Shown here: one piece after another, positions 1 to 64,000 of the stretch | Numbering within the stretch: position 1 is the first letter of the stretch | Layout of the letters: the number at the start of each line of letters is the position of its first letter | Virus record (IMG/VR): IMGVR_UViG_3300042504_002519 | Span: 1 to 64,000 of that record | DNA from: a virus | DNA: 64,000 nt | Strand: one strand, 5' to 3' | Translations under genes and position numbers: made by a program | The notes under the pieces: generated by a model | Databases searched by the model: none | The model's input: the letters and a program-made list of their open reading frames with translations, nothing else | Told to the model about the DNA's origin: nothing

Positions 1-12
1 CTGCTTAAAGGC

Positions 13-1020
13 TTGAAGGCTGAGCAGCACCAGACGCTGGAAGCATTTATGGCCATGGCTAGCGCCCCAAAAGCGCTGCCCCCTCTGGAGACGGAGGGGG
101 AAAGCCCAGCAAAGGCCAAAAGTCAGCCCAGCCCACCACCGTCACCACCACCGCCAAGCCAGCCAGCGACGCCAGCGCCAGCACCGGAGCCAGTGGTGGA
201 GGGGTGGAAGCCGGTGCCGCTGGCCACTAGCCTGCCCCAGTACCTGGCCAGCCAGATCCATATCCTCTTGTCCGCTACGACTGGATCCGGTAAGACCCAC
301 CTGCTCCAGTGCCTTTGCGCCATCCTGGCTAACCGGGGCGATGAGCTGGTGATCTGTGATCCCAAGGGTAGCCGCTGGGGACAGTTGACCCCAGTTGTCG
401 CCCGAATGGATTCTGGCGTTGATTACGTCATGGTCATCCGGGACTTGGAAGCTGAGCTAAGGCGACGCTCTAAGCTCAACCAGGAGGGCCGCCCGGTGGG
501 CAACCATGTCTGGGTGGTATTCGACGAATGGACATTGCTCAAAGGTAGGTGTAGCACTATGGAGGGCTCTGTCAGGGCTGCCATGGAACAACGTCTGCTT
601 AGCCTGATCACCGCTGGGCGGGAACTGAATATGCACCTGCTTATGGTCAACCAGTCCCACTTGCTAGGCGACCTCAGCCTATCCGGCAACAAGAATACCT
701 TCAGCAGCGGCATACGGGATAACCTATGCACCGTGGGGCTAGGCTGCAAGTCTACCAAGGACAACCATGGCAAGCCCATGGAAGGGAACAGCAAGAGCAT
801 CGACAACATGCTCCAGGATCCTGCCTTAATCCGATCCCCCGCCGACCGGCAGGCCGCCCAGGGCTACCACAGCCAGATCCGCAGCCAGCCCGGAGTGAAC
901 CGGACCTACGCTATCTATGCCAATAGCCTGAGGATCGGCGTCGTACCTGATCTGCCTATCCCGCCGATCCAGCGCTTGACGCCGTTCTACCGGCCCAAGC
1001 CAGGCCAGGAGACCGCCTAG
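13..1020 (+). CDS. FtsK/TraD-like P-loop ATPase (probably 5'-partial)
   Basis: Walker A ATTGSGKT, Walker B VVFDEW, ICDPK and GRELNMHL..NQ motifs. Confidence 0.75.
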   Translation: MKAEQHQTLEAFMAMASAPKALPPLETEGESPAKAKSQPSPPPSPPPPSQPATPAPAPEPVVEGWKPVPLATSLPQYLASQIHILLSATTGSGKTHLLQCLCAILANRGDELVICDPKGSRWGQLTPVVARMDSGVDYVMVIRDLEAELRRRSKLNQEGRPVGNHVWVVFDEWTLLKGRCSTMEGSVRAAMEQRLLSLITAGRELNMHLLMVNQSHLLGDLSLSGNKNTFSSGIRDNLCTVGLGCKSTKDNHGKPMEGNSKSIDNMLQDPALIRSPADRQAAQGYHSQIRSQPGVNRTYAIYANSLRIGVVPDLPIPPIQRLTPFYRPKPGQETA

Positions 1021-1022
1021 CA

Positions 1023-1110
1023 GGTTCCCCGCTGCGGTGGGGGTGTGTCGTGGGGGTGTGTCGCTGGACTGCTGCAGGCGGTGCGGATCCCACTGTGGTG
1101 GGAGTGTGCC
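1023..1110 (+). CRISPR. Mini repeat cluster (2 hairpin repeats plus a duplicated handle) directly after the ATPase stop
   Basis: GGTTCCCCGCTGCGGTGGGGGTGTGTC and GGATCCCACTGTGGTGGGAGTGTGCC match the array repeat core. Confidence 0.7.
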
Positions 1111-1142
1111 AGAGGTTGTGCCAGTAATTTACTGGGGGTGTA

Positions 1143-1171
1143 TTGACATGCCGATATGGCGGGGGTATATT
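1143..1171 (+). promoter_or_regulatory. Sigma70-type early promoter
   Basis: TTGACA-N17-TATATT, preceded by tandem TGTGCCAG; same architecture at 3244-3272(-), 7459-7488, 12201-12230(-), 33477-33505. Confidence 0.75.
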
Positions 1172-1204
1172 GGAATTGTTGAACCACTTATCGAGGACAA
1201 TCCA

Positions 1205-1492
1205 ATGCTTTACAGTCAACAGGTTGATTTCCCGCTCGCCATCTCTGGTCATGCTCCCGCCCACAATACTCAAGCCGATTACCTGATCGGCAAGTATGTG
1301 GCAAGCGTCCGATCCTCTGGCGGAGTGTTCACGGGCTTTGTCGGGGACACAATGGAAGAGGTTCAAGCTGCTTTTGATCGCGAGCTCTGCGACTGGTGCC
1401 ATGACAATGGTCGTCGGGTGATGCAACCGCATATGGTGCGGAAGCATGTCTACAGCCCTCTTGGTGAAAAATTTGAGCCTTTGCCTGCTTGA
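1205..1492 (+). CDS. Hypothetical early protein
   Basis: ATG at 1205 after CCACTTA/GAGG, downstream of the early promoter. Confidence 0.6.
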   Translation: MLYSQQVDFPLAISGHAPAHNTQADYLIGKYVASVRSSGGVFTGFVGDTMEEVQAAFDRELCDWCHDNGRRVMQPHMVRKHVYSPLGEKFEPLPA

Positions 1493-1683
1493 TCAGGCAA
1501 GCAATCGATTCCCTACGCCCCTAGCCCTCGATGGGGGCTTTGTTTTGGCGCTAGGCTACGAACGCTAGGCCCCTAGCGCCATGGAGCTTTTGGGGGGTTC
1601 ATACCTCTGCAATGGATAGGGTATGACGTTGCAACCCCTTGCAAAGTATGACTATGGGCATACTTTTGATAGCGCTTAAAGGT

Positions 1684-2055
1684 ATGACTATGGCAACCAC
1701 TACCAACCTTCTAACCATTTCCATCCACGAGGACGAGGATCCCACCGTGGCCATGAACGAAAACTGGGGATCGTCCTACTTTCTGTCTAAGACCAAGCCA
1801 AAGACGCCAGAAGTCCTGGCCCGACTAGCTGGCAAGATCAACCAGCAGGTGGTGCAGGACGGCAAGCGCCGACGGCTATCGTTTTGGGTAGTGCGCAAGC
1901 CACCCCGCCAGCAAGGCGACCAGCCCAAGGCCAAGGTAGCCATTACCCTGGACGCTGACCTACTGGCCCTGGTGGATGCCCGGGCTGAGGCGGATCGCTC
2001 CTACCGCAGCACCGTAATTGAAGCGGCTTTGAGGGAGTATTTGGATCCAAAATAG
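1684..2055 (+). CDS. Ribbon-helix-helix (CopG-like) DNA-binding protein
   Basis: C-terminal KVAITLDADLLALVDARAEADRSYRSTVIEAALREYL. Confidence 0.7.
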   Translation: MTMATTTNLLTISIHEDEDPTVAMNENWGSSYFLSKTKPKTPEVLARLAGKINQQVVQDGKRRRLSFWVVRKPPRQQGDQPKAKVAITLDADLLALVDARAEADRSYRSTVIEAALREYLDPK

Positions 2056-2201
2056 GCTAAAAAATGGCATGGGGGAATTAATGCCTATTATCTTTTGAGG
2101 GTAAGAGGCGGTGAAACCCTTGCTAGGCAAGGGCTAGAGAAAAGTTGCGGATACAATTTCCTTGGAGGAAAGCGGATACATAGGCTTACTTAAGTAGTAC
2201 A

Positions 2202-2881
2202 ACTGGACTCCCACGCTAGTGGGGATACTTGGCGACGTAGGATCCACCCCCACGAATGTGTGGGTCAAGGGCTGTCAGGATCTACCCCCACCGCAGTGGG
2301 GAACGCTAGCTGAGCCAGGGTGAAAAACTCCCACGATGGCGGGTAAGTTCCTGGACGGACTCCCACGGAGTGGGTTGATTTGTGTAGAGACAGACTCCCA
2401 CGGGGTGGGATAAGCGGGAACTATCGGAAAAACTCCCACCGAAGTGGGGAAGAAATACCTGAGCTAGGGCGACAGACTCCCACAATGGTGGGGCTAGTAG
2501 GCCCGGGCAATGGCAGACAGACTCCCACGGGGGTGGGGTGCATGAGTTAACCGCAAATTGACAGACCCCCACTTCGGTGGGGTGCGGGAACTGTCCCTGA
2601 TCGACAGACCCCCACCGGGGTGGGGCTAGCTGGCCTGAGGAAAGGGACAAACCCCCACCGAAATGGGGAGGTGGTTGCCAGGGCCTAGCCCATGTGCCTG
2701 CGGGCGTCGTAAGATCCACTCCCACCGAGTGGGGAGGTGTTTGCGAGAGCCGGGTACTAAGCCGGTAGCTAGGCCTTCTCACGAAAAACCCCCACCCTGG
2801 TGGGATGTGCTTTGCGAGAGCTAGTAAGCCACCAATTCTGCCCAGATCTTCACTAGAAGCACCCCCACCGAAGTGGGATCC
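2202..2881 (-). CRISPR. CRISPR array A (about 15 degenerate type I-E-like repeats; 3 long spacers, then short units)
   Basis: Repeat core CCCCAC-N4-GTGGGG/A-GTNNNTC; periods 73,70,67 then 43,43,44,45,44,38,35,32,43,38,39. Confidence 0.9.
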
Positions 2882-2923
2882 ACTTACCACCAAGTTGTCA
2901 ATGTCCTGGCAGCAGTATAGCAC
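2882..2923 (-). promoter_or_regulatory. Array A leader (extended -10 plus boxA-like motif)
   Basis: GTGCTATACT..CAGGACATTGACAACTTGGTGGTAAGTGG, conserved in all four array leaders. Confidence 0.8.
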
Positions 2924-2947
2924 ATTGCTGGCCAGAGCCGCACAAGC

Positions 2948-3241
2948 AAAACCCCAGCCATGGGGCCGGGGTCTGCGGGGGTGGTGGGTGGAGGGAAGTT
3001 ATATTGCCCAGACGTACCACCCTTTTCCGTCACACCAGTTGGTACCGTGACCAACTAACGTTTTTTTATTGTCAAATATTTCGCAATCAAGGGAACCCAA
3101 TTCCCCACGGACGACGGCAGTACCCTCAAAATTTGAGGGTAGGGGCTTAAGACCCCTGAGGGTTCCAGCAATATGGAGTTCCCGGTTCTGAGTGCTAGTG
3201 ATTTTCATAGCTTTGTCCTCTCTGTAAGTGGTTCAACAATT
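2948..3241. repeat. About 295-bp inverted duplication, copy 1 (copy 2 at 33508-33800)
   Basis: Near-identical reverse complement covering 5' UTR, 69-aa ORF and terminator. Confidence 0.9.
2999..3208 (-). CDS. Small early hypothetical protein (duplicated gene)
   Basis: Own promoter, RBS and terminator; second copy at 33541. Confidence 0.7.
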   Translation of the reverse strand: MKITSTQNRELHIAGTLRGLKPLPSNFEGTAVVRGELGSLDCEIFDNKKTLVGHGTNWCDGKGWYVWAI

Positions 3242-3290
3242 TCAATATACAGGGGGTGTATCGACTTGTCAACACCCCCGGCCAAACAAA

Positions 3291-4109
3291 CTACCCCGCC
3301 ACAACCCATTCCTTCCACGCCAGCGGGCTAGCCTGGTTCAGGATCATGCCCGATACCCTGACAGGCCCCGTCAGATCGAACTCGGCTAGGCCTTTGGTTA
3401 GATGGCGCAGGCTGGCCCGGCCAAGGGACCATGGATCGACCAGGGTGCATTTCACCCCAGCAGCCACCACGATCCCGTCAGGGAACGCCTGGAGTCGCCG
3501 CCATGGCCACATGAGGTATTGCACCAGATCGGGGTTGTCAGCGTCCAGCGTCTCGGCGTAGTCGATGGGGCGCTTCCACCAGGGCACCCAGGACGATGCC
3601 GGCGCCGCATTGAGTTCCAGGAAGTCCGCTAGGGTATCGCCCCACTTCCAGGCCACCAGCTGGCCCATGTGGCTGGGCTTAGGCCCGCTGATCGGCAGGC
3701 CTTTTACCTGGGCCTTGAGCCCGGGCCTATCGCAGAAGTAGGCGGTGACTAGCGCCTTGATCAGGTCGGCCTCGGTTGGGCTGGCCAGGAAGTTGCGGGG
3801 CACCAGGGCAGGGCCGGAACCATCCATCAGGTCCATGATCGCCTGCGGGCTACGGATGGAGGCCTCAGGCAGGCCTGTTACCTGCAGGAATCCTGGCTCG
3901 CCCCAGTTGTTCCACAGCGGCATATCGCCTGGCAATGGCTGGTTTTTCATAGTGACGCTGGCCATAGCCAGCAGCAGGCGTAGGAACGCCTGGCGGGTGA
4001 GGTGGCCTTCGCTGATGTCGGTGTAGGCTTCAGGGCTGGCCAGTAGGTCGGCCAGGCTGGCGGTGCCCTGGGGGGTGGCAATGCAGGGGTAAGTAAAGAT
4101 GTCGGCCAT
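3291..4109 (-). CDS. cas8e: Truncated Cas8e (Cse1/CasA)-like large subunit, 272 aa
   Basis: Probable start MADIFTYPCI with GGAG RBS; Cse1-like motifs SLADLL, AFLRLLLA, FLQV, GDTLADFLELN, PWW, YLMWPWRRL, DPW; about half normal length. Confidence 0.75.
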   Translation of the reverse strand: MADIFTYPCIATPQGTASLADLLASPEAYTDISEGHLTRQAFLRLLLAMASVTMKNQPLPGDMPLWNNWGEPGFLQVTGLPEASIRSPQAIMDLMDGSGPALVPRNFLASPTEADLIKALVTAYFCDRPGLKAQVKGLPISGPKPSHMGQLVAWKWGDTLADFLELNAAPASSWVPWWKRPIDYAETLDADNPDLVQYLMWPWRRLQAFPDGIVVAAGVKCTLVDPWSLGRASLRHLTKGLAEFDLTGPVRVSGMILNQASPLAWKEWVVAG

Positions 4110-4178
4110 GTGGTTCTCCAGATAACGAAAAAGTGTTACTATCCAATTGTAAGCCATTAGTTGGGTTGCGAGCCGCAG

Positions 4179-4823
4179 ATGAATTTCCCACATGATGTTG
4201 TCAGAGATGCCTGGGCCGTCCGCCATGGTGGCCGCACCGAGGTGTCCGTAGGCCAGGACCGCATTGATATCGTTGTTGATGGCGACCAGTACGACACGCT
4301 GGTGGAGGTAAAGCCTGCCCACCAGGTGCGGGAGGCCATCGGCCAGGCCAATAGCTACCAGAGACGCTGGACTCGGCCCAGCAAAAAGCACTTGCTGCTA
4401 TTTCATGAGACTGGCCTACCGGCTAAGTCTACGGTGGAGCGCCTACGGACCCACCAAGCCTCCGGTGAGTTGTCCAGCTTCACATGGGAGATAGTGCCAG
4501 CGGTGCCCCGGCCTAGCTACCACATTGCTGGGGTGCCGATCAGCTTTGAGCGGGCTAAGGCAGATATTTGCGGCCATGTGGCCCGCATCAAGCGCAGTTT
4601 CCAGGATGGCCCTATTGCCGCCAACGATAGGGCTTTCCTGCACTACCTAATTGTCGGCGGCCAACGCCAGGCCCAGGGCGCCCAGCTAGCCTGGGGCGAC
4701 AAGGGTATTGAGCTGCAGGTAGTGCGGTTCGACAACAACGTGTTTGGCTTGTCTGCCCGATCCGCTGCGGTGGACTGGCTCAGACAGGCTAACTACAAAG
4801 CTGTTTACGGAGGATCACGATAA
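4179..4823 (+). CDS. PD-(D/E)xK nuclease with a C-terminal DCL/DUF3223-like domain, first gene of the cas operon
   Basis: E..RIDIV..LVEVK..AIGQANSY motif; stop overlaps the cas6 start (TAATG). Confidence 0.7.
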   Translation: MNFPHDVVRDAWAVRHGGRTEVSVGQDRIDIVVDGDQYDTLVEVKPAHQVREAIGQANSYQRRWTRPSKKHLLLFHETGLPAKSTVERLRTHQASGELSSFTWEIVPAVPRPSYHIAGVPISFERAKADICGHVARIKRSFQDGPIAANDRAFLHYLIVGGQRQAQGAQLAWGDKGIELQVVRFDNNVFGLSARSAAVDWLRQANYKAVYGGSR

Positions 4824-5506
4824 TGCTGTATTTGTCACGTTTTGCCCGGCCAGATGGCCATGGTAGCCTGCACCGCTATGTGATGGCGGGTTTTCCGGAT
4901 GATCTGGGCCCAGACCCCCGCAAGCAAGCTGGGGTGTTGTTTCGGGTTCAAGTCAATCGGGAGCCGGATTTTTTCGCTGCTGAAAATGACAATGAGTTGA
5001 TTGATAAGCGCGAATGCGCTGAAGGCGGATCCATTCTGGTGCAGTCAACCATGAAGCCGAAATGGCCAAAAAGCTATGAAGCTGAAGTGAAGCTGGAATT
5101 TAAGCCTAGCCTGCTAAAGGCGGAAAAGCGCTACCGGTTTCGTTTTGGTCTAAATTCCGTTGCCCAAAGTAACCGAGATGGCCGGTGCCGGCGTTATCCG
5201 GTGCCTGTTAGCCAATGGCTGGCGGCCAGGGAAGAAATGCTGGGCGCTACTTTTGACATTCGCAAAGTGGAGTCCATGGTTCTTTACGACCATGTAAGGC
5301 GAGAGCATTACACTCGTTCATTCCCCATTCATGTGTCGGTGATCGACGGATATTTACGTGTCACTGATCCCATCAAGCTGGCTCAGGCCATCCGCGAGGG
5401 CATTGGCCGGGAGAAGGCCTACGGCTGCGGGCTGCTGTCCTTGCTGCCGGTGGTGGCGGTGACTCCCGCGCCGTCGCCTGCCCTGGTGGGTGTGGCTCAA
5501 ACCTGA
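4823..5506 (+). CDS. cas6e: Type I-E crRNA endoribonuclease Cas6e (Cse3)
   Basis: MLYLSR start, LHRYV..FP, ILVQS, YRFR, G-loop GIGREKAYGCGLL. Confidence 0.93.
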   Translation: MLYLSRFARPDGHGSLHRYVMAGFPDDLGPDPRKQAGVLFRVQVNREPDFFAAENDNELIDKRECAEGGSILVQSTMKPKWPKSYEAEVKLEFKPSLLKAEKRYRFRFGLNSVAQSNRDGRCRRYPVPVSQWLAAREEMLGATFDIRKVESMVLYDHVRREHYTRSFPIHVSVIDGYLRVTDPIKLAQAIREGIGREKAYGCGLLSLLPVVAVTPAPSPALVGVAQT

Positions 5507-5509
5507 GCA

Positions 5510-5573
5510 GTGGCCCCACTCCGGTGGGCGTGGATCGACAACCAAAAAGGCCCCACAGGCGTGGGGGTGGCCA
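5510..5573 (+). CRISPR. Two repeat units inside the cas6-cas7 intergenic region
   Basis: CCCCACTCCGGTGGGCGTGGATC and CCCCACAGGCGTGGGGGTGGCC, period 37. Confidence 0.8.
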
Positions 5574-5602
5574 CCAGGCCCAGTCCTTAAGGGAGGAACC
5601 TT

Positions 5603-6838
5603 ATGTTTATCGAACTGCACCTGATCCATGCCTTGCCGCCCAGCAATGCCAACCGGGACAAGTCCGGGGCACCCAAAAAGATCCAATACGGTGGTAGCTG
5701 GCGGGCCCGGCTCTCCAGCCAGTCCCAGAAGCGGGCCGCCCGGCAGCACTACGAGCAATGGATGGCGGTTGACCGCAAGGCCTTAGCCTTTCGCAGCCGT
5801 CGCCATGACGTTGCCCTGGCTACCCGCCTAGCTTTCGGCGATGACGATGACAACCTGATGGTGGCCCGGTTCCTGCTGGGCTTATTCAACCTCAAGAACG
5901 ACAACCTGATCCCGGCCATGCTGGAGGAGCCCAGCAACTTGCTGTTCCTCTCAGAGCATGAGCTAGACACCATCGCCGCCATTGCCGCCGACTACCCGAT
6001 CTTGTTGCAGGACATGCTGGAGCGGGCCCAGCGTTATCGGGCAGCGTTGGATCCAAAGCCCAAGAAAGCGCCTGAGGCTGAGCATCCATCCGCCAGGGAT
6101 CTGCAAGGTATCCGCAAGGCCCTAGCCCAGCTAGGTCAGCAAGTGCCCGGTAGCGTGGCCCTGTTTGGCCGGATGATGGCCAGCCTGACTGAGGCCAGCG
6201 TCGATGGCTGCACCCAGGTGGCGGATGCCATCTCGGTTAATTCCTTTGGTATCACCAATGTCAAGGGCATGGGCCAAGTGATTGGCGAGCCAGACTTTTT
6301 CACCGCCGAGGATGATGTCGCTCCGATGGATGAAGAGGCTAAGGCTGGGGCGGGCCACCTGGGGGAGCTGCCTATCGTCTCGCCTGTGTACTACCGCTAT
6401 GCCAACCTCAATGTCACTGAACTAGCCTGCTTGGTTGGTGACCCTGGGCTGGCCCAACAGTTTGCCCGGGGATTCTTGACGGCATTCTGCGCTACCCTGC
6501 CCACCGGCTATATCCGCAGCCATGCCCACCTAACCCTGCCTGACTATGTGCAGATTAGCTGTACTGCTGCTCAGCCTTACACCTTGGCACCGGCATTCCA
6601 TGTGTCAATCAATAGCTGCACCACCGACGACGACTTCCTAGCCCAGGGTATCCCGCACCAGGCCGCTGATGCGCTGCGCCAGTACCAGGACCGGCTAAAC
6701 GTCATCTACGGCGACAAGTCGCTGTACAAAGCTGAAGTGACTACCCAGCCAGGCTGGTTCGGCCAGCCCCTGGACGGGGCCATTGATGGGGCCCTGCAAG
6801 TAGCCATGGGTGCTGGCAAGGAGGTGGCCTATGCCTAG
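5603..6838 (+). CDS. cas7e: Type I-E backbone subunit Cas7e (Cse4/CasC)
   Basis: MFIELHLIHALPPSNANRD.SGAPK..YGG..RARLSSQSQKRA, ALFGRM, DFFTA.DD, GAGHLG, YYRYANLN, LPTG. Confidence 0.95.
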   Translation: MFIELHLIHALPPSNANRDKSGAPKKIQYGGSWRARLSSQSQKRAARQHYEQWMAVDRKALAFRSRRHDVALATRLAFGDDDDNLMVARFLLGLFNLKNDNLIPAMLEEPSNLLFLSEHELDTIAAIAADYPILLQDMLERAQRYRAALDPKPKKAPEAEHPSARDLQGIRKALAQLGQQVPGSVALFGRMMASLTEASVDGCTQVADAISVNSFGITNVKGMGQVIGEPDFFTAEDDVAPMDEEAKAGAGHLGELPIVSPVYYRYANLNVTELACLVGDPGLAQQFARGFLTAFCATLPTGYIRSHAHLTLPDYVQISCTAAQPYTLAPAFHVSINSCTTDDDFLAQGIPHQAADALRQYQDRLNVIYGDKSLYKAEVTTQPGWFGQPLDGAIDGALQVAMGAGKEVAYA

Positions 6839-7277
6839 GCTAGTCCTGAAGCTAGCAGGCCCCATGGCTGCCTATGGCACCGGGCCACGGCTGCAGCAAC
6901 GACTGACGGAGGATGCCCCAACTGAGTCGGCGATCCGCGGCATGTTGTGTGCTGCCCTGGGGATACGTCGAGGCCAGTCAGCGCCGGAACTGGACGGGCT
7001 GCAGGTGGAGATAGGCGAGACAAGCCATGGCGGAGTGTTGGAGGACTTCCACACCATCCGCGATGCTATCACCTATGACGGGGCCCCAGGCCGCAATGCC
7101 ATCACCACCCGGCACTACCTGAGCGACTTCAGTTCCACCGTTACCCTGCGGGGTGACTTGCAGCAGATCCGCACCATTGCCAAGGCGCTGGCCCGGCCCA
7201 AGTTCCAGCTATACCTGGGACGCCGTAACTGTGTCCCAACTGGCCCGATCTGGGCTGTTGCCCGGGAGGAAGTTTAG
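6831..7277 (+). CDS. cas5e: Short Cas5e (CasD), 148 aa
   Basis: LVLKLAGPMAAYG, PTESAIRGMLCAALG, DFHT, RHYLSD, LYLGRRNCVP; lacks the usual C-terminal part. Confidence 0.92.
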   Translation: MPRLVLKLAGPMAAYGTGPRLQQRLTEDAPTESAIRGMLCAALGIRRGQSAPELDGLQVEIGETSHGGVLEDFHTIRDAITYDGAPGRNAITTRHYLSDFSSTVTLRGDLQQIRTIAKALARPKFQLYLGRRNCVPTGPIWAVAREEV

Positions 7278-7278
7278 C

Positions 7279-7426
7279 CGGTTCCCCACACTGGTGGGAG
7301 TAGTTCGTGTACTGCTTTAGCTCCCCACTGCGGTGGAGGTGGATCCAATATTTATAACAGGCCCCACCAGCGTGGGAGTGGATCCTATGTCAGTATCCCC
7401 TACTTCCCACCTGGTGGGAGTGTGCC
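7279..7426 (+). CRISPR. Leaderless mini-array of 4 repeats directly after the cas5 stop
   Basis: Hairpin cores at 7284, 7323, 7362, 7405 (periods 39, 39, 43). Confidence 0.85.
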
Positions 7427-7542
7427 AGAAGTTGTGCCACTAATATACCCCTAGCATATTGACAGGCCCGATATACCCCGGCTATATTGGTGACATGCCG
7501 CACCGCTACAGCGGCCATCCACACTACACAAGGATTAACGCT

Positions 7543-8010
7543 ATGAACACCGCCACTATCACCGCCACCCGCCACAATGGTTCTTTCGTCGCCTCCGCCT
7601 GGGAGTGCTGGTACGGAGCCTCTGACCGGGCCTGCCAAGCCACCGCCTGGGCCTGGGGCCTGTATACCGAAGCATTCTTTTCTGAAGCCGCCATGGCTCG
7701 TTACCGCTGGGCTGGCCAGATGATTGCCTGCCTGGGCCTGCTGGCCTACCTGGCTGGCAAGCTGATCCGCTTGTGGCTACAGCCCAGGGTTGATGCCTGG
7801 GTAGATAGCTGCCAAGCCCCTGAGCCCGTCCAGGAGGCCCCAGAGCCAGCCCCGGCACCGGTAGCTAGCCCAGTGCCCCAACCCCAACCCGAGGCCACCC
7901 CGCTGGCCGCCCTGGGTATCCGGGAGTTGCGCAAGCTGGGCACTGCTCGGGGCGTCAAGGGTGCAGCTCGGATGAAAAAGACTGAGCTACTGGCCAGCCT
8001 AGCGGCCTAG
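7543..8010 (+). CDS. Hypothetical protein with TM segment and C-terminal Rho-N-like domain
   Basis: LGIRELRKLGTARGVKGAARMKKTELL; follows the early promoter at 7459-7488. Confidence 0.6.
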   Translation: MNTATITATRHNGSFVASAWECWYGASDRACQATAWAWGLYTEAFFSEAAMARYRWAGQMIACLGLLAYLAGKLIRLWLQPRVDAWVDSCQAPEPVQEAPEPAPAPVASPVPQPQPEATPLAALGIRELRKLGTARGVKGAARMKKTELLASLAA

Positions 8011-8074
8011 ACCACTGCCGCTACCCCACAGCGTAGCGAGGGGACCAACCACTTACACCGAAAGGATCAACGCC

Positions 8075-8305
8075 ATGAACCAGTACCAACAGAAACAGCG
8101 ACAGTTTTATGTTGCCGCCACCCGCATGGGCCATGTCCAGACCGCCCTAGACGCCCTTTGGCGGGCTGCTAGCGAGGCCAGCCTGCTGGCTCCCGACGAG
8201 GTTAACTACCAGCACTTCACCACCGCCCGCATCCTGGCCTTGCTAGATGGGCTTGGCTGGGAGCAGTGTAGAGACGCCTGGCTGGATTCTGGCCTGGGGA
8301 TTTAG
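8075..8305 (+). CDS. Hypothetical protein
   Basis: CCACTTACA/AAGGA upstream, terminator downstream. Confidence 0.6.
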   Translation: MNQYQQKQRQFYVAATRMGHVQTALDALWRAASEASLLAPDEVNYQHFTTARILALLDGLGWEQCRDAWLDSGLGI

Positions 8306-8321
8306 CCCCTAGCCTGCCTGC

Positions 8322-8347
8322 CACCCCTGGCCCTCGCCGGGGGTTTT
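8322..8347 (+). terminator. Rho-independent terminator
   Basis: CCCCTGGC-cctc-GCCGGGGG-TTTT. Confidence 0.65.
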
Positions 8348-8377
8348 GTCTTGGTTGCGCCATTTGGCTAGAGTTGT

Positions 8378-8423
8378 GTGCTATAGTGGTGGCAGGAACC
8401 TTGACAACTTGGTGGTAGGTGAC
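8378..8423 (+). promoter_or_regulatory. Array B leader
   Basis: GTGCTATAGT..CAGGAACCTTGACAACTTGGTGGTAGGTG. Confidence 0.8.
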
Positions 8424-8838
8424 GGTGGACCCACTTCGGTGGGGGTTTCTCCTTCGCTCCCCCCACGGTGGCCACTATTCGGCCTAAGCAAAACACACCC
8501 CACTTCGGTGGGGGTTTCTCGCTTAGTGGCATTGCCCATCTTTAGCGCTGGCCTCGCAAAGCACACCCCACTCCGGTGGGGGTTGATCTACGGCCATCGA
8601 CAACGATCAGGCCATGCCTATCTCGCAAAGCAGGCCCCACCTCGGTGGGGGTTTCTCGGTCTGTGGCGTGTCGTGGTGGATGGTCTGCCTAACGTGACTC
8701 GCAAACACCTCCCCACTCCGGTGGGGGTTATTCGTGGGCCTACCTCTCCATCGTAAACGGCGGTTTCGCCATCCCCACTTCGGTGGGCGTTCTTCCAGCC
8801 CGTACCTCTCCTATACCCCACCCCTGTGGGAGTTTTCG
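8424..8838 (+). CRISPR. CRISPR array B (7 repeats)
   Basis: 36-nt repeat CTCGCAAAGCACACCCCACTCCGGTGGGGGTTTCTC variants; periods 69,68,69,76,62,about 43. Confidence 0.9.
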
Positions 8839-8872
8839 CCCTGGCCTAGCCGGGCTTGTGCGTTTTAGGCGC

Positions 8873-9760
8873 TTAAATATCCACGTAGTCCGAGCTGAAC
8901 ACCCCATTAAAATGCGCGTAGCGATCCATTGTGAACGACGGCTTCGCGTGTCCTAATTGCTGTGCAATGCTCCACCAGTCTGAGCCATGGGCGGCTGCGG
9001 TGACAGCATGGGCATGGCGCAGCCAGTGGGGGCTAGCCTGGGGCTTGCCGATCCTGGCCATGGCCACCTTCACCCATTGCCACGCGATAGGGTAGGGTAC
9101 CGGGAATATTTCGTCCTGGTCCAGCGCATCCTCTGGCCGGGCCTGAACCAGCGCGTCGTAGACCGCCTTAGAGCAGCCGATCTCTCGGGCCTTGTCGCCC
9201 TTGCCGTGGTGGATAGCCAGGAACACCCGCTGGCCGCGTAGGTGCAAGTCACACCACCGCACCGCTAGCGCCTCGCTGGCCCGAACGCCAGTAGCAAATA
9301 GGAAGCGCAGGAATAGCTTAGCCTCCAGGCTGGGTTCCTTGGCAATGGCCCGACGCATCTCGCCCTCGGTTAGGATCCGTTCCGCCATGACTGGCCGGGG
9401 CTTGCCTAGCCGGTAGACGGCGTGGGGGACATTAAATTGCAGGTAACGAATGGAGCTGCCGAACTTCCACAGCGACTTGATAGCCGCCTTGTGCAGGTTG
9501 CAGGTAGCATCGCTCCAGCGCTTCGGGAACGTGGCCTCGTAGTCGATTAGCATGGCCGCTGTGACCATGGCTAGCTGGTGGCAGTCGTGGTGGGCTAGCC
9601 AAGCCCGTAGCCGGGTGATCGCTCGACGGTAGGCTTTCTGGGTGCCAGCACTTCGGGAACGACTGATCCACATCTCGATCAGGTGGTCGTCGCTACTGGC
9701 CTGCTGCAGGGCAAGGCTAGCAGTCTGGGAGGGCTGGGAGGTGACGGTAATAGTATCCAT
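8873..9760 (-). CDS. Tyrosine recombinase/integrase
   Basis: SAM-like N-domain; TGVRASE, HGKGDK, HWLRH, LGH, RY catalytic motifs. Confidence 0.9.
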   Translation of the reverse strand: MDTITVTSQPSQTASLALQQASSDDHLIEMWISRSRSAGTQKAYRRAITRLRAWLAHHDCHQLAMVTAAMLIDYEATFPKRWSDATCNLHKAAIKSLWKFGSSIRYLQFNVPHAVYRLGKPRPVMAERILTEGEMRRAIAKEPSLEAKLFLRFLFATGVRASEALAVRWCDLHLRGQRVFLAIHHGKGDKAREIGCSKAVYDALVQARPEDALDQDEIFPVPYPIAWQWVKVAMARIGKPQASPHWLRHAHAVTAAAHGSDWWSIAQQLGHAKPSFTMDRYAHFNGVFSSDYVDI

Positions 9761-9764
9761 GGCT

Positions 9765-10457
9765 TCAGGGTGCCCAGTACCCTTGTTCCCCATGCTCGAA
9801 ACGAGCACTTCTAGCGGCGGTGAAAGCCTGGAGCAGTGGGCCAGCAAGAGGATCTATGTCGATATTGACTGAGGCAGAATCTACTATGTCTGATCCCGCA
9901 TGGCTTTTTAAGTCATACACTCCCGGCCAACATTCGTGACATAGCCAAAAATTTTCGTTTTCAAGCATTCCAATCATCCACCCTCTATGCCGCCAAGTAG
10001 GATAAACACTTTCTTCTTTGCAGTTAAATTGTGGAGGAGTATGCAGAAAAGCGCTTATATCATACTTGACGCGATCTGGGTTTAATCTGTATCCATTCAG
10101 CCTGTAAACGCAATTCTCATCTTCGGTGAAGTCTATCCAGGGCTGGCTCTGGATAAGCAATACCTTTTGACGGGAAACTTCTGCTAGTCTATTGCAAAGA
10201 ACCCACGCAGAATCGCCATTCTGCTTTGATTCGCCATTGCTATTAAACGTCGGGGACGCGACTAGCTTGGGCTTTATTTCTACCCATGCCTGCCAATCCT
10301 CGATCCAAAAGTCTGGAAGATACCAGTCCCCATCAAGGTTGAACCCTTCGGGCTCATAGGTCCAGTTCAGCCCCAGGGCATCAAAAAACACAGCCCACCG
10401 AGCCTCTAGCCTGGAGCGGAACCGGTAGCCACGGAACTCGGTTGTTATTGCTTGCAT
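9765..10457 (-). CDS. Phage PD-(D/E)xK-type putative nuclease
   Basis: FRSRLEARWAVFFD, YLPDFW, VEIKP. Confidence 0.7.
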   Translation of the reverse strand: MQAITTEFRGYRFRSRLEARWAVFFDALGLNWTYEPEGFNLDGDWYLPDFWIEDWQAWVEIKPKLVASPTFNSNGESKQNGDSAWVLCNRLAEVSRQKVLLIQSQPWIDFTEDENCVYRLNGYRLNPDRVKYDISAFLHTPPQFNCKEESVYPTWRHRGWMIGMLENENFWLCHECWPGVYDLKSHAGSDIVDSASVNIDIDPLAGPLLQAFTAARSARFEHGEQGYWAP

Positions 10458-10539
10458 AGCTTTATGGTTCTCCGTTGTGCAGTCTTGTATCCGGGCGGAC
10501 CGCCCATGGTGATCGCACCACCACAGGCTTGCTACTGGC

Positions 10540-10932
10540 CTAGAGGCCTTTTTCCTGAGCGACCTGGATGGCCCGGGCCTTGAGCATGGCTATCAAGGAC
10601 AGGCTAGTGGTGGCTACCTCGTTGGGGTCGATGCCATCCAGCACCGCCGTTAGGTAGGGTGCTCCCAAGCGTAGGCCAACGGCGATCTGGGGGCTGTCCT
10701 GGGCCATATCTTGCAACAGGCTGATCAGGTATCCCTTGAGCATCCGTCCCTTGAGGCCCAGGCCATCGAATTTGGCAGAGGCCACATCCACTAGGCTGTT
10801 GACCGCACCGCTGACGCCTGCCGCTGTGCGACTGCTGGCGATGGCGCCCCGCACCCCCTCAGTCAGGGTGGCCTTAAATTCATCGGTACTAACGGCGGTC
10901 TTTAGCAGACCAACCAGGAAAGTTTTGAACAT
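10540..10932 (-). CDS. Hypothetical protein
   Basis: 130-aa ORF with normal composition. Confidence 0.55.
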   Translation of the reverse strand: MFKTFLVGLLKTAVSTDEFKATLTEGVRGAIASSRTAAGVSGAVNSLVDVASAKFDGLGLKGRMLKGYLISLLQDMAQDSPQIAVGLRLGAPYLTAVLDGIDPNEVATTSLSLIAMLKARAIQVAQEKGL

Positions 10933-11085
10933 TTGGATCCCTTGGAAAGCAACAATTGGAAAGCAACTCTGAAACCCAACTTACAGCCGGGTGCTACCAT
11001 GCTAGCATGGCCATACTGGATCCGACTTGACAAGTTAGCCAGTATAGTATAGGGGAACACTGACTATATCGGCTGGTGGGGTGGC

Positions 11086-11676
11086 ATGAGCCGGGAAATA
11101 CGGATCCAAACACAGGAACTATTTGCGCGGCTTAGAACCCAACTAAAAGCCGCCGACTATAGGCGTACCCGTGACACCCTGATCCTGATCAACCTGGGCC
11201 TGGTGGAGAAGATCGCTGGCCGCTATGCCCAGGACGGTGTGGAAGTATTCGATGATTTGGTGCAGGTCGGGGTGATCGGCTTGATCAAGGCGGTGGATCG
11301 CTACAACCCAGCTAAGGGAACTGCCTTTAGCAGCTATGCTGTGCCCTATATCCGGGGTGAGATATTGCACCATCGCCGGGACCGGGCCGGGGCACTCAAG
11401 ATACCTCGTAGCTGGTCGGATCAATTTACCCTGCTGCGCCAGCTCTACGATGAACGGGCCAGCCATGCCGCCATGGCCAGCGCTACCCGGATCCCGATAG
11501 ACCAGATCCCGCAGGCCCTCAATGCCTTGCTACGGCCAGACTGCCTAAGCCTGGATGCACCGCTAGCGGCTGGCTTAACCGACTGCTGGGAGCTACCCGA
11601 TAGCAGGCCACCACCAGAGCCAGACTGGGAACCAGAACCAGTGTACGAGGTGAGCTGCTGGGGGCTGGCACAATAA
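11086..11676 (+). CDS. Phage SigB/SigF/SigG-family RNA polymerase sigma factor (region 4 apparently absent)
   Basis: NLGLVEKIA, DDLVQVGVIGLIKAVDRYNP.KG.AFSSYAVPYIRGEILHH.RD. Confidence 0.9.
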   Translation: MSREIRIQTQELFARLRTQLKAADYRRTRDTLILINLGLVEKIAGRYAQDGVEVFDDLVQVGVIGLIKAVDRYNPAKGTAFSSYAVPYIRGEILHHRRDRAGALKIPRSWSDQFTLLRQLYDERASHAAMASATRIPIDQIPQALNALLRPDCLSLDAPLAAGLTDCWELPDSRPPPEPDWEPEPVYEVSCWGLAQ

Positions 11677-11721
11677 AAAACCCGCCAGGTGGCGGGGTGG
11701 ATCCGGGTAGTCCCGGGGTGA

Positions 11722-11928
11722 CTAGAAGTCGCTAGAAGTTAGGTAATCGTCCTTAATCAGTGGCGCGATTGCGGCCTCTGCCGCCGCCTCGGTGGGGTAA
11801 GTGATCCATAAGTTGGCGTCCCGCTCGCCGAAAAGTGTCTGACAGTCCTCCCATTCGCCGGTTGTTGGCGATACACCAAAAACTCGATAACCGTTGTCTC
11901 GGGGGAACACGCTATAGCGAACAATCAC
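11722..11928 (-). CDS. Hypothetical protein
   Basis: AAGGAG RBS upstream, terminator at about 11675-11697. Confidence 0.55.
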   Translation of the reverse strand: MIVRYSVFPRDNGYRVFGVSPTTGEWEDCQTLFGERDANLWITYPTEAAAEAAIAPLIKDDYLTSSDF

Positions 11929-12009
11929 GGTGGTTACTCCTTAAGTAGGGTGGGTAGGTGCCCTGGGTGGCAGTCCCCAGGGCGGGGTGGTGGGGTAAAT
12001 GGCCAGGGC

Positions 12010-12171
12010 CTAGAGGTCGGCCAGGGTAATGTCCTGGACGGGCTGGGCCTGGATGCTGTCCCAGGCCTCGGGGCCGAAGCCAAAGACTGCCAGGCTGGCC
12101 TGGAGCATGGCCTCGCTGGCCTCCAAGCTGGCCAGGGTAAGGGTGGTGGGGGTGGTGGTGAAGGTGGACAT
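12010..12171 (-). CDS. Small early protein (53 aa, MSTFTTTPTT...; not in ORF track)
   Basis: Translated by hand; lies directly downstream of promoter 12201-12230. Confidence 0.55.
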   Translation of the reverse strand: MSTFTTTPTTLTLASLEASEAMLQASLAVFGFGPEAWDSIQAQPVQDITLADL

Positions 12172-12365
12172 GGGATGTAGTGGTGGTTGACAACAATTTC
12201 AATATACAGGGGGTATATAGGGCTTGTCAATATACCTCAGGTAAATTAGTGGCACAACTACTGGCACAGGCAAAGAATTGATCGGAATGATCAATAACTC
12301 GATCAATAACTGGCAGTAAAAAAACCCCAGCTCATGCCGGGGTAGTTCGTCCTTAAACGTGCCCG

Positions 12366-12388
12366 AAGGCACCCCCACGGTGGTGGGG
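12366..12388 (-). CRISPR. Solitary repeat unit at the 3' end of the leftward replication operon
   Basis: CCCCACCACCGTGGGGGTGCCTT, 11 nt after a stop and upstream of the terminator at about 12317-12342. Confidence 0.6.
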
Positions 12389-12399
12389 TAGCTAGCTAG

Positions 12400-12591
12400 C
12401 TAGAACGGCGGCCCAATACAGTCCAGGTCGTCGGGATCGTCCATGTTCAGGCTGAACAGTCCGCCAGCTTCGTTTGGCTGCACCATAACTGTGCTGCCTA
12501 CTACAGTCTTGACGGTAGCTGCTACCCAGGGCTGGCTCTTGGCTGGGCGGAACATTACGGAGTAGCCGGGGCGTAGGGATAGTCTGCTCAT
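12400..12591 (-). CDS. Hypothetical protein
   Basis: Coupled to ssb stop. Confidence 0.6.
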   Translation of the reverse strand: MSRLSLRPGYSVMFRPAKSQPWVAATVKTVVGSTVMVQPNEAGGLFSLNMDDPDDLDCIGPPF

Positions 12592-13016
12592 TAGAATGGA
12601 ATGTCCTCGTAGGTGGGCTGGCTGGGCTGATCAGGCTGGTCCTGGGGGCGCTCGGTTGATACGGCTGCAGTCGGGGAGTTCCTGACGACTTTGGCCATCT
12701 TCCAGGCCTTGACGATCAGCTTGGAGCGTCGCTTGCCGGTTTCCCGGTCTTGCCAGCTTTCCTCGTCGATCTGGCCTTCGGTGATGGCTACCCGGTCACC
12801 CTTGAGCAGGTTGTCGCCTGCCCATTCAGCGGCACGGCCAAAGCACTTGACGGTGATCCAGGCGGAACGGGCCTCGCCATTCTGGTCTTTGCCGGCGTAG
12901 ACAGCGATCCGCATCTCGCAGATCTTGCCTCCGGTGCTGGTAAACCGTAGTTCGGGGTCGGCGCCAAGGTTGCCGACACATTGGACTGAGTTGTAGGCGT
13001 AGGGTTCTGCAGGCAT
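12591..13016 (-). CDS. ssb: Single-stranded DNA-binding protein
   Basis: GNLGADPELRFT, WQDRETG..RSK, acidic C-terminus EDIPF. Confidence 0.95.
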   Translation of the reverse strand: MPAEPYAYNSVQCVGNLGADPELRFTSTGGKICEMRIAVYAGKDQNGEARSAWITVKCFGRAAEWAGDNLLKGDRVAITEGQIDEESWQDRETGKRRSKLIVKAWKMAKVVRNSPTAAVSTERPQDQPDQPSQPTYEDIPF

Positions 13017-13044
13017 GGTCTTGTCTCCTCTGTAAGTGTGTGGT

Positions 13045-14178
13045 CTATGCTTGTTCCCTGATCTGTACTGGCATCACCAGGTACACTTGGCCGCTGCCGG
13101 GGGCGGTGATCGTGGCTGGGCTGGTGGGGGTATTGGTGTGCAGGATCACCTGTTCACTGCCAAAGGCCCGCAAGCCATCCAGCAGGTAGTCGCCGTTGAA
13201 CGCCATGGGATTCTTGGCTTTGCCTAGCACATCCTCGCCCTGGCCATCGCTAGCCTCGCAGCCAACCAGCTCCCGTCCGCTACTGCCCTCCACGTCAGCC
13301 TCCAGCACTAGCTGGCCCTGGTCATCCCAGCGGTGCCTGATGATGCTGTTTTTCTGGCTGGCCACCACCATGATCCGGCTTAAGGCCTCGATCCAGGCCT
13401 GCCGGTTGATCAGGGTCTCCACCGCAAAGGCCTGGGGGATAAGCCGGCGATACTCTGGATACTGGCCCTCCAGCAGCCGGGTGGTAAATACCAGATCGCC
13501 CAGGTCAAAAGTGGCAATGATATTGTCCAGCGTTATCGTTACCATGCCTTCAGCCTTGGCCAGGTGCTTCCCCAGGGCCTCCAGGCCTTTGCTAGGCAAT
13601 GTGACAGGGGTAAAGGCTTCAACGCCCTCCTGGGCCACGGGAAACACGCTGAGGCGATGGCCATCGGTGGAAGCAACTTCCAGGCCATCGGCAGCGGGCT
13701 GCAGGTGAATGCCACAAAGGATCTGCTTACTCTCGTCATCGCTAGCGGTGACTAGCGTGGACTCTAGGGCCCTGGCCAAGGTGCTAGCCTCCAGGGTAAG
13801 CTGCTGGCCTTCTGCCCGTTCAATGAGTGGGTAGTCCTCCCCGGGCTGGCCGGATAGGCTGTAGCTGCCGCCTAGGGTGTTGATGGTGGCCTGGCTGGTT
13901 TCTGGATCCCAGTTAAGCGCTAGGTTTCCCTGCATCCGGCCCACCATATCGGTGAGTAGCTTGGCAGGTAGCAGGATCTCGCCCTGCACGGCAATGCTGG
14001 CGCTGGCCTTGGCGGTAATGGTCACCGCCCCCAGATCACTGCCCGTCACCGCCAGGGTGTCTCCCTCAGCTTTGAGTAGCAGGTTTGTCAGTACAGGGTT
14101 GCTGGGTCTGCTGGGTACCGCCCGGTTGGGCAGACCCAGGACAGCGGCTAGGTCTTTGGCGTCAATTGTCAGTTGCAT
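13045..14178 (-). CDS. dnaN: DNA polymerase III beta sliding clamp
   Basis: AVPSRPSNPVL, STDGHRL, RLLEGQYPEY, FNGDYLLD, YLVMPV. Confidence 0.95.
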   Translation of the reverse strand: MQLTIDAKDLAAVLGLPNRAVPSRPSNPVLTNLLLKAEGDTLAVTGSDLGAVTITAKASASIAVQGEILLPAKLLTDMVGRMQGNLALNWDPETSQATINTLGGSYSLSGQPGEDYPLIERAEGQQLTLEASTLARALESTLVTASDDESKQILCGIHLQPAADGLEVASTDGHRLSVFPVAQEGVEAFTPVTLPSKGLEALGKHLAKAEGMVTITLDNIIATFDLGDLVFTTRLLEGQYPEYRRLIPQAFAVETLINRQAWIEALSRIMVVASQKNSIIRHRWDDQGQLVLEADVEGSSGRELVGCEASDGQGEDVLGKAKNPMAFNGDYLLDGLRAFGSEQVILHTNTPTSPATITAPGSGQVYLVMPVQIREQA

Positions 14179-14758
14179 CTGTATTTCTCCAGTTAGTACA
14201 AAATTCGATATCTGTTCCCAAGTTGCCGCCGAAGCGGTGCCAGATGAACCAGGCCGTTGTCACCGAGTCACTGCCGCTGGTGTCCGCCCGGAACCGTGGC
14301 CGGGGGTTAAAGACGATCAGCTTGGCCGGTGGGTGTTCTGCCAGCCAGCGGGCCCGGTTGTCGCAGGGCTCCAGGTAACTGAGCCTCAGTAACATGGCCA
14401 TGCCTACCCGGCAGTTGTCGTAGGCCAGGGGCAGGATCGCCGGGGCCTGGCTGTAGGGTGGGTTGCTGATCACCCAGTCGTAGCGGGCCATGCGGGCCCA
14501 GGCGCCAGGATCGGCGGCATCCATGGTGAGTGCAGCGGGCTTGGTTTCGTCAATGTCGGCGGTATCCACCAGACGAAACAGGCCAGACTCCTTCAGTACA
14601 TCGCTGATCGCCCCCTCGCCATTGCAGGGTTCCAGGACGGTGGCCTTGTTGCGCCAGGGGACAAAGCGATGGCTATTCAGCAGTGCCCAGGTGAGCAGGC
14701 TGGGGGTGGGGTAAAAGTCGAGGGGCTGGCGGGCAAGGTGCTCAGTTTGAGTGTTCAT
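14162..14758 (-). CDS. DNA N6-adenine methyltransferase
   Basis: DFYPTP, LEPCNGEGAI, NPPY. Confidence 0.85.
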   Translation of the reverse strand: MNTQTEHLARQPLDFYPTPSLLTWALLNSHRFVPWRNKATVLEPCNGEGAISDVLKESGLFRLVDTADIDETKPAALTMDAADPGAWARMARYDWVISNPPYSQAPAILPLAYDNCRVGMAMLLRLSYLEPCDNRARWLAEHPPAKLIVFNPRPRFRADTSGSDSVTTAWFIWHRFGGNLGTDIEFCTNWRNTDATDN

Positions 14759-14811
14759 GGCTCTCTTTGTAAGTGGGTGGTGTTTTGTCAGTGGCTTAGA
14801 GTTGGGTTCTA

Positions 14812-15738
14812 TTAAGCCACGTCGAAGAGGCTTTGCTGCGCCACGTCCTCGCACTGAGCAAGGTTCTTGGTGGATGCCCGGTAATAGCTTTCTTTCAGCT
14901 CGATGCCCACATAACGCCGTCCCATCTTTAGTGCCACATGGCCGCTGCTGCCAATGCCGTTGAAGGGATCTAGGACGGTATCGCATGGGTTGGTCCATAG
15001 CTGGATGGCCCGCTCGATAACCTGCAGCTGCAGCGGGCAGATGTGCCGCTCATCGTTATTGTCTCGAGCGCTTTGGTACTGGAGTGTGTCAGATGGGTTG
15101 ATGTCTGCCCACACAGGGCTAGCGTATTGCTGCCAGATGTTTACCGAGTCCCTATCTTTTTGGCCGGTACGGGCAGGAGGATTGTCGCCCACATAGTCTA
15201 CCAGCGGCCCATCAACGGGCTCAGGGTTGTCGCCTGGCTTGCGCATCACCACAAGGTAATCAGGGATGCCCTGGCGGCTAAGGGCGCTGTCTTTCTTAAG
15301 TTGCTTGTGCAGCAGCCCGAGCGCCTTAGTCCGTTGCATTGCCATTACAGGGTCCTTCCAGATGACAACCTCAGAGTGGTAGATAAACCCCTCTGACTGG
15401 AAGGACCGGATGAGATCACCACGGAAGTCCCTGATCCCGATGTAGCCATCCCTGGCTTTGCTGGTGGGTAGGTTCATGCAGTGGAACGCCACTAGTCGCC
15501 CTGGCATCAAGGTGCGGTATAGCTCTTTAATCAAGAACTGGAAATGCTCAGCGAAGTCTTGATCATCTTTGCAGTTGCCCATATCCCGATCTGAGTTGGA
15601 GTAGGTATACAAACTGGCGAATGGCGGGCTAAACACTGAGAAATGGATCGAGTTGTCGGGGATGCCTTTGGCGACTTCAACGCAGTCACCGTGGTAAAGC
15701 ATGTAGTTGGTGCCTTGTTGCTGGTTTAGAATTTTCAT
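14812..15738 (-). CDS. N4/N6 DNA methyltransferase (beta class)
   Basis: GDC, SPPF, HICP, LDPFNGIGS, GIELK. Confidence 0.88.
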   Translation of the reverse strand: MKILNQQQGTNYMLYHGDCVEVAKGIPDNSIHFSVFSPPFASLYTYSNSDRDMGNCKDDQDFAEHFQFLIKELYRTLMPGRLVAFHCMNLPTSKARDGYIGIRDFRGDLIRSFQSEGFIYHSEVVIWKDPVMAMQRTKALGLLHKQLKKDSALSRQGIPDYLVVMRKPGDNPEPVDGPLVDYVGDNPPARTGQKDRDSVNIWQQYASPVWADINPSDTLQYQSARDNNDERHICPLQLQVIERAIQLWTNPCDTVLDPFNGIGSSGHVALKMGRRYVGIELKESYYRASTKNLAQCEDVAQQSLFDVA

Positions 15739-15746
15739 GGGTTCTC

Positions 15747-17144
15747 CTAGGCGCATTGTGGGTACTTCAGCCAGTCTGGAATGAACATATCTACGGATGG
15801 CTGATAGCCCGTAGATGTTCGAGTAGTCCTGCCCAATAGCCGCATTGATTCATCCCTCATCAGTGCGGCCATGGCGTCTGCCATTTGTCGTGCTGCGTCA
15901 TCCTTACGCCGAATGTTAGCGATGACGGCCCCTTCCCTTTGCTCGTAAACAATGTGAACATTGACCGAGTTATTCTGGCCAAATCGCCAGCATCGCCTAA
16001 CGGCTTGGTAGTAGGCCTCATAGCTGTGGGACATGCCCACAAAAATAATATTGCTGCAATTCTGCCAGTTCATCCCAAAGCCAGCAATTGACGGCTTGGT
16101 GACCAGGGATTTGATGGTGCCAGACTGGAACCCGATCATCGAGATGGTCTTATGGTCGTCGCTGTCGGATCCCTTGATTTCTACAGCCCCAGGGATCATC
16201 TTGCTGAGCATTTCAGATTCATCGTTCAGGTCGCACCATATCAACCACTGATCGTCTGGTGCTTGCTGGACTATCTCTAGGGCCTTGGCGCATCTATCCT
16301 CTAGCGACTCGCGCCGGATGTGCCGCTGGTCGCTCAGCGTATCTGCTGAATGCCAAAACAACAGCCCTTCGGGGGGCTGAATGTTAGACTCGACAGGATG
16401 ATCGTGGATCACCAAGTCAGGCAGGTTAAAGCCATCATCGGCAAAGTCAAGATCCGATGGCTTGCGAATCATCACAGCCCAACTGCAGACCCACCGCCAA
16501 AAGTCATCAACGGCATGGCCCTTGATCCGCCAGTCCGATGTTCTACCGCCGTCATGGGTGAAGAACATGGCTAGCATTTCTTCTCGTGTCATGGCCCCTA
16601 CAAACTCAGCATGGTTGCCAAGCTCCATGTAGTCATTGGGGGCAGGAGTCGCCGAACAGGCCAGCTTAAACGGAGTGCTGGCAAATGACTCAATGATCTG
16701 AGTTCGGTATTTGCCGGTGTAGCTCTTGAGGATTGAGCTTTCATCCAGCACGATGCCAGAAAACGAGTCAGCATCGAACCGATCAAGCTTTTGATAGTTG
16801 GTGATGTTGATGCCATTGGTGACATCATCCTGGGACTGACACTGAGTCACTTCTATGTCAAATTTTGCACCTTCTCTAACTGTCTGCGTAGAGACAGCCA
16901 GCGGGGCCAGGACCAGGACAGGTGCCCCAGTGTGCTTGTGAACCTGATCGGCCCAGGCCAACTGCTGCAGGGTTTTGCCTAGGCCACAGTCAGCCCAGAT
17001 GCAAAACCGGCCCTGGATAAGGGCTCGATGGACAATTGCTCGCTGATACGGAAAGAGATGGCGGTTTAGCCCGCCAGGGTCACAGTCGATGCCGTTGGCA
17101 TCGATCCATTTCCGCTTGTTGTTGATAAAGTCGTGGTAGCTCAT
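15747..17144 (-). CDS. SNF2-like SF2 helicase
   Basis: DCGLGKT, DESS, SATP, GFGMNWQ, QAVRRCWRFGQ. Confidence 0.9.
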   Translation of the reverse strand: MSYHDFINNKRKWIDANGIDCDPGGLNRHLFPYQRAIVHRALIQGRFCIWADCGLGKTLQQLAWADQVHKHTGAPVLVLAPLAVSTQTVREGAKFDIEVTQCQSQDDVTNGINITNYQKLDRFDADSFSGIVLDESSILKSYTGKYRTQIIESFASTPFKLACSATPAPNDYMELGNHAEFVGAMTREEMLAMFFTHDGGRTSDWRIKGHAVDDFWRWVCSWAVMIRKPSDLDFADDGFNLPDLVIHDHPVESNIQPPEGLLFWHSADTLSDQRHIRRESLEDRCAKALEIVQQAPDDQWLIWCDLNDESEMLSKMIPGAVEIKGSDSDDHKTISMIGFQSGTIKSLVTKPSIAGFGMNWQNCSNIIFVGMSHSYEAYYQAVRRCWRFGQNNSVNVHIVYEQREGAVIANIRRKDDAARQMADAMAALMRDESMRLLGRTTRTSTGYQPSVDMFIPDWLKYPQCA

Positions 17145-17281
17145 GGCTCTTTGTAAGTGGTTGGCGGCTTATGGTTGGGTTCCAATAGACAGCTTATCCC
17201 CAGAGTGACACCCTGTCAATATACTGGGAGTAGATCGGGCAGGGATGCTACGCTATGATCAATTGGCTTAGAGTTGGGTTC

Positions 17282-17980
17282 CTATTCAAAAACCCGTTTT
17301 ACTTTCCTGGCTGCGTCGCCGCAGGCTTCTTGGCATTGGTCATTACCCCATCGATTTTCTTCGTTGATCGACTTCCTGGCTACCGCTTCAGCTAGGCTGA
17401 TGGCCGCTAGCTCCACATCATCGAGCCCGTCCCTGGTATGCACCACGCCCTGGGCTTGCCGGATCTGCTTGGCCGGGGCACCCAGGATCGGCACGTTGAT
17501 AGCGTCAGTACATTTGGCATAGCCAATGCCTTCAACACCGTGTTCCTTGAGGGTATCGGTGAAGTGTCGGCGGTTCAGCTTGCCGTCTAGCCTAGCCTTG
17601 ATCCAGTTGTCGGATCGGCCCTGGCGCTTGTACTTGCTGACGGCATGGGTCAGGGCCTTGTCGGGATCGGCAAGAATGCCAGCGGCCCAGGCCCGGAACT
17701 CCGCACCACGCTGGCCAGGGCATAGCATCAGGATCTGGTAGATGCCCTCTTCAGTGGCTACCGGGGTGTCTCGCTGCCCTCGGCCTGGGAATTTGAAGTT
17801 AACGCAGAAACCGTTAACCTCAGAGTGCTTGTCCTGTATGCGTTTTAGGGTTTCTCGTGTGTGGCTTTTATCAGCCACCCCGAACGCCACCAGTACATCG
17901 TAAACACTGAACCGTCGATCTTCAGTACTGCGGATGGTGGATCCGCTGCAATCGAACTCAAAGACTGTTAAGTTGTTCAT
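17282..17980 (-). CDS. Bro-N/antirepressor-like DNA-binding protein
   Basis: FSVYDVL..FKFPGRGQRDTPVATEEGIYQIL..AEFRAWAA. Confidence 0.7.
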   Translation of the reverse strand: MNNLTVFEFDCSGSTIRSTEDRRFSVYDVLVAFGVADKSHTRETLKRIQDKHSEVNGFCVNFKFPGRGQRDTPVATEEGIYQILMLCPGQRGAEFRAWAAGILADPDKALTHAVSKYKRQGRSDNWIKARLDGKLNRRHFTDTLKEHGVEGIGYAKCTDAINVPILGAPAKQIRQAQGVVHTRDGLDDVELAAISLAEAVARKSINEENRWGNDQCQEACGDAARKVKRVFE

Positions 17981-18047
17981 GGCTTTCCTTGTAAGCAAAT
18001 GGTTTCTCGCTTAGAGCTGGGTTCTTAGTCTTGCAGGACCAGTCCTA

Positions 18048-18644
18048 CTAGATCAGGTCGCGGATCTGCCGTATCACGGATCCAATGTTGAAGTCTGCTT
18101 GGTACGGATCGAACCGAACAAAGGAGCAAGCTAACGCCGACTTGATAGCCTTTTGCCTTTGATGCTCTTTGCGGCTGTCGTAAGCTGTATGCCCGTTTTC
18201 GTCGCATTCGACAGCGATCCTGGCTTCAGCAAGATAGAGATCGATACGGTAGCCAGCGCAGTAGAACTGGCGAATTGGGTTTTGGTCGGAGAAAGCTTCC
18301 GCAATGACTTTGATGGTTTGGACTTCAGCCCGGGGGTAAAATTTATCGCTTGTGATTTCTGCCTGCCAAGGAGCCGCTTTGCACATTTCAAGGATTCTGC
18401 GAATTGTGGCCTCATCTGCTACCGGAGTAGGCCGTTGCCCGCGCCCAGGAAATTGGTGACGTAAAACTGTGGCGGCGAGTTCGGGATGCTTGTCAATCAG
18501 GCGTTTATAGATGTTGCAGGCGTTAGCTGATTTATCGACCACCCCGAACGTTACCAGTACGTCGTAAACGCTGAACCGTCGATCCTTGGTGCTGCGAATG
18601 GTTGATTTGTTGTAGTCATCCCCAAAAATTGTTAGGTCGTCCAT
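18048..18644 (-). CDS. Bro-N-like domain fused to a DUF559/Vsr-like endonuclease
   Basis: Same N-domain as the neighbouring gene; QF..YRIDLY..IAVECDENGH. Confidence 0.75.
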   Translation of the reverse strand: MDDLTIFGDDYNKSTIRSTKDRRFSVYDVLVTFGVVDKSANACNIYKRLIDKHPELAATVLRHQFPGRGQRPTPVADEATIRRILEMCKAAPWQAEITSDKFYPRAEVQTIKVIAEAFSDQNPIRQFYCAGYRIDLYLAEARIAVECDENGHTAYDSRKEHQRQKAIKSALACSFVRFDPYQADFNIGSVIRQIRDLI

Positions 18645-18744
18645 GGCTCTCTTTGTAAGTGGTTGGCGTGTGGTTGATAGCCAGCGGCTTTTAGTTGGGT
18701 TTTAAGGCAAAAACACAAACTTTTAGCCCTGGCCAGTGGAAGGC

Positions 18745-18984
18745 TTAGCGGGAATTGCGCCAGGCCCGCTCGACTTTGGTCAGCGTGGCCAAGTCTGTTT
18801 TGAGCACTGTGACTAACTTTGCCATATCTGCTGGTGTCATTCTGGGAACAGACAGTCCTTGCTCCCATTTTTGGACAGTGGACACGCTAACACCTAATTG
18901 TTGTGCTAGCTCCTCCTGGGTTAGTCCGGAGGCGACTCGTAATGTTTTCATGTTTATCTCCGGTAGAGTCATCCCTATTATCAC
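18745..18984 (-). CDS. XRE-family HTH regulator (Cro/CI-like)
   Basis: LRVASGLTQEELAQQLGVSVSTVQKWEQG. Confidence 0.9.
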   Translation of the reverse strand: MIIGMTLPEINMKTLRVASGLTQEELAQQLGVSVSTVQKWEQGLSVPRMTPADMAKLVTVLKTDLATLTKVERAWRNSR

Positions 18985-19226
18985 CTAGATCCTAGGAATA
19001 GACTAACACGATCCCTTATAGGGAACGGCGAAACTCATAAGGGAAACCTATCAAGAGGATACTAGGAACTACTTGACAGATACCAAGCCCAGGCCCTACT
19101 ATTGAAATATCGACAGCAACCCACAGCCGCTAGCTAATAGCCGGGTTCTGTCAGTCCAGAGAAAAGGGGTCCGTCGCGCCAACGACTCGCCCCTTCGTTA
19201 AATCCACTTACAAAGGATCTTCCCTA

Positions 19227-19556
19227 ATGATACGCCAAATTTCCGTAACCGTCCTGGCCGCTTCCCTTTCCTTGCTTGCCCTGCCCACCATGCCCTCCGC
19301 GACTGCTGTGGCCCTGCGTGGCGACGGCTATTGCCCACCCGAGCAATACAGCTCGGACCCCGACTGTGTCCCTCGCGGATGGCGGGGCACTGGCCGGATC
19401 GGTGACGCTGACGAAGCCTCCAGCCGGGACCGGTTCCCCGAATGCATGAACGGCGTGTGCCGCAACCGTCAGGCCAGCCTGGTAGCCACGTCCGAGGCTG
19501 ACAAGCGCAACCAGTTCCCTGGCGGTCGTCCACGTCAGCCTGAGCACCTAGGCTAG
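19227..19556 (+). CDS. Putative secreted PatX/PatS-like protein (RGTGR motif)
   Basis: Signal-peptide-like N-terminus then VPRGWRGTGR. Confidence 0.55.
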   Translation: MIRQISVTVLAASLSLLALPTMPSATAVALRGDGYCPPEQYSSDPDCVPRGWRGTGRIGDADEASSRDRFPECMNGVCRNRQASLVATSEADKRNQFPGGRPRQPEHLG

Positions 19557-19625
19557 ATCCCTGGGGGCTGGCCCTTGCTGGCCCCAACCTGTTCCGCCAA
19601 CCATCCACACCACTTACAGAGAACC

Positions 19626-19919
19626 ATGGAATACACCAGCACTATCGAACGCTACGAGCCTACAGCACTGGATCTAGTCCAGGAGTCGCCGGTGAGCGAC
19701 GATCCCCAAGTCAAGCTGTACTCTGCCCAAGTTGTTTATCCCTCTGGGGAATGGCTAAACCTAGACAATATCCGGGTTATTGCTGGCCCTGGGGAGGCCT
19801 TCCTGGCTGCTGAGCTGGCTGGGATTTTTGCCGACCAGATCCAGGGTGCCAAGGTCAACACCGTCTGGTGCCCCGCCGACGTCCGGGACCAGGTGTTTGC
19901 TGACGACGACGAGTTTTAG
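19626..19919 (+). CDS. Hypothetical protein
   Basis: CCACTTACAGAGAACC-ATG. Confidence 0.6.
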   Translation: MEYTSTIERYEPTALDLVQESPVSDDPQVKLYSAQVVYPSGEWLNLDNIRVIAGPGEAFLAAELAGIFADQIQGAKVNTVWCPADVRDQVFADDDEF

Positions 19920-19967
19920 TCCACCACGATGGGGTCTTCGGGCCCCTTAGTCTTTAGGAGAACCACC

Positions 19968-20444
19968 ATGGCCGCAACCCTGTTAACCGCCACCGTCGAG
20001 ACCATTGGCAAGCCTAAGACCAGCAAGTACGAAGGCAAGCCCGACTACAGGCCCGTAGCCTTCAAGCTGCCGGATGGCAGTGAGGTATGGCGCAACTACA
20101 ACGTTGGATCGCCTGAACTAGCTTGGCTGCAACGTGGCCAGGCTTACCAAGTAGTCGTTGACGGCGATACTGTGACTCCGGTACAGCCGGAGCAAGCCAC
20201 TAGCCAGCCACAGGCCCAGCCTAGTCAGCCTGCTACTAGCTACCAGCCATCGCCCAGGCTAGACCAGATGGCCAAGGAAGAGAAGGCTGAAATTATCAGC
20301 TACATCACCTCCCTGGCTGGCCTCTACGCCTACGCCTACCAACAGGCCCAGGCTACGTTGACGCCCCATGGTGCACCCCTGGAGGCGATCCAGGCGGCTG
20401 CATCCACCACATTCATCCAGGCCGCAAAGCGCTTTCAACTGTGA
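19968..20444 (+). CDS. Hypothetical protein
   Basis: AGGAG RBS; start MAATLL. Confidence 0.65.
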   Translation: MAATLLTATVETIGKPKTSKYEGKPDYRPVAFKLPDGSEVWRNYNVGSPELAWLQRGQAYQVVVDGDTVTPVQPEQATSQPQAQPSQPATSYQPSPRLDQMAKEEKAEIISYITSLAGLYAYAYQQAQATLTPHGAPLEAIQAAASTTFIQAAKRFQL

Positions 20445-20626
20445 GCGCCACCATCGCCCGGCTGCGCCCCTGCCTGGCCGGGCGGCTATCCATTTTTCTG
20501 CATACACGGGCCCAGTACTTACGCCAGATCATTGCTAGGCACCCTGAGGATGGGGCTGCACAGCACGAACTGGAGCTAGTGCTAGCCCAGATCCGATACC
20601 TACCCTTTATTGAGGAACGACCATGA
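20441..20626 (+). CDS. Hypothetical protein
   Basis: Overlapping start/stop with both neighbours. Confidence 0.5.
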   Translation: MSATIARLRPCLAGRLSIFLHTRAQYLRQIIARHPEDGAAQHELELVLAQIRYLPFIEERP

Positions 20627-20959
20627 ACTTACCCGCTGACCCTACCCGCACCGAGATCTTGGCCTACCTGCTGGCCTACTCAGCCTACTGGCGGGGTGAA
20701 CTAGAGAGCGCTATGGATGCGGCCAATGTGCCGTCGAGCAGCATTAACGCCATCCAGGGCGACTTATCTGCCGCCCTGTTTGCTGAAACGACCATGAACT
20801 TACCCGCTGACCCTACCCGCTCCGAGGTGCTGGCCTACCTGCTGGCCTACTCAGCCTACTGGCGGGGTGAACTAGAGAGCGCTATGGATGCGGCCAATGT
20901 GCCGTCGAGCAGCATTAACGCCATCCAGGGCGACTTATCTGCCGCCCTGTTTGCTGAAA
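20616..20959 (+). repeat. 171-bp near-perfect tandem duplication
   Basis: Units start at 20616 and 20787. Confidence 0.95.
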
Positions 20960-21003
20960 TGGCCAGAGTAAACCAAGCCCGTATGGAGGATGACGGCCTA
21001 TGA
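20623..21003 (+). CDS. Hypothetical protein built from a 57-aa tandem duplication
   Basis: MNLPADPTR... occurs twice. Confidence 0.65.
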   Translation: MNLPADPTRTEILAYLLAYSAYWRGELESAMDAANVPSSSINAIQGDLSAALFAETTMNLPADPTRSEVLAYLLAYSAYWRGELESAMDAANVPSSSINAIQGDLSAALFAEMARVNQARMEDDGL

Positions 21004-21161
21004 AACGACGTAAACCCCTGGCCGACAACGTAGCTGCTGAGCTACGCCGAGAACTACGGCAGCAGCAGGCACAGCAAGGCCAGCAAGGCCAGGAACCCCA
21101 GCAAAGCCAGCAACAGGGCTGGCAGGAACAGATACAGCAACAACTAGACGAGGTGTACTAA
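21000..21161 (+). CDS. Small Gln-rich protein (53 aa; not in ORF track)
   Basis: ATGA and TAATG coupling to both neighbours. Confidence 0.55.
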   Translation: MKRRKPLADNVAAELRRELRQQQAQQGQQGQEPQQSQQQGWQEQIQQQLDEVY

Positions 21162-21349
21162 TGGCAACTTATGTTTTTACCTGGGAGAAGGCCTATGCTA
21201 GCGGAGTGCTAGAGGGCAGCTCGACTGTCCAGATCACCAGTGGGGATATTCGCATGGGCATCACCGCTGCTCAATTGCAGATAGCCCAGCTTCACTCAGT
21301 CTCACCTAATGAAGTCCACATCCGCGATATCCAACGGGTTAGGCTCTAG
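21161..21349 (+). CDS. Hypothetical protein
   Basis: Coupled start; terminator at 21377-21402. Confidence 0.55.
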   Translation: MATYVFTWEKAYASGVLEGSSTVQITSGDIRMGITAAQLQIAQLHSVSPNEVHIRDIQRVRL

Positions 21350-21441
21350 CTAGCGAAGCTTTTTTGCTGCCATCTAAACCCCGGCTATAAGCTGGGGTTT
21401 TTGCTTTGGGCACTATTTAAGTAAGTGCTGGTTGTAACAAA

Positions 21442-22302
21442 ATGTTGACCACGCGACGGCTATCAGATGAAGTCCTCGAAATCCGGATCCGCTACACCGG
21501 GGAGGAAACCTATCACTTTTTGTTGGCCAGCGACATTCACCTGGATAACCCAAAGTGTGATCGCAAGTTATTCTTTTCTCACCTCGACAAAATGAAGGCT
21601 CTCGGTGGTAGGGCCTTATTTTTTGGTGATGTGCTATGCCTGATGCAGGGCAAGCGCGACAAGCGGGGCAGCAAGGCCAGCATTCGCCCCGAGCACCAGG
21701 GCGCCAACTACTTTGACTTGGTATTCAAGGAGTCCGCTGACATTCTGGCACCCTACGGCCAGGAGATCCTAATGATGGGCAACGGCAACCATGAGACAGC
21801 CATCATCAACCACCAGGAGATAGATCCCCTGGCTAATGTGGTACAGCAGCTGCGGGGCCGCCACGGGGCCATCACCGAGCACATGGGCTATCAGGGCTGG
21901 ATCCGGTTTGTGTTTTACAAAGAACGGGGCCGAGGCGTCGAGGCTGTTCGGCGGTGCAACCTGTTCTTTCACCACGGGGCCTGGGGTGGTATTGTCACCA
22001 AGGGCACCATGGGCGGTGGCCGGTATGCCAGCATTGCACCGGACGCGGATATTATCGTCAATGGCCACAATCACGAGCGCAGCATCGTTTCTCACCCTTG
22101 CTACCGGTTGATCGAAACCGGCAAGGTGCGGGTGACGCCCCGATACCACGTGCAGTCTGGCACCTACAAGGAGGAGTTCGCTGGTAGCAACGGCTGGGCG
22201 GTGGAGCGGATCGTCATGCCGAAATCTCTAGGCGGCGTCTGGCTGAGGCTGACTCCCACTAAGTCCGCTGGCGTTGTGGTTTCACTGGAACCGGCTAGCT
22301 GA
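21442..22302 (+). CDS. Calcineurin-like metallophosphoesterase
   Basis: SDIH, GD, GNHE, HHG, GHNH motifs. Confidence 0.88.
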   Translation: MLTTRRLSDEVLEIRIRYTGEETYHFLLASDIHLDNPKCDRKLFFSHLDKMKALGGRALFFGDVLCLMQGKRDKRGSKASIRPEHQGANYFDLVFKESADILAPYGQEILMMGNGNHETAIINHQEIDPLANVVQQLRGRHGAITEHMGYQGWIRFVFYKERGRGVEAVRRCNLFFHHGAWGGIVTKGTMGGGRYASIAPDADIIVNGHNHERSIVSHPCYRLIETGKVRVTPRYHVQSGTYKEEFAGSNGWAVERIVMPKSLGGVWLRLTPTKSAGVVVSLEPAS

Positions 22303-22314
22303 AATCGGTTAACT

Positions 22315-22356
22315 GTGCTATAGTAAAGGACAGGAACCTTGAAAATTTGGTGGTAA
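22315..22356 (+). promoter_or_regulatory. Array C leader
   Basis: GTGCTATAGT..CAGGAACCTTGAAAATTTGGTGGTAAG. Confidence 0.8.
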
Positions 22357-22863
22357 GTCGACCCACTTTGGTGGGAGTTTTTCAAGGTCTATCGTCAGTC
22401 ACCCCTGCTACCGGCTATACTGGCCTGGATCCCACTTCGGTGGGGGTTTTTCGCACTCAGTCGGTAGCCACTCGCGGCCAGCGCCAAAGCCTACCCCACC
22501 CCAGTGGGGGTTTATCTGGGAGTTTTTCGCCACCCCTGCTACCGGATGATCGAAACCACGCTGGCCTGGATCCCACCCTGGTGGGCGTTTTTCGCTCGAT
22601 AAGGGATCCCCATTTTGGTGGGGGTGTATCCGAAGACTGGCAACGATATGGCCCCACTTCGGTGGGAGTGGTTCTTTCCCCGTGGTTAGCCCCGCGCTGG
22701 TGGGGGTGGCTCTCGCTTTGTGCCCGCCCCACCCTGGTGGGAGTTCGTCCCAACTCTGGTTGTACCCCATCCTGGTGGGGGTTTATCTTGACTATGGCGA
22801 CTCCCCACTGCTGTGGGAGTGTGTCAATCTGCAGTTCGCCCCCCACTCTGGTGGGAGTAAAAC
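22357..22863 (+). CRISPR. CRISPR array C (11 repeats plus one partial)
   Basis: Three long units then periods 37,44,38,37,38,38,38; terminator at 22915-22939. Confidence 0.9.
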
Positions 22864-22961
22864 CCAATTGTAAGCAAATTGCGGTAGACTGGATTTGTTA
22901 GATGCACCACTCCGACCCCGGCCACGGCTGGGGTTTTTTGTTGCCTGGGCATTCTGGATCC

Positions 22962-23585
22962 ATGGCAACCAAGAAACCCACACCAAAGCTACGATCCAAG
23001 CATGCGCCCAAGCCAGCACCTGGTGCTAGGCGGGGCAACCGGCAGGTGGTAAAAACGTCCGGCCAGCCTGCTACGCCAGCCTGCAAGGAGCGGGCTTTTG
23101 AGCTGTACTGCGAGCTGGGGCCTCAATGGGCTGAAATATCCAGGCGACTGAAGGGCGAAGGCTTTAACCGCTGTGGCAATACCACGATCAGCGGCTGGGC
23201 CAAAGCAGGCGACTGGCACGCCAGAAAGCTGGCTTTGTCGGAGTCACCAGGCGAAGCGGCAAAGGTGCCCCACAAGGCCAAAGTAGCACCGCCCCCACCG
23301 CCTGCTACGGACATAGGCAGCTACCGCACCAAAAAGACCAACCTGGAGCACGTCAGGACGGCGATTGAGCAGGTGGTGCAGTCGATCTGCGACGCACGGG
23401 CCACCAGCGACCTGCGGGCCATTGGCAGCTTGGCTACGGCGTTGGTAAAGCTGATTGAGTTGGAAGGCAAATTGAGCCCCGCCACGGCATCCGAGCTAGC
23501 AGCCAGGGCCGTAGATCTGGGCCTGGATCCAGAGCAATTTATGGCCGCATTGGCGGAGCAATGGCGGATCGCCAAGGCTGGCTAG
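22962..23585 (+). CDS. Probable terminase small subunit (HTH, DUF1804-like)
   Basis: KERAFELY..EISRRL..TISGWAKAGDW..K; helical C-terminus; late promoter motif upstream. Confidence 0.55.
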   Translation: MATKKPTPKLRSKHAPKPAPGARRGNRQVVKTSGQPATPACKERAFELYCELGPQWAEISRRLKGEGFNRCGNTTISGWAKAGDWHARKLALSESPGEAAKVPHKAKVAPPPPPATDIGSYRTKKTNLEHVRTAIEQVVQSICDARATSDLRAIGSLATALVKLIELEGKLSPATASELAARAVDLGLDPEQFMAALAEQWRIAKAG

Positions 23586-24217
23586 AACCCCCACCGTGGT
23601 GGGGATAGCCTAGCAAGTGAACAACGCCCACAGGGGTGGGGATGGTTTGACGAGGGAGAGACGCCCACGGAGGTGGGGCTGCGTCTTGCAGGCAGGATCA
23701 ACGCCCACCAAAGTGGGGCTGGCTGCAAGGACGAGAGACCCCCACGGTGGTGGGATGTGATGCAGTTCTAGGAAGTACTCCCACCGAAGTGGGGAGGTGT
23801 TTGCGAGGGAGCTATCCACCGCCGCTAGGGTTTCCTTAGCGAGAAACCCCCACCGAAGTGGGGAGGTGTTTGCGAGTTGCCTAGCAGCTCCCCCAGGTTG
23901 GCCTGCTCGAGGAACCCCCACCGAAGTGGGGTGTGCTTGCGAGATGGCTAGGGTGATGGCACCCGACCTAGTAAGGCCAGAGAAACCCCCACCGGAGTGG
24001 GGTGTGCTTTGCGAGGGCCCAGCTGGATACCGTGGCATCGGAGCTATCCACCGAGAAACCCCCACCGGAGTGGGGTGTGCTTTGCGAGGACCGCCAAGCA
24101 ACTTTAAGCAGGTGAAACAAAATGAGGAGAAACCCCCACCGAAGTGGGGAGGTGGTTGCGAGACACGGCGCTGGCCGATAGCCAAAACCACGAAAAACCC
24201 CCACCGGAGTAGGATCC
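23582..24217 (-). CRISPR. CRISPR array D (12 repeats; 6 long spacers, then short units)
   Basis: Two identical 36-nt repeats at 23980 and 24053; periods 65,74,73,71,68,69 then 39,37,40,37,37. Confidence 0.95.
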
Positions 24218-24267
24218 ACCGTCACTTACCACCAAGTTGTCAAGGTTCCTACCTACCACTATAGCAC
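24218..24267 (-). promoter_or_regulatory. Array D leader
   Basis: GTGCTATAGT..AGGAACCTTGACAACTTGGTGGTAAGTGACGGTGG. Confidence 0.8.
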
Positions 24268-24316
24268 GGATCCACCAGCCTGGGCACCCTATAAAAAATT
24301 CTCTGAGGGATCCACC

Positions 24317-24469
24317 ATGAGCGAGGACATCAAAGCCCAGGTCCGGGCCATTGCCCATGAAATTGCCCGCCGCGAGGTCTTTGAACACGAGCTCCGCTTC
24401 ACTTTGTCCGGTGCCCTGCTGGGCGCTGTCGCGATGCTAGCCTGGCTGGTAGCCACGGGGCGGTTCTGA
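24317..24469 (+). CDS. Small membrane protein (50 aa; not in ORF track)
   Basis: MSEDIKAQ... with C-terminal hydrophobic helix; GAGGG RBS; late promoter at 24282. Confidence 0.55.
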   Translation: MSEDIKAQVRAIAHEIARREVFEHELRFTLSGALLGAVAMLAWLVATGRF

Positions 24470-24735
24470 TGGACCTCCAGGCCATGCTGGATGAGCTAGA
24501 CCGGCTAGGGGCCATCCTGGACGAGCTGGCCGGGGACAAGCCACAGCCACCCGGCTGGCCGCTGGGGGCGGATGAGGTTGACTATGGCCATGACATTCTG
24601 ATCCGCCTGGACCGGGAAGAACCCTGCCGGATATGCCAGCAGTTGGCCAACTGGGGATCGCTGTTATTGGGTGAGTATGTCTGCGGCCAGGGCTGCTACG
24701 ATACCTTGATCTCCCCGTCCTGGGATCCTGCATAG
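24469..24735 (+). CDS. Hypothetical protein with two CxxC motifs
   Basis: CRIC and CGQGC; TGATG coupling. Confidence 0.5.
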   Translation: MDLQAMLDELDRLGAILDELAGDKPQPPGWPLGADEVDYGHDILIRLDREEPCRICQQLANWGSLLLGEYVCGQGCYDTLISPSWDPA

Positions 24736-25172
24736 CCTTCCTTGGCCAGCAGGAACCGCCCATCATAGCCATCCCCCACAAAAGCCCGCACAGCTTCGTA
24801 ACCGACTGGCTGGATATACCAGACATAGGCAAAGTTCTTGGCCTCAGCGGTGCCTAGCAGGGTAGCTAGCTGGGCCGCTGTCACCTGAAGCAGGCCAGCT
24901 TGGCTGCTAGCGGTATTGGTGCTGCGGGTGATGCCAGATCCTATCGACAGGCTAAGGGCTGGCGTGGTGCTGATCGGCTTGAATTTCTTATCCAACTCAA
25001 AGAATCGCACCGATATGCTGGCGTTGACATAGTTGGTGACGGTATCGGCACTGGGGCGGGTAAACTGCCAGCTAAGCCCGGCTAGGCCAGCTCCTGCCAG
25101 CACCGTCTTTCCATTGAGTGCATCAGTCACAATCGCAGTCCTCCAAGGTAAGTGTGGGCGCAATGGATCCAA
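24696..25172 (-). CDS. Hypothetical virion-associated protein
   Basis: Last gene of the leftward fibre cluster. Confidence 0.55.
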   Translation of the reverse strand: MDPLRPHLPWRTAIVTDALNGKTVLAGAGLAGLSWQFTRPSADTVTNYVNASISVRFFELDKKFKPISTTPALSLSIGSGITRSTNTASSQAGLLQVTAAQLATLLGTAEAKNFAYVWYIQPVGYEAVRAFVGDGYDGRFLLAKEGYAGSQDGEIKVS

Positions 25173-25404
25173 TATTCAGCCCTGCCATGATCGCCGCTAC
25201 CGCTAGGGCTGGGGCCAGGGTGGCTAGGTCCAGGCTAGGGGCTAGGCTGGCCAGCGATAGGCTAGGGTGCTGGGCCAGTAGATGCAGGGCAGGGGCGAGG
25301 CTATCCAGGTGGATGCAGGGGATGCACTGCACGATCAGCAGGGCGATTCCAGGGTGCAGCCCGAGGGGATAGAGGGTGCCGGTTAAGCCGAGTGGGTAGA
25401 GCAT
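25123..25404 (-). CDS. Hypothetical protein with LxSLxP repeats
   Basis: GGGAG RBS; operon position. Confidence 0.4.
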   Translation of the reverse strand: MLYPLGLTGTLYPLGLHPGIALLIVQCIPCIHLDSLAPALHLLAQHPSLSLASLAPSLDLATLAPALAVAAIMAGLNIGSIAPTLTLEDCDCD

Positions 25405-25467
25405 GGGGCTAGCTCCCTACCTTTTTGCTGGCGTCGGGAATATGGTTCATGGCTGAGGACAAGGGAT

Positions 25468-26268
25468 TTAGACATTAGGGGCAAAGTTTTTGTAAGGGTG
25501 ATCGTTTGGAAGAGAGCCTGTTAAACCGTATTTATGGGCGAAATAGCCTTCAACAAGCTGACGATTCGTCGTATCCCAAGCTTGACTGGATATAAGAACT
25601 TCGCCAATTTTTCCGTTGTAATTCAAGCTTGAATCTGAATAGTTACCAAGAATCCAGTTAATCCCGCCAGTGGGTGTGGCAGCTAGGCTACCTGTAAAAG
25701 AGGTTATTAAGCTCCCCGATAAGTAAGCATCTCCAGTACTCTCAGAGGTTTTTATTAAAATAAAAAAAGTGGTTGTTCCAGCAACGGCGAAATTAGTATT
25801 CTCTGCATAGGTCCTAAAATTACCAGAGTTGTCACCCCAATATAATCCTGCATTGGACGAAGATGAGTTAAGTTCAACCAGATGGCTCCAAGGCCCTGCT
25901 GGTTGATGAATTATTACGGGTGAATTGCTGACAACATCTGGTTTGATCACAAATGCTTTGCTGTAGGTGTTATCAAACTGTAAAAGCGTAGTCGAGTTAG
26001 AAATAGTCAGACTATCGTTAGTTCCATCAAAATCAATAGCTGGGTTGCCATTGATTTCTGAGGCTAGATAACCCGGCCTGAGGCTTTCTGTAGATTGCGT
26101 AGCATGGCGATCATTGCCACTTTTGTCCCGCCACTCAGATACAGAATCGCTCACCAAGGTCAGAGTGCTAGCATCATCTGCCTCTAGCCACAGCTCGTTA
26201 TTGCTTAGCTGCGCTGGCGTCCATAGGTTAGTCGCCACATAGCTAGTTCGGCGTCGATGAATACTCAT
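25468..26268 (-). CDS. LamG/concanavalin-like virion or tail protein
   Basis: WLEADD, VSEWRDKSGN, FDGTND, GKIGEVLI, VEGYFAHKYG. Confidence 0.7.
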   Translation of the reverse strand: MSIHRRRTSYVATNLWTPAQLSNNELWLEADDASTLTLVSDSVSEWRDKSGNDRHATQSTESLRPGYLASEINGNPAIDFDGTNDSLTISNSTTLLQFDNTYSKAFVIKPDVVSNSPVIIHQPAGPWSHLVELNSSSSNAGLYWGDNSGNFRTYAENTNFAVAGTTTFFILIKTSESTGDAYLSGSLITSFTGSLAATPTGGINWILGNYSDSSLNYNGKIGEVLISSQAWDTTNRQLVEGYFAHKYGLTGSLPNDHPYKNFAPNV

Positions 26269-26702
26269 AGGCCAGTCGCCACCCATTCGTCGGTGTCTCG
26301 CTTACGGAGTGATGCTTCTTTGTGCTGAGCCAGGGTTGTAGATGCATTGCGCAAGGTGACGCCGCTGCCAGCAATAGTTACCGCCCCGGCACCTAGGTTG
26401 TAGACGTAGATTACAGATCCTACAGGAAAGGCGATACTGGCATTGGTGGGAACGGTCAACGTTCTGGCTGAAGCGCTATTGAATGCCACAACCCGACCCA
26501 GATCAGCTAAGGCCAGGGTATAGTCAGCGGTCTGGGCGGTGCCCTCTCGCAACAAGATCGGAGCAAACTCCACCATTTCGGTGGTGCCCTTGACATAGAG
26601 CCGTCCGGCTGTCGGATCAAAGGCGGGTTCAGCCGCATCCCAATTAGCAGCAGTCGGCACCCCGCTGCCTTGGCGTAACAAGATTTTGTACTTGCGCGGC
26701 AT
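26265..26702 (-). CDS. Tail fibre-associated protein
   Basis: QTADYTLALADLG..TVPTNASIAFPVG..GAGAVTI. Confidence 0.6.
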   Translation of the reverse strand: MPRKYKILLRQGSGVPTAANWDAAEPAFDPTAGRLYVKGTTEMVEFAPILLREGTAQTADYTLALADLGRVVAFNSASARTLTVPTNASIAFPVGSVIYVYNLGAGAVTIAGSGVTLRNASTTLAQHKEASLRKRDTDEWVATGL

Positions 26703-27880
26703 TAGAATGTCCCTCCATCAATGATTGTGGCCCAGGAGATTGTATCGGTAGCGGCATCATAGGCTAGGATGCCATCAACACTGCCACCGCCATCTAGAGC
26801 GCTGATCGTGTCTACCGTATTGGCAACCAGGACAGCACCCTTGGGGATAGTAGTCAAGCCAGTGCCGCCATAAATAGCAGGAATGACTGAGCCATTCCAT
26901 ATACCAGTGGTGATGGTGCCAACGCTGGTCAGGCTGGAAGCCGTGACGCCAGAGCCCAGGGCGCTAGAGCTAAGGACGGATGTACCATTGATGTAAAACG
27001 CTTTGCCAGTCAGTAGGTTTAGATGTTCACTACTGGTCCAGGCGTCGGTTGCATCCACCCAGTTGAAGGTTTTGTCAGTGGTGCCCTTAAGGGTGATCCC
27101 GCCGCCATCTGCACCGGCATCCGTGGGAGAGGCCACATCACCCAGGACAAAGTTTTTATCGTCAATGGTGACGGTCGTGCTGTTGATCGTGGTGGTGGTG
27201 CCATTGACGGTTAGATCGCCTGTGACGGTGACATTGCTGCCAAAGGTGACGGGCTGGGTCGCCTGGGCCATCTGGTCTAATCGACTGGTCCGCACCTGGG
27301 TGTCGAAGTCGCTGATCTTAGCCGCTGTCAATGCAGGAATATCCTCCGCTACCAATGCCCTAAATGTGGGTGCTGCATTGGCCCCGGTCGTAGGTCCAGC
27401 AAACACTTGGTTGGCGGCTTGAGTAGCTAGGGCCGCCGTTAGGGTGCCGCTGGCCGTAACAGGCGATCCGGTGACGGTGAACAAGTTGGGAAGTGATAGT
27501 CCTACACTGGTGACGCTACCACCCCCGGCAGCAGACACCACCGATTTGACGTAGGCTGTAGTGGCCAGTCGGGTAGAGTCATCGCTCGACGCCTGGGTGA
27601 CGCCTGTAGCACTGTTAGTGCCGGTGCCAGAGAAAACACAGGGTCCAGAAAAGGTTTTCGTGCCAGTGACGGTCTGAGTTGTTCCCAGGGTGGTGTAGGC
27701 ACCAGGGCCAGCAATGGCGTCAATCTGGCTAGCGGTCCCGTTTTCGCCGCCAGTACCTTTACCATAGTACAGAGTATTGTCAGCCTCGTTATAGGCTAGC
27801 TCAGCGTTGGCTAAGACAAGACCCTGAACCCCAAGAGCACCCGTAGAGGCGCGTCGTTTAATTCGGATGATATTAGACAT
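26702..27880 (-). CDS. Tail fibre-like protein
   Basis: IRIKR..ELAYNEADNTLYYG N-terminus, GDLTVNGTTTTINSTTVTIDD, C-terminal IDGGTF. Confidence 0.7.
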   Translation of the reverse strand: MSNIIRIKRRASTGALGVQGLVLANAELAYNEADNTLYYGKGTGGENGTASQIDAIAGPGAYTTLGTTQTVTGTKTFSGPCVFSGTGTNSATGVTQASSDDSTRLATTAYVKSVVSAAGGGSVTSVGLSLPNLFTVTGSPVTASGTLTAALATQAANQVFAGPTTGANAAPTFRALVAEDIPALTAAKISDFDTQVRTSRLDQMAQATQPVTFGSNVTVTGDLTVNGTTTTINSTTVTIDDKNFVLGDVASPTDAGADGGGITLKGTTDKTFNWVDATDAWTSSEHLNLLTGKAFYINGTSVLSSSALGSGVTASSLTSVGTITTGIWNGSVIPAIYGGTGLTTIPKGAVLVANTVDTISALDGGGSVDGILAYDAATDTISWATIIDGGTF

Positions 27881-28131
27881 TAAAAATTACCTCCATCGGT
27901 AAGAGTGGCTTTGGTCGTTTGGTCAGTGATAGTCAATTGTCCATTACCCCAAATCGGCACCGATCCATTGACAGGATTGGTGGTGGTGATGACTAGGTTG
28001 GGCGGCAGCCCCAGAGCCGTTTTAAGCTGCGCCAGGGTGGCATAACCTAGACTGCTGCCGATGCTGGTGCCATCGGTAACAAGGGCATGGGTGGGGATAG
28101 CGACCTGTTGGCGTAGGGGTTTGTTACTCAT
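27880..28131 (-). CDS. Small fibre-associated protein
   Basis: C-terminal DGGNF; coupled. Confidence 0.5.
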   Translation of the reverse strand: MSNKPLRQQVAIPTHALVTDGTSIGSSLGYATLAQLKTALGLPPNLVITTTNPVNGSVPIWGNGQLTITDQTTKATLTDGGNF

Positions 28132-28133
28132 GG

Positions 28134-28523
28134 CTAGCTCCAATAGACAAGGCCGCTGAGGCCAACGACAGGGATCGCTGGATTAGCTTCACCCACCGGC
28201 ACCCGATCAACAGCCGTCTGGGCAGAAATAGCAGGGTCGCCATCAGCGTCAAGCAGGTTGAACTCTTGCAGTAAAGTGCCATCCCGGTTGTATTGATAGG
28301 CTTTGCTTTGGCCGTAGTTGATTTGAAATCGCCCTGTAGTGAAAGCTTGGATCAACGACAGGCTAGTGGCTAGGCTAGCCCCAGTACTGCCTGAGTCGAG
28401 ATGATCGCTGATGAGCACATCCCAGACAGCACCCGCAATAGATGCGATACTCTCGGGAGTGAGGCCCCCTTCAGTTGGCCCGAAAAAGCCATCAGTGGCT
28501 AGTCGCAAGGGATCTAGGCTCAT
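28134..28523 (-). CDS. Hypothetical virion protein
   Basis: IAGAVWD motif; coupled. Confidence 0.5.
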   Translation of the reverse strand: MSLDPLRLATDGFFGPTEGGLTPESIASIAGAVWDVLISDHLDSGSTGASLATSLSLIQAFTTGRFQINYGQSKAYQYNRDGTLLQEFNLLDADGDPAISAQTAVDRVPVGEANPAIPVVGLSGLVYWS

Positions 28524-29044
28524 GGCTGCCTCGTGCTAGTGACGGTATTGCCGTCGTTTGTTTCGGCATGGACAATTTGAATGCCACCCTGGCCCAAGGT
28601 TTCGGTTACAGCCCCGGTCGTTAGGTTGCGAGTTCTGGTAACAGGGTTGGTAGTATCAAGCTGTGCCTTCCGCCATAGCTCGTTGAGCCTGGTGTTTTGC
28701 TCAGTGGTGAGGCCTGAGGCTGTGGTTAAAGTCCGGGTGACATAGGCCCAAACAGCAGCGCTAATCTCTGCTTCTGTCGGCAGTAGCTGAATAGCTGCCA
28801 GAATGGCGGCATCATCCGGCTTACTGCTAACCACATCAATTCCCAACAACCTTGCTCCAGCATTGGCAAACCAGCGTACCTCGCCGCCTGTATCCGGCAG
28901 CTCCACTGCAGCCCGCCAAATGCCATCGCCCAAGTGGGTGCCATTGGTCAGGTTGCCTAGGGTAGTGCCATCAAATAGGCGATATTGAATGCCCGCTGTG
29001 TAACGGGAACCCAGGCTAGCGATGCTGGTGATAGTTTGGGGCAT
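28520..29044 (-). CDS. Hypothetical virion protein
   Basis: ISAAVWAYVTRTLT motif; coupled. Confidence 0.55.
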   Translation of the reverse strand: MPQTITSIASLGSRYTAGIQYRLFDGTTLGNLTNGTHLGDGIWRAAVELPDTGGEVRWFANAGARLLGIDVVSSKPDDAAILAAIQLLPTEAEISAAVWAYVTRTLTTASGLTTEQNTRLNELWRKAQLDTTNPVTRTRNLTTGAVTETLGQGGIQIVHAETNDGNTVTSTRQP

Positions 29045-29343
29045 TAGGCGACTCCTATGGCAGTAATAGCGCCATCGGTGCGGGTAATGGTCTTGGTACG
29101 CACTACCGCAGGGCTGCGGGTGTAGTCAGTTTCGGTGATGCTGGTAATAGCGCCATTGGTGCGGGTGATGGCTTTGCGGTACAGCTCCGCCCCGCCATTG
29201 CTGACGTAGATGCTAATTTGCGTGATAGCGCCATTGGTGCGGGTGATGGTTTTGTAAAACGGTTCAGGCCGCAAGGAGACCAGCGGCAAAATGTTGGTGG
29301 TTTCCAGGTTGCCCGAACTGCCGAGCTGGACTGCCTTAGTCAT
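29044..29343 (-). CDS. Hypothetical virion protein with 3 internal KTITRTNGAIT repeats
   Basis: Repeats visible in both DNA and protein. Confidence 0.55.
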   Translation of the reverse strand: MTKAVQLGSSGNLETTNILPLVSLRPEPFYKTITRTNGAITQISIYVSNGGAELYRKAITRTNGAITSITETDYTRSPAVVRTKTITRTDGAITAIGVA

Positions 29344-29347
29344 GGCG

Positions 29348-29869
29348 TTATACCACTGTCAGCGTGATTGGTGGATCATTCTCAAAGACAATTGACGTAG
29401 GTGCGATTGCATTGCCAAGCCGCTGCAAGATAACGTTCGCGCCAGGGGTAGCAGGGGCGGTAGACGAAAATCCACCCGCAGCAGTAGCACTCAAGAACAC
29501 TGGGCCAACGGTGGCACCGGTGACAGCGGTATTGCGCCCAGATAGGTACACCGTGGCATTAGCAGGAGAAGTCACCCCCGTCAGTACATAGCCAATGGCA
29601 GGGCGATTGTTGCTTGCATCCGCCTTGCGGGCTTTGACAGTACCAGTGTCGTCAAAAACGTTTACAAAGTCGCCAGCGGTTAGATTTTCGCTGGTTGGCA
29701 GAAGCACTGTTTGAAGCTCAACACCAGGTGGCAGAAAGGTGGTATCTAGCAGACCCGAGCTATTGGTAGCGATCAGCTTGTTGGCATCGCCTGCCCCAGC
29801 ACTGCTGCTAGGTGCCTCAGTCAAGGTAGGGGTGCCGCTTACAACGGTTAAAAACTTTTTCGTCGTCAT
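29348..29869 (-). CDS. Capsid cement/fibre-like protein
   Basis: ENLTAGDFV..KADAS..AIG..FLS motifs. Confidence 0.55.
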   Translation of the reverse strand: MTTKKFLTVVSGTPTLTEAPSSSAGAGDANKLIATNSSGLLDTTFLPPGVELQTVLLPTSENLTAGDFVNVFDDTGTVKARKADASNNRPAIGYVLTGVTSPANATVYLSGRNTAVTGATVGPVFLSATAAGGFSSTAPATPGANVILQRLGNAIAPTSIVFENDPPITLTVV

Positions 29870-29873
29870 GGGG

Positions 29874-30272
29874 TTAGGCTCCTAAGAATATGGGAGAAGG
29901 TGGTTGAAGGTTAATCGTCGTAGCTGAGACTGGCTGGGCCAGCACTAGCAAAAAGCCCGTGGTGGGTGGCGACTGGGTAAGCTGGCCATTGGTGCCCAGG
30001 TAAATGGGGCTGCCACGGGTCCAGTTCCACACAGCATCGCTAATTTCCCCTAGCCGGTAGGCTACGCCTTCAGCCCCTTGGCTGATCGCATAGGGCAAGA
30101 TGCCAGCAACTCGGTAGGCATGGCTGGAGGTGCTGCTGTCTGCATAGGCAAACTGGCCTGCATTGTCGAGGATTACCGCCCTGATGGCCGATAGGTTGAT
30201 GCTGGCGGTGGCAGTGGTGACCGCATCGCCAAGATCGGGGAGTAGTGAAACTGGCAGGTAGACAACGCCCAT
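29874..30272 (-). CDS. Capsid cement/fibre-like protein
   Basis: WNWTRGSPIYLGTNGQLTQSPPTTGF. Confidence 0.55.
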   Translation of the reverse strand: MGVVYLPVSLLPDLGDAVTTATASINLSAIRAVILDNAGQFAYADSSTSSHAYRVAGILPYAISQGAEGVAYRLGEISDAVWNWTRGSPIYLGTNGQLTQSPPTTGFLLVLAQPVSATTINLQPPSPIFLGA

Positions 30273-30280
30273 AGCTCCTC

Positions 30281-30715
30281 CTATAGCACCAATGCGGTAA
30301 TGTCGTCAGCCTTGGCGTTGAGTGTATCCACACTCGCCTGGCTAGCCTTGGTGTCCACGCTGGCCTGAGTCGCTAGGCCCGATAGCTGCGTGTCCATATT
30401 GGCGCTAGCCAGCCCCAGGGCGGCGCGGATACCTGCGGCCTGGTCTGCTTGGTTGGGCGCGGGTTCAATCGCTACGGCACTCAGGAACGCCCCTGCCGCT
30501 CCTGCATTGTTCAAATACCATTCCAGCGTCCCGCCATCGTCAGGGGCGCTTATACCGCCATTCACCCGGTAATAGCCAGTAGCAGAAACCTCCGCTACCC
30601 CTGTGGTGGTAAAGGCTGTGGCAATGGTCGTGCCATCGACCGCACGGATAAGATAACCAACGCTTTGGCTAGCTCGAGTGGGGGCGACAAGGGCGGCGGG
30701 GATGACTTGGGTCAT
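30281..30715 (-). CDS. Hypothetical virion protein
   Basis: Operon position. Confidence 0.5.
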   Translation of the reverse strand: MTQVIPAALVAPTRASQSVGYLIRAVDGTTIATAFTTTGVAEVSATGYYRVNGGISAPDDGGTLEWYLNNAGAAGAFLSAVAIEPAPNQADQAAGIRAALGLASANMDTQLSGLATQASVDTKASQASVDTLNAKADDITALVL

Positions 30716-31014
30716 GGCTCATTCTCTGGCCATTGGGGCATTGGGTGGTGAACTTTAATCGCTTCCAGCAAGGCACAAAAAGCCGTAAAGGGTTGTGTCT
30801 GAAATCGCTCGGCAAGTTCAGCAAAACCAGGAAATGCCAGGGCAGCTTGATCGGCGGCGTCTAGAGAAGGATAGTTACGTTCAAATCCTTGCTGTAACGG
30901 GCCAACAATGGGCGGCTCACCCTCAAAGGTGGCTACTCGACGCCAGTAGCTTTGCATAGAGATAGCGCCTGAGGGAATGGCAATGTCAGCCTGAAATCTC
31001 GAAAGTTGTTCCAT
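30712..31014 (-). CDS. Hypothetical protein (possible fibre chaperone)
   Basis: Follows a fibre-like gene. Confidence 0.45.
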   Translation of the reverse strand: MEQLSRFQADIAIPSGAISMQSYWRRVATFEGEPPIVGPLQQGFERNYPSLDAADQAALAFPGFAELAERFQTQPFTAFCALLEAIKVHHPMPQWPENEP

Positions 31015-31016
31015 AG

Positions 31017-31844
31017 TTAAGTTTTCACTTTAATAACGTTGCCGTCTCGCCATAGGTCACCGACGGCTATTGAGGCGTCTGAAGTAGGCAAATTAGCAAA
31101 ATTTATCTTTGAGCCCCCCACGTTTAGGTTTTGAGCAATACCTACCCCACCGGCTACGGTCATAGCTCCTGTAGTTGTCGAAGTACTTGAAGTGGTAGCG
31201 TAGTTAATGAAAGTTGCCGCCGTCATCCTGTAAACGAGAGATGTTGAATCCCTGCTAAGAGGGATTAAATACCAATCTGCTGCCATTGCTACACGGTTAT
31301 TAGGATCCCCTGGAGCTGCTGTAGTCAAGGCAGTAAAGATCAAAGATGCTCCCCCTCCGCTCCACTCCTCAAATCCCCTAGGGCGTGCAGCAAAAACAAA
31401 TATCCAATCATCAGCTAGCACCCCGGAAGGATTTGAGATGCTTCCTCTCGCCCTTCTCCCCTCAAATCCAGTATGCGAGAAATAAAAGTCGCTGTTGTAT
31501 ACCTCAGCCAGAAAACTGTTAAGGGGTCTATTACTTTGAGAAAAAAACGGCAATTCAGAGTTTAGAACAGAAATTGCAGTTGTCTGGGGATTTGCAGGGG
31601 AAACAGCGACCGACCCCAATCCGCTTAAATTGCCCCCAGTAATGGCTACCGCATTAGCATTTTGAGCCGACATAGTCCCCAGGGTAGGCGCACCGCTCAG
31701 ACTGGAATAGGGAAGTAGGGATATTACCCACTTCCCTAGAGAGCTATTCCAGATTAACGGGTAGCCATTCTGGCCAACCTCAGGGTTCACCGATACGTCG
31801 GTCAGTTCCTTGAGTTGCGAGGGGGACAGATACGCTGTAGGCAC
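31017..31844 (-). CDS. Tail fibre-like protein
   Basis: LGTMSAQNANAVAITGG, STSTTTGAMTVAGGVGIAQNLNVGG, NLPTSD..GDLWRDG; AT-rich. Confidence 0.6.
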   Translation of the reverse strand: MPTAYLSPSQLKELTDVSVNPEVGQNGYPLIWNSSLGKWVISLLPYSSLSGAPTLGTMSAQNANAVAITGGNLSGLGSVAVSPANPQTTAISVLNSELPFFSQSNRPLNSFLAEVYNSDFYFSHTGFEGRRARGSISNPSGVLADDWIFVFAARPRGFEEWSGGGASLIFTALTTAAPGDPNNRVAMAADWYLIPLSRDSTSLVYRMTAATFINYATTSSTSTTTGAMTVAGGVGIAQNLNVGGSKINFANLPTSDASIAVGDLWRDGNVIKVKT

Positions 31845-32015
31845 TACTCCAGCCCTCCATTTAGTCCAAATTTAGTCCATCCGTAACTACCCAAACTCAC
31901 AACCCCCACTACACAGGGGTTCTGTGGCGTTGAATAGTTGCGGGGAGAGCAGCTAGTACCCATGTTCGTATCTATGGCCCTACTTTTCCTGTTCACTCCT
32001 CCATAGTGTGCCCAA

Positions 32016-32115
32016 TGTGCCAGTTGCGATGTGCCAGTTAGGTTATCGCAAGAATGGATCCACTTTGCCGTAACTTGTGCCAGTTGACTGTGCCAACCAA
32101 CCTATGTGCCAGTTG
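32016..32115 (+). repeat. Cluster of five TGTGCCA(GTT) direct repeats
   Basis: Copies at about 32016, 32030, 32076, 32090, 32105 in a roughly 480-bp non-coding region upstream of a recombinase. Confidence 0.8.
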
Positions 32116-32332
32116 AGCAAGCCAAGCTAAGCCGGTTTTCGTTCTCACCATTCCCAATGTGAGACACTGTAACGAGGTTTCAAGGGTTTCAGCCTGTCTC
32201 ACGCTGTCTTACGGGCTCAAAGCCACTACCAGCGGCTAGGATGGCGTAAATTCGTTATTTTTACCTTATAAAATACAAATTAGTTAAGGTAGAATGGTTT
32301 TGAACTGGCACACTTACAAAGGACGATCACCC

Positions 32333-32875
32333 ATGGCGGGACAAGCCAAAGTATTAACCCAAGATGAGATAGACACACTCCTATACCATTGCTCCAGTCC
32401 TCGGGACCGGGCCTTGATCGGGTGCATGTTATTTTGTGGCCTGCGAGTAGCCGAAGCGGTGGCCCTCAGTCCGAGTGATATAAAAGGAGGGATGCTTGTA
32501 CTACCCAAAGCGAAGACCAAGGGCAAGCTAGCCAGCCGGTCCATTCCGGTGCATCCTAGCCTAATGCTGTTGCTGCAACAATACGGTCCACCCCAGGGCG
32601 AGTACCTATTCCCTGGCCGTCATGGCCGGGGCCACCTGCACCCCGCCAGCGCCAGCCAGGTGATCCAAGACTGCCTTACCCTAGCAGGCCTCTGCGGGCT
32701 GGGCATCACCACCCATAGCTTCAGGCGCACCGCCCTGACCAAGTTGAGCAATGCCGGCGTCCCCCTGCGGGTGATCCAACAGATCAGCGGCCACAAGAGC
32801 CTAGCCAGCCTGCAGTTGTACCTGCAAGTCACACCAGACCAGGTGGAATCGGCGGTGCTGGCAGCGTTTAGTTGA
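32333..32875 (+). CDS. Small tyrosine recombinase (catalytic domain only)
   Basis: GLRVAE, KTKGK, THSFRRT, SGH, LY. Confidence 0.9.
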   Translation: MAGQAKVLTQDEIDTLLYHCSSPRDRALIGCMLFCGLRVAEAVALSPSDIKGGMLVLPKAKTKGKLASRSIPVHPSLMLLLQQYGPPQGEYLFPGRHGRGHLHPASASQVIQDCLTLAGLCGLGITTHSFRRTALTKLSNAGVPLRVIQQISGHKSLASLQLYLQVTPDQVESAVLAAFS

Positions 32876-32931
32876 CTCCCACCATTGTGGGGCCTGCATC
32901 CCCTGGCCGAACCACTCCCACGCATGTGGGC
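32870..32931 (-). CRISPR. Two-repeat mini unit
   Basis: CCCACATGCGTGGGAGTGGTTC and CCCCACAATGGTGGGAGTCAAC, period about 39. Confidence 0.7.
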
Positions 32932-32961
32932 ACTCTGAGGCTAGAACTTGGGGGCTGCATT

Positions 32962-33129
32962 ATGCGGATCGAACTTACCTGGCTGCTGTATGCCGCCATA
33001 TTCCTGCAGGGTGCCTTATTTGCCTGGCTGTGGCAGCGCACCCGCATCATTATCCTAGAGCGGCGCTATAACCGAGTATACCGCACCTGCCTAAGACAGC
33101 GATGGGAACTACTCGACAAGCATCGCTGA
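32962..33129 (+). CDS. Small membrane protein
   Basis: N-terminal TM helix; late promoter motif at 32928. Confidence 0.45.
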   Translation: MRIELTWLLYAAIFLQGALFAWLWQRTRIIILERRYNRVYRTCLRQRWELLDKHR

Positions 33130-33417
33130 TCCGTCGCCAGCTAGCTGAGGCGGTGTCCCTGCTAGAACAGCACTGGCCAGCCCTGACGGCACAGCAGGCC
33201 CAGGCGCTACAGCGCATTTTGGCGAAGCTGGGGCCACTACCGTGAGCAGGCGTAGCCCGATCTGTTGCACCACCTCGGAGCGGCTCAGGCCGAGTTCCTT
33301 GGCAACCTGATCCAGGCCTTCCCAGGCCTCGTCAGTCATGCCTAGGCTTCTTTCTTTTTTACGGTGGCCCCAGAAGGCCTTGCGGGGGCGTAGGTTGGGG
33401 TAGATGATGTCTGGCAT
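33109..33417 (-). CDS. Ribbon-helix-helix (CopG-like) protein
   Basis: RSLGMTDEAWEGLDQVAKELGLSRSEVVQ. Confidence 0.7.
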   Translation of the reverse strand: MPDIIYPNLRPRKAFWGHRKKERSLGMTDEAWEGLDQVAKELGLSRSEVVQQIGLRLLTVVAPASPKCAVAPGPAVPSGLASAVLAGTPPQLAGDGSAMLVE

Positions 33418-33540
33418 AGGGGTTCTCCAATTTACCCCTACTATACAGCATGGCCAGCGGAAAGGCTAGGGGTATATTGACAAGCCGATATGGTGGGGGT
33501 ATAGTGGAATTGTTGAACCACTTACAGAGAGGACAAAGCT

Positions 33541-33749
33541 ATGAAAATCACTAGCACTCAGAACCGGGAACTCCATATTGCTGGAACCCTCAGGGGTCTT
33601 AAGCCCCTACCCTCAAATTTTGAGGGTACTGCCGTCGTCCGTGGGGAATTGGGTTCCCTTGATTGCGAAATATTTGACAATAAAAAACGTTAGTTGGTCA
33701 CGGTACCAACTGGTGTGACGGAAAAGGGTGGTACGTCTGGGCAATATAA
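33541..33749 (+). pseudogene. Frameshifted copy of the 2999..3208 gene
   Basis: A6 instead of A7 at about 33682 gives a stop after 50 aa. Confidence 0.7.
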
Positions 33750-33807
33750 CTTCCCTCCACCCACCACCCCCGCAGACCCCGGCCCCATGGCTGGGGTTTT
33801 TGTTTGC

Positions 33808-34380
33808 CTATAGCTTCCACACCCACAGCAGCAAGGCCGCTAGCCCGCCACTGGTGACCAGCATGATCCATTGCACAAATAGGCCTTGCTTTGTCCACCA
33901 GGCCCAGACGGCCTCCACCCATTCCGCCCACCATGGCCGGGCACCCCGGGGCGCATCGCCGGTTATTTCAGTGTGGTGGTCATGGCCATGGTCCTGCTTG
34001 ACTGGCTCAGTCATTAGCTTTGTCCCGCTAGTGTCGTCATCATCGTGGGATACCCGGTAGATCAGCCCGCCTAGCCAGAGCACATCATGCTCCATCAGGT
34101 CTAGCCATAGGCCAGGCTTTAGGGCCCTGCTATTGATATAGGTGCCATTGGTGCTAAATCCATCCTTCAGCTCCCACAGCCACACCCGTTCCCCCGCCTG
34201 GGTAACATCGGTGGCCCGTAGTTCGGCGTGTCGCTTCGAGAGTCGTGAGTCTATAATGTGAATATCGCATTGTGGATCCCGGCCAATACTCCACAGTCCA
34301 GCGGGGGGCGGCCAGGAACCATCCAGCACCCAGTAGGGGTGTTGGCCATCGACTGGGTGTAGGCAAAGTTTGCGGGTCAT
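33808..34380 (-). CDS. FHA-domain protein with C-terminal TM helix
   Basis: IGRDPQCDI..SRLSKRHA..STNGTYIN. Confidence 0.88.
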   Translation of the reverse strand: MTRKLCLHPVDGQHPYWVLDGSWPPPAGLWSIGRDPQCDIHIIDSRLSKRHAELRATDVTQAGERVWLWELKDGFSTNGTYINSRALKPGLWLDLMEHDVLWLGGLIYRVSHDDDDTSGTKLMTEPVKQDHGHDHHTEITGDAPRGARPWWAEWVEAVWAWWTKQGLFVQWIMLVTSGGLAALLLWVWKL

Positions 34381-34465
34381 GGCTATAGAATGCCCAGCCC
34401 ACCCAGCCTGGGGAATGCTGAGAATGTTGTCAGTCCCTACCCGGCCTAGGCCGGGTTTCCTGCCA

Positions 34466-35794
34466 ATGGCCACCCTCGGCGCACTAGAGCTAAGAGCAGA
34501 ATGGAAGAAATGGTTAGTCGCTAGCTATGCTGCGGTGCCGACCGACTCGGTGGACCTCGACAAGCTAGCCAGGAACCTGCTGCCCTGGGCCCAGCCATTG
34601 CTAGAGCCACGCCGGTATAAATGCCTATGGGGTGGCCGTGGCTCGGGTAAGTCCACCGCTGCGGCTGATGCGTTGCTGATCGAAGGGGCCCGGCGTAAGT
34701 GTCGGGTGCTATGCGCTAGGGAATTTCAGAATAGCTTGGCTGAGTCGGTGCATCAGCTATTGTGTGATCGCATCGAGGCGCTTGGCTTGCAGGACTGTTA
34801 CCGCATCCTAGATAGCGAGATCCGGGGCCCCCGGGGTACTCAATTTTTCTTTAAGGGCCTACGCCATAATGTGCGATCCCTCAAGTCCATTGCAGGTATT
34901 ACCCATGTCTGGGTGGAGGAGGCCCAGACCATCAGCCAGGAGTCTTGGGACATCCTAACGCCAACGGTACGGGCTTCGGGCTCTGAGATCTGGGTAACCT
35001 TCAACCCAGAGCAGGAGTCAGATACTATCTACCAACGCTTTGTCGTCAATGCTGAGGCCAGCGACTATGTTTGTCGGGTGAACTGGGACCAGAACCCTTA
35101 CTTCACCCCAGAGCTAGAGGATGAGCGCCAGCGGATGCTGCGCACCGACCCAGACCGTTATGACAACATATGGGAAGGCAACCCGATCCGGTTCAGCAAG
35201 GCCCAGGTATTCCATGGCAAGTGGGTGGTGGATGAATTTGAGCCTGGCGATGACTGGCAGGGGCCACACTTTGGCGCTGACTGGGGGTTTGGGCCAGATC
35301 CAACAGCGGCGATCAAGTGTTGGATCCATGAACGCCAGCTTTATATTGAACGCGAAAGCTATGCCTATGACCTGGCGCTGGATGAAATTGCTACCATCTG
35401 GAAGGTTGACGTTCCAGGCATTGCTACCTATCCAGTGCGGGCTGACAACTCCAGACCGGAGACCATCAAGCATGTCCGGGGCAAGGGCATCGCTGGCCTG
35501 ATAGCGGCTGACAAATGGCCCAATAGCATCAAAGACGGCATCGAATACCTACGCAGCTTCGACAAGATCATCATTCACCCACGCTGCAAAAACCTTAAAT
35601 TTGAGGCGATGAACTATAAGCGCAAGGTGGACCCCCATACCCAGGATGTACTACCCATCATCATTGACAAGCACCAGCACCTATGGGACTCATTGCGCTA
35701 TGCTTTGGATCCATTAATCCAGAACCGATCCACGCCGTTTGAGTACCGCACCGCCAAGTCGAAGCGGGTGGCCAGCCCCAAGCTAGGGTACTAG
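34466..35794 (+). CDS. Terminase large subunit (PBSX family)
   Basis: GGRGSGKS, CAREFQNS, WVEEA, TFNP, GADWG, HLWDSLRY. Confidence 0.95.
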   Translation: MATLGALELRAEWKKWLVASYAAVPTDSVDLDKLARNLLPWAQPLLEPRRYKCLWGGRGSGKSTAAADALLIEGARRKCRVLCAREFQNSLAESVHQLLCDRIEALGLQDCYRILDSEIRGPRGTQFFFKGLRHNVRSLKSIAGITHVWVEEAQTISQESWDILTPTVRASGSEIWVTFNPEQESDTIYQRFVVNAEASDYVCRVNWDQNPYFTPELEDERQRMLRTDPDRYDNIWEGNPIRFSKAQVFHGKWVVDEFEPGDDWQGPHFGADWGFGPDPTAAIKCWIHERQLYIERESYAYDLALDEIATIWKVDVPGIATYPVRADNSRPETIKHVRGKGIAGLIAADKWPNSIKDGIEYLRSFDKIIIHPRCKNLKFEAMNYKRKVDPHTQDVLPIIIDKHQHLWDSLRYALDPLIQNRSTPFEYRTAKSKRVASPKLGY

Positions 35795-35825
35795 GGCACC
35801 CTAGGGATAGCACTATGGAACCACC

Positions 35826-37532
35826 ATGGCCCTTCGCAAAAACTATCTAACCTCCAACCTGGTCCGGTTCGTTGATGATCCGTACCTATTCGCCTATGGC
35901 CGGTCCAATATTCTGGATCCAGGTGAGTTTGACGATGTTATCAGAGATGAGTCGAGCCGGGCCTACCAGGCGGCCAATCGGTTCTACTACGAGCTTAAGA
36001 TCTACGAAGAACTAGAGCGCGATGCCCATGTATTTGCTGTCCTTGAGTCCAGAAAGCTGGATGTGGTGCAACGGGAATGGATGATCGAACCTGCTAGCCA
36101 GAGCGCCAAGGACAAGCGCAATGCCCAGATGGTAGAGGCCATGCTGCGCAACCTGGCCACCACCACGCCAGATGCAGAGAAGGACCAGGCGATCATCAGC
36201 ACTGGCACTGGCTTTGACCAGGCCTGCCATGGCTTGCTCGATAGCCTGATGTATGGCGTCTCAATGGCTGAAATTATGTGGGATGGGGGCAAGGAGATCT
36301 ACCCCCAAGACCTGCGCACCCGGCACCCGCGACGCTTTGGCTTCACCCTGACCGAAGACGGCTGGGTGCCACGCCTACGCACCCGCACCAATATGGCCAT
36401 TGGTGAACCGATCCCGCCTCGTAAGTTTATCTTTCACCACCACCAGCTGCACTATGGCCCCTATGGTAGGGGGCTAGGCCATCGCCTATTCTGGCCAGTA
36501 TTTTTTAAGCGCCAGGACATCAAATTCTGGCTAGTCTTTGTCGAAAAGTTTGCCTCGCCCACCACCATCGCTAAGTTCCCGGTTGGGGCCAGTGATGCTG
36601 AAAAAGATGCGGTGATGACTGCCATCCAGAGCATTGCCTCAGAGACCGGCGTTGGCTTGCCCGAAGGCTATGAGCTGGACCTGCTAGAGGCCTCTCGCAG
36701 TAGTTCCGCCGATAGCTATGAAAAGCTTGCCAATTGGTGTGATGCGCAGATTAGCAAGGCCGTACTAGGCCAGACAGGCACCACCGACCAATCGACGGGG
36801 GGCGGCAGCCGGGCCAGGGATGAGGTGGCCGCTAGCGTTAGCCTGAAGCGCACCAAGGCCGATGCCGACCTACTGGCCGGGGCGATCACCAATAGCTTGA
36901 TCAAGTGGATTATTCGCCTTAATGCCGGGCCTGATGCAGCGGTGCCCCGGCTATGGTGGAAGTTCCCCGAGCTGGAGGTACAGGAAGACCTCAATGCCAG
37001 GGTGCAGCGGGATAGGACGCTCTACGATATGGGTTTTGTGGTCACCCGCGACTATGTGATCAAGACCTATGGCGTCGAACTGCAGGACGAAAAGCCAGAA
37101 GGCCCTACCGCTGAATCCCAGCTAGATGCCTTGTTCGGTGGTGGTGAGGCGCCAGCCCCGACTGAGCCTACGCCAGCCCCAGAGGCAGAAGCACCCCCAA
37201 CGCCAGAGCAGGCCCAGCAGGTGGAAGAGGCCAGCCAGGAGGCGACTGACGAAGAGGCGCCAGAGGACTTAGCTGAACCCGACGATAGGCGCGACTCATC
37301 CGATGACTATGCCGATCAAGCCATCGTCGAAATGCAGCCCATCCTAGCCGACTGGAGTCGGTTGATCAATGAAGCGGTGGATCAGTCCAATAGCTTCGAG
37401 GAGTTAGAGCAACGCTTACTACAACTGCAGGCGGATACTAGCCAGTTTGCCGAGATCCTGGGGGCTAGCATGGCCGCTGCTGAGGCCGCTGGCCGGTACG
37501 AGGTGATCGAAGAGGGTGAGCGGGATGTCTAA
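35826..37532 (+). CDS. Portal protein (Mu gp29/DUF935)
   Basis: YEELERDAHV..RK, W..FVEKF..P, ISKAVLGQT. Confidence 0.9.
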   Translation: MALRKNYLTSNLVRFVDDPYLFAYGRSNILDPGEFDDVIRDESSRAYQAANRFYYELKIYEELERDAHVFAVLESRKLDVVQREWMIEPASQSAKDKRNAQMVEAMLRNLATTTPDAEKDQAIISTGTGFDQACHGLLDSLMYGVSMAEIMWDGGKEIYPQDLRTRHPRRFGFTLTEDGWVPRLRTRTNMAIGEPIPPRKFIFHHHQLHYGPYGRGLGHRLFWPVFFKRQDIKFWLVFVEKFASPTTIAKFPVGASDAEKDAVMTAIQSIASETGVGLPEGYELDLLEASRSSSADSYEKLANWCDAQISKAVLGQTGTTDQSTGGGSRARDEVAASVSLKRTKADADLLAGAITNSLIKWIIRLNAGPDAAVPRLWWKFPELEVQEDLNARVQRDRTLYDMGFVVTRDYVIKTYGVELQDEKPEGPTAESQLDALFGGGEAPAPTEPTPAPEAEAPPTPEQAQQVEEASQEATDEEAPEDLAEPDDRRDSSDDYADQAIVEMQPILADWSRLINEAVDQSNSFEELEQRLLQLQADTSQFAEILGASMAAAEAAGRYEVIEEGERDV

Positions 37533-38304
37533 ACCGACCTATCGACGGCTACCCTTTCGCAAGGCCCTGGACTGGCTGAAAGCCAAGCTACCGATCCCGA
37601 CAGAGCGATGGGATACGCTGGTCGATGGTGCCCAGGACTGGGCTTTTACCATCGCCGGGGTGACCCATGGTCAGCTATTGCAGGAAGCACTGGACCTGGT
37701 AACCAAGGCGGTAGACGATGGGCAGCTATACCGCGACTTTAAGCAACAATTTGCAGAAACCTTTGTCAAGCGTGGCTTTAGCCCACTCAATGACTGGCGG
37801 ATGCGCCTGATCTTGCTGCAAAATATGCGCAATGCCTATGGGGCGGGGCGCTACCAGCAGCAGCATGACCCCGAAACGGTCCTACGCCGTCCTTACCTGG
37901 TCTACCGCCATGATGACCCTATCACCCCCAGGCCGCACCATGTCGCGCTAGATGGCTTTGTAGCCAGAGCAGATGATCCGATCTGGAATACGTTGCACCC
38001 GCCCAATGGGTTCGGCTGTCGGTGCCGCACCTTTAGCCTAAATGAACGTCAGCTACGCCAGGAAGGGATAAGCCTATCGGATCCATTGCCGACCATGACT
38101 GTCAAGGACAAGCGTACTGGCCAGCAGTTCACCGCCCCAGTCGTCAAGGTAGGCGATAGGACGGTGCCAGTGATTGAGCCTGGGTTTAACTTTGCCCCAG
38201 GTAGCACCCAGGACCGGGCCAGGGCCATCCAAGACACCGTCAGCCGGATGCACCCAGGGCTAAGGGAACGAGTGATGGGGATGATCAGGCGGAGGGATGG
38301 TTAG
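37525..38304 (+). CDS. Minor head protein (MuF/gp30)
   Basis: AFTIAG, N.RNAYGAGRY, RPHH..LDG, PPNGFGCRC. Confidence 0.9.
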   Translation: MSKPTYRRLPFRKALDWLKAKLPIPTERWDTLVDGAQDWAFTIAGVTHGQLLQEALDLVTKAVDDGQLYRDFKQQFAETFVKRGFSPLNDWRMRLILLQNMRNAYGAGRYQQQHDPETVLRRPYLVYRHDDPITPRPHHVALDGFVARADDPIWNTLHPPNGFGCRCRTFSLNERQLRQEGISLSDPLPTMTVKDKRTGQQFTAPVVKVGDRTVPVIEPGFNFAPGSTQDRARAIQDTVSRMHPGLRERVMGMIRRRDG

Positions 38305-39599
38305 TAGCTATCTCTGAGGCTATCGAAGTTAGGCTCTCGCCCTTGCTGAATAGACTTGAGGTTGTCATCGAAGGTCCGCAGTTGAGCGATCTTGCGGATC
38401 CGTTCTTGGTTGCGGCTATCAGCAGAGCGACGCTCCCCTTCGACCATATTCTTTCTCATGTAGGAGATGGTCTCACGGGCAGACTTGACGGAGGGATACT
38501 CAAACCCGTCAGAATCGGTAAATGTATCGTCGTCTTTCTTACCCTTCATGCGATTCAGATCCGCATCATAGTCTCTGATCATCTTCTTGGCTTCACTGTT
38601 TATGCCTCGCTCAGGCCCAAGCTCTTTCAGCCCCCTTTGGATCCGATCCCGCTCTTGCCGTAGCTGGCTTACAGTTACATTGCGCCCTTCATAGATGAAC
38701 TTAGCTGGACCTCGCTGTAATGACGCGATTTCAGCCTCTTTCCGCTTGATTTCAGCTTGATCGTCTTTATAGAGCTGCTTCGCGTCTCGATCCATCCTCT
38801 TTTGCAAGGATTGATAGTGAGCAATGGCTTCCTTGGGTGAGTCCCATTTCTCCTGCGGGCTAATCAGGTCTGATACGGGCCGATCCGCTGGACCGCCCTT
38901 GATCCGAGCGATGTAATCGTCCATCCTGGCCTTTTCCTGGGCATACTCCTTAGCAGAGGTATCTGTCCTCGACAGGATGCCGTCGATCTCGCTAGTGAGC
39001 TGGCTAACCCGTTTCTTAGCGATTTCACCCGCTCCAGCTTTAAGCTTCTTCAGGTCAGCGGGATCTGCCTTGCTCAGTGCATCGGCAGCTTTTTTCTGGC
39101 TAGGGTTGAGCTTGCCACCGCCTACTATGCAATTCCGCCCCTTAGCGATGCAGCTACCGCCACAAAGCTTTCCTTTGGTGCAATTCTTGGTCTTTCCACT
39201 ACCCTTGGATCCACCTTTGCCCCTAGCAAAGTCCACCGCATACCATACCCGCTCAGACATTGACGCCGCTTGTCTGTTGGGGTCTTCGTTGTAGCTAATT
39301 TCGCCATTGCGGTAGGTGGCAATATAGGCCTCGGGTGGCTGCGCACCAGTGACACCAGTAAAGCGAATGGTCCACCCATTGGCCGGGGTGCCAATGTCGA
39401 TGTCATCGATGCTGGTCATCCGTTGCTCGCCTTCATCGAAGAAGCTACGCACCAATAACATAGCCGCTTGTACCGTCTTCCTCGCCCCATCAGGCTTACG
39501 TTCCGCAAAGTCTGCAACAAAGTGCGGATAACCTTGCATGTCGTAGATGATAGGCATGGCAGCGAATAGAATGGCGTCGCTTTTAGTGTGCCCAGCCAT
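38301..39599 (-). CDS. Cys-motif family protein 1 (true start probably near 39557)
   Basis: VDFAR..KNCTKGKLCGGSCIAKGRNC then coiled C-terminus. Confidence 0.65.
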   Translation of the reverse strand: MAGHTKSDAILFAAMPIIYDMQGYPHFVADFAERKPDGARKTVQAAMLLVRSFFDEGEQRMTSIDDIDIGTPANGWTIRFTGVTGAQPPEAYIATYRNGEISYNEDPNRQAASMSERVWYAVDFARGKGGSKGSGKTKNCTKGKLCGGSCIAKGRNCIVGGGKLNPSQKKAADALSKADPADLKKLKAGAGEIAKKRVSQLTSEIDGILSRTDTSAKEYAQEKARMDDYIARIKGGPADRPVSDLISPQEKWDSPKEAIAHYQSLQKRMDRDAKQLYKDDQAEIKRKEAEIASLQRGPAKFIYEGRNVTVSQLRQERDRIQRGLKELGPERGINSEAKKMIRDYDADLNRMKGKKDDDTFTDSDGFEYPSVKSARETISYMRKNMVEGERRSADSRNQERIRKIAQLRTFDDNLKSIQQGREPNFDSLRDSY

Positions 39600-39785
39600 G
39601 GATCCATCACCCTGGGCAACCTAGATCCAGCGCTATGGATCCATGATGAGTCAGTTTCAGGTCAGTGCCGATGATAGCCAGGTCCAGGCGATGCTGGCCC
39701 GGGCGGCGCGTCGGCTAAACAAAACGACGCTCCCCTTCGACCATGTTCTTTCTCATGTAGGAGATGGTCTCACGGGCAGACTTGC
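39596..39785 (+). pseudogene. Chimeric remnant: duplicate of the 5' end of the gpG-like gene fused to a fragment of 38428-38488
   Basis: About 39596-39722 resembles 40643-40768; about 39725-39784 resembles 38429-38488. Confidence 0.75.
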
Positions 39786-39788
39786 AGG

Positions 39789-40607
39789 CTATAGGTTGAA
39801 GAACACTTTAGTCCTGTGTACCGATCCATCTGGTGAAACCCGAATCGCGGTAGCGTAGAGCCCTCTATCCCCCCTTTTGGTCTTAGCGCTGTTTCTGGCC
39901 AAGTCCATTATCTTGGCTCTGTCCTGACTTGACGCTACTCTGTAGATAGATGTCATCAGGTCAGGATTCTCAAATATAAAGTGATCATTGCCATCCTTCT
40001 TTGCATACTGGTGGGCCGCTTTTAGCGCAAGACCCTGGAAGTATGGATCTTTTTTGTATGCGGCAATATCGCCAGGTTTAGATGTGGCGGTGATCGACAG
40101 CTTTTCTTCATCCTCTGTGTCAGTCGGCTTTAGCCCCCGACTAGACTGAGGTTTAGAGCTTTTCCCTTTTGCAGGTGCACCCCCCGAGCTAACCCCCTCT
40201 TGCTTGGCCACCCATTCTGAAGCTGTTTTGAACTGCCCCTGCAATGGGTTGCGACAGTTGCGGTTCTGACTGATGCAGGTATAGCCACAGGCATAGCCTT
40301 TCTTGCAAGCCTTCACCTGTTTGGTATTGCCAGCCAGCTTTAGCCTAGCAAAGTCCAAGGCATCCTCCATGAAGTCTGCCCCATCTTCATCAGGCAGGTC
40401 ACCAGGGTTGACTGGCGCATAGTCGATCAACCCTGGCTTAATGGTGTATCTGAATGGTACACCATTACCCAGGAAAGTACCTCGGGCCTCTCCACCGGTA
40501 ACGGTGACACTCTCCACAGATAGACTACCTCGAGTGAAGGTTGATCGGATGATCAGCTGAACAATAGCCTTAATCTGCTCTGGTGTCGGGTTCTTGGGTA
40601 GCTTCAT
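39789..40607 (-). CDS. Cys-motif family protein 2
   Basis: LDFAR..KACKKGYACGYTCISQNRNC; N-domain homologous to 51478..51717. Confidence 0.7.
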   Translation of the reverse strand: MKLPKNPTPEQIKAIVQLIIRSTFTRGSLSVESVTVTGGEARGTFLGNGVPFRYTIKPGLIDYAPVNPGDLPDEDGADFMEDALDFARLKLAGNTKQVKACKKGYACGYTCISQNRNCRNPLQGQFKTASEWVAKQEGVSSGGAPAKGKSSKPQSSRGLKPTDTEDEEKLSITATSKPGDIAAYKKDPYFQGLALKAAHQYAKKDGNDHFIFENPDLMTSIYRVASSQDRAKIMDLARNSAKTKRGDRGLYATAIRVSPDGSVHRTKVFFNL

Positions 40608-40691
40608 GGGGGTTCTTTAGCGCTATCCCTAGTGTGCCCACCCATGGATCCATCACCCTGGGCACCCTGGATCCAGCATGACGGATCCACC

Positions 40692-41198
40692 ATGAGTCAG
40701 TTTCAGGTTAGTGCCGATGACAGCCAGGTGCAGGCGATGCTGGCCCGAGCGGCGCGTCGGCTAAACAACATGAGGCCCTTGTATGACGACATTGGGGCCT
40801 ACATGGAGCGGGATACAGACCAACGCTTCCAGCGACAACAGGCCCCGGATGGTACGCCATGGCGTGACCTATCGCCTAATACCTGGGCGGCCAAGCGTAA
40901 CCGCAAAATATTGAACGAGACTGGCCAGATGCGTGACTCGCTGGCCTATGAAGCGACTGGCACTGAGGTGATCATCGGCTTTGCTGACAAGAAAGCCCGC
41001 TGGCATCAGTTCGGCACCCGGCCCTATACCATTGTTCCTAAAAATGCCAGGATGCTGGCCTTCATGACCGCTGGCGGCCCTGCCTTCGCTAGGCAGGTAA
41101 ACCATCCAGGCATTCCAGCTAGGCCAATGCTAGGCATCAGCCGGGCCAATGTGGAGGAAATTGGCAGCATCGTCGGCGATCACATTGGCAAGCCATAG
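40692..41198 (+). CDS. Virion morphogenesis protein (Mu gpG-like)
   Basis: RFQRQQAPDGTPW.DLS, IL.ETG, HQFG, IPARPMLG. Confidence 0.9.
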   Translation: MSQFQVSADDSQVQAMLARAARRLNNMRPLYDDIGAYMERDTDQRFQRQQAPDGTPWRDLSPNTWAAKRNRKILNETGQMRDSLAYEATGTEVIIGFADKKARWHQFGTRPYTIVPKNARMLAFMTAGGPAFARQVNHPGIPARPMLGISRANVEEIGSIVGDHIGKP

Positions 41199-41246
41199 CT
41201 GGATCCATGGCTGGGCACACTTAAGACAGTTACCCAACCCTCAGCC

Positions 41247-42629
41247 ATGGTAGAAATTGAAATCCTTCGCAAGGGCCAGGCGGTCAGCTCCAACGGCACC
41301 GAAGTAGACCTGAACGATGAACTATTGGATCAGGTGGTCGAGTCCTACAACCCGACCAACTTCAAGGCACCCCTGATCGTCTCCCACAATACTGGCGGCC
41401 AGGACGATGCTAGCCTGGCCGAGTCGGAGCTAGCCTATGGCTTTCCGGTGGCCCTAAAGCGAGTTGGGGACCGGGTACGAGCTGTCTTTGATAAGGTATC
41501 GCCTCAATTTGTGCAATGGAACCGGGATGGACGGCTGCTAGGCATTTCCCCCAGCCTGTACCCACCCACCGCCCCAGCTAACCCTACCCCTGGCCGCTGG
41601 AGCCTACGCCACATTGCTGGCCTAGGTGCTTCACCGCCTGCCATCAAGGGCCTATCGCCGCTGGCCCTGTCTGAACTGACCGATGACCTCGACAATTGGG
41701 TACTCGACTTGAACGAATTTAGCCAGCCCGCTGATGATGCCGTCTCGGTCGCCTTCGACCTAGGCGAAAACAGCCTAGAAAGTGCAGCCACCACCATCAT
41801 GGAGCTGGCCAGCCAGATGCAGTCGGACCCAGAGGAAGGCTACATCCCTGATAGCCCTGAAGGTGAGGCGGTGCAGCTGATCCTCAGCGTTGCCCAGCAG
41901 ATGAAGGGCAGCGTCCCTGATGTCGCCGAAGACTATGACACCATCGTAGCGGCGGCTAGGACTGTCCTCGACGTAGCAGCCAAGGTGGCAGGCTATGGCG
42001 AAGTAGAAGAGCCTGAGGACGAGGACGACTACGAGTCCGAAGACTATGAATATGGCGGTCGGTGCAAAAAGTATCCAGGCTGTGGCTGCGTCGATGGCTG
42101 CGCGATGAAGAAAAATATGCAGTTCATGATGGCCAAGGTGCATGGATCCAAGATGAATTTTGGGGCTGGGCACAATAAGAACAAAGCCTATTACAACTAC
42201 GAAGAACCCCTACCGATCTCTGAAGGTGACACCATGTCTGATGCTGAACGCGACGAATTAGAGCTGCTTCGGGCCGAGCGAGAAGCCCTACAGCAAGAAG
42301 TTAGGGCCGCCCGGATCGAGTCTCTGGTCTCGTTCTGTGAAGCCTACCGGGACCGGTTCACTCCGGCCATGACTAGCCCCGTCTCGGTGGACTTCGGCGA
42401 AGAGTCCCACGAAATGGACGCGGTGGACTTCATGGCCAGCCTGAATGGCGCCCAACTGGCCTGGTTCAAAGAAATGGTTAAGTCCATGCCGCCCCAGGTG
42501 GACTTCGAGGAAATTGCCACTGATGACAAAGATCCGGGCTATGGCGATGATCTGTCCTTCGAGGAACAGTTACAGTCCGCCCGCCAAGCTCTGCAAAAAT
42601 CGTTTAACACTGCCGGGGGGCTCGAATAA
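41247..42629 (+). CDS. Prohead protease/scaffold (Mu gp32-like)
   Basis: APLIVSH, AYG, ISPSL, LRHIAGLGASPPAIKGL; acidic helical C-terminus. Confidence 0.85.
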   Translation: MVEIEILRKGQAVSSNGTEVDLNDELLDQVVESYNPTNFKAPLIVSHNTGGQDDASLAESELAYGFPVALKRVGDRVRAVFDKVSPQFVQWNRDGRLLGISPSLYPPTAPANPTPGRWSLRHIAGLGASPPAIKGLSPLALSELTDDLDNWVLDLNEFSQPADDAVSVAFDLGENSLESAATTIMELASQMQSDPEEGYIPDSPEGEAVQLILSVAQQMKGSVPDVAEDYDTIVAAARTVLDVAAKVAGYGEVEEPEDEDDYESEDYEYGGRCKKYPGCGCVDGCAMKKNMQFMMAKVHGSKMNFGAGHNKNKAYYNYEEPLPISEGDTMSDAERDELELLRAEREALQQEVRAARIESLVSFCEAYRDRFTPAMTSPVSVDFGEESHEMDAVDFMASLNGAQLAWFKEMVKSMPPQVDFEEIATDDKDPGYGDDLSFEEQLQSARQALQKSFNTAGGLE

Positions 42630-43174
42630 TGCCGATTCTCAACTATGCCAACATCACTGATGGCGATCTAATCTACGAAGGGCAGATCGTCTATACCGAG
42701 GATACGATCATCCGTACCGGCTACAACGCCGAAGCAAGTGCCATCATTCCCTTTGGCCGAGCTGTTGCCAAGGGTGCAGCTACCACCGGGGCCAGCAGCG
42801 ACCGGATCGACCTGGTCAACCTGGTCGATGGCAACTCTATCATCGTCGGCATCGCCGTTTCGACTGACGCCATTCAAAAGGTAACCGGCACCCCCGGCAC
42901 CGATGAGGCGGTCTCTGTCGTCTCTGGCGTGATGGGCTGGCCCGTTGACTATCCTGTGTCCTACCTGGTGCGGGGTGTCATCGGCGTCAGGGTAAGTGAT
43001 ACCGATACCGTCAAGCCTGGCGACGCTGTCTATGCCGTCCATACCGCCTCCAGCGGTGTGCTGGTGGGCACCTTCCGCAGTGACAGCACCAACGCCATCC
43101 AAATTACCAACGCTCGTTGGCTAGGCTATGGCGGTCAGAATGACATCGTTCCTCTCTCTATTAACTTGGCCTAG
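42629..43174 (+). CDS. Head decoration/cement protein
   Basis: IPFGRAV, RGVIGV; lies between protease and capsid. Confidence 0.65.
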   Translation: MPILNYANITDGDLIYEGQIVYTEDTIIRTGYNAEASAIIPFGRAVAKGAATTGASSDRIDLVNLVDGNSIIVGIAVSTDAIQKVTGTPGTDEAVSVVSGVMGWPVDYPVSYLVRGVIGVRVSDTDTVKPGDAVYAVHTASSGVLVGTFRSDSTNAIQITNARWLGYGGQNDIVPLSINLA

Positions 43175-43185
43175 GAGGTTTTTCA

Positions 43186-44130
43186 ATGGCAACTGGCGGA
43201 ACTCAGCTATATCGCTATCTTCAACAACGCTTGCCTGACATGATCACCAAGCGTTATGAGGATCTTCCTTATGATGCGGGGCTGCGGGTTGCCTCTGATG
43301 TAAACCTGCAAGCTGGTGCGCAAGAGATCGTAGCCGAAGTGCTCGACAAGGTGGGCGATGCCCAGGTTGTTGGCGATGGCACCTTCGACTTTCCTATCGT
43401 TGACCTCAACCTAAGCGAAGATCGCTATAAGGTGCTGATGGTCGGATCTGCTATGTCCTGGACGTTCCAACAAGAACGGGCCATGACCTTTGCAGGCAAC
43501 CTGACCCAGATGAATGCCCAGCGGGAGTCAACCGTTACCCGTTCTATTGCAGAGCGTCGTAACAAGATTGCCGCCTATGGCGAATCTCGGCTAGGCATTA
43601 CTGGCTTTTTGAATAATGCGTCGGTCACCCTGGTTAATAGCACCTTCGACTTCCACAACGCCAATACCACCCCTGACGATATGTACCAGTTCTTCCTAAC
43701 CCAGGTGGAACTGTTTGATACCGGCAGCAACAACGTCATGACGCCCACCCATGCCACCGTTAGTACTAAGCTGTACTACCGGCTATCAAAACGGCTTGGT
43801 GACACCCAGGTGACGGTCAAGGACTTCATCGAGCAGATGCTATCCAGCGAAGGAACCCCCTTCAAGATCCATAAGGACAAATGGAGCAATAGCAGCCTGC
43901 TGGAGGTCAATGGCGTTCAGGCCGGTGGTGTCAATAAGGATCGGATCACGCTGTTCACCATCAGCCGGGATATGGCTAGCCGTATGGTTGAGCCAACCGC
44001 GATGATGCCCATGGACTATGTGAGCGTCAAGAATGGGCGGAAAGTATTTCCGTTCTACTCCTGCGTGACACCAGTGATGTTCCATCAGATCCCTGGCTTC
44101 CGCTATATCGACGTTCCTAAGGCTGTTTAG
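43186..44130 (+). CDS. Major capsid protein (DUF2184-like, HK97 fold)
   Basis: Size and position; NKIAAYGE..LGITGFLN. Confidence 0.8.
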   Translation: MATGGTQLYRYLQQRLPDMITKRYEDLPYDAGLRVASDVNLQAGAQEIVAEVLDKVGDAQVVGDGTFDFPIVDLNLSEDRYKVLMVGSAMSWTFQQERAMTFAGNLTQMNAQRESTVTRSIAERRNKIAAYGESRLGITGFLNNASVTLVNSTFDFHNANTTPDDMYQFFLTQVELFDTGSNNVMTPTHATVSTKLYYRLSKRLGDTQVTVKDFIEQMLSSEGTPFKIHKDKWSNSSLLEVNGVQAGGVNKDRITLFTISRDMASRMVEPTAMMPMDYVSVKNGRKVFPFYSCVTPVMFHQIPGFRYIDVPKAV

Positions 44131-44149
44131 ATAATTCCTGGTGACTGAC

Positions 44150-44545
44150 ATGACAACCTGCGTTGTTTACAAACCAACGGCTTGTTTTCCGCCCAAGGGT
44201 GTAGCGAGTGAAGTATTCTTTGACTCGCTATGCCTAAAGGCTGGGGCCAAAAACTACCTAACTGACGATGAACTAGAACGGCTGATCAGCCATGACGACT
44301 ACCCTCGCTATGAAGCATGGGGAGCCATCGAGGTGATCCAGCCAGAGCAGGAAGCGCCAGAGCTAGCCCCGGCCCCAGGCAAGCCTACCTACCCGGCTAA
44401 CTTGTCTGGCATCTCGGTAGAAAAGGCAGAAGACATTGTCAATGGCTGTGATGATGTGGTTGTCCTGCGGGCCTGGTTTGACGCCGAAACCCGCAAAACG
44501 TTGCGTGAAATCCTGACCCGTCGAATCGAGGAGATTCTTGAATAA
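44150..44545 (+). CDS. Hypothetical head-associated protein
   Basis: Follows capsid; C-terminal ETRKTL...RIEE. Confidence 0.6.
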   Translation: MTTCVVYKPTACFPPKGVASEVFFDSLCLKAGAKNYLTDDELERLISHDDYPRYEAWGAIEVIQPEQEAPELAPAPGKPTYPANLSGISVEKAEDIVNGCDDVVVLRAWFDAETRKTLREILTRRIEEILE

Positions 44546-44961
44546 TGGCCCAACAGCGTATCGTCGCCAGCCTAGAGCAGGCGTACTTTGAAGTAGACCT
44601 ATCGCTTGCCACCAATGCCCTCTGCGTTGATCAAGCATTCTTTATTGCCCAGCTACCTTGTAAGGTAGTGGGAATCAGCTATATCCATGCCACGGCTGGC
44701 ACCGATGAAGGTGCAGTCAATGTGCAGGTAACCAAAGATACGGGCACTGATGCCCCTGGTGCTGGCACCAACCTACTGACCAATAACACCAATGCTGGGT
44801 TTAACTGCAAAGGCACTATCAATGTGCTGCAGACCGGCGCTTTAGTCACCGCCGAAGCAACCCGCACCCTGGCCGCTGGTGAGCGGCTATCGGTAGACTT
44901 TGCTGGCACCCTGACGGCCCTGGCTGGCGTCACCCTGTCGGTACGGCTGCAGTACGTCTGA
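44545..44961 (+). CDS. Hypothetical virion protein
   Basis: Coupled; terminator at 44989-45015. Confidence 0.6.
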   Translation: MAQQRIVASLEQAYFEVDLSLATNALCVDQAFFIAQLPCKVVGISYIHATAGTDEGAVNVQVTKDTGTDAPGAGTNLLTNNTNAGFNCKGTINVLQTGALVTAEATRTLAAGERLSVDFAGTLTALAGVTLSVRLQYV

Positions 44962-45015
44962 TAAGTTTCTCCTCTGTGGTTCTCCCTCGCCCCCGGCATT
45001 GCTGGGGGTTTTTTC

Positions 45016-46323
45016 TTACCGGTTAAAGCGCACTTCTACCACCTCATTGCCTTGAATGATCACCCGATCTACCAGCTCAGCATAGAGCTGTCGGCGCTCG
45101 GGCGCTTCCAAGGCGCTCCAGTCCATCGTGGCTGCATCAATGGCCTGTTGCTGTAGCCGCTGGCTGCTGGCTAGCACCTGACCCTGGCTGCTACGCCTGG
45201 CCAAGATCTCTGCCTCGATAGCGGCCATCTCTTCAGCAATGGCGGAGCGGTGCGCTAGGGGCCTCAGGGCGGCTAATTCTTGCTCTAGGGCAGCAATGGT
45301 AGGGTCAAAGGCTGTGTCGGACTCCAGGCCATAGGCGATGGCCTCAGCATGGTCGATCAATGCCTCCTGGATAGCGGCTTCGATCATGTCCTGGCGACAA
45401 GCGCGGGTATGGGGGCAATCGCGCTCAGGAAAGTCGGTCCTAACAGCACAGGTGAAATACCGATGGCTGCGCCCAACAAAGGTACGGCAACGGGTGCCAC
45501 AGACACAGGAAACAATCGGCGGCACCGGGTACACCCGCCCCTGGTTGTTGCCACGTAGCTGACGGTTTAAGCCAATCAGGTAGTCGATGCGCTGATACTC
45601 TTCCTCGCTGATCAATGCTTGGTGGGTGTTATAGCGCCATTCGCCTGTCCTAGCGTAGTGCAAGTGGCCACGCAGCGCAGCGCTACGCAGCCAGGCCCGC
45701 CATCCGCCTCGGGTCTTATAAAGCCCATGGCGTTCTCCCATGTGGTTCAGTAGCTTGGTCAAATTGCCATGCTCTAGGTAGAACTCTATCGCTTCTCTGG
45801 CCTTCGCCCAGTCTGGCCCGGGCTCATAGCGGCTACCGTCTGGGGATCGTTGGTAGCCAAAGGGCGCCGGGCCACCCATCGGCCTACCCTGGCGCCGCAT
45901 TTGCACCGTAGCCCGCTGTAGGCGCTCTGATAGCTCTACTGAGTAGTAGTGGGCCATCAACGACTTTACGCCGGTCGTAAGCAGTCCTGACGCGGTCTGG
46001 AGCGTAATCTCCTGGCCGGTGGTTAGTTCCTTGACGATGGCGCCAGCGGCCTCTAGCTGGGCAAGGCTTTCCATCGCCCAGACGGTATCTCTTGCCCAAC
46101 GGGTCCATTCCACCACCCAGACGGTTACCTGGTGCCGTTGCTGGCGTAGTTCTAAGGCCCTGTCCACCATGCGTAGGAACTCGGGCCGGTCCCGACGGCG
46201 CCCTGACACATTCTCAGTAAATAGCTCGTCAAACTCGAGCTGCTGCTGGAATTGTTGGATCTGCAGTGTCAGGCTTTGCTCTTCTGTCGATACCCGCCCG
46301 TAGCACAGTTGATAATGCGCCAT
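45016..46323 (-). CDS. Large serine recombinase/integrase (XisF-like)
   Basis: YGRVSTEEQ, SG..RPEF, recombinase domain APFGY, Zn ribbon C..CG..YFTC..C, coiled coil. Confidence 0.92.
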   Translation of the reverse strand: MAHYQLCYGRVSTEEQSLTLQIQQFQQQLEFDELFTENVSGRRRDRPEFLRMVDRALELRQQRHQVTVWVVEWTRWARDTVWAMESLAQLEAAGAIVKELTTGQEITLQTASGLLTTGVKSLMAHYYSVELSERLQRATVQMRRQGRPMGGPAPFGYQRSPDGSRYEPGPDWAKAREAIEFYLEHGNLTKLLNHMGERHGLYKTRGGWRAWLRSAALRGHLHYARTGEWRYNTHQALISEEEYQRIDYLIGLNRQLRGNNQGRVYPVPPIVSCVCGTRCRTFVGRSHRYFTCAVRTDFPERDCPHTRACRQDMIEAAIQEALIDHAEAIAYGLESDTAFDPTIAALEQELAALRPLAHRSAIAEEMAAIEAEILARRSSQGQVLASSQRLQQQAIDAATMDWSALEAPERRQLYAELVDRVIIQGNEVVEVRFNR

Positions 46324-46449
46324 AGCAACAACCCTCCTAGCCCTAGCGTACTACGCTGGCCTCGAGCGACTGTGCCATAGCAAGAGCCTTGAGGAAGTCT
46401 TACCATGGCGCTACCGGGCATCCTAAGGCCAGTGATGGAGCTAGGCAGA

Positions 46450-46721
46450 TGGTTGAATGGCATGGCGAACGGTTCGATGACTACAACACGCCAAAACGTA
46501 CACCCAACCATCCTACCCATAGCCATGCTGTACTGGTCCGCCATGATGGCGTGATCCGGCTAGTGCGCTTTGGGGCCCAGGGCGCTAAGGGTTCACCCAA
46601 GAAAAAGGGCGAGTCAGCGGCATGGAAGGCCCGTCGCCTAGCCTGGTATGCCAGGCATCGCCAGAACATTGCCAGAGGCCCGCTGTCGCCTGCCTGGTGG
46701 GCCGCTAAGGTGAAATGGTAG
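46450..46721 (+). CDS. Small basic phage protein
   Basis: PKRTPNHPTHSH..RLVRFGAQG..ARH..SPAWWA.KVKW; late promoter at 46416. Confidence 0.65.
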
Positions 46722-47214
46722 CCGCTATGGTGCCATCTTCGCTAACCACCAGGGGGATGTCATTATCAATGGCTAGCTGGTTCAGGTCGTCGATCTGCTC
46801 TTCGCTCAAGCTATAGGCCTGGTGGTTCCATAGCGCTATCAAGGGCTCAGGATCACCCATGGCGCCACCATTGCGCAAAGTTTGCAGTCGGCCTACCAGG
46901 GCGGGGAATAGTGGGTTAGTGGCCAGGATAGCTAGGATGTCGATGTCAGCCACCAGGCTATCGGCCATAGCGCCCCAGTTGGGCATCACCGGCGGGGGTG
47001 GGGGCGGGGGTGGCTCCTGCCAGGTGTTGGTAGCGCTGTCCCAGTAGGCCGTATCGCTGGGGCGTTCCGGCTTTAGCTGGACGGCAGTGCCGTCGTAGTA
47101 AAGATCATCGCGGTTAGCGTCGGGTCCTTCGACTAAGGTGCAGCCAGTTGGGGGTGTGACAGACGCATCATTGCTAGTGCCAGCGATCTCATTGCCAGCG
47201 ATCCAATAGTACAT
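46705..47214 (-). CDS. Tail fibre assembly-like protein
   Basis: RPS...YWD...W; follows the fibre gene. Confidence 0.55.
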   Translation of the reverse strand: MYYWIAGNEIAGTSNDASVTPPTGCTLVEGPDANRDDLYYDGTAVQLKPERPSDTAYWDSATNTWQEPPPPPPPPVMPNWGAMADSLVADIDILAILATNPLFPALVGRLQTLRNGGAMGDPEPLIALWNHQAYSLSEEQIDDLNQLAIDNDIPLVVSEDGTIAATISP

Positions 47215-47216
47215 AG

Positions 47217-48593
47217 TTAAGCCACCGGTTTGATAGTACGGGTCACGATCTGGCCACTCTCCGCTGCATCGAATGGCGTCCTAGCGTTGCCACCCCGGCC
47301 AGCAAAAGACGCGCCGCTGGAGCCTGGGTACGGATCAGCGCCGCCTACAGTCGCCCCATTGGATCCTGCGCTTCCATTGACGGTGCCTGGCGTGATAGTT
47401 GGCGCAATGAAAACGGCCCATCCGCCGCCCCCGGCCCTGCCCCCTAGTACACCCGCCGTCACGCTAGCACCACGCTGGCCAGCCGCCCCATCCCCGCCCC
47501 TGACATTGATGACGCCTGCATTGGAGATAGAAATTAATGAGGATAGGTGGACGATGCCGCCACTGCCGCCAGCGCCAGGCCCGATGCGAAGCCAGGCATT
47601 GTTAATGGTTCCTATTGCCGCATTGCCCCCATTGGCATTGATAATGCCAGCAGCGCCGATGGCGATGGGTCCAGACGCCTCGATAAACAACCCAGCCCCG
47701 CCAGCCCCGCCAGCCCCGCCGGTAATAGTAACGCTTTGTGAAGTGCCTTGAAGGTTGAAGTTAGGCCCACCGCCAGAGCTGCCATAGGGCTGAGCCTCCC
47801 ACGAATAAACCTGGCCTCGATTGGCGCCGATTCCTAGCCCTGTCAAGTCATCTCGGTAACCATCGCCGCTGCCAAGAAAGCCTCCTTCGCCATTATTAGG
47901 GCCACCCCTGAGAAATACAGATCCGGTGAGCGTTCCATTGATAGTCACCGCACCTGAGCAATAGATGCGGGTTAGGCCACTACTTAGGGTAACAGTGTGG
48001 CCACTATTGACGGTGAAGCTACTAAAGTAGTACACCTCTCGATCTAAGGTAATATTGGTCAACCCGCTTGGGTTAGTGCCAGACACCACACCAGTGGCAA
48101 AGCTACCATCGCCACCATTGCCGCCGATTAGTTTAATCGACTCCTGAATAGGCTTTACCTCGAATCGTGGCCTCCGGTCGATTACGGCACTAACGACCGT
48201 CGATGTGGTCACCACGCTGGCCAGGACGACACCTATCAATGGCACACTGGTACTAGCCGCAACAGCGCCACTATCATTGACAAATACCCAGTTGGTTGTA
48301 CTAGCTGTGAGGCCAACGCTGCCCGCCGCAATGGCTTGCCGTGCGCCAGTCGCTAGCGTAACGACGCCAGCGGCATAGTCGGCATTGAGGCCAGTGCCAG
48401 CCGTCACCTTCAACTCATCCCTAAAAGCCTGCCACTCTGGCAATATCTGGCCAGCGGTGGTACTGAGGTCGGCATTGGTGATCTTAGCGATCTCGCCATC
48501 ATCGTCAGGCGTATCGACAAAAACCGGGTTGTTGATGGCATTTAGGAAGGCAGAGGTAACAACCGTCCCATTTGCAAAAGTAGTCTTAGCCAT
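47217..48593 (-). CDS. Gly-rich tail fibre protein
   Basis: KTTFANGTVVTSAFLN N-terminus; Gly-rich repeats. Confidence 0.7.
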   Translation of the reverse strand: MAKTTFANGTVVTSAFLNAINNPVFVDTPDDDGEIAKITNADLSTTAGQILPEWQAFRDELKVTAGTGLNADYAAGVVTLATGARQAIAAGSVGLTASTTNWVFVNDSGAVAASTSVPLIGVVLASVVTTSTVVSAVIDRRPRFEVKPIQESIKLIGGNGGDGSFATGVVSGTNPSGLTNITLDREVYYFSSFTVNSGHTVTLSSGLTRIYCSGAVTINGTLTGSVFLRGGPNNGEGGFLGSGDGYRDDLTGLGIGANRGQVYSWEAQPYGSSGGGPNFNLQGTSQSVTITGGAGGAGGAGLFIEASGPIAIGAAGIINANGGNAAIGTINNAWLRIGPGAGGSGGIVHLSSLISISNAGVINVRGGDGAAGQRGASVTAGVLGGRAGGGGWAVFIAPTITPGTVNGSAGSNGATVGGADPYPGSSGASFAGRGGNARTPFDAAESGQIVTRTIKPVA

Positions 48594-48601
48594 AGTTCTC
48601 C

Positions 48602-49285
48602 TTAGGCGATACGTTGCCAGAATGTTGCATCAGTCGGCAGGTTGCCTGCGCTCGGGTTAGCGTTGATATAGACATAGCTGCGACTATCGACGGTATAAAA
48701 GACCGCGTCATTGTATTGATAGGTGGTGCCAGCCGCCCAGTTACCTTGCCAGACTGGCCCGCCCCGCAATGCAGCGGCATAGGTGCTATCACTGGCCAGC
48801 AAGGCCGCCACCCTGCGTACTGCTGTATCTAGTACATCGGTTGTTAGGCCAGTCGGCACCAATTCACTCCAGTTGACGGTATTGACATTGGGCACGATGG
48901 CCCGAAAGTCGCTGATCGTCTCCTCGGTGATCGTCGAATTGCGGGTTAGCTCCTCCGAGTCGCTGCTATGCAACTCGCCGGTGTAATATTTGTTGTCGGT
49001 GTGCAGATGAACCGGCCCATCATAGGGTTCGCCGTTCAAGAAGAAATAGTTGAATGTCGTTGTCTCAGTAAATAGCTCAAAGCGATAGGTAGTATTACTG
49101 GTGGCTGACTCTGGAATGGTGATGCTAAGCGCCCCGCTGGTGATGGTGAAGGTTTTGGGCTGCTCAGTATAGGTGGTATGGGGGTTGGTGCTAGTCACGT
49201 TGATCGGGCTATCGAGGGTCACCCGTAGCTTAGCGGTGAGGGTATCACCGCCAGAATTGCGCAAAGTAGCCTGGATGATCGTCAT
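48602..49285 (-). CDS. Tail-associated protein with C-terminal CBM-like motif
   Basis: WQGNWAAGTTYQYNDAV..P....FW. Confidence 0.55.
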   Translation of the reverse strand: MTIIQATLRNSGGDTLTAKLRVTLDSPINVTSTNPHTTYTEQPKTFTITSGALSITIPESATSNTTYRFELFTETTTFNYFFLNGEPYDGPVHLHTDNKYYTGELHSSDSEELTRNSTITEETISDFRAIVPNVNTVNWSELVPTGLTTDVLDTAVRRVAALLASDSTYAAALRGGPVWQGNWAAGTTYQYNDAVFYTVDSRSYVYINANPSAGNLPTDATFWQRIA

Positions 49286-49299
49286 GCCTATAGGGTGCC

Positions 49300-49905
49300 C
49301 TAGCTAAAAATTGGCGTGTCAAAGACCGGATCCCCGGCAACCGAAAAGCCTGCGTAGAATTGTTGGTAGCAAACCTGGCTGGTGACATAGACCGGGCTAT
49401 AAAGCTGGTTCAGCCGTTCTAATAATGCCCACTGGGATCCATTGCGGGCATAGATTAGCTTCACCCTTAGGAAATATTCAAACCCGCTATCACTGCCTAG
49501 GGTATCGCCAGCGGCGCTATAGCCAGCCAGGAAGTCGCCTAGAACATAAACCCGCATCTCTAGCCCAAATAGGGCGATGATCCACTCTAGCAAGGCCCTG
49601 GAGCCCTTCTCCGGCCACACTCGGCTAAAGGCTTCAGTGATCAACGTGCGCTTCACCGATACTGGCCACTCCGTATCCCAGTAGGCGCCGGTATAGCCCG
49701 ATAGCTGGGCTAGCCAGTCCAGGTTAGCCGCATTAGCCGTGGCTGGGTTCAGGTGGGTGGCGTAAAAGTTCTGTGCCAGCCCTCGGCTATTGGCTAGCAG
49801 TTCATCCCAGGGCAACGTCAGCCAGTCGGCAGCATCATTGCCTTGGTACTGCTGCGACTCCTCTGGCAGTCGTCCATAGATCGGTCGGTTAGTCGCCCAG
49901 CCCAT
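49300..49905 (-). CDS. Baseplate wedge/tail protein I (P2 gpI-like)
   Basis: LNPATA...LDWLAQ, KR.LI, KGS; follows baseplate J. Confidence 0.8.
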   Translation of the reverse strand: MGWATNRPIYGRLPEESQQYQGNDAADWLTLPWDELLANSRGLAQNFYATHLNPATANAANLDWLAQLSGYTGAYWDTEWPVSVKRTLITEAFSRVWPEKGSRALLEWIIALFGLEMRVYVLGDFLAGYSAAGDTLGSDSGFEYFLRVKLIYARNGSQWALLERLNQLYSPVYVTSQVCYQQFYAGFSVAGDPVFDTPIFS

Positions 49906-51080
49906 TAGTCCGGATCCCCCTGGCCGTAGCTATAGCTGAACAGGTTAGCGCCATCGACTAGCTCCACCACCAGGTCAATTAGGCTGCCAGCTGAATACCG
50001 ATAGGGTAAAGCTAGGTTAGTGGCTAGCTGGCTTTGGCCCACAATGCCCATAATCACTGACTGCACCGATTCCACGCCAGACAACCGCACCAGGTATTCA
50101 AGTTCCTTCACCAGGATGGTTTCTCCTAGCTCCAGGTTGCCAGGCGTTAGGTAGGCATCAAGCCTGGCATGAATGTCATCCGCTAGCGTCTCTGGGTTTT
50201 GGCCGCTGGGCAGCTTCGCTACCACCCGTACCGTCACATCCTGCACATCCACATTCGACGCATAGACCGCAATGGTGACATGGCTCTTGGCGGCTAGTGC
50301 GGCTTGGACGTCGGCCAGCTGGGCGGTACTGAGCAGTTCACCGCCAGGGTTCAAGCAAAATACATGAACACTTCCAGCCCTGGTGGTTACTTTGTCAGCG
50401 GCCAGGTTGCCGATGGCCTTGGCGACCGATCCATTACCCAGTAGGGCCCGGGTTTCTTCCTGGTAGTCGTCCGCACTGACCAGGCCACGCCGACGAATTG
50501 CGGCAAAGGCCCGAGCCTTGGTTTGGTCCACCGTCTCGCCATCGGTGCCACCGGTTGCCGCTTCAGTATTGGTGACAGAACCAAGGAATGATAGGGGCTG
50601 GCTAAGCCGGGTGATCGTATAGGCGCCCACATTGTAAGTACTACCCACCGCTGTCGCTGTTGCCGCCACGGTGCCTGCGATGTTGCCAGGGCTGATCACC
50701 AAGCTGGCGTTGGTGGTAAAGGAAAGGCCTCCGGTAGTCGATACTTCATAGCCCGCTGGCACCGTATAGCTGGTGCTAAGGACAGCGGTCAGGGTAAAGG
50801 TAAGGGTAACCGAGGCGCTGGTGCCTAGGATCTGCTGGATGCCTGCAATTTGTAGGTAGGCAATAGCCATCGCCTCTGGCAATTGGTTCAGGTAGTACAA
50901 TAGCTCAGCGCCAGCAAAGGCCTGCCCTTCGATCAAGGCCCGGGCTGGCGAACTAGGCGCAAAGCTATTGATCGCCCCACCACTAGCCACAAATACTCGA
51001 TCCAAGGCATACTCGACTAGCGTCGCCTCCGTCCTTGGATCCAGGCTAGGGATGACCAGGGGTGTTATCTGTGTTGCCAT
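49905..51080 (-). CDS. Baseplate J/gp47 protein
   Basis: LDPRT, A...G..YNV, VTNTEAATGGTDGET, LVSADDY. Confidence 0.9.
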   Translation of the reverse strand: MATQITPLVIPSLDPRTEATLVEYALDRVFVASGGAINSFAPSSPARALIEGQAFAGAELLYYLNQLPEAMAIAYLQIAGIQQILGTSASVTLTFTLTAVLSTSYTVPAGYEVSTTGGLSFTTNASLVISPGNIAGTVAATATAVGSTYNVGAYTITRLSQPLSFLGSVTNTEAATGGTDGETVDQTKARAFAAIRRRGLVSADDYQEETRALLGNGSVAKAIGNLAADKVTTRAGSVHVFCLNPGGELLSTAQLADVQAALAAKSHVTIAVYASNVDVQDVTVRVVAKLPSGQNPETLADDIHARLDAYLTPGNLELGETILVKELEYLVRLSGVESVQSVIMGIVGQSQLATNLALPYRYSAGSLIDLVVELVDGANLFSYSYGQGDPD

Positions 51081-51430
51081 TAGATCACCAGTCGATATTG
51101 GATAGCAGGCTGGGGCAGGCTAGCTAGCTGCCAGTTGATCGTCAGCAGGTAGCTGCCATCTTCATTAACCTGGCCCAGCACCTCGAAGGTAGCGTCTGTG
51201 ATCTGTAGCTCCAGCGCTTGCCGGATCCGCTCCGCCACTACGCTAGGGTTAGGATGGGCCTCAAAGGCAAGGTTGCTGGTGCCATACTGGGGGCGCATGA
51301 TACGCTCAAATGGCCTGGTTTCCAACACAGACAAGATGCTGTCTCGCACCAGATCAGCATCAGTCGCCGTCGCTAGGCCACCATCAACGATCCGTAACGG
51401 GTAGGCAAGGTCTCTGAGGATTGCAGTCAT
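51080..51430 (-). CDS. GPW/gp25 baseplate protein
   Basis: SILSVLETRPFERIMRPQYG. Confidence 0.88.
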   Translation of the reverse strand: MTAILRDLAYPLRIVDGGLATATDADLVRDSILSVLETRPFERIMRPQYGTSNLAFEAHPNPSVVAERIRQALELQITDATFEVLGQVNEDGSYLLTINWQLASLPQPAIQYRLVI

Positions 51431-51477
51431 GGTTATAGTGTGCCCTGGGCATCCTGGATCCAGCATTATGGTGACCC

Positions 51478-51717
51478 ATGCTTATCCCCATCGGCCAGCC
51501 CATCGACTTTCGCGCCAAACTACCCGCCAATCCGACCCGGGCCCAGCTGCGCAGCGTCGCCCAGATGATCATTGCCGCCAACTTTCCTGGCCCTGTGCAG
51601 GTGGAGGGTGTTCAGGTGTCTGGCGGCAAGGCTTCTGGTGAATTTATGGGCGATGGAGAGCGCTACAGCTACGAAATTACCGATGGAGCCCTCACCTACG
51701 ACCCTATTGACCGCTAG
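51478..51717 (+). CDS. Small protein homologous to the N-domain of 39789..40607
   Basis: IDFRAKLPANPT..VEGVQVSGGKASGEF..YDPI; own late promoter at 51447. Confidence 0.65.
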   Translation: MLIPIGQPIDFRAKLPANPTRAQLRSVAQMIIAANFPGPVQVEGVQVSGGKASGEFMGDGERYSYEITDGALTYDPIDR

Positions 51718-52351
51718 AGACCAGCGGATGGCCAGCGCTATCGACTGCGCCGACGACAGCTACCTCTTTGCTGCCGATCTTTACCTTACCGGTGCAGGTG
51801 AGGGTGATATTGCCGCTAGCGTCGATGACGATCTTGCCGCCATCCCCTTCAATGGTTAGCACCTGGGCGCTGACGATGGTGATGTCATCCCCGGCCTCCA
51901 CCTCGATAGCCTCGCCAGCTGTCACCGTCCACCCGGCTCCCACATTCCAGACGATGCCCTTGTCTACCTCCAGGGTGCTATCACCAGGGATGCGCCGCCA
52001 GTCATCATTCAATGGATCCGCCTTGGCGTAGGGTGGGTTCACCGAATTAACCATGACGCCGTCATAGACTGGATCATGGGGGTTGCCATCAAAGTTTTGC
52101 AGCGTCAAGGCCATGCCTACCCTGGGGACGGGTGGATCCCAGTATGGACAGGGTAGAGAGCGCATGGCATAGTCATGGCTGGTGAGGGCCGCCTTATCGG
52201 CGGTGGTGGTCCGCACCCGACGCAAGGCCAGCGGGTCATCAACGTCAGTCGTCGTCGCAAACAGGGCGGAGTCTTTGCGGCCCTCCAGGTCACCGGCTAA
52301 CGAGTGCAGCTTATCCAGCCCGGCCAGGGCGGCTAATAATGGGCTATCCAT
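51704..52351 (-). CDS. Baseplate spike (gpV/gp5-like)
   Basis: DDPLALRRVR, P.VG, FDGNPHDP, C-terminal beta-helix and DSAGH. Confidence 0.75.
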   Translation of the reverse strand: MDSPLLAALAGLDKLHSLAGDLEGRKDSALFATTTDVDDPLALRRVRTTTADKAALTSHDYAMRSLPCPYWDPPVPRVGMALTLQNFDGNPHDPVYDGVMVNSVNPPYAKADPLNDDWRRIPGDSTLEVDKGIVWNVGAGWTVTAGEAIEVEAGDDITIVSAQVLTIEGDGGKIVIDASGNITLTCTGKVKIGSKEVAVVGAVDSAGHPLVSSGQ

Positions 52352-54699
52352 CAGTATTTCATCCCAGAACGCTTACTACCACCAATGCCCGTATAAACTA
52401 CCCCTAGCTCAGAGGGTGGCACGACCTTGCCGCCAGGGGGGATGCCGCCACTTCTAAATTCAAAGTGCAGGTGAGCCCCAAACGAACGCCCCGTATTGCC
52501 AACGGTGCCGGTTGTCGAGCCTTGCTTAACGGTCTGTCCTTCTCTGACGTAGGTGAGGGTCAGGTGGGCCACCAGGGAATAAATGCCGCCCCCATGGCGG
52601 ATGACGATGTAGTTTCCCCACCCACCACCACAACTTTGATTGCCAACCCGGCATCCACGGACCACCCGGACAACAACACCATCAGCAGGGGCGATGACCG
52701 GGGTATTGGTTGGCGCAGCGATGTCGATGCCATTATGGTTGCGGCCAGCCCAGGCCCGGTAACCAATGCCTTCGCCAAAGGTACCACTGCGGATCGGGCA
52801 GATGAACCCACCCGGCTTTAGGTCCGCCTGACTGGCGGTGCCATCCTCCATCAGGGCAGTGCCATCCATGCCACCCCCGATGCCACCAGCGCCGCCTGCT
52901 GTCGCCTGGGGTGGGCGTTGCCGTTGGGGGCTATACAGTTCAACGTCTGTCGTAAATGGGCTGCCTACCTGCCAGCTATGGCTGACCGATCCGACTCGCC
53001 ATTCCCTCGCAAAGACAGTCGGCACGATCTCGCTGTCAATGGACACGATAGAACCTGGGGCTAGGATCAACGACTCCGGGCTAGTGAATAGGCTGGCCCG
53101 CGACTCATAGCCCTTCACCCGTCTGCTTTCGTCCTTGATCACCTCCGCCTCCGCCCGGCCGTCCGCCAGGTCGATAGCGCCTACCTTCTGGGTGGGTAGG
53201 CCCGTCTCGGTGCCATCCAGGACGGTGCCAGTCACCGGGGGCTTAGCCGCACCGGTCACCGCTGACTCAGGGGGCTTACTGGCGGTACTGGTGGCCGTAG
53301 AGTCTTCCTTGGTGATCGCCTCCGGTTGGCCCGTATCCCGGTTTAGGGTCGTCTTTTGCTCAGCGGCATTGACCGCTGGGGTGCTGGCTGGGGCATTGCT
53401 ATTGACCGGCATATCTTTGGTGGCCCTATCGCCAAAGGCTAGCCCGCCTGGCTTCAGATAGTCCTTGGTGATCACAAAGCCAGTAAAGTTGGGCCGTAAT
53501 GGGGTCAGCTTAAGGGTACTGCCACGGTCAGTCACCCGATAGCCAATGGCCTGGGCTTCCCTTAGCAATAGTTCATAGTCGGTGATGCCGGTCTGGTCCA
53601 GGTGCTGGTAGGTGGGCCCGTTGCCTTCCATCTCCAAGGTTAGGCCATAGCGCTGACATACCTTAGTGGCCAGATCCCTTAGTGTCAGGTTGCTATAGGC
53701 TGTATTCAGCTTGCGTCGGGTCATCAGCCAGCGGATCGACTGGCCTTCAAATACTGTCTGATCAACACCACGCCCGGTCGTACTGGTGCCAGTGTGGATG
53801 AAGTGATACTCCACCGTCTGGGATGGGCTGAAGCCCAGGCTAACGATGATCTCCTGGCCTTTCTGGCTAACCTCGGCGGCAGCCTCCTGGGCCTTATCCT
53901 GTACTGGCGTTGTACTGGTCGCCGTTGCGGCGCTGCTGGCCGCCGGGGCCTGGGTGGGAGCGGCTGAGCCACCGCCTCGATACTTGGCTAGGGCCTTCTC
54001 CCATACCTCTCGCATTTTGGACAAGCTTTTCTCCGGCTGGTCATAGCCTGCCCCTGGAAAGCTAGCCCATTCCTGCCTGCACTTGGTGACCGCTGCATCA
54101 AAGCGCCCGGCCCGTACATCCTGAAGGGCCCCCCGACCACGGATCAGCTTAATAGCACCCCGGTCCTGGCTGGCTGGAGTAAAGTCCGGCATATTCAGGC
54201 CATCCCAGGTCTTTTTTAGAAACTGATACCGGCCAGCAGCGTCAGAGCATAGGGTGCGGCTAGCGTTGCAATTGATCTGGGCTGGGTGGCGCTCGAAGCC
54301 ATCAAATAGCTTGCCGGTGAACATGGTGCGGTAGCCATTGGGGCCACTGGTGCCCTCCGCCCAGGCGATTACATCCAAAAATGCTTTTTCTTCTGCCGTC
54401 AGCTCCCCCGCCGTCACCGATGACTCACCCCCACTGGCCACGGTGCCCCCAGGGGTAGCAGGCGTCTGTTGTGGGTCTTCGAGTAGGTCGCTAGGTACTT
54501 CGATGCCACCAGCGGTAAAGCTCATCTCAAAGAAGGCAGCGGCTATCTTGAGGCCTGGATCGCTTACCTCGAAGCGACAATTGCTAGCCCGCTTGTCTTC
54601 GCCCAGGCTAATGGCTACATAGCGCAGCTTGCCATCACCTGTCTGGAATAGGCGATCACCGATCTTTACTTTGGCAAAGGGGGCAAGCAGTCGAACCAT
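52351..54699 (-). CDS. Baseplate hub (gpD-like) with inserted lambda-type lysozyme and C-terminal M23 peptidase
   Basis: AFLDVIAWAEGT..AAGRYQF..WASFPG; QTGITDYELL; HNGIDI..AHL..HLHFE. Confidence 0.85.
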   Translation of the reverse strand: MVRLLAPFAKVKIGDRLFQTGDGKLRYVAISLGEDKRASNCRFEVSDPGLKIAAAFFEMSFTAGGIEVPSDLLEDPQQTPATPGGTVASGGESSVTAGELTAEEKAFLDVIAWAEGTSGPNGYRTMFTGKLFDGFERHPAQINCNASRTLCSDAAGRYQFLKKTWDGLNMPDFTPASQDRGAIKLIRGRGALQDVRAGRFDAAVTKCRQEWASFPGAGYDQPEKSLSKMREVWEKALAKYRGGGSAAPTQAPAASSAATATSTTPVQDKAQEAAAEVSQKGQEIIVSLGFSPSQTVEYHFIHTGTSTTGRGVDQTVFEGQSIRWLMTRRKLNTAYSNLTLRDLATKVCQRYGLTLEMEGNGPTYQHLDQTGITDYELLLREAQAIGYRVTDRGSTLKLTPLRPNFTGFVITKDYLKPGGLAFGDRATKDMPVNSNAPASTPAVNAAEQKTTLNRDTGQPEAITKEDSTATSTASKPPESAVTGAAKPPVTGTVLDGTETGLPTQKVGAIDLADGRAEAEVIKDESRRVKGYESRASLFTSPESLILAPGSIVSIDSEIVPTVFAREWRVGSVSHSWQVGSPFTTDVELYSPQRQRPPQATAGGAGGIGGGMDGTALMEDGTASQADLKPGGFICPIRSGTFGEGIGYRAWAGRNHNGIDIAAPTNTPVIAPADGVVVRVVRGCRVGNQSCGGGWGNYIVIRHGGGIYSLVAHLTLTYVREGQTVKQGSTTGTVGNTGRSFGAHLHFEFRSGGIPPGGKVVPPSELGVVYTGIGGSKRSGMKY

Positions 54700-54729
54700 G
54701 GCAGGCTAGCGTTTCCTTTAGGTTGCCCA

Positions 54730-55176
54730 TCACACCTTCCTGGCCTCCTGCAGGCTATCAGTCCCCTGGGTGGGGCTTTTATCCAGCAGCCAGTCTACCA
54801 GCTGGGCCCGGCCCGACTCGATGGCCTGGACGCCTTGATCTAGTAGCTGGTTCAGGGGCCCTTCGATGTCGCCCACGATGCCATTAATGTCTGCCGCCTG
54901 GCGGATCACTTCAGGGATGTAGCTTTGCAGCTGGGCGGTAGCGCTGGCGATGGTGGCACTGACGCCAGTGCGGATCGACTGTAGGGCCGGTTCCAGCGTA
55001 GTGGCTAGCTCCTCCTGGCTGGGCACTAGCAAGGCCAACTGGGGCGATAGGGTCGCCAATGGGTTGAGGCCACCATTCTGATCGGCAATGTCCCTAAACC
55101 GAGACGGATCCCCTAGCACCCGACTGGCAAAGCTAGCCAAGTCCTCGCCTGGCAATGGCTCGATCAATGCTGGCAT
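54730..55176 (-). CDS. Tail protein X/LysM-like
   Basis: GEDLASFASRVLGDPSRFRDIADQN. Confidence 0.65.
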   Translation of the reverse strand: MPALIEPLPGEDLASFASRVLGDPSRFRDIADQNGGLNPLATLSPQLALLVPSQEELATTLEPALQSIRTGVSATIASATAQLQSYIPEVIRQAADINGIVGDIEGPLNQLLDQGVQAIESGRAQLVDWLLDKSPTQGTDSLQEARKV

Positions 55177-55346
55177 GACTTGCCCCGCCTGCGCTCTGGA
55201 TCCCAGATGATCGTACAGTCCTTGAGTGCGTAGTTATACCACGCGCCATCCGGGCCATGGATGATCAGCCGCTGTCCCTGGATCTGGGCAAGGCCCCGTA
55301 CAGCCGTGCCATCGGTCTTGGTGACAATTGCCTGTCTTGGTACCAT
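55164..55346 (-). CDS. Hypothetical protein
   Basis: Operon position. Confidence 0.45.
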   Translation of the reverse strand: MVPRQAIVTKTDGTAVRGLAQIQGQRLIIHGPDGAWYNYALKDCTIIWDPERRRGKSCQH

Positions 55347-56099
55347 TTAGTTCACCCCTGGATAGGTCCATCGAGCCCGGTAGCCCCGGCCATCAATATG
55401 CACAAACCCCTGGCCCCGGGCTAGCCCGCCTCGACTAGCCCACCATGGATCCAAACGATTATACACATTCACCAACGATACACCAGGGATGTGAAAGTCC
55501 ACGGCATCGCCAACCATATGCCGACTCTGGCTGGCACCGCCTATCCTGCGGTTAGTCACCGGATCCCGATACCAGGAGTTAACCACGACTGGTGCGCCGC
55601 CGAATAGGCCACGAACATTCTGCATCACCTCAGCGATCTTGATAATTTTGTAGACCACATCCGGGTTAGCAGGTTGCCGGTAGCTGCCAGCGCTATCGAC
55701 ATGGAGCGCTTCACCCCAGGTAAAGCTCTGGCTTTTTAGGCCAATTGAGTCGGTGCTGTAGTAGTTGCCATTGAACCCTGGCAGGACGATGCCATAGCCT
55801 TTGGCGGTATCGCTGGGGGTATCCTTGGGGTCATTATCCACGCCATGGCCCTGGGGATCCATGCAATGCTGGGCGTAGACCCACCAGGTATTTTTGCGGG
55901 ATGGGTGCAGGGTGGCCAGGTTGAAGCCTGTGGCATCGACGGTGAAGCAAATGTGGCCATGCTCATGGCGATAGGCAAGGATCGGTAGCACCGTACCCCG
56001 GATTACCTTGGCTACATCCTCAATGGGAAAGCTGGCCGCTGGCTCATGGCTAGGCTTCAGGTAGGTATCGACGGTAATGGTGATGGTGGGGCGTTCCAT
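55347..56099 (-). CDS. Peptidase M15A (probable endolysin)
   Basis: NSWYRDP..N..IGGASQSRHMVGDAVD..FVHID.RG. Confidence 0.88.
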   Translation of the reverse strand: MERPTITITVDTYLKPSHEPAASFPIEDVAKVIRGTVLPILAYRHEHGHICFTVDATGFNLATLHPSRKNTWWVYAQHCMDPQGHGVDNDPKDTPSDTAKGYGIVLPGFNGNYYSTDSIGLKSQSFTWGEALHVDSAGSYRQPANPDVVYKIIKIAEVMQNVRGLFGGAPVVVNSWYRDPVTNRRIGGASQSRHMVGDAVDFHIPGVSLVNVYNRLDPWWASRGGLARGQGFVHIDGRGYRARWTYPGVN

Positions 56100-56212
56100 A
56101 GCATCTCCTGGGTGATATAGCCTCGTCGGCCACTACCAGAACGCCTGCGGCCTGCATCCTGGATCCAAACGGCAGCAATGACGATAGTTAGTAGCAGGGC
56201 GATAGTACGCAT
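56057..56212 (-). CDS. Small membrane/secreted protein upstream of endolysin (51 aa; not in ORF track)
   Basis: MRTIALLLTIVIAAVW then RRRSGSGRR; late promoter at 56234-56246. Confidence 0.45.
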   Translation of the reverse strand: MRTIALLLTIVIAAVWIQDAGRRRSGSGRRGYITQEMLWNAPPSPLPSIPT

Positions 56213-56388
56213 GGCTGGACCGGGCTAGCTAGCTATAGGGTGCCCAGCCGGTTGACAGCCACTAGCCTACGGTTTATAGTTGGGTTGTGCCCTGCACACG
56301 AACTCCTAACTCTCTGCCCTCAGCACCTTGGGAAAATGCTGGGGGTTTTTTATTGACTGGGCACCCTAGGGTTAGCGCTAGGCAGCCT

Positions 56389-57447
56389 ATGCTAATCAAA
56401 ATTGACAACCCTATCCTTGGCTTCATAGACTTTAAGTCGGCCAAAGGTGGCAGCAAAAAGTGCGTTAAGGGCAAAGTGTGTGGCCTCACCTGCATCGCTA
56501 AAAGCCGGGTGTGTCGGATCGAGCTGAAAGGGGCCAATAAGGCAGCCAGCAAATGGCTGGTCAGCCAAAATACTTCGACAGATGACGGCCCACCAACAAT
56601 GAAAGGCCGCATCGAACGAGGCATCGAGCTATATCGGGAAGAGTTGAAGGCGATTGATCTGGCCATGGCTGAACAACAATCAGCCCGGGCCAACGCATGG
56701 GTTCTATACGATCAGGCAGTAGCAGAAATTAAAGCCTTTCGGGCGCAGAACCCGGATCTGCCGATCCCGCGACCACTCCTCAGCAGCCTAGCCAATGCGT
56801 CGAAAGAACAACAACGGCTTGATCGTATTGCCAACAACTCTGAAGTGGACAAAGCCTTCGGTGCATTGCGAGGCAAGATGCTCGCCAACGGTGATATTGC
56901 CGCGGCGACAGATAAGGTTGGCCGCATATCAATAGATGCTGACCTTCCCGCCGTCAAGATCAGCAACCAAAGCGTGGAGGATGAGCTCAAGGATCTGCAT
57001 AGAATTAGCAGCAACCGTGTCGAGCGACTAAACAAAGTATGGCAGGATCCAGACCGCGAACGGGCCTACGCCGACGATGAAGGCATTATCAATGTAGGCA
57101 AGGTAGACGATCTAGTTAATCCTCGAGCACTATGGCATGAGTTCGGCCATCACATAGAGTTTGAGGATGACAACGTCAAGGCGGCGGCTAACGACTTCAT
57201 TCAGCAACGCCGAGATGGGTCTCCGCCGCAGAGGCTAAACGAGCTAGCTCCAGGATCGAACTACAACGACGACGAAATGGCCTATCCTGGCCGATTCATC
57301 GATCCTTATATGGGCAAGGTGTATGATGATGGAGGCACCGAGGTGATTTCCATGGGGCTCGAAGGATTCCGATCCGTTGAAGCCATGCGGAAGCTATACA
57401 GAGACGATCCAGAACTCTTTACCTTCATGCTGGGAGTGTTGTCATGA
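56389..57447 (+). CDS. Cys-motif family protein 3 with C-terminal HExxH metallopeptidase-like domain
   Basis: IDFK..KKCVKGKVCGLTCIAKSRVC; LWHEFGHHIE; YMGKVY..TEVISMG. Confidence 0.75.
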   Translation: MLIKIDNPILGFIDFKSAKGGSKKCVKGKVCGLTCIAKSRVCRIELKGANKAASKWLVSQNTSTDDGPPTMKGRIERGIELYREELKAIDLAMAEQQSARANAWVLYDQAVAEIKAFRAQNPDLPIPRPLLSSLANASKEQQRLDRIANNSEVDKAFGALRGKMLANGDIAAATDKVGRISIDADLPAVKISNQSVEDELKDLHRISSNRVERLNKVWQDPDRERAYADDEGIINVGKVDDLVNPRALWHEFGHHIEFEDDNVKAAANDFIQQRRDGSPPQRLNELAPGSNYNDDEMAYPGRFIDPYMGKVYDDGGTEVISMGLEGFRSVEAMRKLYRDDPELFTFMLGVLS

Positions 57448-57731
57448 ACTGGCGCTATCGACTCGACATTTACGATGTAGTAGTTTCGCTGGAAGCTGTT
57501 AGCCCCAACACGCCTGCTCTAGTCGCCTACGAGGGGGACGCGGATGGCATCGATGTCGTCAAATGGAACCTGAGCAATGCCTATGGGGCCTTTGGCCATA
57601 GCTTTGACCCCGAGTCAACCACCGCCACCGACCTCGACTATGCCCTATTCAGCACATTTCCCGGCGATGTCACCCGACTGACGGCTGCACCATCCTATGA
57701 TCCAGGCATCCCCCAGGGTGCCGTCACCTAG
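57444..57731 (+). CDS. Small acidic protein (candidate immunity partner)
   Basis: ATGA overlap with the upstream gene. Confidence 0.55.
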   Translation: MNWRYRLDIYDVVVSLEAVSPNTPALVAYEGDADGIDVVKWNLSNAYGAFGHSFDPESTTATDLDYALFSTFPGDVTRLTAAPSYDPGIPQGAVT

Positions 57732-58543
57732 CGCTTCGGAATATTCGTTATACCTGGCGTCCTGAAGGCTTGCCCATCCCAGCGGCCAACGATACCCACC
57801 AGGTTGCGGGTCCCATCGTACATCCGCACATCACCTGAGTCTGGATCCGTCGATAGGAAGTACTGGCCAGACTGGATCAAGGCCGTCACCCTCGGGATAT
57901 AGAGCCCCGACTGGGCCTGGAGGTGTGCCTTACCCCTGGCACTACCCTCAGCCCGTTGTCGCTCCGTCAGGGGCAGCCTAGGCCGTCCATCGGTGTTAGG
58001 GGTAGGCGTAGCTGTCGTTGCCTGCTGACCCCGGTCTATGGCGCTGCTAGGCACCTCTAGCAGCTCGATGTCAACCTGCACCCTAGCCGACTGGCCACCC
58101 GCCAGCCAGCCCACCTCGGTCACCGATAGGCTAGTCAGCACACAGGGCGCTAGGACCACCCGCTGAGCCATCACCAGCGACAAGACAGGTGGGTTATAGG
58201 TTTGCTCGCTCAGCTTCGCCTCAGTCAGCGCAGAGAGGCCATCCACCAGGGGCTGGACTGTCTTACCCAGCCACCATGCATCGAGCAACACCCCAGGCAG
58301 GCGTAGGCTACGGCCAGAGGTGTACTGGTACTGCTGGATCGGGGTCTTGGTGGCATAGGTAGCCCCTTCGGCATAGGTGGCCCGGCGCTCCCAGGTGATC
58401 TGGGTTGGGTTATAAAGAAAGTTCCATAGCCTAGCGGTCTGGGCATTGGCGGCGCTGGCATATTCGAGTAGGAAGCATTCCACCTGAGTGCCATGGGTAT
58501 GTTCGCCCCCTGGCAGCCCGTCCATTACATTTTGGTTCCACAT
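57728..58543 (-). CDS. Tail tube initiator (gpU/CIS tube-like)
   Basis: FLYNPTQI, PIQQY..G..L, PPVL; follows the tape measure. Confidence 0.7.
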   Translation of the reverse strand: MWNQNVMDGLPGGEHTHGTQVECFLLEYASAANAQTARLWNFLYNPTQITWERRATYAEGATYATKTPIQQYQYTSGRSLRLPGVLLDAWWLGKTVQPLVDGLSALTEAKLSEQTYNPPVLSLVMAQRVVLAPCVLTSLSVTEVGWLAGGQSARVQVDIELLEVPSSAIDRGQQATTATPTPNTDGRPRLPLTERQRAEGSARGKAHLQAQSGLYIPRVTALIQSGQYFLSTDPDSGDVRMYDGTRNLVGIVGRWDGQAFRTPGITNIPKR

Positions 58544-58551
58544 AGCGCCCC

Positions 58552-60792
58552 CTAGGCCAGGCTAGCCTGCTGATGTTCACTTAGCCAGATCTCGAAATAT
58601 CGCAGCACGTCCATGGCATGGGCTTCGGCAGTGCCAGCACCCAGGTTAATGGTGGGGTTAAAGTTGTAGTTGGTCTGGCCGCCACCGCCCATCGCTGCGC
58701 CTGCAGCAAATACCCTGGCCTGGTCTGGGCGCAGGATAAATTCACTGCTATTGGCGATAACTGGCTTAGCGCCTGGCGGAGCGCTGGCCTGCTCCTGGCC
58801 GATAGCACCCAGCAAGCCACCAAAGGCAACCGGCAACTGCCCCCCGGCCCGGCTAATAGAGGCAAAAGCTTCCGCCCCTGGAAGGTTACTAGCCGTAGAA
58901 CCCACCGTTGAGGTGGCGGGCTGGGCATCGCCACCCATGCCAGGGATCATATTCAGGACTTTATTTTTGATGGCAGTAAACAACTTGCTAATCGCGTCAG
59001 TGACGGTTGTGTGAGCGTTAACCAAGAAGTTTTCAACCCGGGTAATAACACCCATCAGCCCGTTGGCTAGGCCATCACGAATCTTTTGGAACCATTCGAT
59101 AGCCGTAGCAGAGACCGTATCCCAGTTCTTGGCGATCAAGAAAGCCAGAGCCGCAATGCCAGCGGCAACCGCCAGGATAACCAACAATGGCAAACCGATC
59201 AAGGCACCCAGGACCGCCGAGATCAGTCCGGCAAAGGCCATCGTCAATGCGCTGATCAATGCACCGACTAGGACAGTGCTGGCCCAGACGGTAAAGATGG
59301 CTAGCCCTATGAGCAAGACAGCTTTCCAGTCCAGGTTAGATAGGGCTGCACCAATGCCAGACAAAATGACCATGGCCATACGGCCCACCGCCACCAGCAA
59401 AGCACCCAGATCAACTTTTTCTAGGAACCGCCCAATCTGATTGATAAGTGCTGCCAAGATACGCCCCACCTGGCCACCTAGACCGCTCATGTCCAGCCCG
59501 GCCAGGGCGGTGGTGAGGCCATTGAAAATGCTGGCCAGTAGTTCACCGATAGGGGCCTGTTCCAGGAAATTAGCCGCGCCAGACAATAGCCGACCCAGGC
59601 CACCGGTAGCATCGGCCAAAATGTTCCCTAGAAATCCAGCCACATTCTCGCGGATAGTCCCCAAGTTGCTGAGTACCACATCCCGTAGGTTAGCCCCATT
59701 CTCGATCAAGGCTGCAAAGTTAAATACAAAGTCACTAACCGCCTGGATGCCGGTATTGATGCGGTTAAAGGCACCCTGCAAGGCCTTCATCGGGTCCATG
59801 GTGTTGAGCCCCAGCACCGTCCCGAGGGCAGCAATAGGCCCCTTGGTGCCAAATAGGCCCTCCTCCCCGATCAATGACTTGATTACCTCGTTGTAGGCAC
59901 TGAAGGCGCTCTGGGTGCCCTTCATCTGGTCGTCCAGGTCACGCATTACCCCAAAGATGCCGCCACTAGGGTCAAACAACACTGACTTAAAGCCCTGGAT
60001 CAAGCCATCAACCGACTCGCCAGCCTGTTTCTTGAAGTCTTCGGTGATAAATTTCTTGCCAACTTCCTCGATCAGCTTCACCCGGGCTTTGACATCCAGA
60101 TCTCGCAGCGTGGCAACACCTAATTCCTGCAGGCGCTTTTCAATTTCGTTGAGAATAACCGGGTTCTGCTCGAAGAATGCGATAGTGCGCAGCTCCCCCG
60201 TTCCAGCCCCGCTCAGCGCCTTGGTCAGCCCCAGCGATGTATTGCCGATCATTTTGGTGCTAGCTGCTGTTAATGCACCATACGATTCGGAAATACTTGC
60301 CACCGTATTTTCAAAGCCTTGTAGGTCCACTTCGCCATCAACGCCCTTGAAGGCCTCCAGCACATTGTCCTGGATGGTCGTTGCCAGGTTCTTATACTCC
60401 TGGGTGGCTCCAGGCAGAGTGGCGGCTGACTTAGCCAGGCGATTGTTAAGGTTTTCGATGACCGATACAGCCTCTTCATAGCTTTTGCCGGTCAGGCTGG
60501 CAAAGGTGGTGGCAGCATTGATCTGCTCTAGCTGTAGCTGATTGGCCTGGTTGATCGCCCCGGTGATGCTCTGGGCCGCCTCCTGGGCCTTGCCAATGGC
60601 AAAGTTAAAGCCCTGGGTCAGCAAGTTAGCCTTAAAGACTGCCCCAGTCAATGACTCGCTGACGCCCCTATTAACCTGCTGGCTGACGCCATCGAAGGTG
60701 CCACGGATCTGCTGACCAAGGCGCTTGATCGGCCCACTGGCAAAGTCCTGGGCGCTGATCTTGATAAACAGGTTGGATATCAGCCCTTGCAT
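58552..60792 (-). CDS. Tape measure protein
   Basis: Long Ala/Gly-rich helical protein, ISAQDFAS N-terminus, KNWD. Confidence 0.85.
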   Translation of the reverse strand: MQGLISNLFIKISAQDFASGPIKRLGQQIRGTFDGVSQQVNRGVSESLTGAVFKANLLTQGFNFAIGKAQEAAQSITGAINQANQLQLEQINAATTFASLTGKSYEEAVSVIENLNNRLAKSAATLPGATQEYKNLATTIQDNVLEAFKGVDGEVDLQGFENTVASISESYGALTAASTKMIGNTSLGLTKALSGAGTGELRTIAFFEQNPVILNEIEKRLQELGVATLRDLDVKARVKLIEEVGKKFITEDFKKQAGESVDGLIQGFKSVLFDPSGGIFGVMRDLDDQMKGTQSAFSAYNEVIKSLIGEEGLFGTKGPIAALGTVLGLNTMDPMKALQGAFNRINTGIQAVSDFVFNFAALIENGANLRDVVLSNLGTIRENVAGFLGNILADATGGLGRLLSGAANFLEQAPIGELLASIFNGLTTALAGLDMSGLGGQVGRILAALINQIGRFLEKVDLGALLVAVGRMAMVILSGIGAALSNLDWKAVLLIGLAIFTVWASTVLVGALISALTMAFAGLISAVLGALIGLPLLVILAVAAGIAALAFLIAKNWDTVSATAIEWFQKIRDGLANGLMGVITRVENFLVNAHTTVTDAISKLFTAIKNKVLNMIPGMGGDAQPATSTVGSTASNLPGAEAFASISRAGGQLPVAFGGLLGAIGQEQASAPPGAKPVIANSSEFILRPDQARVFAAGAAMGGGGQTNYNFNPTINLGAGTAEAHAMDVLRYFEIWLSEHQQASLA

Positions 60793-61252
60793 CACCTACG
60801 CCTCATGGATCGGTTCTCCGCCTCAACTGCTGCATTGTGGATGGCGATAGCCCGATACAGCCGCAGGATAGGCATTTCCTCATACATTGGCAGGCTGGCA
60901 AAGCTACGGCCACTCAGGTGGTAGACCGTCTCTAGGAATCGGTCGTCGTCGTAGTCGAGGACGCTTGCAAAAAAGGGGCCATCGCCTCTGATATCAAGGC
61001 AAAGTCGCCAATGCTTAGCTCTTCTAGCTGCACCAGGTTGATGTCACTTTGCTCGCCATAGCGAATGCAACAGCGGGCGGCCAGGCGTAGGGCTAGCTCC
61101 ACCTCATCGTCGAGGGGTATGTTCTCCTGCCGCATGGTGCGCCGGATGCCACGGATGTCGCCCACCGTTGGCCCACGGAACCCGATCACCTTGCCATTAG
61201 ATAGCGTTACCTGTCCGGCCCCGTCGTCGTCAGTCAGTCGTTGTAGTTTCAT
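60792..61252 (-). CDS. Tail assembly chaperone (short form 60932..61252; long form via -1 frameshift)
   Basis: Slippery C-CCT-TTT-TTG at 60968-60977; the -1 frame stays open to a TGA overlapping the tape measure ATG. Confidence 0.8.
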
Positions 61253-61701
61253 CAGCCACGGCTCCAGTCATTGGCCCGACCAGCCAGGGTAAGCATGGAT
61301 ACGTCCTGGCTTTTCTTATCCGACTCGATCAAGGTGAACCGGGTCGGCATGAAGCCATAGACAATAAAGGGAGCGCCAATGCTAACTGGATCTGGGGCGT
61401 ACTCAACCGGCTGGATGGTCAGCGTATAGCCACGGGCATTAACGTCGTTGCCGCGCCGTAGCCTAAAATTTTTCCACAGGGTAATGATTTCGTCATCCGT
61501 CTCGGGCTCATAGGCCTTGGTCAGCCCGATCTCGGCAATAGAGCGGGGCCCTAGGAGCGGGTAGATGCGATTGCTGAAACCATCGGAATATTCCGAAGTC
61601 TGGGTACTGTCATCAATACCCGAAAATGTCTCAAAATAACAGGTCAAGTCCTGCATTGTTACCAAGAACTGGTTCTTGGCAATAGGATTAATTCGTGGCA
61701 T
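61252..61701 (-). CDS. Tail tube protein (gp19-like)
   Basis: FETFSG, G....EIGLTKAY; follows sheath. Confidence 0.8.
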   Translation of the reverse strand: MPRINPIAKNQFLVTMQDLTCYFETFSGIDDSTQTSEYSDGFSNRIYPLLGPRSIAEIGLTKAYEPETDDEIITLWKNFRLRRGNDVNARGYTLTIQPVEYAPDPVSIGAPFIVYGFMPTRFTLIESDKKSQDVSMLTLAGRANDWSRG

Positions 61702-61740
61702 GGCAGTACGTCAGGGTTACTGCTCTTAGTGTGCCCAGGC

Positions 61741-63234
61741 CTAGCTAGTCCGTTCTACGACCTGATCAATCGCCACCCGAATGACGCCAACGAAGATGCG
61801 CTCAGCGGTCGGGCTAGGGGCCACATAGCTATCAATGCGGATGATGCCATCCTCCAGGTCCAGGGCTGGGTTATTGGTCCGGTCGCAAATGTTTAGAAAG
61901 GCATCAGCAGGCGTTGCGCCAAAGAAAGCACCGCCACTCCAGAACCGATAGGCCACCAGGTCAGCGGTCTCTTTGATGCGGTTGAACAATACGCCCTGGC
62001 CGTCGATCACCGAGAATAGGATCTTGCCATTGGTCAGCGCTGTGTATAGCGTCCGGGCATAGACATTGAGGATGACCCGGGTATTGATAAACCGATAGTA
62101 GGGGCTAACGCTACGGGTTCTAGCCCCATAGACAACGATGCCAAGGCCCTTCAGGTTTTTCACCACATTGATCTGGTTGGCATTGAGGTCAGCGTGTTCG
62201 CTACGGCTTAGTTTGACCAGCACATCCGCCACCCCCCGCAGGGGGAACTGGGGGCCTGCTGGAGGTTGGTTGAAGCCTTGGCTAGCATAACGGCGCAGGG
62301 CAACGGTAGCAGCAGCCAGGGCAGGGCTGATGTCGTCATTGTCGGTATCCTTTAGCCAAGGGCAATAGTAGGCTAGATGGCCCCGGTCGCTGGCATAGAG
62401 CATCCCTTCGGTCTTAAATTCAGCCTTGGTATCATTGCTGCTGGGCGGGCCACTATCAGCAAGGGCCATCCAGTCATAGTTTTCGCTGGCCGCTTTGGCC
62501 TCTAAGGTATTGGCGATCTGGGTGCGCTCAAACTGTCGGGTGAGGCTATAGAATGCCTCCGGGCATACCAGGAAGCCTTGCTCATCATCTTCGTCAAAGC
62601 TATTTTCGATGGCGTAGATGTAGTCCCAATAGTTAGCTGTCGCCGGTGCCGCCACAGCCGCCACCGTCAGGTTAGCGGTTGTTGCTACAGCGGTAAAGGC
62701 CGTAGCGGTGGGGTTCTTTTGACGAATGTAGAACTGGCTATTGGCAAAGACGCTGGCCCCGGCATCGTTGATCTCGTATTCAGCCTCGACGGCGGTATTG
62801 ATAGCGGTGGTGCCATTGATGGCGGTCACCAGGCCGGTGATGATGGTGGTCGCGGTCGGGGCGGGGCTAGCGGGGGCGGTGTAGGTAACCGCAGTGCCAT
62901 TGATGGTGACGGTGAACGCCCCAGCGGTAGTATTGGTGATGGTGACGGTAGTGACAGGGGCGATGGCCGCCTTGACGTAGTAGAACTGCCCATTGGGCAC
63001 ATTGCGAAAGAAAAAGGCAAGGTTATTTAGGTTGACGGCACTCGAGCTGGTAAAGACATTCTCGAAGTCGTCAACACTGATCACCTGGGTGGGAGTATTG
63101 GCGGTGCCACCGGTGGCGGTGCCAACATAGTAGACCCGGTTGAAGGGGGCGATAGTCGCTGGAATAGGCCCCTCAGCGTTTTCGTAGACGTAGACGCCTG
63201 GAGCGGTTTGGGTAGCAGCGTTGAGGGCAACCAT
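61741..63234 (-). CDS. Tail sheath protein
   Basis: APGVYVYE, YYCPW, PPAG, LNANQINV, VYGART, RFINTR, CDRTNN. Confidence 0.93.
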   Translation of the reverse strand: MVALNAATQTAPGVYVYENAEGPIPATIAPFNRVYYVGTATGGTANTPTQVISVDDFENVFTSSSAVNLNNLAFFFRNVPNGQFYYVKAAIAPVTTVTITNTTAGAFTVTINGTAVTYTAPASPAPTATTIITGLVTAINGTTAINTAVEAEYEINDAGASVFANSQFYIRQKNPTATAFTAVATTANLTVAAVAAPATANYWDYIYAIENSFDEDDEQGFLVCPEAFYSLTRQFERTQIANTLEAKAASENYDWMALADSGPPSSNDTKAEFKTEGMLYASDRGHLAYYCPWLKDTDNDDISPALAAATVALRRYASQGFNQPPAGPQFPLRGVADVLVKLSRSEHADLNANQINVVKNLKGLGIVVYGARTRSVSPYYRFINTRVILNVYARTLYTALTNGKILFSVIDGQGVLFNRIKETADLVAYRFWSGGAFFGATPADAFLNICDRTNNPALDLEDGIIRIDSYVAPSPTAERIFVGVIRVAIDQVVERTS

Positions 63235-63282
63235 AGCAGCTTGGGATAGACTGCTTTTAGTGTGCCCAGCCATGGATCCAGG

Positions 63283-63915
63283 CTAGGGAACCGGATAGTC
63301 TAGCTCCTGGTCAAGGACGTTATCATCCAGGTCGCCTGCCTTGGCCCGACGCAGGCCCACCTTGATTTCTTCCAGCGGGAATGGCTGGCCGGGGACCGGT
63401 ATCGATGGATCCACCAGGCCAACATCGGCCAGGTGCTGCACGATGTCGGAGTAGACCAGCACTGACAGACTCCAGGTTTGGTTGTAGGTGTAGATACCCT
63501 CAGATAGGCCGGTGAAGGACTCTGATACCAGCGCCATGGGTTCAAAGTTGACGATGCGGTTAAGCCCCTCCAGCTCGCCAGTATAGGCCGGGCTATAGCC
63601 ACTCAGGGCCAGCCAGCAACGGTCTAGCACCAAGTAGACGCCGCTATGGGTGGATAGGTTAATAAATTCTGCCTGCAGGCCCCATTCGATGGTCATCCGC
63701 TGGCTGAAGTCGCGGCGGATGGAGTCAATGATCTCGGGTGGGTCAAAGCGCCGTCGTTGCATCGAAAAAAATATCTGGCTGCGATAGGGCGCCAGCTCAA
63801 ATTCGACCGGGGAGGCCGGAAATGCTTGCACATCGACGCCAATAGGTTCCATCGCCAGCCGTAGCCGGTGGATGATGCCTGACTCCAGGGTATGCAGCAA
63901 CGAGGTAAGGGGCAT
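63283..63915 (-). CDS. Tail terminator/completion protein (Mu gp37-like)
   Basis: LESGIIHRL..FP..ALSGY.P..Y; upstream of sheath. Confidence 0.65.
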   Translation of the reverse strand: MPLTSLLHTLESGIIHRLRLAMEPIGVDVQAFPASPVEFELAPYRSQIFFSMQRRRFDPPEIIDSIRRDFSQRMTIEWGLQAEFINLSTHSGVYLVLDRCWLALSGYSPAYTGELEGLNRIVNFEPMALVSESFTGLSEGIYTYNQTWSLSVLVYSDIVQHLADVGLVDPSIPVPGQPFPLEEIKVGLRRAKAGDLDDNVLDQELDYPVP

Positions 63916-64000
63916 TAGAAGCTTTTCATCCCGTCATAGGTAAAGACCCGACCGGTGCCGTTGACCACAAAGGGTCGGTTGCCACGGCCCTCGGTCATTG
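63915..64000 (-). CDS. 3' end of a probable head-tail adaptor (Mu gp36/DUF1320-like), partial
   Basis: ...NGTGRVFTYDGMKSF*, coupled to the next gene. Confidence 0.45.
   Translation of the reverse strand, partial: MTEGRGNRPFVVNGTGRVFTYDGMKSF

Follow-up and report, generated by a model that had tools for sequence, protein, structure and literature searches.

A temperate cyanophage gene for a probably exported early protein with an optional RG[S/T]GR cassette that may work like PatX

Comparative sequence analysis firmly establishes the gene at 19227-19556 of the 64,000-nt stretch of DNA analysed here (hereafter, the window) as a real, early gene of a temperate cyanophage, encoding a probably exported protein built as a mosaic of cassettes. 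It establishes as firmly that the hexapeptide [W/Y]RG[S/T]GR carried by this protein is an optional plug-in, albeit a conserved one, rather than the family core. By analogy with the cyanobacterial inhibitors of HetR, PatX-like inhibition of HetR by the cassette is the best specific mechanism that we can put forward, and we do so tentatively, giving it somewhat less than an even chance.

The window comprises the first 64,000 positions of a 77.5-kb IMG/VR virus record (G000; 57% GC), with genes for a Mu-type portal, terminase, capsid, tyrosine integrase, DnaN, sigma factor, methylase, helicase and an Ant/Bro-like protein. The best matches of its proteins among 50,697 phage records were the following:

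61741-63273: tail sheath; the top 15 matches are all to cyanophages, with Leptolyngbya phage Lbo402-yong5 first (42%), then Nostoc, Anabaena and Dolichospermum phages and S-TIM5.
58552-60795: 747-aa protein, the sole match of which is the tape measure of Leptolyngbya phage Lbo402-yong5.
26702-27880: fibre with a module of 58-83 aa at 62-73% identity in the best matches; Synechococcus phages account for 20 of 24 records.
25468-26286: tail protein; cyanophages of Synechococcus and Pseudanabaena in seven of the top eight records.
Capsid: best match to S-CBS4.
DnaN: best match to S-H1, then Nodularia phages.

Taken together, the sheath, tape measure, fibre, tail, capsid and DnaN matches bear out the view of an earlier note on this DNA that the gene is phage-encoded, and provide strong evidence that the element is a cyanophage. 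S-CBS4 has only the capsid and one tail protein in common with this phage, Atlas taxa for DnaN were uninformative, and a search near the integrase found no tRNA-like attP. Two further genomes (G002, G003) match G000 over the early/replication region (window 10001-30000) at 73-92% nucleotide identity and have no detectable match to its portal (35826-37532) or tail sheath (61741-63273) proteins, which suggests that different virion modules stand behind a common early module.

The gene was described in the earlier note as the first of the rightward early operon, and its surroundings agree with this placement: it is the first gene after a candidate promoter and is divergent from a gene for a cI-like HTH protein. 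The locus is laid out as follows:

18745-18984, minus strand: divergent cI/Xre-like HTH repressor gene, 79 aa (Pfam HTH_31, 1.4e-12; HTH_3, 4.6e-12; PHROG transcriptional repressor families).
19073-19102, plus strand: candidate sigma-70-like promoter of the rightward early operon, TTGACA-18-TACTAT, by consensus match only (consensus scan, 10 of 12 matches).
19105-19226, plus strand: structured 5' leader with hairpins at 19112-19152 and 19164-19195 (fold; inverted repeat I3).
19227-19556, plus strand, stop codon included: gene for the 109-aa predicted exported protein (ATG start in the ORF list; 22 + 11 homologues; dN/dS; lake cDNA contigs as a hint only).
19564-19585, plus strand: 9-bp G+C-rich hairpin without a U tract, right behind the stop codon (fold).

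Operator-like repeats of the CTAGGAA type occur repeatedly on the flanks of the candidate promoter. The leader has a predicted folding energy of -34.1 kcal/mol (z = -2.5 against shuffled sequences) and gave no match in an Rfam search. Homologous loci were drawn from IMG/VR (L002-L008), from JGI metagenomes (L033-L041) and from a short contig in a MAG (L001), and the leader is kept in L001, L003 and L008. Its second hairpin (19164-19195), which is G+C-rich and followed by UUCGUU, could be an attenuator. A Shine-Dalgarno sequence, AAGGA (19213-19217), lies 9 nt 5' of the ATG. The role of the hairpin behind the stop codon (19564-19585) is uncertain because the whole 83-nt stretch is no stabler than shuffled sequences (z = 0.01). 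Further downstream lie small genes and a phosphoesterase gene (PHROG 'DNA repair exonuclease'), and in a syntenic relative a 211-aa ORF that we take to be RecT-like.

Pairwise comparisons of the plus frame gave dN/dS values of 0.16-0.5 at dS of 0.2-3, insertions and deletions span whole codons, and the cysteines are conserved, so that this frame is coding. Of the four contigs that a freshwater metatranscriptome places on 17000-22400, two span the leader together with the gene's first 200 nt (19162-19428) and represent two allelic variants; these are contigs, with neither strand nor level, and DNA carry-over is possible, so they are taken as a hint only.

A word-indexed search retrieved 22 homologues of the 109-aa protein, and an exhaustive profile search of 1.84 billion representative proteins returned only 13 clusters at 50% identity, with family members found in freshwater phages only. 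The family matched no Pfam (E<=0.01), PHROG or NCBIfam family; a PDB profile search with the protein returned noise (E about 1), and an ESM Atlas search returned scores at noise level (0.77). Alignment of the homologues defines the following parts, all on the plus strand:

19227-19307, plus strand: predicted Sec/SPase-I signal peptide, residues 1-27, ending in A25-T26-A27 before V28, with an alternative cut after A29 (heuristic).
19320-19367, plus strand: invariant family core GDG-x-CP ... DPDC, with the first Cys pair, C36/C47 (the only invariant columns of a 30-sequence alignment).
19380-19397, plus strand: WRGTGR cassette, residues 52-57, with RGTGR at 19383-19397 (22 of 39 distinct variants carry the motif).
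19398-19424, plus strand: variable acidic linker IGDADEASS behind the cassette, differing in length and sequence among motif-bearing variants.
19443-19460, plus strand: second Cys pair, C73 and C78, in one of three alternative middle cassettes (alignment A2).
19500-19553, plus strand: conserved C-terminal block DKRNQFP..RPRQP-x-HLG, the commoner of two alternative C-termini (alignments A1 and A2).

The N-terminus combines a single positive charge (R3), a hydrophobic stretch of ~16 residues, including a 12-mer with a Kyte-Doolittle score of 2.2, and an A-x-A site. This n/h/c layout and the A-x-A site are kept in all full-length homologues although their sequences diverge, in keeping with the signal-peptide-like N-terminus that had been recognised in the single sequence, and the protein is probably exported via Sec. 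Past the core the family is a mosaic, in which the loop comes with or without the motif, the middle in three forms and the C-terminus in two. AlphaFold2 run on 30 sequences yielded no fold (pLDDT 55, pTM 0.14), with pLDDT below 50 across residues 54-62, a stretch that takes in part of the cassette, and the mature protein looks largely disordered in a model built from this shallow alignment.

The stretch PRGWRGTGR, singled out in the earlier note as being followed by about 50 more residues, occupies residues 49-57 of the protein, with RGTGR at residues 53-57 and 52 residues behind it. A six-frame translation of the window contains a single RG[ST]GR, against an expectation of 0.16-0.2 per frame, so the bare match is not significant and its weight comes from conservation in homologues. 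The motif is present in 22 of 39 distinct core-plus-loop variants, spelled WRGTGR (14 variants), WRGSGR (4) or YRGSGR (4) and in no other way, and relatives that are only ~40% identical overall (P0025, P0028-P0030) keep it while the adjacent residues are completely different. In the remaining 17 a clean indel takes out little more than the hexapeptide, as seen when the motif-less ...AREGAQ-QL[NS]KS... is set beside the shortest motif-bearing form, ...AREGAQ-WRGTGRE-QA.., and because the indel between alleles is almost exactly the hexapeptide, we regard the motif as a discrete unit. Motif-less alleles are found in L002, L003 and L008, the nearest relatives by synteny, and in the majority of metagenome contigs from this phage group (among L033-L041), and the rest of their protein is under purifying selection. 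The earlier note had staked its reading on conservation of the motif in homologues, and here the outcome is divided: the motif recurs in more than half of the variants, and it is gone from the remainder, in which the rest of the protein is conserved.

An exact scan of IMG/VR for the motif DNA returned family members only, plus out-of-frame chance matches in high-GC contigs. Because the six motif codons are nearly identical in DNA among loci, though gene-wide dS exceeds 1, the conservation may in part reflect recent exchange of the cassette, which accounts for the near-identity no less well than prolonged purifying selection.

HetR and its RG(S/T)GR inhibitors are the textbook bacterial case of Turing-type patterning, and to our knowledge HetR inhibition is the only known function of an RG[S/T]GR peptide in cyanobacteria. 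PatX, reportedly described by Elhai and Khudyakov in 2018, is Asl2332 of Nostoc/Anabaena PCC 7120 and corresponds to NCBIfam NF047413. It has a functional Sec signal peptide and requires export for its action, is processed by the periplasmic S13 peptidase PatP, and yields the hexapeptide HRGTGR; binding of this peptide to HetR, at 88 nM, prevents DNA binding (Xu et al. 2025, PMC12756182). The patP gene is present in 86% of cyanobacterial genomes, and patX together with hetR is found only in filamentous clades (PMC12756182). It has also been reported that hetR is invariably accompanied by patX, that PatX orthologues of non-heterocystous Arthrospira block heterocysts in Anabaena, and that the internal RGSGR of HetN still mediates HetR inhibition (Khudyakov et al. 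2020, PMC7761841).

Like PatX, the phage protein is small, has a Sec-type signal peptide (here predicted) and bears RG[S/T]GR behind a ring-bearing residue (H in PatX, W or Y here). Unlike PatX, in which the motif is at or near the C-terminus, it holds the motif internally with 52 conserved residues after it, contains four Cys, is phage-encoded with no apparent hetR beside it, and belongs to a family in which the motif is optional. Seven family members gave no NCBIfam match, to NF047413 (PatX) or otherwise, at E<=10, and a six-frame search of five genomes (G000, G002, G004, G005, G006) with NF047413 likewise gave none at E<=10. What survives of the earlier description as a PatX-like peptide is thus the combination of predicted export and RGTGR, whereas homology to PatX is absent; with no profile similarity, an internal motif, extra Cys-containing parts and no apparent hetR linkage, our claim is that the protein may work like PatX, not that it is a PatX. 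An internal motif within a larger protein is a likeness to HetN, although HetN is a 287-aa short-chain dehydrogenase-like membrane protein with ERGSGR, whereas the phage protein has no such domain (no Pfam at E<=0.01) and is predicted to be exported and disordered. With PatS it shares the pentapeptide that in PatS binds HetR, but PatS is a cytoplasmic peptide of 13-17 aa with a C-terminal RGSGR and no signal peptide, and the phage protein has 109 aa, a predicted signal peptide and an internal motif.

Hyperabundance of HIP1 is a hallmark of cyanobacteria, and the more distant, motif-bearing relatives L004-L007 and L036 hold 28-42 HIP1 sites (GCGATCGC) per 16-20 kb, against an expectation of less than one; in G004-G006, HIP1 occurs about every 500 bp and TGGATCCA is absent. 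G000, G002, L003 and L008 have zero HIP1 and zero CGATCG, with 26 CGATCG expected in the 77.5 kb of G000 (z = -7). Two palindromes are hyperabundant in this group: G000 has 28 TGGATCCA, roughly 25-fold the number expected from base composition, and 26 CTGGCCAG, roughly 14-fold the number expected; GATC is over-represented about 1.9 times in the group. The HIP1 sites of G006 read TGCGATCGCA where the homologous positions of the window read TGTGATCGCA, and the HIP1-rich and CGATCG-free phage groups still share segments at 82-89% nucleotide identity. The cassette is present in four of five distinct cases among HIP1-rich contigs and in a minority of CGATCG-free contigs. The CGATCG-free signature may stem from an 'alternate HIP' regime or from pressure to escape a PvuI-type restriction enzyme, and its palindromes could be used as a host fingerprint. 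Leptolyngbya phage Lbo402-yong5 (L016; 31.5 kb read, 47% GC) has a separate peculiarity, complete avoidance of GATC, with zero sites in 31 kb.

The sequencing runs holding the stretch are lake-water metagenomes only, with no culture among them. A scan of all GTDB representative genomes returned one match, a 2.8-kb contig (L001) in a 'Limisphaerales' MAG (G001). This MAG holds several short contigs of the phage family, at least three of them with phage-type DnaN genes, plus the target-gene contig (C103, C109, C112, C116), and C103 and C109 are 82-92% identical to the phage. We rejected a Limisphaerales host: the 900-kb bin has only 8 TGGATCCA, against 28 in the 77.5-kb phage. Because the palindrome signature of the phage is missing from the bin, the binning looks spurious, and the phage contigs are probably contamination by fragments of a microdiverse phage population.

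A search of the phage record for hetR (PF03574) gave no match, and the control genomes were likewise without signal. We know of no HetR in unicellular picocyanobacteria, and a host of this kind fits G000 (57% GC, no HIP1, a fibre module as in Synechococcus phages). A HIP1-dense host of ~55% GC could equally be Synechococcus elongatus-like, with hetR absent, or Geitlerinema-like, with hetR present: hetR is listed for Geitlerinema PCC 7407, Prochlorothrix and Halomicronema, and none is listed for Pseudanabaena or S. elongatus (Table S3, PMC12756182). Overall, we put the chance that the host carries HetR at about one half. The diffusion along the filament envisaged in the earlier note presupposes a filamentous host.

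Given that PatX itself leaves the cytoplasm through Sec and is trimmed to HRGTGR in the periplasm, delivery of an internal hexapeptide by an exported protein is reasonable in mechanism. After removal of the signal peptide, ~82 residues with two Cys pairs would reach the periplasm, where the hexapeptide [W/Y]RG[S/T]GR would be displayed in a flexible acidic loop. A periplasmic peptidase, for example one of the PatP type that most cyanobacteria possess, would release an RG[S/T]GR-containing peptide, which would be taken up by cells, bind the HetR hood and block HetR DNA binding in the infected filament. In this scheme we infer export, processing, HetR as the target and a HetR-bearing host. It is favoured by the spelling of the motif, which stays within the HetR-inhibitor consensus even at ~40% identity with flanks free to vary, and by the behaviour of the cassette as a unit gained or lost almost exactly as a hexapeptide. 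The kept signal-peptide layout, the absence of a fold in AlphaFold2, the precedents of PatX export and cleavage and of the internal motif of HetN, the cyanophage matches and the HIP1 density of motif-bearing relatives point the same way. Against it stand the 17 of 39 variants without the motif (including L002, L003, L008 and L033-L041, the nearest syntenic phages within one lake population), the rest of which is under purifying selection, the lack of PatX homology, the two cuts that an internal motif would need, and the oligomer signature and fibre of G000, which fit HetR-free picocyanobacteria. The near-identity of the motif DNA also allows recent exchange, and the chance expectation of 0.16-0.2 has to be read alongside the very many windows scanned. 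As the cassette-less alleles are otherwise conserved, the rest of the protein would have a second periplasmic role.

A more elaborate version of PatX-like inhibition combines these elements: an exported pro-peptide with a plug-in cassette would be cut by the host's own ancient peptidase of the PatP type and spread via the shared periplasm of the filament, switching HetR off in infected and neighbouring cells, and the cassette-less alleles would belong to phages on HetR-free hosts. We consider this version speculative and, as a whole, rather unlikely.

If this version were true, the protein would be a virus-encoded mimic of a bacterial morphogen, by which a phage steers the multicellular development of its host. 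With PatX-like inhibition by the cassette, phages could stop the formation of heterocysts or other HetR-dependent cells, affecting nitrogen fixation and lake bloom dynamics, and the cassette would constitute a natural, portable, exported HetR-inhibitor module that comes with natural cassette-less control alleles. Among the papers covered by a full-text search, none describes a phage-encoded RG(S/T)GR peptide or a viral copy of the inhibitor. Should the PatX-like reading fail, the family would remain a clear case, in cyanophages, of exported early proteins that shuffle cassettes.

Nearly as likely as PatX-like inhibition is a periplasmic early effector unrelated to HetR, acting in superinfection exclusion, in blocking a receptor or transporter, or in inhibiting a periplasmic or cell-wall enzyme. 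The loop would then be an interchangeable contact or cleavage cassette in an arms race, and the identity of the motif a coincidence. Such a role accords with the distribution of conservation, as invariance is confined to GDG-x-CP...DPDC and the C-terminal block and does not extend to the motif, and with the occurrence of each segment (signal peptide, N-core, loop, middle, C-terminus) in two or three alternative cassettes, which is typical of diversifying, recombining surface or immunity genes. Motif-less alleles are moreover common and conserved, and the host may lack HetR. The proposal names no specific target, however, finds no similarity to a known exclusion protein or inhibitor in Pfam, PHROG, NCBIfam or PDB, and leaves unexplained why the motif is spelled only as RG[ST]GR amid varying flanks.

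It is improbable, in our estimate, that the motif is functionless, a pentapeptide that arose by chance in a disordered loop, rich in G and R and evolving fast, and that recombination has spread through a young family. In favour of such an origin stand the expectation of 0.16-0.2 per frame per 64 kb, the absence of the motif from 17 of 39 variants, and the near-identity of its DNA from locus to locus, in line with a recent exchange and not with prolonged purifying selection. A chance motif would nevertheless hardly be kept with only W/Y and S/T changes at ~40% identity, next to completely different residues, nor would indel boundaries be expected to coincide with the hexapeptide.

Less probable again is a secreted pro-peptide of phage communication resembling the arbitrium peptide AimP, in which the C-terminal ...QP-x-HLG or the cassette would be sensed and would bias the adjoining lysis-lysogeny switch. 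As with AimP of Bacillus phages, the gene is phage-encoded, its product has a signal peptide (here predicted) and it sits beside such a switch, here the cI-like one; the body of the protein appears disordered, and variation in the C-terminal block is mostly at a single position (E/G/R/I/S). Unlike AimP, the protein is ~2.5 times longer, contains Cys pairs, has no AimR-type receptor gene and belongs to a phage of a diderm cyanobacterial host. An AimR-like family is absent among the neighbour genes, where the only TPR-like signals (ANAPC3, E=0.0011), in 20623-21003, fall below Pfam cut-offs, and we know of no precedent for a communication pro-peptide in cyanophages or diderm hosts. Finally, that 19227-19556 is no gene at all, and that the region is non-coding or is read from one of the long antisense ORFs opposite it (19198-19608 and 19224-19547), which are by-products expected at 57% GC, is hardly credible beside a plus frame with dN/dS of 0.16-0.5, whole-codon indels, conserved Cys, a conserved signal-peptide layout and a Shine-Dalgarno sequence.

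Several neighbouring features are of separate interest. Two adjacent genes on the minus strand, 17282-17998 and 18048-18644, have a common Bro-N-like N-terminal domain (..STIRST.DRRFSVYDVLV..FPGRGQR.TPVA..), followed in one by an Ant-like C-terminus and in the other by a DUF559/endonuclease-like one. DNA contigs from the same lake join across this pair, skipping from 17237 to 18746 and from 17946 to 18625, and in MAG contig C103 the DnaN region (to window position 14810) lies ~430 bases from the HTH/target-gene region (from 18863), a distance of ~4 kb in the window. Because these contigs and C103 skip them, the Bro-N-like genes appear to be insertion/deletion polymorphisms in the population.

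The ORF at 20623-21003 (plus strand) contains an almost exact tandem duplication of ~57 residues (MNLPADPTR..ALFAE twice), of which the syntenic relative L002 has just one copy, 68 aa long. The gene that follows the target, 19627-19919 (plus strand, probable ATG at 19627), encodes an acidic ..ADDDEF tail similar to the C-terminal tip of SSB proteins, and its product could, judging by this tail, be an SSB-tail mimic; the phage SSB itself is presumably encoded by 12591-13016 (minus strand), the product of which ends in ..YEDIPF. The gene at 11086-11676 (plus strand) encodes a sigma factor (Sigma70_r2, 4.7e-17), the region 2 of which we take to resemble cyanobacterial group-3 (SigF-like) sigma factors.

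What the first reader, a model, noticed from the sequence alone, without database searches (positions are those of the whole stretch)
22077..22560. Array C spacers target synonymous alleles of the gene immediately upstream: possible RNA-guided homing or kin exclusion
Seen: spacer 1 (22384-22419) reads AGG TCT ATC GTC AGT CAC CCC TGC TAC CGG CTA = RSIVSHPCYRL. This is the same peptide as the resident metallophosphoesterase at 22078-22110 (CGC AGC ATC GTT TCT CAC CCT TGC TAC CGG TTG), yet only 22 of 34 nt match, and both Ser codons switch between the TCN and AGY families. Spacer 3 (22529-22560) matches 22093-22119 at 25 of 27 nt (HPCYRMIET vs HPCYRLIET), with self-mismatches at guide positions 1, 2, 8 and 18. 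Inference: two guides hit one hotspot in different alleles carried by related phages, while the resident is recoded to escape. The target lies about 250 bp from the array, so cutting a co-infecting relative and repairing from this genome could spread the array, as free-standing homing endonucleases do in T4-like phages.
Basis: partly seen in the sequence, partly recalled or inferred. Interest (0 to 1): 0.9.

Follow-up and report, generated by a model that had tools for sequence, protein, structure and literature searches.

The report
Phage CRISPR spacers against sibling alleles
A lake-water phage that carries its own stripped-down CRISPR system has two guides copied from other phages' versions of the gene next to the array, which fits the known pattern of related viruses aiming CRISPR guides at each other; there is no evidence for a homing drive.

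Summary
Array C (22361-22864) is a genuine CRISPR array in a 77.5-kb lake-phage contig. The phage encodes Cas6e, Cas7e and Cas5e, but no Cas1, Cas2, Cas3, Cse1 or Cse2 was detected.

- **Spacer 1** (22385-22417) encodes RSIVSHPCYRL. This equals residues 213-223 of the upstream phosphoesterase-like gene, at 22/33 nt, and every difference is synonymous.
- **Spacer 3** matches 22093-22119 at 25/27.
- **Source.** Both come from foreign natural alleles. Related phages use the same codons (best 29/36), but no perfect protospacer exists in IMG/VR or in the JGI metagenome contigs.
- **"Recoded to escape" is not supported.** The resident hotspot is almost identical to that of sibling phages that lack these spacers. 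Synonymous diversity there is not elevated.
- **Self-protection** comes from ordinary polymorphism: a TCT serine codon removes the inferred NAG PAM, and there are seed mismatches.
- **Recurrence.** Two sibling phages carry array-D spacers that lie closer to other lineages' alleles of the gene between arrays C and D than to their own allele.

This reproduces what was described for archaeal virus mini-arrays (Medvedeva 2019), including the unexplained closeness of targets to arrays. Homing is possible among siblings but has no positive evidence here. I rate it a new variant of a known kind, of moderate interest.

The parts
21442..22302 (+). Phosphoesterase-like gene (286 aa; DxH / GD / GNHE / GHNHE motifs), the resident homologue of the targets of spacers 1 and 3
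   Evidence: ORF. phrog_7339 'DNA repair exonuclease', E = 4e-16. No Pfam hit. 237 IMG/VR and 151 metagenome stretches encode relatives.
22078..22119 (+). Resident copy of the 'hotspot' (codons 213-226, RSIVSHPCYRLIET), beside the most conserved block NGHNHE
   Evidence: 22/33 nt to spacer 1 and 25/27 to spacer 3.
22303..22360 (+). Leader of array C, conserved in siblings L009, L010, L141-L144
   Evidence: No consensus sigma-70 promoter was called here.
22361..22384 (+). First repeat remnant: 16-nt hairpin plus 8-nt tail GTTTTTCA. The last base is probably derived from the PAM.
22385..22419 (+). Spacer 1 (C1), leader-proximal. It is 32-35 nt long, depending on where the 5' repeat part begins.
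22420..22453 (+). Repeat: CTGGCCTGGA + hairpin + GTTTTTCG
   Evidence: family D10, 89% to 22561-22595.
22454..22483 (+). Spacer 2 (C2). Shared with sibling G002/L010 at 29/30; no target found.
22484..22529 (+). Repeat (CCAAAGCCTA + hairpin + GTTTATCT) followed by a partial repeat, GGGA + GTTTTTCG. This is a recombination or indel joint.
   Evidence: siblings carry GGGAGTGATTCC at this point.
22530..22560 (+). Spacer 3 (C3)
22561..22594 (+). Repeat: CTGGCCTGGA + hairpin + GTTTTTCG
22595..22864 (+). Tail of seven short-period (37-44 nt) hairpin-plus-tail units with no spacer-length inserts
   Evidence: A contig from an RNA library covers 22667-22905 exactly (this is weak evidence).
22914..22945 (+). 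Intrinsic-terminator-like hairpin plus T-run that closes array C
22962..23585 (+). 'Gene X' (207 aa, no family). Array-D spacers of siblings G002 and L144 match foreign alleles of this gene (homologous sites at 23459-23486 and 23513-23549).
23586..24237 (-). Array D: six long units with spacers, then six short units. It faces array C across gene X.
   Evidence: Its spacer content is hypervariable in lake samples.
4823..5506 (+). cas6e
   Evidence: PF08798 E = 1e-26; TIGR01907 E = 2e-11 at 44.5 bits, just under its 45.2-bit cut-off; PADLOC Cas6e E = 5e-28.
5603..6838 (+). cas7e
   Evidence: PF09344 E = 2e-66; TIGR01869 E = 1.5e-53, above its cut-off.
6810..7277 (+). cas5e (short, 155 aa)
   Evidence: TIGR01868 E = 4e-31; PADLOC Cas5e E = 1e-40.
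4179..4823 (+). 214-aa protein with a D...EVK motif and an alpha-beta-beta-beta-alpha-beta order. It is a candidate PD-(D/E)xK nuclease; this is an inference.
   Evidence: Weak SfsA hit, E = 3.5e-4, below the cut-off. Only close homologues are known.
3291..4109 (-). 272-aa protein of no known family, transcribed divergently from the cas operon. It is a candidate large subunit, untested.
   Evidence: Conserved in G001 and G006.

Best explanation
Array C is a working-type CRISPR array of a phage-borne, type I-E-derived system (Cas6e, Cas7e, Cas5e and two unknown proteins; no Cas1, Cas2 or Cas3 detected).

Spacers 1 and 3 were taken from the phosphoesterase-like gene of other phages that share this widely exchanged gene. 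Spacer 3 came from an allele close to the sibling lineage. Spacer 1 is the newest, leader-proximal spacer and came from a much more diverged allele. The two spacers share an exact 15-nt core, so spacer 1 may have been acquired by priming from spacer 3.

As crRNAs they would direct the phage's Cascade-like complex against co-infecting or superinfecting competitors. This is interviral conflict, or heterotypic superinfection exclusion.

The carrier is spared by ordinary allelic differences, not by special recoding. For spacer 3, the TCT serine codon removes the inferred NAG PAM, and there are seed mismatches. For spacer 1, 11 of 33 positions differ, including most of the seed.

The closeness of the target to the array recurs in sibling phages. 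It most likely reflects a bias in where spacers are taken from, because active arrays and DNA ends are known acquisition hotspots. A drive mechanism is less likely.

Shown: the array anatomy, the cas genes, the foreign origin of the spacers, the self-mismatch, spacer turnover, and the recurrence in siblings.
Inferred: crRNA processing, interference, the PAM, priming, and the cause of the proximity.
For: 1. The cas6e, cas7e and cas5e genes lie 15 kb upstream. The repeats have a 6-bp stem-tetraloop hairpin plus an 8-nt tail, which is the type I-E architecture.
2. All differences between spacer 1 and the gene are synonymous. The hit scores 40-42 bits against at most 32 bits for shuffles. Both sequences therefore evolved as coding DNA, and the source was a foreign allele.
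3. Natural alleles with the same codon choices exist: L088/L180 29/36, L195 28/36, G004/G005 26/33.
4. Sibling phages with 95-97% identical proteins have the same array positions but different spacers. L010 has C2 but neither C1 nor C3. L009 and L141 have no long units. Lake metagenomes hold many alternative fillings of array D. This shows active turnover.
5. There is cross-targeting among siblings. The leader-proximal array-D spacer of G002 matches gene X of G000 at 24/28, but its own allele at under 20/28. An array-D spacer of L144 matches gene X of G000/G001/G002 at 33/37 and its own at 30/37.
6. Using homologous alleles as proxies, the bases before the four protospacers are GAA, CAG, GAG and AAG. 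The last base is kept as the variable 8th tail base, as in type I-E adaptation.
7. The resident and all siblings have TTC before the spacer-3 site, so they lack the PAM.
8. [quoted passage not shown] Active arrays are protospacer hotspots in E. coli type I-E and in P. furiosus (PMC5737086).
Against: - No perfect protospacer for spacer 1 or 3 was found in IMG/VR, in the JGI metagenome contigs, or in 160 fetched alleles.
- No Cas1, Cas2, Cas3, Cse1 or Cse2 was found in this contig. Cas1 and Cas3 are also absent from sibling G006, which has terminal repeats and so is probably complete. Neither acquisition nor cleavage has an identified enzyme.
- No host array with this repeat was found in 185,579 species genomes; the 29 hits are close to my own estimate of the chance level (about 17).
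- The candidate nuclease is unproven; its model has pLDDT 39.
- About 60 other spacers from G000, G001, G002 and G006 have no recognisable target in the sibling or related genomes.
- The array-hotspot idea explains sibling-derived spacers, but not why the diverged spacer-1 source gene was hit at the same site. That step needs priming.
Confidence: 0.58

Rival explanations
1. RNA-guided homing, or array drive. Guides cut a co-infecting relative within a few hundred bp of where the arrays sit. Recombinational repair from the carrier genome then copies the arrays and their flanks into the relative. Guides against array-flanking genes are therefore favoured.
For: - All four recognisable protospacer sites in three phages lie within about 40-250 bp of an array boundary. 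My rough joint chance is about 3e-4, assuming the events are independent.
- Siblings share homologous flanks on both sides of arrays C and D.
- Variants with and without array units coexist in the same lake samples. One example is a contig that joins 22303 to 22843.
- The proximity was left unexplained in the literature.
Against: - The array-less phages that best match spacer 1 (G003-G005) share only the 800-bp gene, with no flank on the array side. Repair could not carry the array into them.
- Siblings already carry the cas genes and arrays.
- There is no elevated identity or conversion tract around the arrays between siblings: 88-92% there, against 70-97% elsewhere.
- The depth of the exact array contigs (about 80-120) equals that of the exact resident allele (about 85). 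The array is therefore not seen linked to other alleles.
- No nuclease has been demonstrated.
- An acquisition hotspot beside active arrays is an established and simpler cause.
Confidence: 0.12
2. The spacers are passive cargo. They were imported by recombination with host or other phage arrays, or are relics. The system does not destroy DNA. Instead the arrays act as RNA decoys against a host type I-E system, or the Cascade only binds and silences.
For: - There is no Cas1, Cas2 or Cas3.
- More than half of the units are spacer-less hairpin-plus-tail repeats.
- Array C shows recombination joints.
- Most spacers have no target.
Against: - Cas7e and Cas5e are conserved at 83-99% among siblings, alongside two conserved accessory genes. 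This argues for a functioning effector.
- The recognisable spacers are leader-proximal, i.e. recent.
- No host array with this repeat was found.
Confidence: 0.17
3. The spacers are self-derived, either from autoimmune acquisition that later decayed by mutation or as guides that regulate the resident gene.
For: - Spacer 3 is only 2 of 27 away from the resident gene.
- The phage's own DNA is the most abundant spacer source during infection. This is a general inference.
Against: - The 11 differences in spacer 1 are all synonymous. That cannot arise by decay of a non-coding spacer.
- Spacer 3 and the spacers of G002 and L144 are closer to other lineages' alleles than to the carrier's own.
- The resident lacks the inferred PAM and has seed mismatches, so binding for regulation is unlikely.
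Confidence: 0.05

Closest known systems
Virus-borne mini-CRISPR arrays of Sulfolobales portogloboviruses SPV1/SPV2 (Medvedeva et al. 2019, PMC6858448)
   Same: - The arrays sit in intergenic regions of a virus and have leaders.
- Close relatives have arrays at the same position with different spacers.
- Relatives carry spacers against each other.
- The carrier's orthologous locus is mutated.
- The targets lie close to the arrays, and the cause is stated to be unclear.
   Different: - Here the host is bacterial (lake water).
- The arrays are longer: four arrays with 3-6 spacers each, plus spacer-less tails.
- The phage brings its own Cas6e, Cas7e and Cas5e instead of relying wholly on host Cas proteins.
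- The matches found are imperfect (24-33 of 28-37 nt), whereas SPV spacers matched at 100%.
Type I-E CRISPR-Cas (the Cascade/Cas3 system of E. coli and Thermus)
   Same: - Cas6e, Cas7e and Cas5e families are present.
- The repeat has a 3' stem-loop followed by an 8-nt handle.
- The inferred PAM ends in AG, and its last base is carried into the array.
   Different: - No Cse1, Cse2, Cas3, Cas1 or Cas2 was detected.
- The repeats are 34-37 nt, with an extra 10-13-nt 5' part, not 28-29 nt.
- Spacer length varies from 28 to 39 nt.
- A divergently transcribed unknown protein and a PD-(D/E)xK-like protein stand in the operon.
Free-standing homing endonucleases of T4-like phages (Seg and Mob proteins); from general knowledge
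   Same: A selfish element sits next to the gene whose foreign alleles it attacks. The resident allele is protected by sequence polymorphism.
   Different: Recognition here would be RNA-guided. No cleavage, marker exclusion or co-conversion has been shown.
Phage ICP1 type I-F CRISPR-Cas (PMC9040626, listed; not opened, details from general knowledge)
   Same: A complete effector module and arrays are carried by a phage.
   Different: ICP1 targets a host-borne satellite (PLE) and carries Cas1 and Cas2-3. Here the recognisable targets are other phages, and the adaptation and Cas3 modules are missing.
Protospacer hotspots next to active CRISPR arrays (Shiimori et al. 2017, PMC5737086, which also cites the E. 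coli type I-E work)
   Same: The spacers come from DNA immediately flanking an array.
   Different: The known cases are self-DNA in cells. Here the source would have to be the homologous flank of a co-infecting relative.

Membership tests
Type I-E CRISPR-Cas | Cas7e (Cse4/CasC) backbone protein | tested here: met
   TIGR01869 scores 182.9 bits, above its 178 cut-off; PF09344 E = 2e-66.
Type I-E CRISPR-Cas | Cas5e and Cas6e | tested here: met
   TIGR01868 scores 108 bits, above its 69 cut-off. PF08798 scores 94.8 bits, above its 25 cut-off. TIGR01907 scores 44.5 bits, just under its 45.2 cut-off.
Type I-E CRISPR-Cas | Cas8e (Cse1) large subunit and Cse2 (Cas11) small subunit | tested here: not met
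   PF09481 and PF09485 give no six-frame match in the 77.5-kb contig. The neighbouring 272-aa protein hits no family. Note that the PF09481 control search rang in only one of 14 control genomes and not in E. coli, so this negative is weak.
Type I-E CRISPR-Cas | Cas3 helicase-nuclease | tested here: not met
   TIGR01587 gives no match in G000, G001 or G006, which has terminal repeats.
Type I-E CRISPR-Cas | Cas1-Cas2 adaptation module | tested here: not met
   PF01867 gives no match in G000, G001 or G006. PF09707 gives no match in G000.
Type I-E CRISPR-Cas | 28-29-nt repeat with a 3' hairpin and an 8-nt handle; 32-33-nt spacers | tested here: inconclusive
   The hairpin and 8-nt tail are present. 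However, the repeat is 34-37 nt, spacers are 28-39 nt, and many units have no spacer.
Type I-E CRISPR-Cas | 5' AAG-type PAM whose last base enters the array | tested here: inconclusive
   The proxy PAMs are GAA, CAG, GAG and AAG at four sites, read from homologous rather than true target alleles.
Virus-borne CRISPR arrays used in interviral conflict | Array with a leader inside a viral genome | tested here: met
   IMG/VR virus record with terminase, portal and protease genes. The leader is conserved in siblings.
Virus-borne CRISPR arrays used in interviral conflict | Spacers match genomes of closely related viruses of the same population | tested here: inconclusive
   There are imperfect matches to sibling or related alleles (26/29, 24/28, 33/37, 29/36) and no perfect protospacer. 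Siblings do co-occur in the same lake samples.
Virus-borne CRISPR arrays used in interviral conflict | The carrier's own orthologous site is mutated so that it is not targeted | tested here: met
   the resident matches at 22/33 and 25/29, with PAM-position and seed mismatches.
Virus-borne CRISPR arrays used in interviral conflict | Different spacers at the same array position in relatives (turnover) | tested here: met
Homing-endonuclease-like gene drive | Cleavage of the element-free allele near the insertion point | not testable with these tools
   This needs biochemistry or genetics. The candidate nuclease model has low confidence.
Homing-endonuclease-like gene drive | Recipient genomes share both flanks, so repair can copy the element in | tested here: inconclusive
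   This is met for siblings, which already carry arrays. It is not met for G003 and G004, which share only 21461-22257.
Homing-endonuclease-like gene drive | Co-conversion tracts or linkage around the element | tested here: not met
   There is no identity peak around arrays C and D between siblings. The hotspot is not unusually diverged.

The most novel reading that the evidence does not exclude
The guides against array-flanking genes form an RNA-guided homing or marker-exclusion device. The phage Cascade, with its PD-(D/E)xK partner, breaks a co-infecting sibling beside arrays C and D. Repair from the carrier then overwrites the sibling's arrays and neighbouring alleles. This would explain why virus-borne spacers target sites next to their own arrays.
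Probability: 0.1. Interest if true: 0.85.

Novelty: new variant of a known kind. Interest (0 to 1): 0.55.

Why it matters
This finding extends virus-against-virus CRISPR targeting from archaeal viruses that lack cas genes to an abundant freshwater bacteriophage lineage. The lineage carries its own Cas3-less, type I-E-derived effector and four arrays.

The puzzle noted in 2019 shows up again here: the targets sit next to the arrays. In this case several coexisting strains and many natural target alleles are available from lake metagenomes sampled over years. Two explanations can therefore be separated with population data and simple interference assays:
- an acquisition hotspot beside active arrays, or
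- selection for a drive.

The finding also shows how a single synonymous serine codon family (TCN versus AGY) can decide whether a conserved gene carries a PAM.

Tried and rejected
1. **Exact protospacer searches.** Spacer 1 (33 nt) was searched in IMG/VR and in the JGI metagenome contigs, and spacer 3 (29 nt) in IMG/VR. None was found. Ungapped scans of 160 fetched loci also found none.
2. **Search for the array repeat in IMG/VR.** I stopped that step and worked from coordinates. For the record, my earlier scripts held several typed window stretches, more than the rule allows.
3. **Host search.** The hairpin-plus-tail pattern gave 29 hits in genome contigs, about what I estimate chance would give (roughly 17). 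No array like this one was found.
4. **Isolated relatives.** The only hit in GenBank phages was a Rhodobacteraceae phage at 34%.
5. **Rfam and tRNA scans of the window:** nothing.
6. **Test of "recoded to escape".** Resident versus sibling differences at the hotspot are 2/45 and 5/45, against 67 and 86 of 862 over the whole gene. Family-wide synonymous entropy is not raised. G003 versus G004 shows 7 of 48 differences in the 45-nt hotspot. My Poisson estimate is P of about 0.014, which is suggestive only.
7. **Other spacers as diverged copies of this phage's genes.** None exceeded the shuffled controls. This includes the array-D spacer that another note likened to the tape-measure gene (27 bits) and the mini-array spacer near 75973 (at most 21 bits).
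8. **Structure of the 214-aa candidate nuclease.** The model has pLDDT 39, so no fold search was run. One homologue search for the 272-aa protein failed because I gave wrong coordinates, and I did not repeat it.
9. **Transcription.** Only contigs from one RNA library lie on 22667-23050 and on parts of array D. DNA carry-over cannot be excluded.
10. **Promoter scan of the leader:** no call.
11. **More siblings.** Searches with Cas7e or gene X as query found only three other IMG/VR contigs.
Full report
**What the window is**

The window is the first 64 kb of a 77,534-bp IMG/VR virus record, which is linear and about 69% complete. It carries a large terminase, a portal and a head protease. Logan contigs of lake-water metagenomes from 22 studies (2017-2025) hold parts of the 21400-24300 stretch.

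**The observation**

I read 21400-23200 directly.
- The ORF 21442-22302 encodes a 286-aa protein with calcineurin-type phosphoesterase motifs. It has no Pfam hit and matches phrog_7339, "DNA repair exonuclease".
- Downstream lies an array of a 16-nt stem-loop (CCCCAC-N4-GTGGGG), followed by an 8-nt tail of the form GT-NNN-TC-N.
- The core CCCAC-N4-GTGGG occurs 43 times in the window, against 0.18 expected.
- The hairpins form four main arrays: A 2210-2877 (minus), B 8430-8830 (plus), C 22361-22864 (plus) and D 23586-24237 (minus). There are also scattered single units.
- In each array the leader-side units have periods of 62-77 nt. They carry a 10-13-nt conserved 5' part and a unique insert of 28-39 nt. 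The far side of each array is a run of 37-45-nt units with no spacer-length insert.

- Spacer 1 and gene positions 22078-22110 encode the same 11 residues. They match at 22/33 nt, every difference is synonymous, and both serine codons swap family.
- Spacer 3 matches 22093-22119 at 25/27 (E = 5e-6).
- At the protein level, spacer 1 scores 40-42 bits and spacer 3 scores 32-36 bits. The maximum for shuffled spacers is 29-32 bits.
- The two spacers share an exact 15-mer.

**These are real CRISPR guides**

- 4823-5506 is Cas6e, 5603-6838 is Cas7e (above NCBIfam's equivalog cut-off), and 6810-7277 is a short Cas5e.
- Beside them lies a 214-aa protein with a D…EVK motif and the strand order of PD-(D/E)xK nucleases. 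This is an inference, because its model has pLDDT 39.
- A divergently transcribed 272-aa protein of no known family also lies there.
- Six-frame searches find no Cas1, Cas2, Cas3 core, Cse1 or Cse2 in the contig.
- Sibling G006 has direct terminal repeats, so it is probably complete. It also lacks Cas1 and Cas3.

The system is therefore type I-E-derived but is not a full type I-E member.

**Where the spacers came from**

The phosphoesterase-like gene is widespread: 237 IMG/VR stretches and 151 metagenome stretches encode relatives.

No fetched allele, and no contig in IMG/VR or the JGI metagenomes, contains spacer 1 or spacer 3 exactly. Natural alleles do use spacer 1's codons:
- L088 and L180 read AGG TCT ATA GTT AGT CAT … CGG CTA (29/36).
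- G004 and G005 read CGC TCT ATT GTT AGT CAC CCC (26/33).

All 11 differences from the resident are synonymous. Spacer and resident must therefore both descend from coding copies, so the source was a foreign allele.

Spacer 3 is closer to the sibling alleles (26/29) than to the resident (25/29). It implies a source reading …AGC CAC CCC … ATG ATC GAA ACC.

**Is the resident "recoded"?**

No.
- Siblings G001, G002 and L141-L144 lack spacers 1 and 3. Their hotspot is nearly identical to the resident's: 2 and 5 differences in 45 nt, against 67 and 86 in 862.
- Across 123 distinct alleles, normalised codon entropy at conserved residues is 0.76 in the hotspot and 0.81 elsewhere (one-sided P = 0.75).
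- The site adjoins the most conserved block of the protein (NGHNHE…HPCYR).
- Protection of the carrier is ordinary polymorphism. The base triplets before the four recognisable protospacers, read from homologous alleles, are GAA, CAG, GAG and AAG. The last base is retained as the variable 8th tail base, as in type I-E adaptation.
- The resident and its siblings have TTC before the spacer-3 site, because they use a TCT serine codon. Alleles with AGC or AGT create the AG.

**Relatives and turnover**

- Four IMG/VR contigs (G000, G001, G002, G006) and a few metagenome contigs form a sibling group. They share the cas genes and all the arrays.
- Their spacers differ. L010 has C2 (29/30) but neither C1 nor C3. 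L009 and L141 have only short units. L142 and L144 have another spacer in the first position.
- In three lake samples, exact contigs over 22271-22491 and 22490-22928 have depth of about 71-124, while the flanking genes sum to about 1000. Many contigs join array-D repeats across different inserts.
- G003 and G004 (89% protein identity) share only 21461-22257 with this phage. They have no cas genes, arrays or gene X. G005 is a 17-kb fragment of the same type.

**The proximity recurs**

I screened 73 inter-hairpin inserts from G000, G001, G002, G006 and L144 against these genomes. Orthologous array segments were excluded. Only four inserts have gene targets above or at the control level:
- C1 and C3, against the gene upstream of array C.
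- G002's leader-proximal array-D spacer. It encodes LENKLSPAT and matches G000's gene X at 24/28, but its own allele at under 20/28.
- L144's array-D spacer. It encodes DLGLDPEQFMTA and matches gene X of G000/G001/G002 at 33/37, but its own at 30/37.

All four sites lie within about 40-250 bp of an array boundary. Taking the genome fraction that close to an array in each of the three records, my rough joint chance is about 3e-4. Caveats: C1 and C3 may be one event, the G002 hit is near the control maximum at the protein level, and only 9.7 kb of L144 is available.

**Mechanism**

The best-supported reading is interviral conflict. The phage's Cas6e would cut the transcript at the hairpin base, and Cas7e/Cas5e complexes loaded with these guides would recognise competitors that carry matching alleles.
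- Spacer 1 is the newest unit. It shares its PAM-proximal 15-16 nt with the older spacer 3, which is what primed acquisition from a partly matched target would give. This step is an inference, and no Cas1, Cas2 or Cas3 is in hand.
- Closeness to arrays has an established, non-selective explanation. Active arrays and free DNA ends are protospacer hotspots in E. coli type I-E and in P. furiosus (PMC5737086). In a mixed infection the homologous flank of a sibling would be sampled, and perfect self-matches would be purged.
- The homing idea remains possible among siblings, which share both flanks. However, I found no conversion tract, no linkage of the array to other alleles, and no usable flank in the array-less phages that best match spacer 1.

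**Comparison with what is known**

Medvedeva et al. 2019 (PMC6858448) describe the following in portogloboviruses:
- mini-arrays with leaders in viral genomes;
- different spacers at the same position in relatives;
- relatives carrying spacers against each other;
- mutated self loci;

The present case is the bacterial, cas-bearing counterpart, with imperfect matches only.

**Verdict**

Foreign-allele guides are supported. Escape recoding is not. Homing is unproven.
- Novelty: a new variant of a known kind. Interest 0.55.

Noticed in passing
window 3291-7277: The phage carries a cas6e-cas7e-cas5e operon preceded by a 214-aa PD-(D/E)xK-like protein, with a divergently transcribed 272-aa protein of no known family. 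No Cas1, Cas2, Cas3, Cse1 or Cse2 was found in the contig. The 214-aa protein has only close (79% or more) homologues in 5.8 billion proteins, all unnamed.
   Followed up: partly
window 23808-23839 and 24016-24051 (array D, minus strand): Spacers D6 and D3 overlap by 12-13 nt: the 3' end of D6 equals the 5' end of D3. They therefore tile one unknown target, which has an open reading frame across both. This is the same kind of overlap as between C1 and C3.
   Followed up: partly
window 8873-9847: A tyrosine recombinase (XerC/D-like, with partial integron-integrase hits) lies directly after array B. It is the best-conserved gene among the siblings (95-97%). It is probably the phage integrase, and a role in array dynamics was not examined.
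   Followed up: no
window 21461-22257 versus G003/G004/G005: The phosphoesterase-like gene is the only DNA shared at 82-83% identity between this phage and otherwise unrelated roughly 76-kb phages. It behaves as an exchanged module. Sibling G006 lacks it altogether, and there array C is reduced to two hairpins.
   Followed up: partly
L144 7209-7274: One array-D unit of a sibling holds a 66-nt insert. This is either two spacers with the repeat between them lost, or a double-length spacer. Only the leader-side 36 nt match gene X.
   Followed up: no
window 22303-22843 and 23809-24223: In the lake metagenomes some contigs skip almost all of array C (22303 joined to 22843, with 20 other letters between). 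Many contigs join array-D repeats across different inserts. The arrays are therefore the most variable part of the population.
   Followed up: partly
window 1028, 5515-5565, 7285-7376, 12374, 32878-32930; G000 67788-67900, 75950-76010: Single or paired hairpin-plus-tail units stand just after the stop codons of several genes, including cas6e and cas5e. The same placement is seen in siblings G001 and G006.
   Followed up: no
window 20603-20944: A 171-bp tandem duplication (94% identical) lies inside ORF 20623-21003 and gives a protein with two near-identical halves.
   Followed up: no
window 39579-39730, 40625-40776, 63253-63280: A 147-bp repeat (89% identical) and an identical 28-nt motif ending in GGATCCA recur at gene starts. 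They may be a shared regulatory element.
   Followed up: no
window 23877-23907 and G000 75973-76008: Other notes of this scan liken an array-D spacer to the tape-measure gene, and a mini-array spacer to the gene next to it. In my screen both scored at or below the shuffled controls (27 bits and at most 21 bits, against a 95th percentile of 27-28 bits).
   Followed up: partly
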